Source of the DNA: Candidatus Electrothrix sp. GW3-4 | GTDB taxonomy: Bacteria > Desulfobacterota > Desulfobulbia > Desulfobulbales > Desulfobulbaceae | DNA length: 32,000 nucleotides | NCBI RefSeq assembly: GCF_037902255.1 | Contig: NZ_CP147990.1 | Location: 3,870,001-3,902,000 of the forward strand | Direction: 5' to 3' | Shown here: positions 1-32,000 of the stretch, in pieces | How positions within the stretch are numbered: position 1 is the first letter of the stretch | Layout of the letters: each line of letters begins with the position of its first letter | Notes under the pieces: generated by a model | What the model was told of the DNA's origin: nothing | The model's input: the letters and a program-made list of their open reading frames with translations, nothing else | The model's database searches: none | Translations under genes and position numbers: made by a program

Positions 1-31
1 GGGATACCTTTTACCTCTCGCCGGATAGGTC

Positions 32-57
32 GAACCATACCCGAGGTATGGTTTTTC
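32..57 (+). terminator. Putative rho-independent terminator of a plus-strand gene ending at or before the window start
   Basis: Perfect 9-bp inverted repeat AACCATACC (33-41) / GGTATGGTT (45-53) with a 3-nt loop, running into TTTTT (52-56) on the plus strand only. One plus frame ends in TAG at 26-28 just upstream. There is no T-run in the minus direction, so it is less convincing as the terminator of the adaptor gene. Confidence 0.4.
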
Positions 58-134
58 CTCTCAGCGGAGAGCTTGAAGGTATCCGGTGAGAGGTTCTTGA
101 GAATCTTGTATAGGGGTAATCACTCAACTCTTTC

Positions 135-1493
135 TCAATGCCCTGCCCCATCCTTCTTTGGTGGAGCACCACCACCCTGCGGTTTCGCACCAAAAGGCGT
201 GGCATTGACCACCGTGCCGGGACGGAGCATCAGCAGGCCCTCGACAATCACCTTGTCGCCTGGCGCAAGTCCTTTCGTAACCAGCCATTTATCCTCAATG
301 GCCCGCTCCAGGACCAAGGGCCGATATTCGGCCTTGCTCTCCCCACTGACCACCAGGGCAAAGGGATCACCCTTGGAGTTACGGGACACGCCCTGCTGTG
401 GCACCATAAGGGCCTGCTCCCGGACCCCCTCCTGGATCACGGTACGGACAAACATACCCGGCAGGAGTATCCGATCCGGATTAGGAAAAACCGCCCGCAG
501 GGTGACAGAGCCCGTAGTCGGATCAACAGTCACATCACTGAACTGGAGGGTACCGTCCTGCGGATAAGCAGTGCCGTCTTCCAGCAGGAGTTTCACTGTA
601 TTTTGCTCCTCACCCCCCTCTTGCAGACCCTCATTTCGCAAAGAAAGCATCTTGGTTGCTGCCTGGGGCACATCGGCATAGATGGGATCCAGTTGTTGGA
701 TAATGGACAGTGGCCTCGCCTGATAGGCCGTGACCACGGCCCCTTCGGTCACGTTAGAGATGCCGATCCGACCCGAGATCGGGGCGGTGACCTTGGTGTA
801 GCCAAGATTGATCCGGGCGGTCTTCACTGCCGCCTCTGCCTGCTGGACTGCGGCCTGGGCAGCGGCAATTGCACTGCGGCTGCTCTCCACCTGGGCTTGG
901 GCGGATGCCAAGTCAGCCTCGGCCACAACAGCCCCGGTTGCGGCTTGATCGCGCTGGGCCGCAGAGACGATCTTTTGCTTAAAGGACTGCTCATAGCGTT
1001 TACTGTCAGATTGGGCCAGGGAAAGCTTGGCCTTGATCCGACCGATATCTGCCTGACTCGCTCTCAGTGCAGCTTTGGCTCGGTCCACCGCCTTTTTTGA
1101 GGCCAAAAGATTAGCTTCGGCATTATCCAGGGCGGCCTGAAAGGAAGACGGATCAAGCCGGTAGAGGATATCACCTGCCTTGACATCAGATCCCTCTGTA
1201 AAAAGGCGTTCCAGGATAATACCACTGACCTGGGGACGAATCTCTGCGGTGCGGAAGGCCGAGGTACGGCCTGGCAACTCGTTGGTCAACACGACCTGCT
1301 GCGGCTGCATGGTAATAAAAGACACGGCCGGGGCTGGCCGCTGGTGCCCTGCACCCTGCTGTTCCTTCTTTCCTGCAAACAGACCGGTCAGCTTGTGCAG
1401 CCAACCAGCCTGCTGCCCTTGCTCACAGCCGGACAGGAAAAGGCCAGCGAACAGGGCCAGGAACAAGAGGCTCCATGTACGTACAGTCTTCAT
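135..1493 (-). CDS. Efflux RND-type periplasmic adaptor subunit (membrane fusion protein, HlyD/AcrA family), lipoprotein
   Basis: 452-aa ORF. It has an N-terminal signal peptide with a lipobox (LFLSGC, Cys23). A long Ala/Gln-rich alpha-hairpin region (AALDNAEANLLASKKAVDRAKAALRASQADIGRIKAKL...) is flanked by beta-rich segments (ITAPISGRIG, LLPGMFV), as is typical of AcrA/MexA adaptors. GGAG lies about 6 nt upstream of the ATG. The gene starts 21 nt after the TetR gene. Confidence 0.9.
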   Translation of the reverse strand: MKTVRTWSLLFLALFAGLFLSGCEQGQQAGWLHKLTGLFAGKKEQQGAGHQRPAPAVSFITMQPQQVVLTNELPGRTSAFRTAEIRPQVSGIILERLFTEGSDVKAGDILYRLDPSSFQAALDNAEANLLASKKAVDRAKAALRASQADIGRIKAKLSLAQSDSKRYEQSFKQKIVSAAQRDQAATGAVVAEADLASAQAQVESSRSAIAAAQAAVQQAEAAVKTARINLGYTKVTAPISGRIGISNVTEGAVVTAYQARPLSIIQQLDPIYADVPQAATKMLSLRNEGLQEGGEEQNTVKLLLEDGTAYPQDGTLQFSDVTVDPTTGSVTLRAVFPNPDRILLPGMFVRTVIQEGVREQALMVPQQGVSRNSKGDPFALVVSGESKAEYRPLVLERAIEDKWLVTKGLAPGDKVIVEGLLMLRPGTVVNATPFGAKPQGGGAPPKKDGAGH

Positions 1494-1514
1494 AGTTACT
1501 CCAGGTAATATTCT

Positions 1515-2156
1515 TTATATATCAGAAGTGGTAGAGGCTTCAGGTGCCAAGAGCCCCTGAAAGAAAATATCCAAAATAGTATCCGGGGAGGTGGGATAGG
1601 AATCCCTCCTTTCCAGCCAATTAGAGAGAAAGGCATTACAGAGGCTATCCATTGCCAGGGCCAGGTGACAGGGCGTGGCAATCTGCTGAAAGCGCCCCTT
1701 CTCCATCCCCTGGGCAAAAACAGCAGCAACACGTTGGATCATCTGATGATGCCGCTCCCGCAACTCTTTGTCCAGGCCCGCCTTAATATTAAAGCTTGCC
1801 CCCCGTGTTTCAGCAAAATAGAGGCGGATAAAGGTGTCGTTACTCATAAAGACCTCTCCCTTGACCCGGATGTACGTGCGCAACTGCTCAATCTCGTCTT
1901 CTGATGAACCCAGGGCTGCGCTCAGGGCCTGATGGAACCGCTCTGCCTGTTCGGTAATCAGGGCCTTGTACATATCTTCCTTGTTTTTGAAAAACTTGTA
2001 CAAGGTCCCGACAGCAAACTCTGCCTGCTCGGCGATTTCCTGCATCGAGGCATTATGATAGCCTTTTTCAGAAAAGAGCTTCTCAGCGGCCTCAAGCATC
2101 TCCTGGCGCTGACGCTGCTTTTCCCGTTCCCGACGAGAGAGTTTTTTTTCCGCCAT
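1515..2156 (-). CDS. TetR/AcrR family transcriptional regulator
   Basis: 213-aa ORF with the characteristic N-terminal TetR helix-turn-helix (LEAAEKLFSEKGYHNASMQEIAEQAEFAVGTLYKFFKNKEDMY). AGGA lies 7 nt upstream of the ATG. It is co-oriented with and immediately upstream of the adaptor gene. Confidence 0.9.
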   Translation of the reverse strand: MAEKKLSRREREKQRQRQEMLEAAEKLFSEKGYHNASMQEIAEQAEFAVGTLYKFFKNKEDMYKALITEQAERFHQALSAALGSSEDEIEQLRTYIRVKGEVFMSNDTFIRLYFAETRGASFNIKAGLDKELRERHHQMIQRVAAVFAQGMEKGRFQQIATPCHLALAMDSLCNAFLSNWLERRDSYPTSPDTILDIFFQGLLAPEASTTSDI

Positions 2157-2450
2157 AAAGCATGTCCTACCTATTTTTATTTCTCAACCACCTCAATACA
2201 ACCAATGCACAATCTCCATTGTCGGCAAAAAAACAACAAGAACATTCATTTTAAGAACAAACAAAGTCATATTATGAATTACGGTTCACTCTATAGTATA
2301 TTCACTCGCCCTGTCAAGCAAAATAGAAATACAACCACCATTAACTCCACTCGTCACCAGCAAAAAATGCTCTGTGATGCTCCGTATCCAATGGGTGAGA
2401 TCCTGAGAATAAAGAATCCACCCCCAGAGAGGGTGATTTTTTATGACGAA

Positions 2451-2487
2451 ACAAAAAAGGGCAGCTTTCACCCGGTGAAAGCTGCCC
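2451..2487 (-). terminator. Rho-independent terminator of glnA
   Basis: 13-bp perfect stem GGGCAGCTTTCAC (2459-2471) / GTGAAAGCTGCCC (2475-2487) with a 3-nt loop. On the minus strand it is followed by TTTTTT (2453-2458). It sits about 50 nt downstream of the glnA stop. Confidence 0.85.
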
Positions 2488-2534
2488 TTACAGTCTCTTT
2501 ACAAGCTCGCTCTTTACATAGCGAACCCGACTGG

Positions 2535-3884
2535 CTAGTAATTATTCAGGTAGTTATTCAGCTCCCAATCGGTTACTGCGGTACGGTAATCATCCCACTC
2601 TTGCTCTTTGTTCTCAATATAGTTTTCCAGGATATGAGAGCCAAGGGTTTCGTCAGCAATGGGATTCATCTTCAACGCGTCAATAGCCTCTTTCAGATTG
2701 GCGGGCAGACTATCGATTCCAGCAGCCTCTTTTTCAGCAGGGGTCATAGAGAAGATATCCTGATCAACTGAGCTCGGTGCCTCCAGATTATTCTTAACAC
2801 CGTCCAGACCGGAGTTCAGCATCATAGCAAAGGCCAGGTATGGATTACAGGTGGGATCCGGACAACGAACCTCAGTACGGGTTCCCACTCCACGTGAGGC
2901 CGGAATACGGATCAGAGCAGAACGGTTAGAAGCAGACCAGGCAACGTAAACCGGGGCCTCGTAGCCCGGAACCAGGCGCTTGTAGGAGTTAACCAGCGGA
3001 TTGGTAACCGCAGCAAAGCCAGCAGCGTTCTTGACCAGTCCACCGATATACTTGTAGGCGGTTTCAGAGAGCTGCAGCGGCCCCTTCTCATCAAAAAAGG
3101 CATTGGTGCCGTCCAGATTGAACAGAGACTGGTTGGTATGCATACCGGAACCGTTGATGCCAAAGACCGGCTTGGGCATGAAGGTGGCGTGCAAACCATA
3201 CTCGGCCGCAATAGAGCGAACAACCCACTTGAAAGTTACGGTGTTGTCAGCAGCTGTCAATGCATCAGCATACTTGAAGTTCACCTCGTGCTGTCCTTCA
3301 GCAACCTCGTGATGAGAGGCTTCGATCTCAAAGCCCATAGCCTCCAGGGTCTCGATGATCTCACGACGGCAGTTGATCCCCTTATCGCCAGGATCAACAT
3401 CAAAATAACCAGCCACATCATGGGTAACGGTGCTGCCAGTACCGTCTTCGTTCAGCTCAAAGAGGAAGAACTCGGCCTCGGTGCCCACGTTCATGGTGTA
3501 GCCCATGTCTTTGGCCTCAGCAAGAACCCGCTTCAGGTTATTCCGCGGGCAGCCCTCAAAAGGGGTACCATCAGCCTTAGCCACGTCGCAGATAATCCGG
3601 GCAGCATTGGTGCCACTCTGGTTTCTCCAGGGCAGGACAGTAAAGGTGTTGAAATCTGGTTTCAGGTACATATCAGACTCGTTGATGCGAACAAAGCCAT
3701 CAATGGAAGAACCATCAAACATCATGTTGCCGTCCAGGGCTTTCTCAATCTGGCTCAGCGGAATGGCGACATTCTTCATATTACCCAGAATATCGACAAA
3801 CTGGAGCCGGAAGAAATGCACATTCTGCTCCTCGATAATTTTCATGATCTCTTCACGAGTTGTCTTATTGCAGTTGCAGCCCAT
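2535..3884 (-). CDS. glnA: Glutamine synthetase, type I (GSI-alpha-like, about 449 aa)
   Basis: Strong resemblance to type I GS along the whole ORF ([86 protein letters not shown]). I moved the start from 3971 to the ATG at 3884 because AAGGAG lies 6 nt upstream and the N-terminus then aligns with Bacillus-type GS. The 3971 start would overlap glnD. Confidence 0.95.
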
Positions 3885-3948
3885 TTTGATCTCCTTATTA
3901 CATGTAGGTGTTATTAAAATACTCCGGCAGGCCGGATAATTAAACGTA

Positions 3949-6530
3949 TTACGACGCCTCTTCTCCATCACTGACGATATGGAGCAGGGTCTTTTGCACC
4001 CTGTTGAGGAGCTCGTGGTTACTTACTTTTTCCTGATCTTCCGTGGTCACATAAAAAACATCTATGAGCTGTTCCACTTCAGTGGCTATTCTCGCCCGGT
4101 GAATGTTCAGGTGAAAGTCGGACAGGACCTGAGTCAGCTGATACAGGGCTCCGGGTCGTTCACCACCATGGACCTCAATAACCGTATGACGAGCCGAGAT
4201 ATCATTATCTATGACGATCTCGTTATGCAACTGCTGGACCTGCCGTCTGCGTCCGTGAAGCGAAGACTCCAACTTAGTGTAGAGCGTTCGCCCTACATCC
4301 AGGCGATAATTGACCGCCTGATTCAGATCATACTCAAGGGCATCCCAATTCTGCTCATCAAAGGCTATTGCCGCCTCCGGCGCCAGATCCAGCATATCCA
4401 CCACGGTTCCGTCGGGCCAGGTAAAGATCTGGGCGGCCAGCACAGAGAGATTATGCAGGGCCAGTACCCCACAGAGCCGGGCCAACAGGCCCTGCCGGTC
4501 TCGGCAGAGCATGAGCAGCGACCAGGACCCCTGTTTCTTTTCCGGGAACAACAGGACCTTCTGTTGCAGGAGAACAGCATGATCCCGGTGCAGGCGCAGA
4601 TGGTCCAGAACGACTTCCGGGGTAAAGCTGACCAGATAATCCGGTGGCAGGTCCTCTACAGCCATACGCAAGGGAGCCTCATCCGGCTGAAGCTGATCAC
4701 GGACCTGCCCCCGTAACCAGGCAGCCCCCTGCTCTTCCCCCTGCTCAACATGGACATCAGTGGTACATTCCGCCTCCAGACAGGAGCGCACCTTGAGAAA
4801 CAGGTCACTCAGCAGGGTAGCCTTCCAGGCTGACCAGGCTGAAGGCCCTGTTGCCTTGGAGTCGGCCACAGACAAGAGATAGAGCATGGTCAACAACTCA
4901 GTTTCTTTGATCAGCTCGGCTGTGTCGTGAATAAAGACCTGATCCCCCAGATCACGACGAAGGGCATTTTCCGGGAGAAAGAGGTGATGACGAACAAGAA
5001 AGGCCAAGACATCACACTCTTTCTCTTCCAACCCCATCCGCTGCCCGACCTCATCAATAAGATCTGCCCCTAACACAGAATGATCCTTACGCTGCCCCTT
5101 GCCGATATCATGGAGCAGAGCCGCCAGGTACAGCAGATGCGGGGCAGTAAGGGAGGCAAAAAGTTCTTCCTCTGTTTGGCGCAAGGTGTACAGCTCCGCC
5201 ACCGTCTGGATTTGATGACGATCCACGGTATAAATATGATACAGATCATGCTGGGCCAGGGATTCCACGGTACCGAACTCCGGGATATAGGCGGACAGGA
5301 GGCCGGTTTCCAGCATGATTTCCAAGGCAGACGCAGGATTATTTTTTTCTGTCAGCAGGCCGATGAATGCATTAGCAACTCGCTTGGAAGAACGAAAATG
5401 ATCATTCACCACGTGCAGATTTCGGGTAACGGTCCGACGACTGCTGTGATGAATCGGCACTCCCCTCCGCACAGCCTGCAAAAAAAGGCGCATCAGTACC
5501 GCAGGGCGGGCGGCAAGATCTGACTCAGTAACGGCCAAACGCAGGGTCTTTGCCCGGACACAGATATCCCGCTCAACCTCCTGCTCGCCCTTATCCTTTT
5601 CACTAAGCCCTAAAAGTTCATGAACCTGCTCAAAAAAGAGGCTCGTCACAACGGAGATGGTCTGCAGGTGCCCATAGACCTCACGCATAAAGTGCTCAAC
5701 TGCCAACATCCCCATCCGGTCCTTATAGCCGAAGGCAGCTGCCATTTCTTCCTGCAATTCAAAATGCATCTGGTCGTTATGGCGGCGACTGACATAATGG
5801 AGCCGATTGCGGATCCGAGCCAGCATATTCCAGGATTCCTGAAAACTGCGACGATCAGCTAAAGACAACATACCAGCATCCTGCATAGCATCAAGATCCG
5901 GGAGTCCAAAAACCGCTTTTGCTGTCCAGAGCATGGCCTGGATATCCCGCATCCCACCGCGTCCTTCTTTAATATGGGGCTCCAAGCGATAGGCATGGGA
6001 ACCATATTTCTGCTGGCGTTTCTCGCACATTGCATCCATTGTGCAAACAAAATACTGCCGTTGCCCGTAGAGGATCTTCTTCTGGTAACGTTCCAGCAAC
6101 TCCCGATACAGGGACTCCGAGCCCGTAATCAGCCGGGCATCCAGGAGAGAGACTTCAAAGATAAAATCTTCTTTGGCAAATCGGATGGCATCTTTCACGC
6201 CACGAACACTGTGACCAACCTCAAAGCCTGCATCCCAGAGGGGATAGAGGATGGATTCCGCCACTGCGCGTATGTCTTTTTGGGACTTACGATCATGGAG
6301 CAGCAGGAGATCCACATCGGAATAGGGATAAAGCTCCCGGCGCCCATATCCACCTAAGGCAACAAGGGTTATCTTCCCGCACGCCTGCTTCACTGCGGCG
6401 GAAGCATTGAACTGGTCAAGAATAAAACGGTCGACCAACTCTGTATGTTGCTGCAGCAGTTGATGCCCACTCAAGCCCTGTTGCCAGAGTTCTTCCAGGG
6501 CCTGCCGTTGAGCATGCAGTTCCAGGGACA

Positions 6531-6531
<1 letters not shown>
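3949..6531 (-). CDS. glnD: [Protein-PII] uridylyltransferase / uridylyl-removing enzyme
   Basis: 860-aa ORF. It has an N-terminal nucleotidyltransferase motif ([24 protein letters not shown]), a central HD domain (LLHDIGKG) and two C-terminal ACT-like repeats ([31 protein letters not shown]; [33 protein letters not shown]). Its start codon shares one nt with the P-II stop (TGATG at 6529-6533). Confidence 0.92.
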
Positions 6532-6920
<389 letters not shown>

Positions 6921-7243
6921 TCACCTGATATCCCCAGTAACTCCATGAACGCCAGCATACAACGAGAACTCAAAACTTGAAACAGTGAACTGAGGGAATT
7001 CATTATAGGCTGCTTCAGCGTGTTCGCTATAATTCAGCCCCAGAAGAATACCCATCGACGCACACCTATCGTCACATGGAAGACTTTCACAAAAATCCAA
7101 GAGACTGCCTCAATCACCGGAAAACCAGCTGCTCCGTATTTCCGTTCGGCAATTCGTCAACTCCGCTGGAATTCAACGCCGAGGTGACCACTGCAAACAT
7201 GCACAGGGAGTGCATACGAAGATCATCACATTCGTGCAAGAGA

Positions 7244-7259
7244 AGCAAAATCTATTCCA
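7244..7259 (-). promoter_or_regulatory. Candidate sigma-54 (-24/-12) promoter upstream of glnB-glnD-glnA
   Basis: The minus strand reads TGGAATAGATTTTGCT. GG and GC have the canonical spacing of TGGCACG-N4-TTGCW, and 9 of 12 consensus positions match. It points toward glnB but lies about 375 nt upstream of its ATG, implying a long leader. This is pattern matching by eye only. Confidence 0.3.
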
Positions 7260-7304
7260 CCTCCCACAACACAACTTCATGACCATACAATAAACAAGTT
7301 ATTG

Positions 7305-7325
7305 TTTTTTTGCATTGCAAAAAAA
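7305..7325. promoter_or_regulatory. A/T-rich 21-bp palindrome in the glnB/htrA divergent intergenic region (possible protein-binding site)
   Basis: TTTTTTTGCA-T-TGCAAAAAAA, with 10-bp perfect arms around position 7315. It lies between divergently transcribed genes, so it is not a terminator. It sits about 50-70 nt upstream of the candidate sigma-54 element. Confidence 0.3.
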
Positions 7326-7595
7326 ATTACAAAATCGTAATCAAGAAAAATATTATTCACAAACTTGTTTCACACAACGCCCTGCTCACCGCAAAAAGAA
7401 AACAAATTCCATCTGCAAACCATCGGACTCATCCCTGACCGGATCTGCGTTCCATTGCAGAGGAGAAAGATTCCCTTATTTTCACAATTCCCCCTTGACG
7501 CTTTTGCTGGAAGGTATAACAGTAGGATCAGTTCATAAAAAGGATCGAGCAAGACAAAAAAGCCCCTCCTGAAATCTTCCATAATATCTAACAGC

Positions 7596-9080
7596 ATGGA
7601 GTTGTTGAGAACAATGAAACAGAAGCATGTTATTCAACGATTAAGTATGATGGCGATTTTCGCGCTCTGTTTTTTTCTGCTGACAATGCCAGCAGGAGCA
7701 GCGAATCAGGAAAACGATATTGCGATGCTGGATCGCTCTGCCAAGGCGTTCAGCTCTGTTGTTCGAAAAGCCGGGCCAGCGGTCGTCTATATCGGGGTGG
7801 AGAAAACAAACAAAACCTTTAACGGACATGGCCAACTGGACATGTTCAACGATCCCTTTTTCGAACATTTTTTCGGAAAAAAATTTGATCGCTTTCGTCA
7901 GGAACCAAGCCCGTTTAAGCAGCACGGAGCGGGTTCCGGTTTTATTATCTCCAAAGACGGCCTGATCATGACAAATAATCATGTGGTCGATGATGCCGAT
8001 ACCATCAGAGTCAGACTTGCTGACAAGCGGGAATTCACAGCCTCAGTAGTAGGGACCGATCCCCAGTCCGATGTCGCCCTGATTAAAATCGACGGAAAAA
8101 ATTTACCCACCCTGCCCTTAGGAGATTCCAATAAACTGGAAGTCGGCGAATGGGTCATAGCCATCGGCAGCCCCTTTGAGCTCAGCCAAACGGTCACCGT
8201 TGGCGTGGTTTCTGCCAAGGGCCGTTCCCGAATGGGAATTAACGACTATGAAAATTTCATCCAGACAGATGCCGCTATCAATCCGGGCAACTCAGGTGGC
8301 CCGCTGCTCAATATTCATGGCAAGGTGGTGGGGATAAATACGGCTATTTTCTCCCGCAGTGGGGGCTATATGGGAATCGGCTTTGCCATCCCTATCAATA
8401 TGGCCACGTCTGTTGAAGAACAGCTGCGCAGCAACGGCAAGGTGACGCGCGGATGGTTGGGGCTGGCCATTCAGGAAATGAACGAAGACCTTGCCCGGTC
8501 CTTTGGCGTAAACAAGGCAGAAGGAATTCTGGTTGCCGAGGTAACCAAGGGCTCACCGGCAGAAAAAGCAGGCATCCAGCAGGGCGATATCCTCCTCTCC
8601 CTGAATAACGACAAGGTCATTGACGTTACCGCCCTGCGCAATCGCATCGCCATGACCCCTCCGGGCAGCAAGGTAAGCCTGCAGATTTTCCGGGAGGGAA
8701 GAAAAAAAGAGATACCTGTTATTATCGCTGAGCAACCAGCCAATTTCAGCCGGGTCACCAGGATGCGCTCAAGAAAAAACAACAGTTCGCTTCTCGACAA
8801 TATGGGCCTGACCCTGCAGGAACTGACGCCAGAGCTTGCCAAACAATTCGGTTATGCTGAAGAACAAGGCATTCTTATCACTCAAGTTGCTCCAGATACC
8901 CCTGCGGACAGTGTCGGCATGCAGGCGGGACAACTTATTGAGGAGGTGAACAGAGTACGGGTACATAACATGGCTGAGTTGAAAAAAGCGGTCAAAAAAG
9001 GAAAGGATCCCAACCAGCTTCTCCTGCGTATTCGAGCCGGAGAGTACAGCAAGTACATGGTCTTGCGGGTCGATAAGTAG
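7596..9080 (+). CDS. htrA: Periplasmic serine endoprotease, HtrA/DegP/DegQ family (trypsin-like domain plus two PDZ domains)
   Basis: 494-aa ORF with a signal peptide (MMAIFALCFFLLTMPAGAAN). The catalytic triad contexts are present (TNNHVV; SDVALIKI; GNSGGPL). Two PDZ-like segments follow (GWLGLAIQEMNEDLARSFGV...GDILLSLNN and MGLTLQELTPELAKQFGY...GQLIEEVNR). The start could alternatively be Met7 (7614). Confidence 0.93.
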   Translation: MELLRTMKQKHVIQRLSMMAIFALCFFLLTMPAGAANQENDIAMLDRSAKAFSSVVRKAGPAVVYIGVEKTNKTFNGHGQLDMFNDPFFEHFFGKKFDRFRQEPSPFKQHGAGSGFIISKDGLIMTNNHVVDDADTIRVRLADKREFTASVVGTDPQSDVALIKIDGKNLPTLPLGDSNKLEVGEWVIAIGSPFELSQTVTVGVVSAKGRSRMGINDYENFIQTDAAINPGNSGGPLLNIHGKVVGINTAIFSRSGGYMGIGFAIPINMATSVEEQLRSNGKVTRGWLGLAIQEMNEDLARSFGVNKAEGILVAEVTKGSPAEKAGIQQGDILLSLNNDKVIDVTALRNRIAMTPPGSKVSLQIFREGRKKEIPVIIAEQPANFSRVTRMRSRKNNSSLLDNMGLTLQELTPELAKQFGYAEEQGILITQVAPDTPADSVGMQAGQLIEEVNRVRVHNMAELKKAVKKGKDPNQLLLRIRAGEYSKYMVLRVDK

Positions 9081-9107
9081 CCAACCATTGCACCAAACTA
9101 TTACACG

Positions 9108-9145
9108 CGCTCTTGGGCTGCTGGCCCAAGAGCGTTCCTCTTTCT
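9108..9145 (+). terminator. Rho-independent terminator of htrA
   Basis: 11-bp perfect stem CGCTCTTGGGC (9108-9118) / GCCCAAGAGCG (9124-9134) with a 5-nt loop, followed by a T-rich tract (TTCCTCTTTCTC). It begins 28 nt after the htrA stop. Confidence 0.65.
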
Positions 9146-9159
9146 CATTGCCATTTTTT

Positions 9160-9561
9160 ATGTCTACGACTTCCTCTCTTGATCCCCCCATCAATTCCTT
9201 GGCAGAGCTTAGCGCTGCTGTCTGTCAATTTGCCGAACAACGCGATTGGGACCAATTTCATAACCCGAAGAATCTCTCTATGGCCCTTATTGTTGAAGCG
9301 GCTGAACTGGTGGAACATTTCCAATGGCTGACCCGCCAGGAAAGCAGCCATCTCAACGGAGAACAACAAGATGCAGTGGCCATGGAAATGGCCGATGTAC
9401 TCATCTATCTCGTGCGGATGGCAGAACGGCTGGATATTAACCTGTTAGATGCTGCCCGGAAAAAGCTGGTGCTCAATGGCAAAAAATATCCGGTTGAGCA
9501 GGCCAAAGGGAGGGCGGATAAATACACCCATTATCAAACTCAAACCGGGAAGAATCGTTGA
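9160..9561 (+). CDS. MazG-like nucleotide pyrophosphohydrolase (small all-alpha NTP-PPase, dCTPase/YpjD-like)
   Basis: Motifs typical of the small MazG family are present: FAEQRDWDQFHNPKNLSMALIVEAAELVEHFQW and AMEMADVLIYLVRMAERLDINL...KYP. I moved the start from 9088 to the Met at 9160 because the 9088 version would contain the htrA terminator hairpin. No clear SD is visible. Confidence 0.8.
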   Translation: MSTTSSLDPPINSLAELSAAVCQFAEQRDWDQFHNPKNLSMALIVEAAELVEHFQWLTRQESSHLNGEQQDAVAMEMADVLIYLVRMAERLDINLLDAARKKLVLNGKKYPVEQAKGRADKYTHYQTQTGKNR

Positions 9562-10646
9562 CCGCAGTATGCGGACAGGCAGCCTCCTTTTTTCTCCCCC
9601 ACGAAAAAATCGCCTCCATAGAACCGCTGGGCGGGGGGATTGTCAACGATACCTGGCGCCTCACGCTTTCATCTGGGCAAAAATATATCCTTCAGCGGCT
9701 CAACCCATCAGTCTTCTCTGACCCTATTGCGGTTCAAGATAACCTGCGCAAGGTTACCAAGCATATCCACAGCCAGCTTCCAGCAGTACCTCAGTTACAT
9801 GGTCGTGACTTTACCCTGTTCCGCCCTGTTACCAATGAGGCGGGAGCAATAAGCTACCAGGACAACAAGGGCGCTTATTGGCGCCTGCTTACCCATATTG
9901 ATCATGCCCGCCCCCTGGATTCGATCTCCACGTCCAGCCAGGCCGAGGAGATCGGAGCCACCCTTGGCCTGTTTCACCAGCTCCTTGCCACCCTGCCCCT
10001 GGATTCTCTCACAGACCCGTTACCCGGTTTTCACAACACGCCGCTCTATCTTGCCCAATATGATCGGGTGCGCTTTGCTCCTCAAAATCCTGAGGTCGAG
10101 GATTGTCGACGTTTTATTGAGCAGCACCGGCAAGACGCCTTTCTTCTGGAGAATGCCCGCAAACATGGGAGCATAGGCCAACAGGTCATTCATGCTGACC
10201 CTAAAGTGGCCAATTTCCTCTTCTCCGCAGATAAAAAAAAGGCCATCAGCCTCATTGACCTGGATACAGTGAAACCCGGCCTCCTGCTCCACGATATCGG
10301 CGACTGCCTCCGCTCTTGCTGCAATCCCCTTGGGGAAGAGGTGGTGCACCCGGAGGAAATTCTCTTTCGGACCGATTTTTTTAGCGCTGCCGTGAACGGG
10401 TACCTGGAGACCGCTGCCGACCTGCTCAACTCTGGGGACAAGCGCCTCCTGATCGACAGTGTTTGGCTGATCAGCTTTGAGCTCGGCCTTCGTTTTTATA
10501 GCGATTATCTCGTCAATAACTGTTACTTTAAGATTGATTATCCAGAACAGAATCTCTTCCGGGCCCGAGTGCAGTTTGCCCTCGCGCGATCTATCAAACA
10601 GCAACATGACAGGCTATACGCATTGATCCAGCAGACCTCCCTGTAA
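9558..10646 (+). CDS. Phosphotransferase of the APH/choline-kinase fold (aminoglycoside phosphotransferase family; N-acetylhexosamine-1-kinase-like)
   Basis: 362-aa ORF. It has a Gly-rich N-terminal loop (IEPLGGGIVNDTWRL), a catalytic-loop motif (VIHADPKVANFLF) and a metal-binding motif (SLIDLDTVKPGLLLHDIGD), which I recall resembles NahK-type sugar kinases. The TTG start overlaps the mazG-like stop (TTGA). Confidence 0.75.
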   Translation: MTAVCGQAASFFLPHEKIASIEPLGGGIVNDTWRLTLSSGQKYILQRLNPSVFSDPIAVQDNLRKVTKHIHSQLPAVPQLHGRDFTLFRPVTNEAGAISYQDNKGAYWRLLTHIDHARPLDSISTSSQAEEIGATLGLFHQLLATLPLDSLTDPLPGFHNTPLYLAQYDRVRFAPQNPEVEDCRRFIEQHRQDAFLLENARKHGSIGQQVIHADPKVANFLFSADKKKAISLIDLDTVKPGLLLHDIGDCLRSCCNPLGEEVVHPEEILFRTDFFSAAVNGYLETAADLLNSGDKRLLIDSVWLISFELGLRFYSDYLVNNCYFKIDYPEQNLFRARVQFALARSIKQQHDRLYALIQQTSL

Positions 10647-10742
10647 CTGAAAAGACGCAACATTCTTTATGAGTTAAACGGGCGCATCAAACCTGTTCGT
10701 CCACTGCGCATGAAAGACAAAAAGACGTACAAAAGGAAAAAG

Positions 10743-11609
10743 ATGAAGAAAGGAATACAACAACATAATGGACTAAAAACTGGCATATCAATCTTCTCTC
10801 TTCTTGTCGTGCTGTTAGCTGGTGGCCTCCTGGTGCTCTTGGGTATATTCGGCACAAATCCAAACACCCCAGCTGGACACGAAGGATATGTTTATGAGAA
10901 GCCGAGAATATTCGGCAAAGGCGGCTTTCGTGGAGAACTCAAAGGGCCCTCAAATTACGGTATCTCGTTATGGAGGAACGAGGTCATGAATGTTGATTTC
11001 CGACCCAAGACCTATCCGGAAAATTTCAAGATCCTGGCCAAGGACGAGCTGAACATATCCTTCCGTTTTCAATCGATCATTAAAGTGAAGCCGGGAACCA
11101 TCAGGACGGTTGTGGAGGATTACGCAGGCGATGCCTTTTATGAGCGCTATATCAAGGAGCCACTCAGGGCAATGGTACGCAAGCATGTTCAATATCTCAA
11201 AAGTCGTGAGATCAAGGAAAAACGAAAAGAGATAGCTGCGGCCGTGTCCACCGATCTTCAGGAACATCTCAAAGGAACACCCTTTATCCTGGTCTCCAGC
11301 GTTGTCGGTAATATCGATTACCCCCCTGTCGTTACCCAGGCCGTTGAAAAAAAACTGGCTGCCCAACAGCTGCTTGATGAAAAAGAGACCCAGCGGGAAA
11401 TCGCCAAAAAGGATGCTGAAATCCGCATCGAAGAGGCCAAGGGTATTGCCGAAGCGCAGAAGATTATCAATACGACCCTGACCCAGAACTATCTGCAACA
11501 CGAAGCCATTCAGGCGCAACTCAAGATGGCCTCTTCACCGAACCATACCACGGTATATATTCCGGCCGGGGCCAACGGGATACCGTTAATTGGCACGGTC
11601 AATAAATGA
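10743..11609 (+). CDS. SPFH/band-7 (prohibitin-like) domain membrane protein
   Basis: It has an N-terminal TM helix (ISIFSLLVVLLAGGLLVLLGIFG). An SPFH core follows (ILAKDELNISFRFQSIIKVKPG...AMVRKHVQYLKSREI), then a coiled-coil tail (QREIAKKDAEIRIEEAKGIAEAQKII). I prefer the start at 10743 (AGGA 5 nt upstream). The ORF-track start at 10710 adds 11 residues. Confidence 0.82.
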   Translation: MKKGIQQHNGLKTGISIFSLLVVLLAGGLLVLLGIFGTNPNTPAGHEGYVYEKPRIFGKGGFRGELKGPSNYGISLWRNEVMNVDFRPKTYPENFKILAKDELNISFRFQSIIKVKPGTIRTVVEDYAGDAFYERYIKEPLRAMVRKHVQYLKSREIKEKRKEIAAAVSTDLQEHLKGTPFILVSSVVGNIDYPPVVTQAVEKKLAAQQLLDEKETQREIAKKDAEIRIEEAKGIAEAQKIINTTLTQNYLQHEAIQAQLKMASSPNHTTVYIPAGANGIPLIGTVNK

Positions 11610-11707
11610 TGTCTTCTCCACAAAGAGATAGCCCTGCCCTCTGACATGAGCATCACAAGGCAACTAAATTTTACCTACACCACAAACCAGAACGACCCAA
11701 AAGTATC

Positions 11708-12130
11708 ATGAAAATAGCAGATGGAAAAACCGTTACCATTGACTACACCCTGAGCCTGAAAAACGGCGATATCATAGAAACCACCAAGGACGACGAACCT
11801 GTCACCTATGTCCAAGGCTCTGGTGAGGTTATTGAGGGACTGGAACAGGCAGTTGCAGGTCTGGAGAACGGCACGAAAAAAGATATTATTCTGCCGGTCG
11901 CCCATGCCTTTGGTGCGCACGATCCCGAGGCCCTGCTTGCAATCCCGAAAACAGATCTCCCGCCGGAATCGCTTGTTCCAGAAACCATCCTTCACGCCAA
12001 CGGCCCTAAGGGACAGACCATTAACGGAAAGGTGGTAGAGGTAAAGGAGGACACGGTTATCGTGGACTTCAATCATCCCCTGGCAGGACAAGAGCTCTAT
12101 TGCGCCGTCCATATTATTGATGTTCAGTAA
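11708..12130 (+). CDS. FKBP-type peptidyl-prolyl cis-trans isomerase (SlyD/SlpA family)
   Basis: 140-aa ORF with a typical SlyD/SlpA layout: MKIADGKTVTIDYTL...GSGEVIEGLEQAVAGLENG...AFGAHDPE...VIVDFNHPLAGQELYCAVHIIDV. It lacks a His-rich metal-binding tail. Confidence 0.88.
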   Translation: MKIADGKTVTIDYTLSLKNGDIIETTKDDEPVTYVQGSGEVIEGLEQAVAGLENGTKKDIILPVAHAFGAHDPEALLAIPKTDLPPESLVPETILHANGPKGQTINGKVVEVKEDTVIVDFNHPLAGQELYCAVHIIDVQ

Positions 12131-12246
12131 CTCCCATCCCGCCCCAGCGGACCAGGACAACAAAACATGAAAGGTGAAACCCTGGTCTGCTTTGCCCACC
12201 ACTTTCAGAGAAAAGCTAAAAAAAGAGATCAGCAGGAGAAGAGAGC

Positions 12247-12951
12247 ATGACTGAACAGCTAATAAAGAAAAAAGGGGTCTCCTTACAACAGGTCTTGTTG
12301 ATTGTTGCAGGGGCAATGGTCGTAACCGTCCTGCTCACCTTCTTTGCAATCAAGACCTGGCTTTTCCCTGCACCGTTTACACCAGTGGAGCTGAATCAAC
12401 AGGAAGAACAACGCTTGGAGCAAAAGCTCAGCCGCTTTGATGTCGTTGCAGCCCCTGCCGCAGCAACAACTGCACGTACACGCTCCTTTACTCCTCAGCC
12501 CGGGGATTATGATGAGCAGGGGGCCTTAAAGCCGGAACGCTATTCTGAAGAGGGGGCAAACCGAGAGATCACCTTCACAGAACGCGAGCTGAACGGGCTC
12601 TTGGCCAATAATACGGATCTGGCCCAAAAGATGGCAATAGATCTGGATACCGATGTGGTGAGCCTGCGTCTTTTGATCCCGATTGACCCTGATTTCCCGA
12701 TAATGGGCGGTAAGATCCTCCGGGTTCGAGCCGGGGCAGAACTCGCCTATCGCGAGAATAAACCCGTCGTGATCCTCAAAGGGGTTTCAGTGATGGGGGT
12801 TCCGATCCCCAATGCCTGGCTGGGCGGGCTGAAGAATATTGATCTTATGCAGGAGTTTGGTGGTGAACCAGGCTTCTGGCAGAGCTTAGGAGAAGGGGTG
12901 GAAAGCATTCAGGTCCAGAAAGGTGAACTCTACGTCAAACTGAAGGAGTGA
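12247..12951 (+). CDS. Hypothetical membrane-anchored (N-terminal TM) protein, probably periplasm-facing
   Basis: 234-aa ORF with AGGAG 9 nt upstream of the ATG. It has a single N-terminal TM helix (VLLIVAGAMVVTVLLTFFAI) followed by a soluble domain. I recognise no family. Confidence 0.6.
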   Translation: MTEQLIKKKGVSLQQVLLIVAGAMVVTVLLTFFAIKTWLFPAPFTPVELNQQEEQRLEQKLSRFDVVAAPAAATTARTRSFTPQPGDYDEQGALKPERYSEEGANREITFTERELNGLLANNTDLAQKMAIDLDTDVVSLRLLIPIDPDFPIMGGKILRVRAGAELAYRENKPVVILKGVSVMGVPIPNAWLGGLKNIDLMQEFGGEPGFWQSLGEGVESIQVQKGELYVKLKE

Positions 12952-12970
12952 GAGAAAAGAGGGCTGTCGA

Positions 12971-15193
12971 CTATCTGCTTGAATCCAAAAGCTGCCGGTT
13001 TGCCGTTACCAGGCGTTCGGCAATGACTCGCAGCATCAGATTCTGGATAGATTCAGCCAAGAGAGGTTCTTCTCGTTGAATGGCCTGCATAGAACTTTTT
13101 GTGAGTCGGTACACAACAGTATTCTTGTCAGCAACAATCGTTGCTGTCCGGGGAATATTGAGGCAATACCCCACTTCACCGACCATCGTGCCGATACAGA
13201 TTGTTTGCAGACGAACCGGATGCTGGTTACCGGTCTGAAGATAGATTGAAATCTGCCCTGATTCAACGAAATACAGCGAATCTGAGGCCTCTCCCTGCCG
13301 TACCAGGAGTTCTTTTGCATTGAGGGTGGACTTTTGCAGATAGGATTTCAACAGGCGTATCTGTTCCCTTTGAAAACCTTTTGCAAGCAGTTGCAAGGGT
13401 AAGGCAAGACTTTCCTGCGCCCCCCCGCTGTGGGGTTCCAGCAAGGCATCTTCACACCAAGACAGGGCCCTGTCCAGGTCCGAAGCAAATCTCAGGGACT
13501 TTTCGTTCGGTCGAATCCCATTATACACCATCTGTTGCTTTAACTGGGGCGATAACGAGCTCAGTATAACTGTAAAACCGAATGAATCAGCGAGATACAG
13601 AATACGGGTGAAACAGAAGGCAGCCGAAGAATCCACCCCTGTCACCCGCCGAAAATCGATAATCAGGTACTGTAGAGGGAGCGTTGCTCGGAGCCGGGAT
13701 TGCAGTTCACTGAGAATAGCATTGGCGGTGCCAAAAAAAATAAATCCATGCAGTTCAAGAACGTGGGTGTGCCACCCCAGCCTGACCAATTGCTTACGCT
13801 CGCGTGACGAACGCAAGACATTGCTGGTGAGCTCTGCGCCAGAGAGTTTACGGTAAAAGATATCTGTCCGGCTATAGCTGATCACAAAGGTAAACATCAT
13901 AACGACAAAGCCCAGGACGATGCCGGTCATAAAGTTTGTCACCATGATCGTCAAGCCGATAATGGTAATCATCCCATAATCAACCAGTGGAAGCGCACTC
14001 CATTTCTTTATCAGCCAATTATAGAGGAAGGTGATCCCCTGAAAGACGAGCAGGCCACCTAACACCGCTTTGGGAACGAAAAAGAGCAGAGGCCGTCCAA
14101 AGAAGAGGATCACCAGGGGCATTATCCCGGCAATAAGACCTAAGGTCCGTGTTCGGGCCACGGTCATGTCTCGCCCCAATGAGGTGGTCCCTAACGAATG
14201 AAAGCCTATCATACCACCAGCCAATGCCGACAGAATATTGGTTTTACCTGCGGCCTCAAGTTCATGGTTCAGGTCCATATCTTTCCGCTCGCTCATCTCG
14301 ATCCCACTGAGGTTCAACAAAAGGCTGATTGGAGTAATAATGAGAACCGCGCCGATATTGTCCAGCTGCCCTTGGAGTATATCCCAGCGGGCAGAGAAGA
14401 AATGTTTTGGATTAATAAAAGGCCAGCCAGATGCTAAATCCATATCTCCGAGCAGCAGCCCGGCATCAGCCGCATTTTGGATATTGCTGTCACTAGCAAT
14501 CAACAAGAGATAAAAGAGTATTGCCTCGGCAAGGAGCAGGCCTGGCAAGGCTAAACTATGTTGGATGCGCCGGGTACCGATAAAGAGGAGAAGGCCAAAC
14601 AGGACACCGGGGAGCCAGAGTTCCATCTCGCTGCCAGTGAATAATCTCACCAAATTTTTTGCGCTGAGATTATAGTCCACCATGGTTCCTATGCCACCAA
14701 GGAGCAGCATAATGCCGGTACCGGCCATAAAACCACCAATGACAGGATAGGGGAGATAGCGCACCAGGATGCCCAATTTAAACTTTCCCAACAGGATCAG
14801 AATCACCCCATTAAGGAGCGTTGTCAGGGCGATGAGAACAAAAATCGTAGACATAGCCGCATCTGGCGTGGTCAGGGTGGCTGTGATGGCAGAGATCGAT
14901 GTTGCCATAACAACCAGAGGACTATCCTGCAGGCCAGCTATCACCCCTCTGTTCCCCGAAAAAAAACTCACACTGAGGGCAGTGACCGATACCGTAACCA
15001 AGGCCATAACGATCCCTCTCGGGAGCTCTGCGGCCAGCGGACCAACAAAAATAAGGCTGGTGAGTGAGACAGAAAAAATACTCAGGAGGGTGCCGAGAAG
15101 TACGCCTGCCGTGATTGTTGATAACCAAGCCGGGGACTGCGTTCGAATACCGACTCTTTCGGTTTTTGTTTCTTTTAATGGTACCGATGGCAT
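12971..15193 (-). CDS. SulP/SLC26 family anion transporter fused to STAS and cyclic-nucleotide-binding (CAP_ED) domains
   Basis: 740-aa ORF. Roughly the first 450 aa are polytopic membrane sequence with SulP character. A STAS-like region follows (LELHGFIFFGTANAIL...YLIIDFRRVTGVDSSAA). The C-terminal cNMP-binding fold is LVRQGEASDSLYFVESGQISIYL...GTMVGEVGYCLNIPRTATIVA. Confidence 0.85.
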   Translation of the reverse strand: MPSVPLKETKTERVGIRTQSPAWLSTITAGVLLGTLLSIFSVSLTSLIFVGPLAAELPRGIVMALVTVSVTALSVSFFSGNRGVIAGLQDSPLVVMATSISAITATLTTPDAAMSTIFVLIALTTLLNGVILILLGKFKLGILVRYLPYPVIGGFMAGTGIMLLLGGIGTMVDYNLSAKNLVRLFTGSEMELWLPGVLFGLLLFIGTRRIQHSLALPGLLLAEAILFYLLLIASDSNIQNAADAGLLLGDMDLASGWPFINPKHFFSARWDILQGQLDNIGAVLIITPISLLLNLSGIEMSERKDMDLNHELEAAGKTNILSALAGGMIGFHSLGTTSLGRDMTVARTRTLGLIAGIMPLVILFFGRPLLFFVPKAVLGGLLVFQGITFLYNWLIKKWSALPLVDYGMITIIGLTIMVTNFMTGIVLGFVVMMFTFVISYSRTDIFYRKLSGAELTSNVLRSSRERKQLVRLGWHTHVLELHGFIFFGTANAILSELQSRLRATLPLQYLIIDFRRVTGVDSSAAFCFTRILYLADSFGFTVILSSLSPQLKQQMVYNGIRPNEKSLRFASDLDRALSWCEDALLEPHSGGAQESLALPLQLLAKGFQREQIRLLKSYLQKSTLNAKELLVRQGEASDSLYFVESGQISIYLQTGNQHPVRLQTICIGTMVGEVGYCLNIPRTATIVADKNTVVYRLTKSSMQAIQREEPLLAESIQNLMLRVIAERLVTANRQLLDSSR

Positions 15194-15361
15194 AGTATTT
15201 TAATAGATCCTGCTGCAACTGTTAGTGAGTCTCTGCGGCAGGACATTCAGGACAGCTGCGGTGAATGTTGCGGCGCTCTCTGGGGGGAGGGTCAGGAAAA
15301 AAATTTGCTCGTTCTTTGCTGGCAATGCCTGCCTAACAAAAAAATCCTATAGAGAGCCTTT

Positions 15362-16384
15362 TCAGTTTGATGTAGTAGAAATTTTTTTGCGCAAAAGATT
15401 TTTTACTGAAGTCGTGTCGTCAGGACTCTCCTGCCGGGCCTTTTTCAGATCTTGAATAGCGTCGGAGACACATTTGTATTGTTCCCAGCCCGCGAGCTTG
15501 GCGTCCAGATCAACATGCTCCCATTTCGCATGTCCGTTTTTCTTCAACCACCCTTCATTTTTATAGATAATCCGTGCAACCTCTCCGACATCTTTACAAT
15601 TCTGGTGATTTTCGTCATAATTATAGCTCATGAGAACAGCCTTTACCGCAAAGGTATTGATGGGCTCTTTTTGCCAGTTATATGTTCCGGCAGGAATGAT
15701 GGACGGCACATAATGCTCAGCGATACGTTGGTTTGTTATGGAGAGAAGGTGAAGATTTTCGGTGTAGATACCTGAAAAAAGACTTACAGGGTATCCAGAA
15801 ATATAAATCATCGCGTCAATAACCTCTGAGCGAAGCAGCATGAGGGCTTTCTTAGGATCCCCATACTTTGTTTCACGTGGAGTAACGCCTGCGACTTCAA
15901 AAAGAAGAGAAGCGGTCAGCGCTGTACCACTCCCTTCGGAGCCGATGGCAACGATTTTTCCTTCCAAGTCAGCAAAGGACTTGATAGAACGAGAGGCCAA
16001 GATATGGACCTCTTCATTGTACAGCGGAAAAATCATTTTGATCTGCTTGGCTATCTTATTCAGCTCACTATCACCGGAAGAGTGAATAGAGGCCAAAACA
16101 TCAGACTGAACAATACCCATCTGAAGATCTTTGCGTTCATAAACATCCGCAATATTATCTAAGGAGCCATTGGAAGGGTAAACATTCAGATAGATGCCCT
16201 CCTGCTTAACCAACCTGGAGATATCGTATCCGATTTGGATATACGTTCCCTTTGTCCCCCCAGTGACAATACCCATCTCAGTTGCTGCGAATGTCGGAGA
16301 GACCAGAGAAACAACATAGACAAAAAAGGCGACAGGAGCTAAGAACGTATATGATCGTAATGAGTTCATGTGTTTTTGCACCAT
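15362..16384 (-). CDS. TAXI-family TRAP-type solute-binding protein (periplasmic), with no membrane partner in the window
   Basis: 340-aa ORF with a signal peptide (FLAPVAFFVYVVSLVSPTFAA). TAXI hallmarks are present: IVTGGTKGTYIQIGYDISRLV, NGSLDNIADV, LQMGIVQSDV, LYNEEVHILASRSIKSFADLEGKIVAIGSEGSGT. The start may be Met6 (16369). Confidence 0.8.
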   Translation of the reverse strand: MVQKHMNSLRSYTFLAPVAFFVYVVSLVSPTFAATEMGIVTGGTKGTYIQIGYDISRLVKQEGIYLNVYPSNGSLDNIADVYERKDLQMGIVQSDVLASIHSSGDSELNKIAKQIKMIFPLYNEEVHILASRSIKSFADLEGKIVAIGSEGSGTALTASLLFEVAGVTPRETKYGDPKKALMLLRSEVIDAMIYISGYPVSLFSGIYTENLHLLSITNQRIAEHYVPSIIPAGTYNWQKEPINTFAVKAVLMSYNYDENHQNCKDVGEVARIIYKNEGWLKKNGHAKWEHVDLDAKLAGWEQYKCVSDAIQDLKKARQESPDDTTSVKNLLRKKISTTSN

Positions 16385-16697
16385 TAAAATAGTTTTTTCG
16401 TCAGATACGAGGTACTGACGTGCAATCTGGAATTACCTGCTGGAAGAACATAGGACGCCAACTTGGCAAGAATACGTGATGCTACCCGTTATAGCTAGTT
16501 TAACCAACTGTCGTTATAAGTCAATAAAATAACGTGCCATGTCAAAAAAAAGAACGCATAAAATCGCCTCTCTCTTACAGGAAAGCATTACCTTTATGTG
16601 GTACATATTTTTTATACATTACAAAGCAGGATATGTCTATTTTTCTTTCTCTCTAATCGTTCGTTAGCAATGAGCCGCAGTGTGCACCACAACGGCC

Positions 16698-18176
16698 TCA
16701 GTCTTCTAATAATTGGTAAATTATCGGCATCTGTTCACGAATCCTTTGCAATGTCAGGGCATCAATTGTTCCGCCAGTCATGGGAATGCGCCTGACATAT
16801 TCCTGCAACCTTCCGGGAACTCTCCCGTACTTGTACGAATAAGGGAATTTCCCCGTATTATCGATGACGTTATTCCTGTTGTCAGGGTTAGGCACACTGA
16901 TATATAGTTCACTTTCCGAAAGTTTGTTACCTGTTGCAAACAACTGTTTTTCCCTTATGTACTTATACAGCTCAACAGCTGTATTTTGCGCAGGATCAAT
17001 CAGCGTTATATCTTCCTCCATATAGGGTTTATACCTGTATTCCCCATCCGCTGATCGATATTGATACAGTTCATCAAGAATCTGATGGATCTCCTGTTCC
17101 AGGTAAGGATAATGGGTGCATCCTAAAATCAGTACCTTCAATTTATTCTGCGTGTTGGAAGCGGAAGCTCTCACTTTCTCCAGCAGAGAAACAAGATGAA
17201 ATCGCATATAATTAACAGGATCATTGATCTGCATTGCAGAGCAGTCTGACGCATCATTGCTGCCACAGAGCATCTTCGAGTCGGAGAAATCAAAGTGATA
17301 CATGTCCAGCAGCGACGTTCTGATCCCATCTTCTGCTTCCGCAGCAGGCCCCTTGTAGTTTTGGTTCCAACCGACAGCGTGAGCATCATAGTAATCTTTA
17401 TCTCCATCGATAGCTTCGGCGATGCCCGTTCCTCCCTGCGCAACAACTTCTATCTCGGCGTCTACCTGTTCCTCCTTGGCTATTTCCCTGAGAGCCTTTT
17501 CATATCCGCCTGAGCTCACAGTCCCTGCTGTTGCCAGTAAGCCTATTATTCCCCCATCAGCATTTGTAAAATGCTCCAGGGCTGCCCTTGCTCCTGCATC
17601 AATGACACCGATGACCTTGATGTTCAATCCTGTCTTGTCCATCAATAACTTAATCTTTTCCGTACCGTATGCCGTGGCGGTATTGCAGGCTATAACGATT
17701 GATTTTACAGGCAGTTTATCAGCTTTATAGGTGGTGGACTGTGCATCGGGGTAGTACCTGTTTGAGAGCAGGAACTGCACATCTTTGATAATATGTTCTT
17801 CCAGCAGAACATCCTTGCTCTCTTTATGGTAATTCCCATAGGGCATATTGGCGAGATCGCCGAGATATATAAATTTTTCCCCTTCAAAGTCGTTTGCATG
17901 ATCGCCCCCGACAGTGTGGTGGATATTGTCAAACTCATCAAGATTGATAATGGAGTTAAAGACAGTCAACCCCCCTGTCCCGGAGTCGAAGATACCTATA
18001 GGTAATTTTTCTCTCTTTTTCGGATAATGTTCAACATCTATATAGAAGTAGTTATCCTTTTGGGCCAGCATGATCTGAATAATATCTTCAATGGGTTTAT
18101 TCCCTGTTCGGACATGAACAGGAACGCATCCAAGAAAGGCTGACAAAAAAAGAAGGAGCAATATTTTGTAGAGCAT
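16698..18176 (-). CDS. Asp/Glu racemase superfamily protein, MurI (glutamate racemase)-like, with signal peptide/probable lipobox and large insertions
   Basis: 492-aa ORF carrying all four MurI signature blocks in order: IGIFDSGTGGLTV (res 60-72), YLGDLANMPYG (104-114), IACNTATA (Cys164) and LGCTHYP (Cys353). The N-terminus MLYKILLLLFLSAFLGC looks like a signal peptide with a lipobox-like FLGC (Cys17). Confidence 0.75.
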   Translation of the reverse strand: MLYKILLLLFLSAFLGCVPVHVRTGNKPIEDIIQIMLAQKDNYFYIDVEHYPKKREKLPIGIFDSGTGGLTVFNSIINLDEFDNIHHTVGGDHANDFEGEKFIYLGDLANMPYGNYHKESKDVLLEEHIIKDVQFLLSNRYYPDAQSTTYKADKLPVKSIVIACNTATAYGTEKIKLLMDKTGLNIKVIGVIDAGARAALEHFTNADGGIIGLLATAGTVSSGGYEKALREIAKEEQVDAEIEVVAQGGTGIAEAIDGDKDYYDAHAVGWNQNYKGPAAEAEDGIRTSLLDMYHFDFSDSKMLCGSNDASDCSAMQINDPVNYMRFHLVSLLEKVRASASNTQNKLKVLILGCTHYPYLEQEIHQILDELYQYRSADGEYRYKPYMEEDITLIDPAQNTAVELYKYIREKQLFATGNKLSESELYISVPNPDNRNNVIDNTGKFPYSYKYGRVPGRLQEYVRRIPMTGGTIDALTLQRIREQMPIIYQLLED

Positions 18177-18403
18177 AGCAACGGTGTCAGAAGTTTTATT
18201 TGACGTGGTTCTGTAACCAACAGCTTCAGGGACAGACCACAGGTGACAAAAATCAACACATGCGGGAGTTTTTTCCGCCCGCAGCCAGATGACAAGTTTT
18301 GCTTTCCTTGTTTTCCAGCCTCAGCACTCTCTCTTGCTTTGATATAGTAAACCTGACAGCATCAGTCCAGATTATTTTGAGAAAATTTCCTTCCTTCCTC
18401 CCT

Positions 18404-20413
18404 TCAAAGATCTCCCTGAAGCCCTTTCAGCACCACATCGACCTCTTTTTTAAACTGAGCCTGCTGCGAAGCTGTCAGACCATTCTTGCCGAATCGCTCC
18501 TGATAGTACAGGTGTAGGCAGAACTGGAGGCTATCAAAGGGCATCTCCAGAGAGGCTGCTGTCTGCATACGGCGAATCCAGCTGAGTGGGGGCTCCCATG
18601 GGTTTCGTTCAAAGCCCAGCTCGTGGAGGCGCTGCTCAATTCGGTCAAACGGGGAATTATGATGCTGCCCCTGTTCCGTTTGTTTACTGGTATCCATTCG
18701 CACTCGTCGAATCCTCTTCCCTGCCTGGAGTCTTCTGGCAAGGATGATCACCAGCGGAACAAGAAGGAGCCACCACCATTTTTTTACTATGCCCTCCTCT
18801 GTGCCCCAGCGCCATTGAGCAAATTTAAAGAGCATCAATGACCAGAGATCTTGAAAAAAAAGCAGGCTGGATGAAGCTGCTGCATCTTCTTCCTCGACCC
18901 AGGAAGAAGAAGTGGTATCCAGATTATGCCATAGACCATCCTGGTATACCAGGGTCCAGGCATGGGCATGGCGACTCCGAATAACAATCTGATCGCCCAA
19001 CCTGCTCGGTTCATGGGCGGACCAGCCCGTTGCATAGCGAGCCGGAATGCCGCAGGCCCGGAGAATAAGGACCGTCGCTGTAGCAAAGTATTCGCAATAA
19101 CCGCTACGGGAGGAGAGCAAAAAGGATGCTAAAGAGGTTCTCCCCTGTTCAGCAGCACGCAGTTTTAGAGAATACCTGAACTGGTTCTGGAAAAAATCAG
19201 CAAGCACTTGAATAACGTCTTCGGGCGTTTTTGCTTGAAGATCCAGCTCATCAATAACTTGCTGGATCGCTGGTAACTCTTCCTGAGGAACGATGAGGTC
19301 TTTTTCTGTTGGGGCCAAGTCCTTGGACGCAGCCTCATTATACTGCACCTGATAGCCGATCAGGCCGGGACCGTCTTCAACTTGAACGGCCCCCAGAGGC
19401 GTCTGTTTCAAGAGTAATACAGGAAGATTGGCTAATTGATAGGTCCCCAGAGGTAAGGTAAGCATCCCTTTCTCATGCTCCAATGGACTCCACACCGTCA
19501 ATGAGCTACCGCTTCCCGGATCATCGTGCAGGTTCCAGGTCGTTTGGTCTTGCTCAGAGGTGACATTGGCGAACTGCGCAGGTGAGGCGTGCCAGCTTGT
19601 ACCGCGATACAGGTTATAGCTTGATTCCCGCAACAGGACGGGACGAAACGGATTATCACCAGGTGTCACCCGGAACATGATCTGATTAGAGAGCTTGAGT
19701 TCCCCGAGATCACCTATTGCTGTGGTTCGTTTAAAGGGATCGCTGTTTCTGGCCAGCCACCAATGACTGACCATCCGCATGGCCATCCTTTGGAGATGGT
19801 AGACCCCGAAATGACCAGCATAGCCTGCTCCTGCTATAAGGGCAAAAAGGAAGATCCACAAAAACGGGGAAAAACGCCTGGAGCGCTGCGGCCAAAGGGC
19901 CCAGGCGGTAAAGAGGAGTAAGCCGATAAAAAAGCTCCCGTCTTTCATATTACCTGTCCCGGCTGCCAGCAGGCATAGGGCGGCATAGGGAGGGGCTATA
20001 TCTATGGTTCTCGGCTGGTTATCTACTGCCACCACTCTGTTACGGGCAAACAGCAGCAGGGACCTCAGGTCGATCTTACTGGCAATGCTGTACTGCTGGG
20101 CAGCAAGGAGAGGGAAGCAGATGGCGGGCAACCATTTAAGGAGCTTCAACGCCGCCTTGAGGAAATCGGTTGTAAAAAGAAAAAGGGCCAAGCCAGCCAA
20201 CAGGATGGTGCAGATGTCCGTGATCCGATTGAAATCAGCTAGAGAAAGCGCCCATTTGCTTTTGATGTATCTCGAGCCTTCAAGAAACAGAGCCATAGGA
20301 AGCGCTAAGGAGAGAAGGCCGGTCTGCCAGCCCCAGAAGAGGAGGATTACACCAGCAAAGAAGGGTGGAAGCGACATAAGGCTATTGGTTTTCTTCAGAT
20401 GATCCTGCATCAC
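18404..20413 (-). CDS. Transglutaminase-like (TgpA-type) polytopic membrane protein
   Basis: 669-aa ORF with a multi-TM N-terminal region. The periplasmic or cytoplasmic domain carries a transglutaminase/cysteine-protease core (SGYCEYFATATVLILRACGIPARYATGW...HAWTLVY). A further TM helix and a C-terminal tail follow. Confidence 0.85.
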   Translation of the reverse strand: MMQDHLKKTNSLMSLPPFFAGVILLFWGWQTGLLSLALPMALFLEGSRYIKSKWALSLADFNRITDICTILLAGLALFLFTTDFLKAALKLLKWLPAICFPLLAAQQYSIASKIDLRSLLLFARNRVVAVDNQPRTIDIAPPYAALCLLAAGTGNMKDGSFFIGLLLFTAWALWPQRSRRFSPFLWIFLFALIAGAGYAGHFGVYHLQRMAMRMVSHWWLARNSDPFKRTTAIGDLGELKLSNQIMFRVTPGDNPFRPVLLRESSYNLYRGTSWHASPAQFANVTSEQDQTTWNLHDDPGSGSSLTVWSPLEHEKGMLTLPLGTYQLANLPVLLLKQTPLGAVQVEDGPGLIGYQVQYNEAASKDLAPTEKDLIVPQEELPAIQQVIDELDLQAKTPEDVIQVLADFFQNQFRYSLKLRAAEQGRTSLASFLLSSRSGYCEYFATATVLILRACGIPARYATGWSAHEPSRLGDQIVIRSRHAHAWTLVYQDGLWHNLDTTSSSWVEEEDAAASSSLLFFQDLWSLMLFKFAQWRWGTEEGIVKKWWWLLLVPLVIILARRLQAGKRIRRVRMDTSKQTEQGQHHNSPFDRIEQRLHELGFERNPWEPPLSWIRRMQTAASLEMPFDSLQFCLHLYYQERFGKNGLTASQQAQFKKEVDVVLKGLQGDL

Positions 20414-20609
20414 TCTTTTGTTGTTTGATCTCGTTAAGATTACTTCGGATCAACTCAAATCATGGGTTTGCAGCCTGTTTCAAGGAGAGCTAGAGCCAGC
20501 CTTTGCTTCCCTGCAAAGAGGGTATGATTGATCCAGAGCAGATACTGAGAAGAGAGGCTCGAACGTAGATTCGAGATAAAGTCGAACCTCGCTACAAGAC
20601 AGAACAAGC

Positions 20610-21956
20610 TCACAAGCCCGTCACCCCTTCTTCCATCTTATCCGCAGCCAACACATGAAAATTCTCCGGCTCATCTTGCATCGGACCCGCACCTCCCACC
20701 GCCTCCACCTGCTCCGTGACCACAATAACCTTCAGCGGTACGCCCACCCCTCGCAGCATCCTGACCATCTCCTGCCGCTCTTTATCCCAGGCAAGCAGGA
20801 TACAGATACACCCACTGACCCGCGAGGCATGGCTGGTCAACAGAGAAGATAATTCAGAAAAGGGTCTGTCATGACAGGGCTGGACGCAGGCCAGGACCTC
20901 CATCATGCTGTCCGTATGGGACACCCCCCGACCTGAGGAAAAACAATAGGCCCTATTGCCAACAAACATCAGGTCCAGCAGGGATTCCTGGGTCTCCACC
21001 GTACTGACAAAGGAGGCAGCCAGCGAGACCGCCTCTTCAAAGGTCTGGCTATAGGCCTGCTCCTGAAAGGTATCCAGCACCAGACCATGGCGGACAAAGA
21101 ACTCATCCTGATAATTCTTCACGATCAACCTGCCAGTCTTGGCCCAACTCTTCCAGTGAATCCGGCGCAGAGGATCGCCGGATCGGTAATCCCGCAGGGA
21201 GACAAATTCATCCGAGTTACCCACGGACGAGGCCAGGGCAACCCCACCAGGCTGGTGACGGCGCGAACCGGGAAGATCCACCTCCGGTAATCGATAGCGC
21301 TTGGGCAACACCAGGACCCGCTGGTAGCAAGGGAAAAAACGACAGCCCTTAAAGAGACCAAAGGGATCGGGCCGGGACAAGATGATACCGGTCAGTTCCA
21401 GGTAGCCCCGATGTAAGGGGAGAATTTCGACCCGAACCTGTTCTCTGCCATGAGGCGGAAGGTTCGGCAGGGCTTGTTCCTTGCCCTTGGCCTGCCGATG
21501 CTGAGCAACCAACCACATCCAGCGATAGACCATCGTCCACCTGTCCCAGGCATTTCGACTCTCTTCTTCCGGTTCCCGGGTCTGGAGAAATTCGTCATAT
21601 GTGGGACGGGGATCGCCAAATTGTTCGGAGAGAAAAAGCCCTCTCTGCTGTCTTGCCGAATGATTATAAAGCCAAAGGGCATAGGTCAGGGGCTCCCCTG
21701 CCAGGGCAAACTTCGGTAACCTTCGCTGAACAGTGATGCGAACCCGGAAAAAGAGACTGAAAAGGAGGGCAACCAAGAGTAAGGGCACAGCAAGGGCAAA
21801 AACCTGATAGACCGTGCTGCGCCAGGGATTCATCCCCAGGGCAGAAGAAATGACGAGGACAGTCAGCACCAGCAGCCCTGCCGGGGTAAAGCGCTGTTTT
21901 CGCCAGCTGCTTATCCCGTCAAAAAGCCTGTAGGAGAGGTAGAAAAAATATCGCAT
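20610..21956 (-). CDS. DUF58 domain-containing protein (MoxR-associated)
   Basis: 448-aa ORF with two N-terminal TM helices and the DUF58 signature (GNSDEFVSLRDYRSGDPLRRIHWKSWAKTGRLIVKNYQDE). It begins 12 nt after the MoxR gene. Confidence 0.85.
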   Translation of the reverse strand: MRYFFYLSYRLFDGISSWRKQRFTPAGLLVLTVLVISSALGMNPWRSTVYQVFALAVPLLLVALLFSLFFRVRITVQRRLPKFALAGEPLTYALWLYNHSARQQRGLFLSEQFGDPRPTYDEFLQTREPEEESRNAWDRWTMVYRWMWLVAQHRQAKGKEQALPNLPPHGREQVRVEILPLHRGYLELTGIILSRPDPFGLFKGCRFFPCYQRVLVLPKRYRLPEVDLPGSRRHQPGGVALASSVGNSDEFVSLRDYRSGDPLRRIHWKSWAKTGRLIVKNYQDEFFVRHGLVLDTFQEQAYSQTFEEAVSLAASFVSTVETQESLLDLMFVGNRAYCFSSGRGVSHTDSMMEVLACVQPCHDRPFSELSSLLTSHASRVSGCICILLAWDKERQEMVRMLRGVGVPLKVIVVTEQVEAVGGAGPMQDEPENFHVLAADKMEEGVTGL

Positions 21957-21968
21957 ACGACCTGCCTG

Positions 21969-22913
21969 CTATGCGGGAACCGGGACCGTTTCCACGATTT
22001 CTTCAACAATTCCCTGGGCAGTCTGGCCGGAAAAGCGGGCCTGGGGATCAAGCACGAGCCGGTGGGCGATCACCGGGACCGCGATCTCCTGAATATGATC
22101 CGGGGTGACAAAGTCCTGACCGTCGAACAGGGCCAGGGCACGGGCCGTTTGGATCAGGGCAAGAGAGGCCCTGGGACTTGCTCCCAGCACCAGACCGGGA
22201 AAAGAGCGGGTGGCATGGACCAGCTGAACAATATAGTGCTTGAGCTCCTCGCTGATATGGACGGCATGGACCTGCTTTTTGACCCGCAGGATATCCGCTG
22301 CTGTTGCGCAGGCTGAGATATCCTCAATGGGATGCCTGCCTGCCTGATTGGAGAGCACAGCGACCTCGTCTTCCACACTGACATAACCGAGGCTGAACTG
22401 GAGGGCAAAACGATCCATCTGGGCTTCAGGCAGGGGATAGGTACCCCGTGATTCCACCGGGTTCTGGGTGGCAATGACAAAGAAGAGATCTTCAAGCCGG
22501 TAATTGCTCCCATCAATACTCACCTGTTTCTCTGCCATTGCCTCCAGCAGGGCAGACTGGGTACGGGGCGAGGCCCTGTTGATCTCATCTGCCAGCAGGA
22601 TATTGGTAAAGACCGGCCCCCTGTGGAGACGAAACGCCTTGTCCTTGGGATCAAAGATGGACACACCAAGGATATCCGAGGGAAGGAGGTCCGGGGTGAA
22701 CTGGAGGCGGGTGAACTGGGTCTTGATGGAGAGGGCCAGGGTCTTGGCCAGGGTTGTCTTGCCGGTGCCGGGATAATCTTCCAGCAGGATATGTCCTCCT
22801 CCGGCAAAACCGGCCAGCAGGAGGCGGATGGAATCTGCCTGCCCCTTCATGACCTGCCCGATATTGGCTGCAACTCTATGCAGGATTGCAGCTGTGGTCT
22901 TATTGTCCGTCAT
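21969..22913 (-). CDS. MoxR-family AAA+ ATPase
   Basis: 314-aa ORF with Walker A (LLEDYPGTGKTTLAKTLA) and Walker B (ILLADEINRASPRTQSALLEAM). It has the typical MoxR length and C-terminal lid (GASPRASLALIQTARALALFDGQDFVTPDHI). Confidence 0.92.
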   Translation of the reverse strand: MTDNKTTAAILHRVAANIGQVMKGQADSIRLLLAGFAGGGHILLEDYPGTGKTTLAKTLALSIKTQFTRLQFTPDLLPSDILGVSIFDPKDKAFRLHRGPVFTNILLADEINRASPRTQSALLEAMAEKQVSIDGSNYRLEDLFFVIATQNPVESRGTYPLPEAQMDRFALQFSLGYVSVEDEVAVLSNQAGRHPIEDISACATAADILRVKKQVHAVHISEELKHYIVQLVHATRSFPGLVLGASPRASLALIQTARALALFDGQDFVTPDHIQEIAVPVIAHRLVLDPQARFSGQTAQGIVEEIVETVPVPA

Positions 22914-23400
22914 AGTGTTCTATCTTATCTCTGTGCTGTCTCTTTCAGGCTATAGAGAGGACCGCGTCTTGGGATCCCTTTTTCCTTACCAGGGCAAGAA
23001 AAAAACATGTTGGGTTCAAAATGTTGAATATTTCTTCCCTCAGGGACCATGTCGTGTTACTCTCTCTGGAAAAATTATATCATACACTCATCGGTTACGC
23101 TTGTCAGGCCCAAGAAATCGATAAAAAGCGAAATCGATAGCGTCTGTATTGCCAGGAACAGGGTACCAGGCCTTCTTTTTTCAATATTTATGTGCGGCCT
23201 CGCTTTTTCTTTCATGACGCATGAGGGGACGACAGGGAACGTGCCTCCCTAAAATGGATGCCACAGGGTGTCTCTTTTATGAAAACAAAAAATCAGCAAA
23301 AGAACTCTGGACAAAAAATATCGACATGATAAAAATAACATCTTTAACATGTATTGATCTTGTCGTGTACATAGGCTTTTGAGAGCTCACAGGAGAAAGA

Positions 23401-24420
23401 ATGAAGAAATATTCGATCGGCAGCATAACCACTCTGTTGCTCATGCTGTTTGCGATCCCAATAATAGCAGGAACCCTGGATGAAGTACAAAAACGCGGGA
23501 GCTTGGCGTGCGGTGTCTCCACTGGCCTGCCGGGATTTTCCGCAACCGATGAAAAGGGCAACTGGAAAGGCCTGGATGTTGATGGCTGTCGGGCCATTGC
23601 TGCTGCTGTTCTTGGTGATGCAAGCAAGGTGAAGTATGTCGCTCTGAATGCTAAAGAGCGTTTTACCGCCCTCCAGTCTGGAGAGATTGATGTGCTGGTG
23701 CGCGGGACCACCTGGACCAAACATCGTGACACCGCACTCGGTTTAAACTTTGCCGGGGTCAATTATTATGACGGGCAAGGTTTTATGGTGCTCAAGAAGC
23801 TTGGCGTCACATCAGCAAAAGAACTTGACGGCGCGATTTTCTGCATTCATGCCGGAACCACAACTGAGCTGAACTTGGCTGATTATTTCTCCAAAAACGG
23901 CATGGAATACGACGCAATAGTCTTTGATACCCATGATCAGGCTGTCAGAGGATTTGAGGTCGGACGCTGTGACTGCCTGACCTCTGATCAATCGCAACTC
24001 TATGCCCTGCGCACCCAGCTGAGTAAGCCGTATAGTGCTGTCATTTTGAATGAGGTTATCTCCAAGGAGCCCTTGGGCCCGGTTGTCCGTCAAGGGGATG
24101 ATGCCTGGTTTAATGTGGTGCGCTGGTCTTTTTTCGCCATGCTCAACGCCGAAGAATTGCGGGTGACATCCGCCAATGTCGACGCAATGAGGAGAACCTC
24201 TGTTAATCCTGCTGTTCGCCGTCTTCTGGGCCTGGATGGTGATAAGGGCCAGAGCCTGGGGCTGCCGGACGACTGGAGTTACCAGATCATCAAACAGATC
24301 GGCAATTACTCCGAAGTCTTTGAACGCAATGTGGGTAAAGGCTCTGCCTTAAGGATCAAACGCGGACTGAACGCCTTATGGAAGGACGGGGGCATCCAGT
24401 TTGCTCCACCCATGCGCTGA
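23401..24420 (+). CDS. aapJ: General L-amino-acid ABC transporter, periplasmic substrate-binding protein (AapJ/BztA family)
   Basis: 339-aa ORF with AGGAG 5 nt upstream and a signal peptide (TLLLMLFAIPIIAG). Family-3 SBP motifs are present (LACGVSTGLPGFS, GEIDVLVRGTTWT, NYYDGQGFMV). It is followed by two long permeases and an ATPase in the Aap/Bzt order. Confidence 0.85.
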   Translation: MKKYSIGSITTLLLMLFAIPIIAGTLDEVQKRGSLACGVSTGLPGFSATDEKGNWKGLDVDGCRAIAAAVLGDASKVKYVALNAKERFTALQSGEIDVLVRGTTWTKHRDTALGLNFAGVNYYDGQGFMVLKKLGVTSAKELDGAIFCIHAGTTTELNLADYFSKNGMEYDAIVFDTHDQAVRGFEVGRCDCLTSDQSQLYALRTQLSKPYSAVILNEVISKEPLGPVVRQGDDAWFNVVRWSFFAMLNAEELRVTSANVDAMRRTSVNPAVRRLLGLDGDKGQSLGLPDDWSYQIIKQIGNYSEVFERNVGKGSALRIKRGLNALWKDGGIQFAPPMR

Positions 24421-25598
24421 CAGTGATAAGTAAAACGGAAGACATAACCCGATGGTGGAACCAAGGGCGAAATAGGATCTTACTCTTTCAGATCCTTCTG
24501 ATGCTGGGCACGGTACTGTTTTTTCTTCTGATCGGAGCCAACGCCCTCAAAAACCTGGAACAACAGGGAATAACCAGCGGATTTGCTTTTCTCTCCCAAA
24601 AAGCCGGATTCAGCATCATTCAGACCCTGATTTCCTATTCCGAATCCAGCACCTACGGCAGAACCTTTCTGGTCGGTCTGCTCAACACCATGCTGGTTTC
24701 TGTTTTAGGGATTATCTGCGCAACCGTCCTCGGCTTTCTTATTGGAATCGCCAGACTCTCTTCCAACTGGCTGATTGCCAAATTAGCAGCAATCTATATT
24801 GAAATTTTCCGCAACCTCCCCCTTCTCCTGCAAGTCTTTTTCTGGTATTTTGCCGTCCTTCGCTCCCTTCCCCTTCCCCGCAATAGCCTGCATTTCGGAG
24901 ACTGGTTCTTTTTGAATATTCGAGGGATCTATATCCCACGCCCGCTTCCTGGCCAAGGACTGACGGCCCTGATTATTGTTTTCGGGGTAAGTATTGCGGC
25001 GATTTATGCGTTGAAAATATGGGCACGAAAACATCAAGAGAAGACAGGGAAAGAACCACCAACCTTGCTCATTTCCCTGGCAATACTCATTATACCATCC
25101 ACCATTACCTGGTTTTCCAGCGGCGAACCTCTGCAATGGGAACTTCCGGCTTTGAAAGGATTGAACTTTAAAGGAGGCTTAACTGTTATTCCAGAGCTTG
25201 CCGCCCTCCTCTTTGCCCTGACCATATATACAGCCAGTCTTATTGCCGAGATTGTCCGCTCTGGCATCCTGTCGGTCAGCCATTGCCAGACAGAGGCAGC
25301 CCGTGCCTTGGGCCTACCGCACAGGAAGATCCTGCGGCTGGTGGTTATCCCCCAGGCTATGCGCGTGATGATCCCGCAGATGACCAGTCAATATCTCAAT
25401 CTGGTCAAAAACTCTTCCCTGGCCACCGCCATTGGCTATCCTGATCTGGTCTCGGTTTTTGCAGGAACAAGCCTCAACCAGACCGGTCAGGCCATTGAGA
25501 TCATTGCTATGACCATGGCTGTTTACCTCACCATTAATCTGACCATCTCCTGGTTAATGAACCGCTATAATGAGCGAATCCTATTACAGGAACAGTAA
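24378..25598 (+). CDS. aapQ: Amino-acid ABC transporter permease (AapQ/BztB type)
   Basis: A polytopic membrane ORF with an HisM/GlnP-type EAA loop region (EIVRSGILSVSHCQTEAARALGL...VVIPQAMRVMIPQ). The start is uncertain. ATG 24378 overlaps aapJ by 43 nt, and an in-frame GTG at 24423 begins 3 nt after the aapJ stop. Confidence 0.85.
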   Translation: MEGRGHPVCSTHALTVISKTEDITRWWNQGRNRILLFQILLMLGTVLFFLLIGANALKNLEQQGITSGFAFLSQKAGFSIIQTLISYSESSTYGRTFLVGLLNTMLVSVLGIICATVLGFLIGIARLSSNWLIAKLAAIYIEIFRNLPLLLQVFFWYFAVLRSLPLPRNSLHFGDWFFLNIRGIYIPRPLPGQGLTALIIVFGVSIAAIYALKIWARKHQEKTGKEPPTLLISLAILIIPSTITWFSSGEPLQWELPALKGLNFKGGLTVIPELAALLFALTIYTASLIAEIVRSGILSVSHCQTEAARALGLPHRKILRLVVIPQAMRVMIPQMTSQYLNLVKNSSLATAIGYPDLVSVFAGTSLNQTGQAIEIIAMTMAVYLTINLTISWLMNRYNERILLQEQ

Positions 25599-25611
25599 GT
25601 AGGGAAATCTT

Positions 25612-26706
25612 ATGACGGTAGCGCATAGTCCACACCCTGATTTACCTCCCCCCCTGACCAGTGTTGGCCCTGTCGGCTGGTTGCGACGAAATCTCTTTTC
25701 AAGCCCCATCAACACCCTGCTGACCTTAGGGGCCTTGTATCTGCTCTACCGCTTAGTCCCACCGATGATCAATTGGGCCCTGCTTGATGCGAATTGGGCG
25801 GGGAGCAGTCGGGAGGCCTGCTCCGGTGATGGGGCCTGCTGGGTCTTTGTCAGGTTGCGTTTCCTTCATTTCATGGTTGGTTTCTACCCTGAGAGTCAAT
25901 TATGGCGTCCGGTGACGGTCTTTGGGATAGCGGCCTTGCTTCTCCTCTACCTGCTCGTCAAGGATCTCCCCCATAAGGGCTGGGTTACCGGATTTGGTCT
26001 GCTCGGTTTCCCCTTTATCGCCTTTTTGCTCTTTTACGGCGGGCTGTTCGGACTGCCCGTGGTGGAGACCCATCAATGGGGCGGCCTCATGCTCACCCTG
26101 ATCCTCTCAACCGTGGGCATGCTCCTCGCCCTGCCCCTTGGTACCCTGCTGGCCTTAGGACGACGTTCCTCCATGCCTGTGGCCAAGACCCTGAGCGTGG
26201 TCTTTATCGAGCTCTGGCGTGGTGTTCCCCTGATCACTGTCCTCTTCATGTCCTCGGTCCTGCTCCCCCTGTTCATGCCTGATGGGATTCGGCTGGATAA
26301 ACTCCTCCGGGCCCTGATAGGTATCGCCCTGTTTCAGTCTGCCTATATGGCAGAGGTTATACGGAGCGGGCTCCAGGCCGTTCCTAAAGGACAATATGAG
26401 GCGGCAAATGCCCTGGGCCTGTCCTATTGGAAGGCCATGCTGCTGATCATCCTGCCCCAGGCCTTAAAAACCGTTATCCCTGGGATCGTCAATACCTTTA
26501 TTGAGCTCTTTAAGGACACGACCCTGGTCTTGATCATTGGCCTCTTTGATCTCTTGGCCACGGTCCAGGCCTCCTTCACCGACAGTAAATGGCTGGGATT
26601 CTCTGCCGAAGGCTATATCTTTGCCGGGCTGATCTATTGGCTGTTCTGTTTTTCCATGTCCAGATACAGCCACCATCTGGAAAAGAAATTGCATACCGGG
26701 CACTGA
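25612..26706 (+). CDS. aapM: Amino-acid ABC transporter permease (AapM/BztC type)
   Basis: 364-aa polytopic ORF with the EAA loop ([40 protein letters not shown]). It starts 13 nt after the preceding permease. Confidence 0.88.
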
Positions 26707-26746
26707 GAACAAAGAGCCAGAGCCTGATCTCCTCACCGACAAAATT

Positions 26747-27514
26747 ATGGGAAATACATCCACACAACAAGTAGAGTACGATCGATCCATTGCTATTGAA
26801 CTCCAAGGAGTTCATAAATGGTACGGCACCTTTCATGTTCTGAAAAATATTAACCTGACAGTCCAACGTGGGGAAAAAATTATTATCTGCGGGCCCTCTG
26901 GTTGTGGGAAATCAACCCTTATCCGCTGTATCAACCGACTGGAAGAGCATCAGCGCGGGATGATTCAAGTGGATGGGGTGGAGATTGATGATGATCTCAA
27001 GCATATTGAACAGGTACGCCGTAATATTGGCATGGTCTTCCAGCAGTTTAATCTCTTTCCCCACCTGACCGTGATGGAGAACTGTTGCCTGGCCTTGATC
27101 TGGGTCCTGAAAAAACCCCGCCAAGAGGCTGAGGCCATTGCCCTGGATTACCTGGAACGGGTCAAGGTGGTGGATCAGGCCTATAAATATCCTGGCCAGC
27201 TCTCCGGTGGACAACAGCAGCGAGTGGCCATTGCCCGTTCTCTCTGCATGAATCCCAGTATTATGCTCTTTGATGAGCCGACCTCGGCCCTTGATCCGGA
27301 GATGATCAAAGAGGTCCTGGATGTTATGGTGGATCTGGCCCAGGACGGCATGACCATGCTCTGCGTCACCCATGAGATGGGCTTTGCCCGCACCGTTGCC
27401 GATCGGGTCCTCTTTATGGACTCTGGTGAGATTATTGAGGAGAATGATCCTGAAAACTTCTTTTCCAATCCGCAGTCAAAGCGGACCAAGCTCTTTTTGG
27501 GGCAGATTTTATAA
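26747..27514 (+). CDS. aapP: Amino-acid ABC transporter ATP-binding protein (AapP/BztD/GlnQ type)
   Basis: 255-aa ORF with Walker A (GPSGCGKST), Q-loop, ABC signature ([15 protein letters not shown]), Walker B ([12 protein letters not shown]) and H-loop (VTHEMGFA). Confidence 0.93.
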
Positions 27515-27602
27515 GGCCAGGGCCGCAGGCCGCACTCAACCAAGGTATGAGCCAAAGCTTCCTGCCCTGGCCAAGAATATCCTTCCCCTCAGTCAGTTTG
27601 TC

Positions 27603-28049
27603 CTATGATTTTTTCAAATCCAGCACTCCGTTCCCCCCTTTTTCATAGGTATAGGTACAATACGCTGTTGCCTCTGTATATTGACAGGTCCCGGTGATGG
27701 TGCCACAACCGGTATAATCTGTAGGGATCACGATATCAAAACTGGTCGCGGTCACATTATAAATCTTCGCCCCTGAGGCCAGGGCGATGCCGCTCCATTC
27801 CAGGCCCAGGGCACAGGCATCGTCGATGACAAAATTATCGATAGTACCGCTGTTCTGAGCCCCGTCACAGGCGGTCTCGCTATAGGTCCCATTATAGGTC
27901 CCTGATAACTGCGCGCAGTTATCCAATAAGGGTTCGACTGAAGTATTGCCGCTCCCGTCATCACAACCTGCTATTCCCGCTCCTAAGCCAGCCGCTAATC
28001 CACTTGCGAGCGCAACAGACCACACCAATCTCAAGATTTTTCTATACAT
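27603..28049 (-). CDS. Small Cys-rich lipoprotein, unknown function
   Basis: I trimmed the 198-aa track ORF to the Met at 28049 (AGGA 9 nt upstream). That gives MYRKILRLVWSVALASGLAAGLGAGIAGC, a textbook signal peptide plus lipobox (IAGC). The mature part is about 120 aa with six further Cys. I recognise no family. Confidence 0.6.
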   Translation of the reverse strand: MYRKILRLVWSVALASGLAAGLGAGIAGCDDGSGNTSVEPLLDNCAQLSGTYNGTYSETACDGAQNSGTIDNFVIDDACALGLEWSGIALASGAKIYNVTATSFDIVIPTDYTGCGTITGTCQYTEATAYCTYTYEKGGNGVLDLKKS

Positions 28050-28135
28050 AAGTTCATATCCTTCAATGTACTTTCTTCTGCCCCATCCCATCTCGGTCCG
28101 GCCCGAGGCGCCAGGACAACACAATATGAAAGGGG

Positions 28136-28561
28136 TTACCTGATCGTAAAGGCATACTCTTTGACGCTCCTGCCGTTCAAAAAAAGACAACAGGTCCATG
28201 CCCCCAAAAAACGGGGAGAATAGGAGGACCCGGCAAAAATCCGGGAAAACATCCCCAACCTGCTCAGCTTGAAAACAAACATCCGCTGAAAGACCCCTGT
28301 CCTGTCTGCCCTAAATTGCTCATGCACCTGCTCCTGCACCGCACCGCTGGGATCAAGCCAATCAATGACCAGGTTCTGCTCACCTTGCCCGAGTCCTTCC
28401 AAGACAAGATAGGCATAGATGGTCTGCCCAGGATGGAAGACCTGACCCTCCCCCTGATACTGCCTGGTCTCGTAAAAGCGGAGCGAAGAGTGCACCTCCG
28501 CCTGCCCGTCAATAGAGGGGAGAAACAAGAGAGCAAGGAGCAGGAAAACAACCGTCTTGAT
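28136..28561 (-). CDS. Small exported hypothetical protein; start codon unresolved (TTG 28528, or near-cognate ATC 28561 that would include a signal peptide)
   Basis: The ORF track starts it at TTG 28528. The same frame is open back to the ettA stop and encodes (A)IKTVVFLLLALLFLPSIDGQA, a classic n-h-c signal peptide. AGGG lies 8 nt upstream of ATC 28561. I recognise no family for the mature domain. Confidence 0.5.
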   Translation of the reverse strand: MKTVVFLLLALLFLPSIDGQAEVHSSLRFYETRQYQGEGQVFHPGQTIYAYLVLEGLGQGEQNLVIDWLDPSGAVQEQVHEQFRADRTGVFQRMFVFKLSRLGMFSRIFAGSSYSPRFLGAWTCCLFLNGRSVKEYAFTIR

Positions 28562-28564
28562 CGC

Positions 28565-30250
28565 CTAAGCCCTGGTTAAGCTCCGATAGCGGATCCGATG
28601 GGGTTGATCTGCCTCTGCGCCCATCCGCTTTTTATAGTCCTGCTCGTATTCTGAGTAATTGCCCTCAAACCAGACCACCTTGGAATCGCCCTCAAAGGCC
28701 ATGATATGGGTGGCAAGCCGATCCAGGAACCAGCGGTCATGGCTGATGATCACCGCGCAACCGCCGTAGCTCTCCAGGGCTTCTTCCAGGGCCCGCAAGG
28801 TATTCACATCCAGGTCATTGGTGGGCTCATCAAGCAGGAGTACGTTGCCGCCCTCTTTGAGCATCATGGCCAGATGGACCCGATTCCGCTGGCCACCGGA
28901 GATCTCTGAGACCTTATTCTGCTGGGCAGAGCCGCTGAAGTTAAATTTGCCCACATAGGCCCGGGCGTTGACCTCCTGGGTACCGAGCCAAATCGTCTCC
29001 TGGCCCTCAGAGATGGTCTCGTAGATGGTTTTGTTGGGATCAAGGTTATCACGGCCCTGATCCACATAGCAGAGCTTGACCGTCTCACCTATGCGGATGC
29101 TGCCCTCATCCGGCTCTTCCTGGCCGGTGATCATGCGAAAGAGAGTGGTCTTACCTGCGCCGTTGGGACCGACAATCCCGACGATGCCGCCCGGTGGCAG
29201 GGAAAAGGAAAGGTCCTCCACCAGGATCCGATCGCCATAGCTCTTGCTGATCCCCTCCCCCTCAATGACCACCTTGCCCAAACGGGGACCAGGTGGGATG
29301 TAGATCTCCAGCTTTTTCATCCGCTCAGAGGAGTCCTGGTTGAGGAGCTGCTCATATTGGTTGATACGGGCCTTGGCCTTGGCATGGCGGCCCTTGGGAC
29401 TCATGCGAATCCACTCCAGCTCCCGTTGCAGGGTCCGCTGGCGCTCGCTCTCCTTTTTCTCTTCCAGGGCCAGGCGCTTCTGTTTCTGCTCCAGCCAGGA
29501 GGAATAGTTACCCTTCCAGGGGATACCCCGTCCCCGATCAAGCTCCAGGATCCAACCAGCCACGTTATCCAGAAAATAACGATCATGGGTGACCGCGATG
29601 ACCGTGCCCTCGTAGCGCTGGAGATGATGCTCCAGCCAGGCCACGGACTCGGCATCCAGATGGTTGGTGGGCTCATCCAGGAGGAGGATATCCGGCTTCT
29701 TGAGGAGGATGCGACAGAGGGCCACCCGGCGTTTCTCACCCCCGGAGAGCACCCCGATCTTGGCCTCAGCAGGAGGACAGCGCAGGGCATCCATGGCCAT
29801 CTCCAGACGGCTGTCCAGATTCCAGGCATCAGCGGCATCCAGCTGATCCTGGACCTCGCCCTGGCGTTCAATCAGGGCCTGCATGGCATCGTCGTCCATG
29901 GGTTCGGCAAATCGGGCATTGATCTGGTTATACTCTTCCAGCAGATCAACAACGCCCTGGACGCCCTGCTCGACAATATCACGCACGGTCTTATCTGGAT
30001 CAAGCTCAGGCTCCTGCTCCAGCATGTCCACAGTAAAGCCCTCGGAGAGAAGGCTCTCGCCCTCAAAGTCCTTATCCTTGCCCGCCAGGATACGGAGCAA
30101 GGTACTCTTTCCTGAGCCGTTCAGGCCCAGCACCCCGATCTTGGCGCCGTAGAAATAGGAGAGGGAGATATCTTTAATAATAACTTGATCTTTGTACTTT
30201 TTACTGACCTTAATCATCGAATAGATGATCTTATTCGCTTCTTGTGCCAT
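28565..30250 (-). CDS. ettA: Energy-dependent translational throttle protein EttA (ABC-F ATPase)
   Basis: 561-aa ORF that appears collinear with E. coli EttA as I recall it (MAQ...ISLSYFYGAKIGVLGLNGSGKSTLLRILAGKDKDFEGE). It has two ABC cassettes: LSGGEKRRVALCRILL/ILLLDEPTNHLD and ISGGQRNRVHLAMML/VLLLDEPTNDLD. An arm/linker region lies between them. Confidence 0.95.
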   Translation of the reverse strand: MAQEANKIIYSMIKVSKKYKDQVIIKDISLSYFYGAKIGVLGLNGSGKSTLLRILAGKDKDFEGESLLSEGFTVDMLEQEPELDPDKTVRDIVEQGVQGVVDLLEEYNQINARFAEPMDDDAMQALIERQGEVQDQLDAADAWNLDSRLEMAMDALRCPPAEAKIGVLSGGEKRRVALCRILLKKPDILLLDEPTNHLDAESVAWLEHHLQRYEGTVIAVTHDRYFLDNVAGWILELDRGRGIPWKGNYSSWLEQKQKRLALEEKKESERQRTLQRELEWIRMSPKGRHAKAKARINQYEQLLNQDSSERMKKLEIYIPPGPRLGKVVIEGEGISKSYGDRILVEDLSFSLPPGGIVGIVGPNGAGKTTLFRMITGQEEPDEGSIRIGETVKLCYVDQGRDNLDPNKTIYETISEGQETIWLGTQEVNARAYVGKFNFSGSAQQNKVSEISGGQRNRVHLAMMLKEGGNVLLLDEPTNDLDVNTLRALEEALESYGGCAVIISHDRWFLDRLATHIMAFEGDSKVVWFEGNYSEYEQDYKKRMGAEADQPHRIRYRSLTRA

Positions 30251-30596
30251 ATGCTCCGTTCTGTATTGAATGAGGGTATTGACCGCCTTGGGTCGCTCGA
30301 ACTTGTTGTGCTCGTCCGGCTGGAACCAAGCGGCTGGAAGATTTGTTCAGCGTTACTATCTGTTCATAAACTGTATCTTGTTTTTTTGCGAAGGATTTCT
30401 GCATGAATTTTGGGGGATATCCTTTGTTGTGGGATAGCACAGATCGCTGGCATTCATTGCTTGAATTTTCTAAGGACATGCGATAGATAAAGAGTTTTAG
30501 CTATCGTTTCAACCAGTTTTCCCTCTCGTTCGGAGCCTTATCGCAGAGACATTTGATACGTTTTGCCTGTAACTTCCGAGAAAAGCAATGCTTTTT

Positions 30597-31118
30597 GTTT
30601 GCAAATAAAAGGTTGTTTGTTATCAAGAGAAGGTTATTAGTAACAAACAAGGAGTTGTTTGTAGCTAACAGAAGGTTGTTTGTAATAAATAAGGAGTTGT
30701 TTGTAGCTAACAGAAGGTTGTTGATAACCAACGAAGGAGTGTTTGTTAACAAGAGAAGGTTGTTTGTAACAAACAAGGAGCTGTTTGCTATAAACAGAAG
30801 GTGTTTGATAACCAACGAAGGAGTGTTTGCTCCTAGCAAAAGATTGTTTGCTACCAACAAAAGGTTGTTGTTAATCAACGAAGGAGTGTTTGCTATCAAC
30901 GGAAGGTGTTTGATAACCAACGAAGGAGTGTTTGCTATCAACGAAAGGTGTTTGATAACCAACGAGGGAATGTTTGCTCATGACAGAAGGTTGTCAGCTA
31001 TTAACAAAAGGTTCTTGGTAGCCAACAAGGGGTTGTTTACTCCTGATAGAAAGCTCTCAGCTATCAAGAAGAATATTTTGTTTAACAGCAAGAATCTATT
31101 GTTTGTCCGTAAAGGTGT
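30597..31118. repeat. Tandem array of about 25 copies of a 21-bp unit (approximate consensus GTTTGyTAnCAACrrAAGGrkT) with 42-bp higher-order repeats
   Basis: Units were read off by eye: 30615-30635, 30636-30656, 30657-30677 and so on, to degenerate copies near 31118. An identical 30-nt block (ggagttgtttgtagctaacagaaggttgtt) occurs at 30651-30680 and 30693-30722, an offset of 42. gtttgataaccaacgaaggagtgtttgct recurs at 30803 and 30908. Copies decay toward the right end. Confidence 0.9.
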
Positions 31119-31208
31119 GTTACTGAGTAAACACTAGCATAAAAAAACTCCGCTCACTAACAATATTGCACAGAAAAACAATATATTACCAAAGGGGCTT
31201 CGATTTAA

Positions 31209-32000
31209 ATGAATAAGTCTGGTTCAGGGTCAGCAACAAATGCAGGGATAGATTACCAGCAAAGAGTCTCTGCATTATTTCTAATAGCTTTACATTCTCA
31301 GTTCGACATCTCACAATTACTTAACATTAATGACGAATTAAATATTAAGTATGTTTCATACGAGACTGCAGAAAATGTAGATGATCTCAATATTATTTGC
31401 GATGACAACAAAATTTTATACATGCAAATTAAGCGCAAAATTGCGCTTTCCAAAAAAGACGGCTCTGAATTCCAAAAAGTAATTGAACAGTTTCTTTCTC
31501 AATATATCGCTGAACAAAAAATATCTGATCGGTTTCTTCTCATCACTACGTCAGACACATCAAAAAGTATTAAATATGATCTCAAAAAAATTTTTGACAG
31601 TATTAGGCTTAACGATACTGGATTTAAAGCGAACCCTTGCAATAATAACGAAGAAAAAACTTATTCAATCTTAGAAACAGTTTTTAATAACTCATATAAA
31701 AAACTGACCCAACATGAACCATCAAATAAAGATTTTGTTATATTTTGCAAGCAAGTATTCGTGTCTATTATTGATGTAGAAACCGATATGACAACAGAGA
31801 AAATAGCTGTCATGCTTTTGCACAGTGAAGGAATTAATATGCCATCACTGGTTTGGAACTACTTAGTATCCCAGAGTCTATATTATGCAACTAACAGATT
31901 ATCTTTAAACCGTGATGGTATAAATAACACTCTAGCAAAATATCAAGCCAAAAAGCCTACTCAGAAAGAATTGGAAATTCAATTAAATGAACTTTTGAAA
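31209..32000 (+). CDS. Partial ORF (first 264 codons, runs off the window; absent from the supplied ORF track): putative PD-(D/E)xK nuclease-fold protein with a Cap4/DUF4297-like N-terminal domain
   Basis: I translated this by hand. ATG 31209 is preceded by an in-frame TAA (31206-31208), and no stop occurs to position 32000 even though the DNA is about one-third GC. The N-terminus is MNKSGSGSATNAGIDYQQRVSALFLIAL...YETAENVDDLNIICDDNKILYMQIKRK. This matches the G-x-x-YQ...E...DD...Q-x-K pattern I associate with DUF4297/Cap4-type nuclease domains. The family call is from memory only. Confidence 0.55.
   Translation, partial: MNKSGSGSATNAGIDYQQRVSALFLIALHSQFDISQLLNINDELNIKYVSYETAENVDDLNIICDDNKILYMQIKRKIALSKKDGSEFQKVIEQFLSQYIAEQKISDRFLLITTSDTSKSIKYDLKKIFDSIRLNDTGFKANPCNNNEEKTYSILETVFNNSYKKLTQHEPSNKDFVIFCKQVFVSIIDVETDMTTEKIAVMLLHSEGINMPSLVWNYLVSQSLYYATNRLSLNRDGINNTLAKYQAKKPTQKELEIQLNELLK

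Follow-up and report, generated by a model that had tools for sequence, protein, structure and literature searches.

A stretch of 32,000 nucleotides from Candidatus Electrothrix sp. GW3-4 (the window) contains a gene for a double-length relative of the glutamate racemase MurI, which begins with a hydrophobic segment. This raises the question of whether a racemase of this type may act outside the cytoplasm and, if so, for what purpose. The preliminary description of the gene gave its exact interval and length, and left its strand unstated:

16698..18176, minus strand: long MurI-type racemase reading frame, predicted to be exported (492 amino acids plus stop, ATG start)

The plus strand of this interval has stop codons throughout. 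From its sequence, the gene product is predicted to be a lipoprotein-type, exported, double-length relative of glutamate racemase. The solved MurI chains in the PDB have 254–293 amino acids, close to the range of roughly 260–290 with which the 492 amino acids of this protein had been compared. A promoter and terminator scan of positions 15100–18500 gives counts which are not above those of shuffled sequence.

The MurI core and its additional segments

A phmmer search against the PDB detects MurI with an E-value of 7e-18, and a family profile detects it with 3e-23. The AF2 model of the 492 amino acid protein (pLDDT 87, pTM 0.87) and its Foldseek comparison with the PDB (E 1e-16, TM at most 0.78 when normalised on the target) indicate that the two-lobe alpha/beta fold of MurI is present. 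The top 46 Foldseek matches are all MurI/RacE, and the structural neighbours are exclusively MurI, Asp racemase or hydantoin racemase. Judged by sequence and predicted structure, a MurI core is confirmed, with a homology far beyond chance. Its main motifs are the following:

17970..17990, minus strand: FDSGTGG motif, residues 63–69 (D64, S65), substrate loop of the MurI N-lobe according to the MurI alignment, conserved in 79 of 79 family members
17829..17867, minus strand: YLGDLANMPYGNY motif, residues 104–116 (P112, Y113, G114), from the motif check and family conservation
17676..17690, minus strand: ACNTA motif, residues 163–167, with catalytic Cys164, conserved in 79 of 79
17106..17123, minus strand: GCTHYP motif, residues 352–357, with catalytic Cys353 and T354, H355, conserved in 79 of 79

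Each glutamate-racemase motif named in the preliminary description lies at the residue given there, including C164 and C353, and the spacing of 189 residues between these two cysteines is also correct. D64, S65, P112, G114, C164, N165, T166, T216, T219, C353, T354 and H355 are kept in all 79 family members, which come from several phyla; Y113 is kept in 78. We take the positions of the DSG, PYG, CNT, T..T and CTH motifs to be those which enclose free glutamate in complexes of MurI with D-Glu. E254, presumably the position of the MurI helper glutamate, is kept in just 57 of the 79 members, which weakens the case for an exported glutamate racemase.

The protein is not a canonical MurI, as had been proposed: It scores below both of the curated whole-protein cut-offs that we have applied for MurI equivalogs (TIGR00067 / PRK00865). 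TIGR00067 gives 98.3 bits, below its cut-off of 146.65, and the thresholds of NF002035 (98.8 bits against 328) and NF002034 (47.4 against 408) are both missed. The only Pfam domain is PF01177, the Asp/Glu/hydantoin racemase superfamily (42.3 bits, gathering threshold 31), which covers only residues 154–243; an alanine-racemase domain is absent. Among the 84 loci compared, and in the 32-kb window itself, there is no canonical or short MurI.

About 230 residues exceed the canonical MurI. They are distributed over a helix at the N-terminus, four insertions and about 60 amino acids added at the C-terminus:

18006..18104, minus strand: family-specific N-terminal helix region, residues 25–57, without counterpart in canonical MurI and in a short Chitinophagales subclade
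17877..17945, minus strand: insertion 1, residues 78–100, a gap in the alignment with MurI, family-wide
17706..17768, minus strand: insertion 2, residues 137–157, from the alignment with MurI and family conservation
17217..17405, minus strand: insertion 3, residues 258–320, the main one (about 60 amino acids), mostly coil with one short helix, with invariant Y274, G276, P277 and N318
17241..17267, minus strand: CGSNDASDC loop, residues 304–312, with a putative C304/C312 disulfide suggested by cysteine co-variation
17013..17063, minus strand: insertion 4, residues 372–388, with invariant Y382
16701..16886, minus strand: C-terminal extension, residues 431–492, with a near-invariant YKYGR motif (K449, Y450, R452)

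This distribution differs from the single insertion and C-terminal extension described previously. The large insertion, placed at residues 245–330 and estimated at 80 amino acids, does exist and contains the CGSNDASDC motif, but it is smaller (258–320). The C-terminal extension had been estimated at about 110 amino acids; in the profile alignment the canonical fold ends near residue 429, which leaves about 60. The remaining excess is found in residues 1–57 (signal peptide and N-terminal helix together), 78–100, 137–157 and 372–388.

The extra residues do not match any known domain, and Foldseek against the PDB finds MurI-like racemases alone. No gaps interrupt the insertions across phyla, and some of their polar and aromatic residues are invariant. 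Y274, N318, Y323, Y382, K449, Y450 and R452, all invariant, could give the pocket a shape suited to another or a larger substrate, a further point which weakens the reading as an exported glutamate racemase. C304 and C312 are both present in 40 of the 79 family members and both absent in 39, while none has only one of them. Since they are always gained or lost together, they look like a disulfide-type pair.

Signal peptide and start codon

The preliminary description had reported a signal peptide ending in FLGC. The motif is present, and fits a lipobox rule which we take to be of the PROSITE PS51257 type: K or R in the first seven residues, an uncharged hydrophobic stretch, and [LIVMFWSTAG]2-[LIVMFYSTAGCQ]-[AGS]-C, with the cysteine at position 15–35. 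In this protein K4 is followed by LLLFLS-AF-L-G-C17:

18126..18176, minus strand: predicted signal peptide MLYKILLLLFLSAFLG with lipobox Cys17, according to the lipobox rule (K4 in the first seven residues), family-wide

Signal peptides are found at the start of 118 of 120 database homologues; the two exceptions are called from an internal Met. Among the 79 genome-derived members, from several phyla, at least 76 pass the hydropathy threshold and the other three visibly carry a signal peptide. A lipobox-like cysteine is present in about 45 of the 79, the remainder resemble SPase I sites. From sequence comparison, export looks like a family trait, a reading which is supported by these family-wide signal peptides and by the perfect co-occurrence of C304 and C312. 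On the other hand, two catalytic thiols would have to stay reduced in an oxidising compartment, which weakens it.

There is no clear Shine-Dalgarno sequence before either Met1 or Met36, so the start has been assigned from comparative evidence. Two public gene calls (P0001 and P0003) use Met36. In the DNA of Ca. Electrothrix Rat3 the same signal peptide is found in frame upstream of Met36, with an in-frame 15-nt duplication of the lipobox. Relatives with 86% and 79% identity are annotated with a signal peptide, and residues 25–57 are conserved across the family. A start at a downstream Met, which had been named as grounds for abandoning the idea of export, is not upheld by the conserved Rat3 frame and these conserved residues.

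Family distribution, fusions and gene neighbourhoods

The racemase belongs to a compact family of proteins with about 450–520 amino acids. Members occur in at least 584 species, Bacteroidota for the most part, and those closest to the GW3-4 protein come from other cable bacteria (Ca. Electrothrix). Family members are already labelled "glutamate racemase" in databases; in full-text literature searches we have not found any description of an exported MurI-like or periplasmic glutamate racemase.

Several members are fused to other proteins. P0145 is a fusion of the racemase with a GltS Na+/glutamate symporter; at 90% identity it falls in a cluster of 27 members, and dozens of contigs carry full-length copies. 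Its gene is flanked by Peptidase_C26, C69 dipeptidase and Ntn-hydrolase genes on one side, and by 2-oxoacid:ferredoxin oxidoreductase on the other. P0132 is a fusion with a D-glutamate-cyclase-like protein, and P0184 with an S11 DD-carboxypeptidase. In P0167 a D-aminoacylase-like amidohydrolase (Amidohydro_3) precedes the racemase. Fusions with a PF00144 hydrolase are found in both orders (P0123, P0124, L017, L022); the nearest relatives of the fused module are Pab87, Flp, alkaline D-peptidase and a DD-carboxypeptidase. The GltS and D-glutamate-cyclase-like fusions imply free glutamate, and give indirect support to glutamate as the substrate.

Gene neighbourhoods are lineage-specific, which rules out one conserved operon for the whole family; this heterogeneity weakens the exported racemase reading. 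We distinguish polysaccharide-utilisation-type loci (PUL), a housekeeping type in Bacteroidales, the TAXI type of cable bacteria, and a Planctomycete/Chitinophagales type in which TAT-exported oxidoreductases (GFO_IDH_MocA) accompany the gene. In loci with SusC/SusD, the racemase gene is immediately preceded by a D-aminoacylase-like gene of the same strand in seven cases, with gaps of 4–134 nt, and has one nearby in two more. The nearest relatives of the D-aminoacylase-like product are D-aminoacylase 1m7j (E 3e-53) and the N-acyl-D-glutamate deacylase 3gip (E 3e-44), and these operon partners bear signal peptides themselves. Only about 14 of 80 loci combine the racemase with a D-hydrolase, as a partner or in a fusion. 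The racemase gene of gut Bacteroidales has neighbours which seem to be cytoplasmic housekeeping genes (AIRS-like, 3'-5' exonuclease, methyltransferase), with an S13 DD-carboxypeptidase within a few kb in eight loci. The suggestion that the enzyme could generate or scavenge D-Glu outside the cell is backed by the GltS, D-glutamate-cyclase-like, D-aminoacylase-like and D-peptidase-like fusions, and by the exported operon partners.

In the window, two genes follow the racemase:

15362..16384, minus strand: TAXI-family solute-binding protein with signal peptide, downstream of the racemase (TIGR02122, 140 bits against a cut-off of 84)
12971..15193, minus strand: SulP-STAS-cNMP secondary transporter, downstream of the TAXI gene, conserved in Electrothrix Rat3

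The order racemase, TAXI gene is found in all three cable-bacterium contigs, and in the window the GC content of this pair is below that of every other gene. We propose that the TAXI protein is the receptor for the racemase product. TAXI proteins which bind L-Glu are known, and GltS favours L-Glu over D-Glu (PMC12344293). The best PDB relatives of the TAXI protein are 1us4 and 8s4j; we have rejected an assignment of its ligand from this similarity, which is too weak (E about 1e-15) to indicate specificity. The weak similarity to glutamate-binding TAXI proteins also lowers the support for an exported glutamate racemase. The SulP-STAS-cNMP transporter is a possible membrane partner, a role which we suggest tentatively. 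A MoxR-DUF58-transglutaminase operon upstream of the racemase has been discarded as a partner: It is absent from this position in Electrothrix Rat3, and in L085 the transglutaminase-like gene alone recurs.

Function and comparison with known systems

Our inferences concern export, the use of glutamate, and which way the reaction runs and to what end; they are as follows. The protein is, rather probably, a lipid-anchored, extracytoplasmic, cofactor-independent two-cysteine glutamate racemase, most likely used for salvage in the D to L direction. Sec export and lipidation at Cys17 would leave the mature enzyme (approximately residues 18–492) facing the periplasm. C164 and C353 would act as an opposed acid/base pair and interconvert D- and L-glutamate, within a two-lobe MurI fold that appears to retain the DSG, PYG, NT, T216/T219 and TH glutamate-contact positions. 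The added helix, the four insertions and the YKYGR extension probably help the enzyme to remain stable outside the cell, or define the opening of its pocket. D-Glu might come from D-amino-acid- or gamma-glutamyl-containing peptides outside the cytoplasm, for example peptidoglycan stem peptides, and the resulting L-Glu would be accepted by L-selective binding proteins and transporters. In Bacteroidota, racemisation would be preceded by import through SusC/SusD and then by the action of exported hydrolases, D-aminoacylase-like and D-peptidase-like. The step after racemisation would fall, in cable bacteria, to the adjoining TAXI binding protein.

Since the racemase is reversible, its direction cannot be read from the sequence. 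The same enzyme could work mainly from L to D, and supply periplasmic D-Glu or another D-amino acid for wall remodelling, signalling or an extracellular polymer. It would then parallel the PLP-dependent broad-spectrum racemases in function, but without a cofactor. Periplasmic racemases which release D-amino acids are a known concept, the S13 DD-carboxypeptidase of gut Bacteroidales would suit such a role, and the fusion with the D-glutamate-cyclase-like protein could run from L-Glu to D-Glu to 5-oxo-D-proline. We consider this unlikely: Partners such as SusC/SusD and the D-aminoacylase-like and D-peptidase-like hydrolases have a catabolic character, GltS favours L-Glu, and the GltS fusion with its flanking peptidase and 2-oxoacid oxidoreductase genes suggests uptake and breakdown. 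An exported epimerase or isomerase with a substrate that is larger or of another kind, such as glutamate within a peptide (L-Ala-D/L-Glu, gamma-D-Glu-mDAP), N-acylated glutamate or a different acidic D-amino acid, is a little more doubtful still. The insertions would then extend the binding site, which agrees with their gap-free conservation and invariant residues, and the peptidase and amidohydrolase fusions could mean substrate channelling. The superfamily has produced at least one isomerase of compounds other than amino acids, acting on diketopiperazines (PMC10156859). Nevertheless, all the motif positions taken to enclose free glutamate are unchanged, and free glutamate is also what the GltS and D-glutamate-cyclase-like fusions imply.

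Two other explanations are far less probable. The protein might be an ordinary cytoplasmic housekeeping MurI starting at Met36, with an untranslated "signal peptide", as the two public calls from an internal Met and the lack of a clear ribosome-binding site before Met1 would allow. We find this very improbable: The upstream frame of the Electrothrix relative is open and conserved despite an indel, which is in frame, the closest annotated relatives and practically the whole family (about 100%) carry a signal peptide, residues 25–35 are inside a conserved segment, and both the scores below the MurI equivalog cut-offs and the co-varying cysteine pair argue against it. A catalytically inactive MurI-like binding protein is hardly credible, as both catalytic cysteines and all the active-site motifs checked are invariant in 79 of 79 members.

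The salvage reading has a wider version, about which we are slightly more doubtful than convinced. This family may be the first recognised cofactor-independent, thiol-based family of extracytoplasmic amino-acid racemases, and the missing stereo-inversion step of dedicated loci for the uptake of peptides from peptidoglycan or with other D-amino acids, and for the use of necromass D-Glu. Such a locus would proceed from SusC/SusD to exported D-peptidase and D-aminoacylase, then to the racemase and finally to an L-Glu transporter. Nearly all peptidoglycan contains D-glutamate, and in oceans and sediments D-amino acids are recognised as one component of the refractory organic nitrogen. The routes of D-Glu utilisation known to us are cytoplasmic. 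If the proposal is correct, Bacteroidota, and cable bacteria through horizontal transfer, would be able to consume the D-glutamate pool of bacterial necromass. Stereo-inversion would precede uptake, which would explain the use of D-Glu by organisms with L-selective glutamate binding proteins or symporters. For Bacteroidota, this would amount to a new kind of utilisation locus, one directed at peptides, and a two-thiol racemase would prove able to work in the oxidising cell envelope, a repertoire wider than the PLP enzymes. In addition, hundreds of "glutamate racemase" database entries are probably not enzymes of peptidoglycan precursor synthesis, and some mis-called starts hide the signal peptide. 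These names bear on metabolic reconstruction and on arguments for MurI as an antibiotic target.

The nearest known enzymes are MurI/RacE (EC 5.1.1.3), such as B. subtilis RacE (1ZUW), B. anthracis RacE1 (2DWU) and Aquifex MurI (1B73). The shared fold and ACNTA/GCTHYP, DSG, PYG, NT, T..T and TH motifs make it most probable that chemistry and amino acid are those of MurI. The 492 amino acid protein adds a lipobox signal peptide, an N-terminal helix, four insertions, a C-terminal extension and a disulfide-type cysteine pair; its gene context is not that of peptidoglycan synthesis and its predicted site is outside the cytoplasm. Vibrio BsrV and Pseudomonas putida Alr are likewise exported, and racemise free amino acids in the periplasm; for our protein, export is a prediction. 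Both are PLP-dependent enzymes with the alanine-racemase fold, whereas the long racemase has only an Asp/Glu-racemase domain and would be cofactor-independent and thiol-based. The periplasmic activity of P. putida Alr has been demonstrated, with a catabolic role (PMC6034422).

In Bordetella pertussis, the TAXI-GltS system BP0403/BP0402 combines an extracytoplasmic protein with a secondary transporter for glutamate and has no TRAP membrane component, and natural TAXI-GltS fusions have the extracytoplasmic domain N-terminal to GltS (PMC12344293). The racemase::GltS fusion P0145 has the same architecture, and in the window the racemase lies beside an orphan TAXI binding protein. On the other hand, the GltS partner in TAXI-GltS is a binding protein and not an enzyme, PMC12344293 does not mention a racemase, and the transporter near the GW3-4 racemase is of the SulP type, not GltS as in B. 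pertussis. A homologue from the nocardioazine pathway, an Asp/Glu racemase relative, is a diketopiperazine stereoisomerase (PMC10156859). It belongs to the same superfamily and has also been recruited away from peptidoglycan precursor supply, but it acts on cyclic dipeptides in secondary metabolism, and we have found in it no sign of export or of the insertions of the long family. Finally, the murein-peptide recycling of E. coli (MpaA, the L-Ala-D/L-Glu epimerase YcjG and PepD) is cytoplasmic, and the dipeptide is epimerised by an enzyme of the enolase superfamily. The problem solved is the same, to make the D-Glu of peptidoglycan stem peptides usable; in the system proposed here, a MurI-type enzyme located outside the cytoplasm would racemise free glutamate.

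The MurI core and the additional segments

The racemase is encoded on the minus strand at 16698-18176 by an ORF of 492 aa with an ATG start, and the plus strand of this region contains numerous stop codons. Every motif of the preliminary description is found at the residue quoted there, and the 189 residues which it counted between the catalytic cysteines (C164 to C353) are correct. The MurI chains of solved structure which match the racemase in a PDB sequence search have only 254-293 aa.

Motifs of the racemase
Signal/lipobox motif MLYKILLLLFLSAFLGC, ending at C17
Residues 63-69, FDSGTGG
Residues 104-116, YLGDLANMPYGNY
Residues 163-167, ACNTA, with catalytic C164
Residues 304-312, CGSNDASDC
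Residues 352-357, GCTHYP, with catalytic C353

The Pfam model for Asp/Glu/hydantoin racemases gives a partial match (42 bits, cut-off 31, residues 154-243). Matches to the NCBIfam equivalogs for glutamate racemase are split in two and fall far short of the curated thresholds (98.3 bits vs 146.65, and 98.8 vs 328). All significant matches in the PDB sequence search are glutamate racemases, with E 7e-18 for the single sequence and 3e-23 for the family profile. An AlphaFold2 model, for which 58 sequences were aligned, has high confidence (mean pLDDT 87.3, pTM 0.87). When this model is compared to the PDB with Foldseek, the best 46 matches are all MurI/RacE (best E 1e-16, highest target-normalised TM 0.78), the next ranks are taken by aspartate and hydantoin racemases, and the additional residues find no match. 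These profile, PDB and fold results, together with the unmatched residues, indicate that the core is MurI but that the whole protein is not an ordinary MurI.

We have mapped the extra length by combining the profile alignment, the gaps in the PDB alignments and the secondary structure of the model. When the family profile is aligned to MurI of F. tularensis, the canonical fold reaches approximately residue 429. The preliminary description suggested an insertion of about 80 aa and an extension of about 110 aa, which is only roughly right: the extra length is present, but its approximately 230 residues are spread over six segments.

Additional segments relative to MurI
Residues 1-57, signal peptide, linker and N-terminal helix
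Residues 78-100, insertion 1
Residues 137-157, insertion 2
Residues ~258-320, insertion 3, mostly coil, which holds the C304...C312 loop
Residues 372-388, insertion 4
Residues 431-492, C-terminal extension

We have compared 79 genome-derived members, drawn from all the phyla. D64, S65, P112, G114, C164, N165, T166, T216, T219, C353, T354 and H355 are invariant (79/79), and Y113 is conserved in 78. These positions presumably correspond to the motifs which enclose free glutamate in MurI-D-Glu complexes. E254, which we take to be the match of the MurI helper glutamate, is conserved in 57 of the 79. The insertions align without gaps across phyla and have invariant or near-invariant residues of their own (Y274, G276, P277, N318, Y323, Y382, K449, Y450, R452); they are ancient parts of the enzyme under selection.

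Signal peptide and start codon

A lipoprotein-type signal peptide ending at C17, as previously proposed, agrees with the lipobox rule of PROSITE type: K4 is followed by a hydrophobic stretch without charges and then by AF-L-G-C17. Two public gene calls, the database entries P0001 (100% identity) and P0003 (87%), begin at the internal Met36 and so have no signal. Met36 as the true start is contradicted by three observations. The gene calls of the relatives with 86% and 79% identity include the signal peptide, in Electrothrix Rat3 the DNA that precedes the annotated start reads MMFSRILLLLYLPIFLGCVFLGCVPP... without a change of frame, and residues 25-57 are kept across the family. Compared to the window, Rat3 has an in-frame 15-nt duplication of the lipobox (Rat3 locus, 9876-10002), which produces two tandem lipoboxes, FLGCVFLGCV.

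A signal peptide is found at the start of 118 of the 120 best database homologues, and the two exceptions are the entries called from Met36. Most of these signals have a lipobox Cys, a few have an SPase-I-like A-Q site. Among the 79 genome-derived members, 76 are over a crude hydropathy threshold, the other three visibly have a signal, and about 45 have a lipobox-like Cys. Forty of these sequences have both C304 and C312, the other 39 have neither, and none has only one of the two. This is the pattern that would be expected for a structural disulfide, typical of extracytoplasmic proteins. We infer with high confidence that the racemase is exported.

Distribution and gene neighbourhoods

A word-indexed search of 5.8 billion proteins gives thousands of hits. 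Highest in identity are a protein of Candidatus Electrothrix (87%) and unnamed metagenomic relatives (86%, 79% and 62%). The next tier is a dense group of Flavobacteriia proteins of 500-515 aa, with ~50% identity; those that have a name are labelled 'glutamate racemase' or 'Asp/Glu/hydantoin racemase'. When 1.84 billion cluster representatives are scanned exhaustively with HMMER, 148 (fragments included) are found at E <= 1e-30 vs 2840 at E <= 1e-3. The long family thus forms a tight cluster, separate from canonical MurI. It is present in at least 584 species, when one genome per species is scanned. The matches listed span all Bacteroidota classes, Ignavibacteriota, Marinimicrobia, Planctomycetota, Acidobacteriota and Latescibacterota. 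A Chitinophagales-like subclade (loci L035, L039, L040, L047, L050, L057, L060, L061, L063 and L064) has shorter proteins, ~450-470 aa, with SPase-I-type signals, no N-terminal helix after the signal peptide and a different spacing in the Cys loop (LLCEYDDKGSC).

Neighbour-joining groups the window sequence with Electrothrix Rat3 on a single long branch, next to the Flavobacteriia/Cytophagia/Sphingobacteriia clade. The racemase gene (44.1%) and the adjacent TAXI gene (43.9%) have the lowest GC in the window, the other genes have 47-59%. Tree position and low GC are consistent with horizontal acquisition; the low GC of both genes (15362-18176) suggests joint acquisition as a two-gene module.

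Neighbours of the racemase gene in the window
18404-22913, minus, operon of MoxR AAA+ ATPase, DUF58 and membrane transglutaminase-like protein (with DUF4129), directly upstream
15362-16384, minus, TAXI solute-binding protein, downstream (TIGR02122, 140 bits vs cut-off 84)
12971-15193, minus, SulP-STAS-cNMP transporter, downstream

Three contigs of cable bacteria were examined (the window, Rat3 and L085), and in each the racemase and TAXI genes are adjacent. The MoxR operon is not repeated upstream in Rat3 or L085; a transglutaminase-like gene is found upstream of the racemase in L085 and is absent there in Rat3. In both the window (12971-16384, minus) and the Rat3 locus (11651-15040), the TAXI gene has no TRAP membrane genes near it and lies directly upstream of a SulP-STAS-cNMP secondary transporter gene. 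The best solved relatives of the TAXI protein are 1us4 ('putative GluR0 ligand binding core') and 8s4j (E ~1e-15). There are published TAXI proteins which bind L-glutamate with nanomolar affinity and serve a secondary transporter other than TRAP (PMC12344293). By analogy with the published TAXI-GltS system, and speculatively, the TAXI-SulP pair could be another SBP-dependent secondary transporter.

The window also has glnA, glnD and the genes of an ABC importer for polar amino acids, but these do not stay linked to the racemase in other loci. The glnD (PII uridylyltransferase) and glnA (type I glutamine synthetase) genes (2535-6531, minus) are adjacent, with a 23-nt overlap. The importer (23401-27514, plus) has a GlnQ-like ATPase and unusually long permeases, 406 and 364 aa, gene sizes which are presumably similar to those of Aap/Bzt-type systems for general or acidic amino acids. 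At 11675-12951 two possible genes (213 and 234 aa) overlap on opposite strands, neither with a Pfam match.

Neighbours from 80 loci were clustered and then annotated with Pfam. Gene contexts are lineage-specific. In Flavobacteriia, Cytophagia and Sphingobacteriia the racemase gene lies within SusC/SusD loci, some of which include genes for an ECF sigma factor and FecR. Nine loci of this type have a gene for an Amidohydro_3 protein of ~520 aa, immediately upstream on the same strand in seven of them (gaps of 4-134 nt). Its nearest relatives are D-aminoacylase 1m7j (E 3e-53), PpOngB (E 8e-52) and N-acyl-D-glutamate deacylase 3gip (E 3e-44). Seven further loci have PF00144 proteins, nearest to D-aminopeptidase and AmpH. 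Both types of partner start with signal peptides. One Pedobacter sp. locus (L021, 8441-13122) has a D-aminoacylase-like amidohydrolase gene on each side of the racemase, with gaps of 4 and 3 nt, and both products have signal peptides.

Gut Bacteroidales have a conserved block of racemase, AIRS-like gene, 3'-5' exonuclease and methyltransferase, with an S13 DD-carboxypeptidase and a type III glutamine synthetase nearby. This context is uninformative, or synteny only; the presence of glutamine synthetase both here and in the window (type I) may be a coincidence. In Planctomycetes and some Chitinophagales, TAT-exported GFO_IDH_MocA oxidoreductases adjoin the racemase gene.

Natural fusions and probable role

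Fusions were surveyed by Pfam annotation of long family members and in two genomic loci (L017 and L022).

Natural fusions of the racemase
P0145, 939 aa, with a GltS-type Na+/glutamate symporter
P0132, with a D-glutamate-cyclase-like domain
P0167, with an Amidohydro_3 amidohydrolase
P0123, L017 and L022 (hydrolase C-terminal) and P0124 (hydrolase N-terminal), with a PF00144 serine hydrolase
P0184, with an S11 DD-carboxypeptidase

All these ORFs are continuous and keep the racemase motifs. Four fusions start with a clear signal peptide; the start of P0184 is short, hydrophobic and possibly truncated. The P0184 racemase is a variant without insertion 3. The fused PF00144 module is nearest to Pab87, Flp, alkaline D-peptidase and a DD-carboxypeptidase. 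L017 and L022 (~6200-12900) also contain a second PF00144 gene and a class-A-like Beta-lactamase2 gene, thus three PBP or beta-lactamase-type hydrolase modules per locus, as well as a Cys/Met-metabolism PLP enzyme, FecR and SusC/SusD. Other fusions (P0149, P0140, P0230, P0242) include GH5 cellulase::racemase, racemase::glutamine-amidotransferase-like domain, MatE::racemase and a 1008-aa protein whose C-terminal half is unannotated.

The GltS fusion is not an artefact, since the 90%-identity cluster of P0145 has 27 members and full-length copies are found on dozens of contigs from three sources. Published TAXI-GltS fusions have an extracytoplasmic binding domain at the GltS N-terminus (PMC12344293). 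The racemase module of P0145 likewise precedes GltS, so by analogy it would lie outside the membrane. Upstream of the P0145 gene, on the same strand, are Peptidase_C26 (gamma-glutamyl hydrolase family), C69 dipeptidase and Ntn-hydrolase genes, with PUL-type lipoprotein genes further upstream; a 2-oxoacid:ferredoxin oxidoreductase gene follows downstream, also on this strand.

We suggest that the precursor is exported and lipid-anchored, and that the mature enzyme would racemise free glutamate in the periplasm by the MurI two-base mechanism. D-Glu freed there from D-amino-acid-containing or gamma-glutamyl peptides would be converted to L-Glu, which L-selective binding proteins or symporters would then import. 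GltS prefers L-Glu over D-Glu (PMC12344293). Glutamate is probably the substrate; for the direction, we lean somewhat towards D to L salvage. The analysis directly shows homology, fold, residue conservation, signal peptides, the joint presence or absence of the Cys pair, the fusions and the neighbourhoods, and from these export, substrate and direction are deduced.

Production of D-Glu from L-Glu, analogous to periplasmic broad-spectrum racemases, is unlikely in our opinion; P. putida is already known to have a racemase that acts catabolically in the periplasm (PMC6034422). Slightly less probable is an epimerase of peptide or acyl-glutamate, with the insertions as an extended site: a superfamily member acts on diketopiperazines, so such shifts are possible (PMC10156859). 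Against it, the residues that presumably enclose free glutamate are kept across the family. A cytoplasmic MurI with a mis-called start, against which the signal-bearing relatives argue, is very improbable, and a pseudoenzyme, in a family with both catalytic cysteines invariant, even more so.

In full-text literature searches no account of an exported racemase of MurI type came up, and none of the indexed papers uses the term 'periplasmic glutamate racemase'. NCBIfam and Pfam have no curated model covering the long family, and neither the PDB sequence search nor Foldseek found a solved structure of any member. Databases already list its proteins, with 'glutamate racemase' as a generic name.

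Follow-up and report, generated by a model that had tools for sequence, protein, structure and literature searches.

The window (the whole 32,000-nt stretch of Candidatus Electrothrix sp. GW3-4 DNA that was analysed) contains, between the core gene ettA and an AT-rich variable region, an intergenic array of tandem 21-bp units. The features of the locus are:

28565-30250, minus strand: ettA (ABC-F translation factor; 561-aa ORF), the core gene left of the array, transcribed away from it
30431-30528, plus strand: conserved 5′ region of the element, from an alignment of seven loci; shared with paralogous copies elsewhere
30529-30606, plus strand: conserved leader touching the array (TTCGGAGCCTTATCGCAGAGACATTTGA...GAAAAGCAATGCTTTTT), kept in seven loci, with a proto-unit (30586-30606) at its end
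30607-31026, plus strand: 20 well-formed units in strict register, each reading ARAAGG or AAGGAG, then T, TGTTTG, YWAYY and AAC
31027-31135, plus strand: degenerate tail, units 21-25, with the register kept and a tail order common to other arrays
31209-32000, plus strand: first gene of the AT-rich variable region, coding for the first 263 aa of a candidate anti-phage defence protein that resembles PDC-M54A; the gene exceeds the window

The ettA gene of the window is 66–79% identical to ettA of at least 80 genomes, and its DNA is 92% identical to that of L096 and 89% to that of L094 (Ca. Electrothrix sp. ATG1). On the other side of the array the PDC-M54A-like gene (PADLOC PDLC04700, E = 9.6e-29; GC 0.32), the product of which matches no Pfam family, has the orientation of the array's purine strand. 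The GC content falls from 0.59 at 29–30 kb to 0.42 at 30–31 kb and to 0.32 at 31–32 kb, which bears out the claim of a first-pass annotation of this DNA that the array sits at a compositional boundary. Within the conserved 5′ region there is a near-palindrome, CTTGAATTTTCTAAG (30460-30474), and the pair TTGAAT (30461-30466) and TAGATA (30484-30489), the 17-nt spacing of which is constant in six of six copies; the region may be a weak promoter or operator, and a consensus promoter scan did not call it. In L098 it lies beside a trpB-like gene, in L101 beside an sbcD remnant. Local alignment of the leader with L088 gave a score of 53 (shuffle maximum, 27), and the consensus fold of the leader is weak (-9.4 kcal/mol, covariation term -0.2, one covarying pair).

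About 25 tandem units of 21 bp had been claimed for the array, and both Tandem Repeats Finder and the exact starts of the units confirm this. The program reports overlapping arrays over 30609-31067 with periods of 21, 42, 63, 84 and higher (for example, period 42 at 30845-30978, 3.2 copies, 89% matches; period 21 at 30691-30976, 13.5 copies, 69% matches); the purine blocks of 25 of 25 units start at exactly 30607+21n (30607 to 31111), and the net drift of the register is zero, degenerate last units included. The consensus unit is ARAAGGTTGTTTGTTAYNAAC; at each unit junction a 14-bp box, AAnA-N6-TnTT, is formed, which is followed by a variable 7-nt linker. AAGG is found 20 times on the plus strand in 551 nt, CCTT not once. 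With three mismatches allowed, the unit pattern matches the window 18 times as compared with 0.83 matches expected by chance, and 12 of the 18 lie inside the array; neither the rest of the window nor other cable-bacterial DNA has a unit-like cluster and, thus, dispersal of the REP/BIME type is not seen. The length variants of 18 or 24 nt, and the compensating pairs of 20 and 22 nt, that the first-pass annotation had described are not changes of the period, as every unit measures 21 nt from its purine block; in some units the TGTTTG arm is shifted by 1 nt within the fixed 21-nt frame, and one AAC is changed to AAG. Duplications of 42, 63 and 84 bp within the array are recent. The identical block placed at 30651 and 30693 is real, but measures 32 nt, not 30, and lies at 30649-30680 and 30691-30722; the pair of 42-bp repeats also exists, with its positions shifted by 2 nt (30886-30927 and 30928-30969), and the dyad GTTTG-TAA-CAAAC at 30762-30774 is as described. 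The tail of L094/L095 matches positions 30998-31112 of the window, an imperfect hairpin (GTGTTACTGAGTAAACAC, 31117-31134) lies within the window's tail, and conservation of the orthologous loci stops at approximately 31135.

Eleven independent arrays with one common consensus unit are present in cable-bacterial (Ca. Electrothrix-type) DNA, at two types of locus and in several species; the family is undescribed and confined to cable bacteria. A DNA pattern scan of metagenomes found one true array (L088) and nine chance matches, the same kind of scan of viral sequences found none, and BLAST against plasmids (72,556 records) and phages gave no match to the array. No array was found in an ettA synteny scan at the 80 species-representative loci among the matches listed, which are those of family-level relatives, cable bacteria not being among them. 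Logan assemblies of the SRA runs SRR18885322, SRR24391686, SRR28154588 and SRR28154590 also contain arrays. These arrays lie on the chromosome, with several loci per genome. At the ettA locus the four orthologous arrays have 25, 16, 14 and 12 units and the downstream genes differ in each strain; the arrays at a two-component-system locus have 7 to 12 units, L081 and L082 differing by a clean 63 bp (three units). The first-pass annotation had regarded absence from close relatives, or high variability there with no linked island genes, as speaking against any function; the array is found at the same locus in relatives, with a variable copy number and always beside variable genes, which favours function. 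Six copies (type 1) have TTGAAT-N17-TAGRTA, with a poor -10, and a conserved leader of ~100 nt upstream, while type-2 arrays are bounded by a terminator-like hairpin on one side and a TTGACA-type promoter on the other; every array is located upstream of the next gene and in the same orientation. The 21.0-bp register is held in nine of the eleven arrays, where 1-nt slides of the TGTTTG arm are compensated within the same unit. The other two (L094/L095; L097) have uncompensated 1-nt deletions beyond which good units continue, so phase is not absolutely required.

In every locus seen the array is the conserved upstream edge of a strain-variable slot, as indicated by the attI sites, intI and cassettes found downstream in relatives. 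Across strains the slot is empty or is occupied by defence systems or a small lineage-specific gene; directly 3′ of the tail there are, depending on the locus, 60 nt, 147 nt, a 127-aa gene, an unrelated gene that follows the same promoter region, PDC-M54A, PD-T4-4 A+B, or an unknown gene. In five independent loci the array is followed by an attI site at a distance of 60 to 1667 nt; this site (element X) is present in L081, L094, L100, L101 and L102/L103 and occurs with or without intI in relatives. The intI gene of L102 matches TIGR02249 with 433 bits (cut-off 265), and attC sites, located by direct inspection and an inverted-repeat search, follow cassettes in L102 and L094. As judged from these genes and sites, Ca. 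Electrothrix genomes carry integrons beside ettA and other core genes, some apparently without intI by loss; the window has no intI, nor have the ettA loci over the length of DNA available. In the 870 nt 3′ of the array, which the window covers before it ends within the first gene, no attI, attC or intI is visible, and alignment scores for an attI remnant in the window equal those of shuffles. Rpn-type nuclease genes adjoin two arrays.

The units are under site-specific purifying selection. Per site, the 228 substitutions that separate orthologous units are 2.3 times as frequent in the 7-nt linker as in the 14-nt core (p = 1e-10); A19, A20, A1, T10 and T11 are cold sites, and the hot sites are the symmetric "n" positions 9 and 21. 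Orthologous units are ~92% identical, adjacent intergenic DNA 85% and ettA coding DNA 92%. The information profile, taken from 128 units of which 114 are distinct, has a two-fold axis at positions 4/5 (r = 0.85; next-best centre 0.44), and base-pair covariation is absent at the symmetric positions: the pair 21-9 is pairable in a fraction of 0.58 as compared with 0.58 after shuffling, the pair 20-10 gives p = 1.0, and the association of the pair 19-11 comes from a single tail variant, common by descent, whose neighbours are mismatched. Signatures of a helix are thus lacking. Hairpins within units (TTGTTTG-loop-CAAACAA) or between them (AACAG-AAGG-TTGTT) were rejected, their matched arms being no better than permuted ones (z = -0.4 and +1.9), as was an apparently compensatory variant, TGAC...GTCA, which goes back to one tail variant that a 63-bp duplication has multiplied and that arrays have in common by descent. 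Folds of the whole array beat shuffles on both strands (z = -3.8 and -5.8); since any array of inverted arms folds better than shuffles, this does not discriminate.

Two open frames noted earlier (30553-31137, plus strand; 30501-30962, minus strand) are both present, and either could in principle encode a heptad-repeat protein, for example N-[KRE]-[RGE]-[LVC]-[FL]-[VAI]-x. The same plus frame and one minus frame are stop-free in the window, L081, L082 and L088, 105 of the 228 orthologous substitutions fall on third codon positions of the plus frame, and ORFs of this kind have been annotated by gene callers. Such a protein is nevertheless highly improbable: in Ca. Electrothrix ATG1 (two assemblies) an uncompensated 1-nt deletion leads to stops, yet eight more good units follow, and L097 also has an uncompensated deletion; there is neither an ATG nor a spaced Shine-Dalgarno sequence, the only possible starts are TTG codons, and the first of these in frame differs in place between loci, falling in the third unit in L088; and the callers pick the plus strand in some arrays and the minus strand in others. 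The synonymous fraction is 0.64 at position 3, where 0.59 is expected (p = 0.27), and 0.09 at position 1, where 0.09 is expected, the third-position excess being due to the two degenerate sites of the palindrome and the linker. Relatives among 1.84 billion representative proteins are short ORFs, the non-repeat parts of which are translated flanks, and Pfam matches remain below the cut-offs. Protein-level conservation, to which the first-pass annotation had pointed as evidence against a non-coding array, is therefore not found, there being neither a synonymous bias nor real homologues; together with the frameshifts in two related arrays and the missing conserved start this upholds its preference for non-coding DNA. 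It is also unlikely that this non-coding DNA is a functionless minisatellite (VNTR), homogenised by slippage and unequal crossing-over, whose spread to a few loci, flanks included, was passive. Copy numbers do differ at the same locus (at ettA as well as at the two-component-system locus), the 42-, 63- and 84-bp duplications are recent, and neither a partner gene nor a function has been found for the array; however, sequence change is slower in orthologous units than in the intergenic DNA next to them, their substitutions are strongly site-specific and symmetric, consensus and constraint profile are alike in independent types of locus (r = 0.45, p = 0.02), and there are only two uncompensated indels in ~150 units despite ~25% divergence between units.

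If the array is functional, it could act as RNA, its plus strand being transcribed into either a protein sponge (of the CsrB/RsmZ or the Hfq (ARN)n type) or a repeat-bearing 5′ leader for acquired genes. That the purine tract is confined to one strand, that all arrays have the orientation of their downstream gene, and that the six type-1 copies keep TTGAAT-N17-TAGRTA and the ~100-nt leader would agree with this, as would a predicted leader stem rich in G-U pairs that forms on the plus strand only, and the resemblance of A19 A20 n A1 R n to ARN triplets, with a weak period-3 signal (p = 0.036). The window array has 9 GGA motifs, which is inside the range of 9–25 per classical Csr sponge RNA (PMC11882849). 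A function as RNA nonetheless appears somewhat unlikely. No Rfam family matches at gathering score (only chance matches at E ≤ 10), consensus scanning calls neither a promoter nor an intrinsic terminator, the tails of other arrays also being without terminator, and at type-2 loci the hairpin and the promoter on either side of the array would leave it outside the downstream mRNA. Base pairs do not covary, the hairpins are weak (mean approximately -2 kcal/mol) and covariation in the leader is negligible; furthermore, there is no known reason why flexible RNA should keep an exact 21-nt register. A sponge of the CsrA type in particular was rejected: just 33 of 128 units (26%) contain GGA, the conserved core is AAGG followed by U and so lacks the motif that defines CsrA sites, and there is no Rfam match, no called terminator and no covariation. 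No csrA gene is found within the 32-kb window. Distinctly unlikely is a further reading, in which a site-specific recombinase (the integron integrase or another) uses the units as pseudo-core sites and the 3′ edge of the array is a hotspot of insertion or replacement. Integron R boxes are RYYYAAC and GTTRRRY, and the unit junction, YYAAC-N8-GTT, holds their triplets AAC and GTT; the left arm TTGTTTG, however, does not fit GTTRRRY. The recombinogenic array that the first-pass annotation had entertained does find indirect support in two observations: nearly all strains have different DNA directly 3′ of the tail, and intI, attI, attC and, beside two arrays, Rpn-type nuclease genes are found nearby in relatives; but the junction in the window shows no attC-derived scar or attI remnant, the array of L093 has no integron part within 10 kb, 25 phased copies are not needed by a recombination site, and ordinary homologous recombination in the conserved flanks would give the same pattern. 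A Chi-like signal was rejected, as the unit motifs are neither enriched nor strand-biased in ~57 kb of cable-bacterial DNA outside the arrays.

The reading tentatively preferred here, with a probability somewhat short of even, is that the array provides phased sites for a dimeric DNA-binding protein. As non-coding duplex DNA it would present ~25 copies of the 14-bp two-fold symmetric box AAnA-N6-TnTT, centred on the purine tract; the boxes recur every 21 bp, that is, every two helical turns, which would place all of them on one face of the helix. A dimeric, sequence-specific protein, the target of which would be DNA and not RNA, may fill the boxes cooperatively and so form an extended nucleoprotein structure, which might act on the neighbouring slot by controlling or insulating transcription into acquired genes, or by aiding recombination. 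The protein-binding array of the first-pass annotation is in so far consistent with the strict 21-bp register and with the two-fold symmetry that lacks covariation; binding itself is what we deduce from comparative evidence. On the other side, neither the one-strand purine tract nor the constant orientation to the downstream gene is needed by a symmetric dimer, and both fit RNA or a strand-specific process; the type-1 copies, moreover, have the promoter-like, fixed-spacing TTGAAT-N17-TAGRTA upstream, which also argues against a DNA site. In the flanks examined, no DNA-binding protein gene is a constant neighbour of the arrays.

The sopC, R1 parC and pSK41 parC sites consist of tandem repeats, each with an inverted repeat and spaced by whole helical turns, at which dimers bind cooperatively to form a nucleoprotein complex. 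The array resembles them in being composed of tandem direct repeats, each unit having a two-fold symmetric box (r = 0.85), and it resembles the iterons of R6K, RK2 and P1 incA in its unit length (~21–22 bp there, ~17–22 bp for iterons in general, exactly 21 bp here), its phasing on one face of the helix, and its conserved core with variable spacer. The comparison with iterons and sopC drawn by the first-pass annotation therefore holds for the architecture. It does not hold for the genes and the setting: parA/parB, sopA/sopB and parM/parR are absent from the window and from 13 related loci, no Rep-like family is found in the scanned flanking genes or the tables of called genes and no DnaA-box or unwinding module is obvious, the copy number (8–25) is above that usual for iterons, and there is neither a replicon context nor similarity to plasmids or phages (0 of 72,556 plasmid records); the arrays are instead chromosomal, at several loci, beside variable slots and integron parts. 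With CsrB/RsmZ the array shares an intergenic location and many regularly spaced AAGG(A) motifs flanked by short complementary arms, but it differs by the lack of GGA in approximately three-quarters of the units and of an Rfam match, called terminator and covariation; further, known Csr RNAs, the many GGA motifs of which are mostly in hairpin loops and which have a promoter and a rho-independent terminator of their own, are not exact tandem repeats, whereas the period of the array is exact. Type III toxin-antitoxin (ToxI) loci likewise have a direct-repeat array immediately 5′ of defence genes and in the same orientation, but ToxI units are ~34–45 nt long, are present in 2–6 copies and have downstream of them a terminator and the gene of a cognate endoribonuclease of the ToxN family, while the genes downstream of the array are unrelated between strains and PADLOC finds no ToxN-type toxin. 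CRISPR arrays differ in that the cores here are separated only by a semi-conserved 7-nt linker and not by unique spacers of comparable length.

As to integrons, the array is linked in relatives to intI, attI and attC-bounded cassettes, which include toxin-antitoxin genes, and its neighbours are defence genes, as in the integron cassettes for which defence systems have been reported (bioRxiv 10.1101/2024.07.02.601719; PMC12614218). A tandem array is, however, not a described part of integrons; it sits on the intI side and not among the cassettes, and some arrays have no integron part nearby. It is conceivable, although improbable, that the array is an architectural part of an unrecognised gene-capture platform, present in several copies per genome, in which it would be a phased nucleoprotein scaffold beside, and perhaps working with, intI/attI, with insertion or exchange of defence systems and the small lineage-specific gene in a second variable slot between array and intI/attI.

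Should a protein bind the boxes, the arrays would be the chromosomal equivalent, at several loci, of plasmid centromere and iteron arrays, located at the edge of variable regions of defence genes and cassettes; they would offer a testable handle on the regulation or remodelling of variable slots in cable bacteria, and their consensus a sequence marker by which such slots may be found in fragmented metagenome assemblies. Should the array act as RNA, a regulator composed of exact 21-nt tandem repeats would be unusual. A protein of ~127 aa is the one recurrent neighbour of the arrays and as such a conceivable candidate for the binder; it matches no Pfam or NCBIfam family and no PDB fold, and a confident AlphaFold model (pLDDT 79.6) predicts a helical hairpin.

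The array between ettA and the AT-rich variable region belongs to an as yet undescribed family of 21-bp arrays, specific to the cable-bacterial lineage, that keep strict phase and evolve under purifying selection. Tandem Repeats Finder returned overlapping arrays with periods of 21, 42, 63, 84 and higher over 30609-31067, which confirms the tandem structure and the 42-bp periodicity claimed in the first-pass annotation.

30586-31135, + (purine strand): tandem array, from repeat analysis

A run of six to seven purines opens every unit, and these runs start at exactly 30607+21n in 25 of 25 units, with zero net drift of the register over 504 nt, degenerate last units included. In this register the unit reads (ARAAGG or AAGGAG)-T-TGTTTG-YWAYY-AAC; a unit pattern with up to three mismatches is matched 18 times in the window (0.83 expected), and strand asymmetry is strong (AAGG 20 times, CCTT never; G 25%, C 12%). 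The length variants described earlier (18 or 24 nt, and 20+22-nt pairs) leave the period unaltered: what shifts, by one base within a fixed 21-nt frame, is the TGTTTG arm. The exact 42-bp pair (30886 and 30928), the internal dyad (30762-30774) and the two open frames, one per strand, were all found, and the identical block is likewise present (30649 and 30691), though it measures 32 nt and not 30. At 4535-4577, inside or near a core gene, two neighbouring unit-like matches (three mismatches each) lie on opposite strands as a palindromic pair, which is probably due to chance.

Among the matches listed, the ettA loci of 80 species-representative genomes (relatives 66-79% identical) contain no such array. 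Related arrays were found by searching conceptual translations of both strands against a large protein collection, where they are overlain by spurious ORFs; the contigs of these matches and one metagenome pattern match provided 11 independent arrays, one of them on a contig of Candidatus Electrothrix sp. ATG1. The consensus ARAAGGTTGTTTGTTAYNAAC is common to 11 of 11, a perfect 21-nt register is kept in nine, and no description of the family was found in the literature searched. Orthologues of the window locus are the contigs L096, L097 and L094/L095, with ettA nucleotide identities to the window of 92% and 89% where measurable; they have in common ettA, the ettA-proximal intergenic region, a 5′ region, a leader, the array (25, 16, 14 and 12 units at the ettA locus) and part of the tail. 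This orthology would place the host of the window among the cable bacteria or very close to them. The 5′ region, leader and array of such type-1 copies also adjoin an sbcD remnant in L101 and, in L098, a trpB-like gene, and leader plus array adjoin an Rpn-type fragment (L088); the element with its 5′ part thus occurs at several loci. At type-2 loci (L081/L082, L099, L100, L093, L102) the array stands behind a different 5′ flank; on its other side comes a promoter-like region that is conserved and in most cases precedes a gene for a protein of about 127 aa. Copy number varies here too: it is 7, 7, 10 and 12 units, and L081 and L082 differ by a clean 63 bp.

In L101 (reverse strand, about 405-440) an sbcD-like start, MFKFIHAADIH, is followed by a stop, and the ORF breaks off a few tens of bases 5′ of the array-element boundary, which may reflect insertion or joining of the element at this gene. 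Rpn-type ORFs (PD-(D/E)XK, ‘transposase_31’-like), recognised by eye, lie directly 5′ of two arrays.

L099 (reverse strand), 1-930: long Rpn-type ORF, directly upstream of the array
L088, 1042-1323: C-terminal fragment of an Rpn-type ORF, directly upstream of the array

Several arrays are stop-free in the same + frame and in one − frame, and a heptad-repeat protein had been proposed as the alternative to a non-coding array. The protein is rejected, and the non-coding reading is well supported: in the Electrothrix ATG1 array an uncompensated 1-nt deletion, present in two assemblies, runs the heptad frame into stop codons and is followed by eight more well-formed units, and the L097 array has a second uncompensated deletion; the array ORF has neither an ATG nor a properly spaced ribosome-binding site, and its first possible start varies among loci; gene callers disagreed on the strand, taking + for some arrays and − for others; and among 1.84 billion representative proteins, searched exhaustively, the sole matches are short ORFs in which everything outside the repeat is flanking DNA in translation. 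Conservation has a mild period-3 pattern (p = 0.036-0.056), and third codon positions take an excess of substitutions (105 of 228), which comes from the linker and from the degenerate motif positions 9 and 21, by coincidence 9 nt apart; given codon position, the synonymous fraction is 0.64 against 0.59 by chance (p = 0.27), that is, without bias.

What is conserved is symmetric. Over 128 pooled units, 114 of them distinct, information content is two-fold symmetric around the middle of the purine tract (r = 0.85; the next-best centre gives 0.44); A19, A20 and A1 of the unit mirror T11, T10 and T8, and the weakly conserved C21 mirrors G9; the unit is thus a 14-bp box, AAnA-N6-TnTT, with a 7-nt linker after it. 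Between orthologous units, substitutions amount to 17.6 per linker site and 7.5 per core site (p = 1e-10), positions 19, 20, 1, 10 and 11 being cold and 9 and 21 hot; these units are about 92% identical, compared with 85% for neighbouring intergenic DNA, and the two locus types have correlated constraint profiles (r = 0.45, p = 0.02). Conservation is symmetric and sequence-specific without base-pair covariation, the period is exactly two helical turns, and 1-nt slides are compensated; on these grounds the best explanation, offered tentatively and at somewhat less than even confidence, is a phased array of putative sites that a dimeric DNA-binding protein would occupy. The likeness to iteron and centromere arrays noted earlier holds for architecture, but neither a replication initiator gene nor a partition operon was found in the flanks examined, and on that count the array belongs to neither system. 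REP/BIME, CRISPR and type III toxin-antitoxin repeats each have a defining feature that is absent here, and a Chi-like signal is unsupported, the unit motifs not being enriched across some 57 kb of cable-bacterial DNA beyond the arrays.

Three features point to a possible role of the array as RNA instead: its strand asymmetry, the common orientation of array and downstream gene at every locus, and the motif TTGAAT-N17-TAGRTA, conserved with fixed spacing upstream of type-1 copies. However, no Rfam family matches the array, no consensus promoter or terminator was called at it, and two possible hairpins show no covariation (matched versus permuted arms, z = -0.4 and +1.9). At the symmetric position pairs 21-9 and 20-10, pairable bases are no commoner than after shuffling; 19-11 is the sole associated pair, due to one tail variant inherited by several arrays, and its neighbours are mismatched. 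The consensus fold of the leader is weak, and a CsrA sponge, the first idea considered, lacks its defining GGA in hairpin loops, GGA occurring in only 33 of 128 units. An array of recombination sites is possible, as YYAAC-N8-GTT recurs at each unit junction, although the left arm departs from the consensus of integron R boxes. The variation in copy number would suit a neutral minisatellite; the site-specific, symmetric constraint and an evolution slower than that of flanking DNA do not.

The array forms the conserved border of slots with variable gene content; these slots harbour defence genes and are associated with integrons. On the left of the window array lie ettA and ordinary core genes (glnA, glnD, a DegP-like protease, an amino-acid ABC transporter); on the right GC drops to 0.32. 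The island opens with a gene of which 263 residues are available; they match the N-terminal part of PDC-M54A, in PADLOC a candidate defence protein of about 1650 aa, and contain no Pfam domain. The next gene 3′ of the array differs at almost every locus.

Window, 31209-32000, +: PDC-M54A-like gene, first of the island (E = 9.6e-29)
L097, 21-1954, −: complete PD-T4-4 / PDC-M47 A+B defence pair, directly after the array in the ettA hotspot (770 and 239 bits)
L096: gene without assignment
Type-2 loci (L081, 2892-3275; L102, 7516-7899; also L099 and L100): gene for a protein of about 127 aa, just downstream of the array
L093: unrelated gene, after the same promoter-like region as at other type-2 loci

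The 127-aa family has more than 170 members, nearly all of them from Ca. Electrothrix and Electronema; there are a few cyanobacterial relatives, and paralogues number at least four per genome. The protein is modelled as a long helical hairpin with a basic/acidic tail, and no match was found in Pfam, NCBIfam or PDB folds.

At five independent loci the array is followed, in the same orientation, by a second conserved non-coding element, X, after gaps of 60 nt (L101), 147 nt (L094), 677 nt (L081), 747 nt (L100) and 1667 nt (L102). Within the L102 gap are the 127-aa gene and a recombinase identified by TIGR02249, the integron-integrase model, at 433 bits (cut-off 265); X ends there in GTTAGGC, directly before small co-oriented ORFs, the first of which is followed by a strongly folding attC (bottom strand, -54.9 kcal/mol). 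At the Electrothrix ettA locus L094, the genes that come after X carry attC-type sites (GCATAAC...GTTATGC), and a ParDE pair lies there too. Because of intI and the GTTAGGC end in L102, and of the attC-bearing genes after X, X is on sequence grounds attI, a region that has three (C)GTGATAAGTGGAAA repeats and GTTAGGC as its end.

L102, 8005-9009, −: IntI
L102, 8987-9199: attI
L102, 9561-9672: attC
L094 (reverse strand), about 3382-3562 and intergenic stretches 1265-1415 and 2320-2410: integron parts

To judge from these parts, cable bacteria carry chromosomal integrons right beside the arrays, some without intI, of which no mention was found in the literature searched. The integrase gene is deleted in several loci with differing end points; in L094 about 20 nt of its 5′ end remain. 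Defence systems are known cargo of integron cassettes (bioRxiv 10.1101/2024.07.02.601719; PMC12614218). No attI remnant is detectable in the window, which ends inside the PDC-M54A-like gene; this gene may be a cassette or may occupy the slot between the array and intI/attI. Within 10 kb of the L093 array there is no integron part, so the association, though common, is not obligatory.

The ettA-proximal intergenic DNA (30251-30430) is strongly conserved across four orthologous loci. In or near it lies a possible 27-codon ORF (30403-30486, +; MNFGGYPLLWDSTDRWHSLLEFSKDMR), its frame intact in L094 and L097 and its ATG missing in L096; the conserved DNA may instead be a structured ettA 5′ UTR or promoter. 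The heptad query also retrieved conceptual ORFs of unrelated 21-bp tandem arrays (proteins P0015, P0016, P0022, P0024, P0033 and P0037), with heptads such as NSPLFVA, NKTFFVS, NKWLFIL and NTSLFVH; arrays that combine an exact 21-bp period with TT(T)GT...AAC-like content may thus occur more widely.

Follow-up and report, generated by a model that had tools for sequence, protein, structure and literature searches.

The window, a stretch of 32,000 nt from Candidatus Electrothrix sp. GW3-4, contains on its reverse strand the native core gene ettA (28565..30250), which encodes the energy-dependent translational throttle ABC-F protein of 561 aa and served as GC reference. Its product is 97% identical to the EttA proteins of E. 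aestuarii and E. scaldis. The region upstream of ettA (30251..30499) is also native and shows blastn homology to the same two species, with about 89% identity reaching position 30499. Further upstream, at 30596..31094, a 21-nt unit, TGTTTGnTAnCAAAC(A/G)AAGGAG, is repeated in tandem about 23 times. This array is native and lies outside the acquired DNA, and conservation ends with it, ahead of the foreign gene. In the closest relative, L107, it adjoins ettA without a break (window 28564-30929, 86.5% identity); it is also found in E. aestuarii (L022, 8375-8662) and has left remnants in E. scaldis. Rfam as well as promoter and terminator scans of 30200-31400, array included, identified nothing above background. 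On the forward strand, a frame that starts at the ATG at 31209 stays open until it is cut by the window end (31209..32000); it corresponds to the first 264 codons of a predicted protein of about 690-705 aa and includes a whole Cap4-type N-terminal domain. The segment immediately before the start codon (31185..31208, forward strand) carries the ribosome-binding site AAAGGGG and forms the left edge of the acquired unit, being the start of the sequence that is common to the copies of E. marina and L016.

The frame was missing from the initial ORF listing because that listing skips frames that run off the end of the sequence, as the earlier note had supposed. It contains no stop in 264 codons, compared to 9-32 stops in each of the remaining five frames. 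The probability of such a stop-free run is 4.6e-10 at the same composition, in agreement with the earlier statement that a chance event was very unlikely, and the longest open run among 2000 shuffles was 131 codons, compared to the 264 observed from ATG 31209. The frame is a real gene under purifying selection, with dN/dS values of 0.17 and 0.10 against relatives and of 0.08 for the nuclease core.

The base composition of this gene differs strongly from that of its surroundings. The recount of positions 31201-31440 gave exactly the 77 G+C in 240 nt that had been counted by hand, and the median over 60-nt ettA lines is 35.5 G+C, compared to the 36 in the one line that had been sampled before. 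The part of the acquired ORF present in the window (31209-32000) has a GC content of 0.316 and a GC3 of 0.28, compared to 0.569 and 0.714 for ettA; the GC content of window positions 1-30250 is 0.51, and the GC3 of the genes neighbouring the acquired ORF is 0.52-0.71. The GC drop that the earlier note placed right after the repeat array is thus real, but it has two steps, of which the first precedes the array: GC falls to about 0.40 at the start of ettA (30250), with values of 0.31-0.43 across the intergenic region and the array, and then to 0.27-0.37 within the ORF from 31209. Since the AT-rich intergenic region and the array are native and conserved in sister species, the foreign DNA starts at about 31185, just 5' of the ATG, and not at the array. 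The blastn match to the E. marina locus (L006) begins at 31185 and that to L016 at 31204; the match between L006 and L016 begins 17 nt 5' of the ATG.

The synteny check showed that the AT-rich gene is accessory. The ettA neighbourhood lacks the nuclease gene in all four Electrothrix genomes examined, namely, E. aestuarii, E. scaldis, E. communis, and Electrothrix sp. JALAAI01, and in each of them, ettA or the array is followed by other genes. A tblastn search of two of these genomes detected no homologue of the nuclease gene. The content of the site after the array upstream of ettA differs among all Electrothrix genomes examined. The absence of the gene from this locus and its atypical GC and GC3 agree with the horizontal acquisition proposed in the earlier note, but the left edge of an island, with the rest of a system beyond the window, found no support in the window or in the relatives: the E. 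marina and L016 loci have only the gene in common, a single low-GC unit of 2.1 kb, and among 49 non-redundant loci, the search for a partner gene found each neighbour family at two at most. Among the relatives, the GC content of the gene is below that of its flanks at 38 of 44 loci. The acquired unit is not associated with inverted or direct repeats, an integrase or a transposase, and the 32,000-nt window contains no tRNA, as had been noted before for this side. The gene is an AT-rich, horizontally acquired accessory one-gene cassette located directly after a native tandem-repeat array. An AAA_21 ATPase that matches PDC-M07A adjoins the E. marina copy; it was considered as a partner and rejected, as it is not conserved at other loci, and an AAA_21 protein near ettA in E. 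scaldis shares with it only 27% identity over 184 aa.

Residues 1-250 of the encoded protein are a predicted Cap4/DUF4297-type PD-(D/E)xK DNA endonuclease domain with intact active-site residues. Its core (residues 1-115, 31209..31553) is modelled with an alpha-beta-beta-beta-alpha-beta arrangement, which agrees with the Foldseek results, and contains four conserved elements that were assessed in 67 relatives spanning 27-69% identity and aligned with E. coli AbpA. The first is G13-I-D-Y-Q17-Q18-R19 in helix 1 (31245..31265), the signature N-terminal helix of DUF4297 proteins, of which G13, Q17, and R19 are kept in 65 of the 67 relatives and which aligns with G14-F-L-F-Q18 of AbpA. E52 (31362..31364), which stands where beta 1 ends and is the predicted acidic residue of the active site, is kept in 65/67 and aligns with AbpA E41. 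The predicted metal-binding aspartate or aspartates D58-D59 (31380..31385), at the start of beta 2, are kept in 66/67 and align with the D44/D45/D47 cluster, and the (E/Q)xK motif Q73-I-K75 in beta 3 (31425..31433), of which Q73 and K75 are kept in 66/67, aligns with Q58-V-K60. The E, D and QxK residues picked in the earlier note were found to be conserved in 65-66 of 67 relatives, to lie on the expected strands and to be collinear with AbpA. In HerA-DUF4297, the catalytic triad D41/E59/K61 has been validated by mutagenesis, and E59-x-K61 is equivalent to Q73-x-K75.

The profile searches gave a divided result. The Pfam family PF14130 (Cap4_nuclease, DUF4297) scored 12.9 bits with the window fragment (E=0.13), under the gathering threshold of 26.2 bits, and matched none of 60 full-length relatives at E<=0.01, whereas the positive control AbpA reached 189.5 bits (1e-55). 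The alignment of the family profile with AbpA by hhalign gave E=3.9e-4 with all motifs aligned. The only significant match in the PADLOC library was PDC-M54A, at 1e-28 over residues 5-243, corresponding to profile positions 2-258 of 1657; no publication on "PDC-M54" was found in the literature. NCBIfam gave no match for the fragment or for seven full-length relatives, and the PDB sequence-profile search returned only noise for both the N-terminal domain and the full-length protein. On the Pfam result alone, the earlier assignment to the Cap4/DUF4297 type would have to be withdrawn, but it is retained because of the PDC-M54A match and the fold results, with which the motifs agree.

The AlphaFold model of the window fragment has a pLDDT of 90.7 and a pTM of 0.86. 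In this model, the core consists of helices 6-30 and 87-102 and strands 46-51, 60-64, 69-74, and 108-113, and the N-terminal domain is completed by a helical subdomain of residues about 119-250 (31563..31958), modelled with a pLDDT above 90 and covered by the PDC-M54A match, that comprises helices 119-141, 146-167, 173-181, 195-206, 212-228, and 235-245. The best 23 Foldseek matches in the PDB were all Cap4-type domains (probability 0.75-1.00, with 18 at 1.00; TMq 0.33-0.54). The best of these was Avs3 (8dgc_A, 3.5e-6, TMq 0.54), and further matches included A. baumannii Cap4 (6wan, 1.1e-4), LmuA (9hr5, 1.3e-4), and HerA-DUF (9c1m, 3.5e-4). The next match after the Cap4-type domains was the PD-(D/E)xK repair nuclease NucS (2vld). 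The model of the full-length E. marina protein retrieved the same top fold matches as the window fragment.

The nearest relatives of the protein are two proteins with 84% (P0155 of E. marina, 693 aa) and 83% identity (P0156, 704 aa), followed by two more at 61% and 58%, and all four are 693-704 aa long. The window frame aligns collinearly and without gaps to the E. marina copy over its 264 residues. Based on these sequences, the GW3-4 protein is most likely about 700 aa in length, of which the window contains the first 38%. A profile of the N-terminal domain found 1,018 cluster representatives; the best 150 of these are mostly 675-810 aa and correspond to the architecture of about 690 aa. The domain is also found at the head of STAND NTPases, where it is used as an effector module. 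The members of the family are all annotated as "hypothetical protein", and neither Pfam nor NCBIfam nor PADLOC has a model specific to the family of about 690 aa.

The C-terminal half of the nearest relatives comprises about 430 residues without annotation. It had no match in Pfam (60 relatives), NCBIfam (7 full-length relatives), or the PDB, a search of the BFVD viral folds gave nothing at E<=0.001, and tblastn of this half alone against plasmids retrieved only the Agrobacterium protein that had already been found, which speaks neither for nor against domain shuffling. Searches of E. coli genomes (megablast) and phage records (tblastn) gave no match. No P-loop or NTPase domain was detected by Pfam in 60 full-length relatives. 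Given the length of the relatives, their lack of an NTPase and the lack of a conserved partner gene, the protein is most likely not a component of STAND/Avs, Lamassu, or CBASS, which the earlier note had named as systems with such an N-terminal module. A CxxC...HxxC motif is typical of the C-terminal half in the family; a zinc-finger reading of this motif was rejected for the protein of the window, since the motif is degenerate in its own clade (S389, R416).

According to the published view, DUF4297 nuclease domains pair with variable C-terminal domains in immune systems, and the family shows both similarities to and differences from the systems known so far. The CBASS effector Cap4 (PF14130; PDB 6vm5, 6vm6, 6wan, 6wam) resembles it in the nuclease fold (TMq about 0.5, Foldseek E-values from 1e-4 to 1e-3), in a core of alpha-beta-beta-beta-alpha-beta topology that carries an acidic residue, an aspartate and (E/Q)xK, and in having the effector at the N-terminus and the regulatory part at the C-terminus, whereas the identity is about 13%, no SAVED/CARF or CD-NTase domain was found in the family (60 relatives, Pfam) and no CD-NTase gene in its neighbourhood (49 loci). 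The nuclease effector domain of Avs3 (AVAST type 3, PDB 8dgc) is the best fold match, and the PADLOC candidate PDC-M54A has an N-terminal domain that is clearly homologous, but these proteins are 1,400-2,000 aa long and contain both a STAND NTPase and sensor repeats, whereas the family has about 690 aa and no P-loop. The Cap4-nuclease type of Lamassu LmuA (PDB 9hr5, 9nxx, 9ux7, 9uxl) is alike in nuclease fold; LmuA is a nuclease effector that forms a tetramer on duplex DNA (PDB titles). LmuA needs the SMC-like LmuB (and LmuC), whereas the family has no conserved partner at 49 loci, and LmuB is not among the most frequent neighbour families of the nuclease gene. HerA-DUF4297 shares the nuclease fold and AbpA/AbpB the collinear motifs, but both are two-gene systems in which the nuclease is activated by an ATPase or helicase (HerA or a DEAD-box partner, respectively); in addition, the C-terminal domain of AbpA is HamA, whereas the C-terminal half of the family is different. 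In every known Cap4-type case (CBASS, Avs3, Lamassu, HerA-DUF4297, AbpAB), a different partner or domain times the firing of the nuclease.

The best overall explanation, which we consider probable, is that the gene encodes a protein of about 700 aa that stands alone, combines a predicted Cap4-type nuclease with a regulatory or sensor C-terminal module and provides abortive-infection-type defence as a single protein. As this unnamed family is made up of stand-alone proteins of about 690 residues, the gene is better described as a plausible candidate for single-gene defence than as the border of a demonstrated island of several genes. The C-terminal residues, about 430 in number, would form the regulatory or sensor module and, by analogy with Cap4, Avs3, LmuA, and HerA-DUF4297, may restrain the nuclease until oligomerisation is brought about by a trigger, which would most likely be tied to a phage or another mobile element. 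The activated nuclease would then degrade DNA indiscriminately, resulting in abortive-infection-type defence by one protein. A more specific version is proposed tentatively, with the chances somewhat against it: the family of about 690 aa may be an unnamed single-protein anti-phage system in which the C-terminal half is a new sensor that perceives a cue of infection directly and activates the nuclease without an NTPase, cyclic-nucleotide signal or partner, and which is spread across Thermodesulfobacteriota, Bacteroidota, Bacillota, Campylobacterota, and Alphaproteobacteria as a cassette of one AT-rich gene. Bacterial immunity repeatedly employs Cap4-type nucleases as its "executioner" module, and the family would contribute a compact version within one protein. 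Should the family be a defence system, its C-terminal half would be a new sensor and the family should be added to defence-annotation tools; if it has no defence role, it is one more accessory nuclease gene of unassigned function. For cable bacteria, the ettA-proximal repeat array marks a junction beside a variable region, and this gene is the first candidate for an immunity gene there.

The PD-(D/E)xK core and the occurrence as a single gene without a methyltransferase partner would also suit a constitutively competent restriction-like nuclease, for example a modification-dependent type IV enzyme, in which the C-terminal half reads DNA or its modification and foreign DNA is cut without host suicide. 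The C-terminal Cys/His cluster present in most family members, a possible DNA-binding zinc module, and the restriction-modification genes that adjoin some copies point in the same direction. Nevertheless, this reading is considered unlikely, as the searches found nothing similar to known modification readers or type IV enzymes, the clade of the window has a degenerate Cys/His cluster, and the structurally closest proteins are all trigger-activated, oligomerisation-dependent effectors.

It is less probable still, and rather doubtful, that the gene is a selfish or addictive mobile element, a toxin-like or homing-type nuclease carried as a one-gene cassette without benefit to the host. Such an element would be consistent with a shared unit that consists of the gene alone, with its persistent AT richness in hosts of 48-58% GC, with scattered insertion sites and with the toxin-antitoxin genes found near it at some loci. 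However, no antitoxin-like neighbour is conserved across the 49 loci, the unit is not accompanied by the repeats, integrase or transposase mentioned above, the two-part architecture of 700 aa is unlike that of homing endonucleases, and purifying selection operates across distant hosts.

As the window ends after 264 codons, the GW3-4 copy might be cut short beyond that point, and could then be a decaying remnant that is truncated or frameshifted past the window, or functionless. Shortened forms do exist: a stand-alone N-terminal-domain relative of 246 aa occurs in five contigs, many database entries have 130-480 aa, some of them at contig ends, and the focal ORFs at the 49 loci include some of 388-544 aa. 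This is nevertheless very unlikely for the GW3-4 copy, which has neither a stop nor an indel relative to E. marina over 264 codons, a dN/dS of 0.17 and catalytic residues that are all intact. That the frame continues into a large STAND/Avs-type NTPase of the PDC-M54A kind (about 1650 aa), with an NTPase and sensor repeats past the window, is highly improbable: PDC-M54A is the sole significant library match, Avs3 the best fold match, and proteins of 1444-1673 aa with the same N-terminal domain carry nSTAND3-like or NB-ARC plus WD40 parts, but the four closest relatives have 693-704 aa without an NTPase, the gapless collinearity with the E. marina copy extends over all 264 residues, and PDC-M54A-type representatives score 1e-28 to 1e-34, compared to 1e-113 to 1e-60 for the proteins of about 690 aa.

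The association of the family with defence islands is anecdotal. Defence or toxin genes flank the gene at six of nine loci inspected by hand, and the PADLOC analysis of 135 immediate neighbours, made without a control set, revealed no dominant family, the commonest groups having three members each. At some loci only, the neighbours include type I restriction-modification genes, an OLD-type ATPase, nSTAND3, and HipA, and a TIR-RES protein and RhuM are found near the gene at some loci; at another locus, a Schlafen-like ATPase adjoins it, and the PDC-M07A-type AAA_21 ATPase beside the E. marina copy is a further defence-like neighbour. The copy on an Agrobacterium plasmid has Hachiman, TcmP, VapBC, and an integrase nearby, and other copies lie between housekeeping genes, such as those for TsaD and TamB.

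The frame that opens at ATG 31209 on the plus strand had been described as open for 264 codons, and no stop occurs through the window end at 32000. At the base composition of this ORF the probability of no stop is 4.6e-10, which agrees with the view of the earlier note that a chance ORF of such length is very unlikely; the remaining five frames carry 9-32 stops each over the same stretch, and the longest open run across 2000 shuffles was 131 codons. The ORF is absent from the ORF lists because the frame runs off the window end, as had been presumed. The G+C count for 31201-31440 was exactly 77 in 240 nt on recount, and the ABC-F gene ettA (28565..30250, minus strand), the native reference, is the GC-rich contrast it had been taken for, with a median of 35.5 per 60-nt line. 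GC and GC3 are 0.316 and 0.28 for the ORF and 0.569 and 0.714 for ettA, and the GC3 of four neighbouring genes is 0.52-0.68. The proposed GC drop right after the 21-nt repeat array holds in part: GC falls further, to 0.27-0.37, inside the ORF, but the value has already dropped to ~0.40 where ettA starts, and it lies at 0.31-0.43 across the intergenic region and array between that start codon and the ORF. The dN/dS of the ORF is 0.17 against the E. marina copy and 0.10 against that of the metagenomic locus L016, with 0.08 within the nuclease core; the nuclease coding sequence is real and under purifying selection.

The assignment of its N terminus to the Cap4/DUF4297 nucleases stands for the predicted fold, although the sequence stays below the Pfam threshold. 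The window fragment matched Cap4_nuclease at E=0.13 (12.9 bits vs a cutoff of 26.2) and had no NCBIfam match, whereas the PADLOC candidate model PDC-M54A matched at 1e-28, over profile positions 2-258 of 1657 only. In the AlphaFold2 model of the 264 residues (pLDDT 90.7, pTM 0.86), a helix (6-30), three strands (46-51, 60-64 and 69-74), a second helix (87-102) and a further strand (108-113) form a predicted PD-(D/E)xK core, followed by a helical subdomain. The 23 best PDB matches of this model are all Cap4-type nuclease domains, including Avs3 (3.5e-6, TMq 0.54), Cap4 of A. baumannii and M. osloensis, LmuA of Salmonella and Vibrio, and HerA-DUF4297, and the PD-(D/E)xK repair nuclease NucS ranks directly after them; a model of the complete E. 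marina protein (pLDDT 86) gave identical top three matches. Residues E52, D58, D59, Q73 and K75, as well as G13, Q17 and R19 of helix 1, are kept in 65-66 of 67 relatives of just 27-69% identity. E. coli AbpA, the sequence-level control (PF14130 match at 1e-55), was aligned by hhalign to the 71-sequence family profile at E=3.9e-4, pairing the GG..G.(Y/F)Q helix, the E (AbpA E41), the DD cluster (D44/D45) and the QxK motif (Q58-V-K60). The E / D / QxK reading of the earlier note is therefore correct in the light of fold matches, residue conservation and the AbpA alignment. In HerA-DUF4297, the catalytic triad D41/E59/K61 has been confirmed by mutagenesis.

An exhaustive profile search at E<=0.001 retrieved 1,018 cluster representatives, of which 141 reach E<=1e-30, and most of the best 150 of the 1,018 are 675-810 aa long. 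The nearest full-length relative, an E. marina protein of 693 aa (P0155), aligns gap-free over all 264 residues at 84% identity, followed by proteins of 704 aa (83%), 696 aa (61%) and 702 aa (58%). The ~1,650-aa proteins of the PDC-M54A type have the N-domain alone in common and continue with nSTAND3-like NTPases, and in one 1,444-aa protein the N-domain precedes NB-ARC and WD40, showing that it is a module also used as effector of STAND proteins. A stand-alone N-domain of 246 aa (P0004) that ends at a stop codon was found on five metagenomic contigs (L001-L005), on all five directly downstream of a 67-aa HTH_17 (AlpA/excisionase-like) gene; it is either a shortened remnant or a separate two-gene arrangement.

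The C-terminal half of the relatives (residues ~270-693) is well modelled but had no Pfam match in 60 members, no NCBIfam match in 7 members and no PDB match by sequence; Foldseek found none in the PDB past the N-domain, nor was a viral fold match found. A C..C...H..C cluster is found in most members, as are several Arg, Trp, Tyr and Asp residues that do not vary. The cluster (P0155 residues 386-419) is kept in 63 of 67 members and is degenerate in precisely the four Thermodesulfobacteriota proteins nearest the window's gene (P0155, P0156, P0006 and P0157), where Ser takes the place of the second Cys and Arg that of the His. A metal site may have been either lost or rebuilt in this clade. Zinc binding is not claimed for the window protein because both substitutions occur in its own clade.

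The gene had been proposed to be accessory, and it is missing beside ettA in the four Electrothrix relatives compared (JALAAI01, E. aestuarii, E. scaldis and E. communis). The window EttA shows 100% identity to the protein of the cable bacterium Candidatus Electrothrix sp. GW3-4 and 97% to that of E. aestuarii, E. scaldis and one other Electrothrix. In the closest relative, JALAAI01 (L107), homology is unbroken from ettA through the array (window 28564-30929, 86.5% identity), after which a GGDEF-fragment gene follows. In E. aestuarii (L022) the array at 8375-8662 precedes a gene that encodes a TPR protein of 930 aa. At the E. scaldis locus, remnants of the array are accompanied by a DDE transposase and other, unrelated genes. 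The E. communis locus contains neither array nor nuclease gene, and tblastn detected no homologue of the nuclease gene at the ettA locus of either E. aestuarii or E. scaldis. The array is therefore native DNA, the sequence beyond it varies in every genome compared, and of these genomes only GW3-4 has the AT-rich gene here. The synteny check proposed in the earlier note thus comes out in favour of accessory DNA. On the other side of ettA, the SulP-to-SBP_bac_3 block (12958-23735) lies ~5 kb away in opposite orientation. The SulP transporter gene comes directly after ettA in three relatives, E. aestuarii, E. scaldis and E. communis, so GW3-4 carries an inversion or rearrangement with a breakpoint at the ettA 3' end. 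In L107, RelB/YafQ and a Hox hydrogenase operon take the place of SulP, and ettA thus has rearrangement-prone flanks on both sides in Electrothrix.

Nucleotide similarity to the E. marina copy begins at 31185, 24 nt ahead of the ATG, so that the ribosome-binding site is covered. Between the E. marina locus and the unrelated L016, similarity extends over the gene alone (~2.1 kb), starting 17 nt 5' of the ATG and stopping where the gene ends. Family genes have a GC of 0.28-0.34 in four genomes of 0.48-0.58, and at 38 of the 44 non-redundant loci with enough flank the GC of the gene is below that of the flanks (medians 0.321 and 0.394). These comparisons show a one-gene accessory cassette as the shared unit.

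Among 273 neighbouring ORFs within four genes on either side at 49 non-redundant loci, no neighbour family recurred in more than 2 loci; the family gene stands alone, without a conserved partner. Defence or toxin genes surround some copies: type I R-M, an OLD-type ATPase, nSTAND3 and HipA; a Schlafen-like ATPase; a MazE-like gene; Hachiman, TcmP and VapBC with an integrase on an Agrobacterium plasmid; and RhuM with a TIR-RES protein. Next to the E. marina copy comes an AAA_21/AAA_15 ABC-type ATPase gene (L006 12148-13446) matching PADLOC candidate model PDC-M07A over its full length (E=5e-201), a second defence candidate in this genome only; a 200-aa ORF without family match comes after it. 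Other copies have housekeeping genes on either side, for example TsaD and TamB. PADLOC families among 135 immediate neighbours had at most 3 members each, mostly ABC/OLD-type ATPases, and the defence association is suggestive, not established. The sole housekeeping neighbour found twice, a tRNA/rRNA U5-methyltransferase gene just upstream of the family member (L013 8044-9507 and L018 5396-6697), occurs in two distant genomes, one of Bacillota and one of Thermodesulfobacteriota, and may reflect coincidence or an insertion hotspot.

Cap4, Avs3, LmuA and HerA-DUF4297 are inactive until a sensor or partner assembles their nuclease domains on duplex DNA. In its model the window protein shares the fold of this effector class and, by analogy, would work in the same way, but its family has neither the SAVED domain nor the CD-NTase of CBASS Cap4, and the family also lacks the NTPase of Avs, the LmuB of Lamassu and the partner of HerA/AbpAB. 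Most likely the C-terminal half would sense a cue and gate oligomerisation-dependent DNA degradation, and we infer that the outcome would be an abortive-infection-type defence. A restriction-like enzyme with the same nuclease domain, acting directly, is unlikely, and a selfish nuclease or toxin gene travelling as such a cassette is improbable. Slightly less probable still is a decayed copy in GW3-4, whose gene has an intact predicted Cap4-type nuclease domain under purifying selection. The lengths of the nearest relatives and the N-domain-only likeness to the giants thus make a protein of ~700 aa most likely and a STAND giant very improbable. Neither Pfam, NCBIfam nor PADLOC 2.0 contains a model for the ~690-aa architecture of nuclease and C-terminal half, and the literature search found no paper on it; this combination is what is new, Cap4-type nucleases with variable C termini being already known. 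A published survey of DUF4297 nucleases found variable C-terminal domains to be common in immune systems, and a new fusion is therefore unsurprising in kind.

The intergenic tandem array (30596-31094) comprises ~23 copies of a 21-nt unit in which AAGGAG comes after an imperfect palindrome (TGTTTGnTAnCAAACA). It is kept beside ettA in JALAAI01 (L107 591-880) and E. aestuarii; no gene was called over it in the latter, and it had no Rfam match. Since 21 nt equals two helical turns of DNA, the period would suit a phased array of putative protein-binding sites. The 120 nt 5' of the E. marina nuclease gene (L006 9839-9958) are 77% identical to the stretch between array and TPR gene in E. aestuarii (L022 8150-8265), which may be a promoter/5' leader element or a small repeated Electrothrix element, and the window has a weaker similarity to its last ~45 nt at ~31133-31175.
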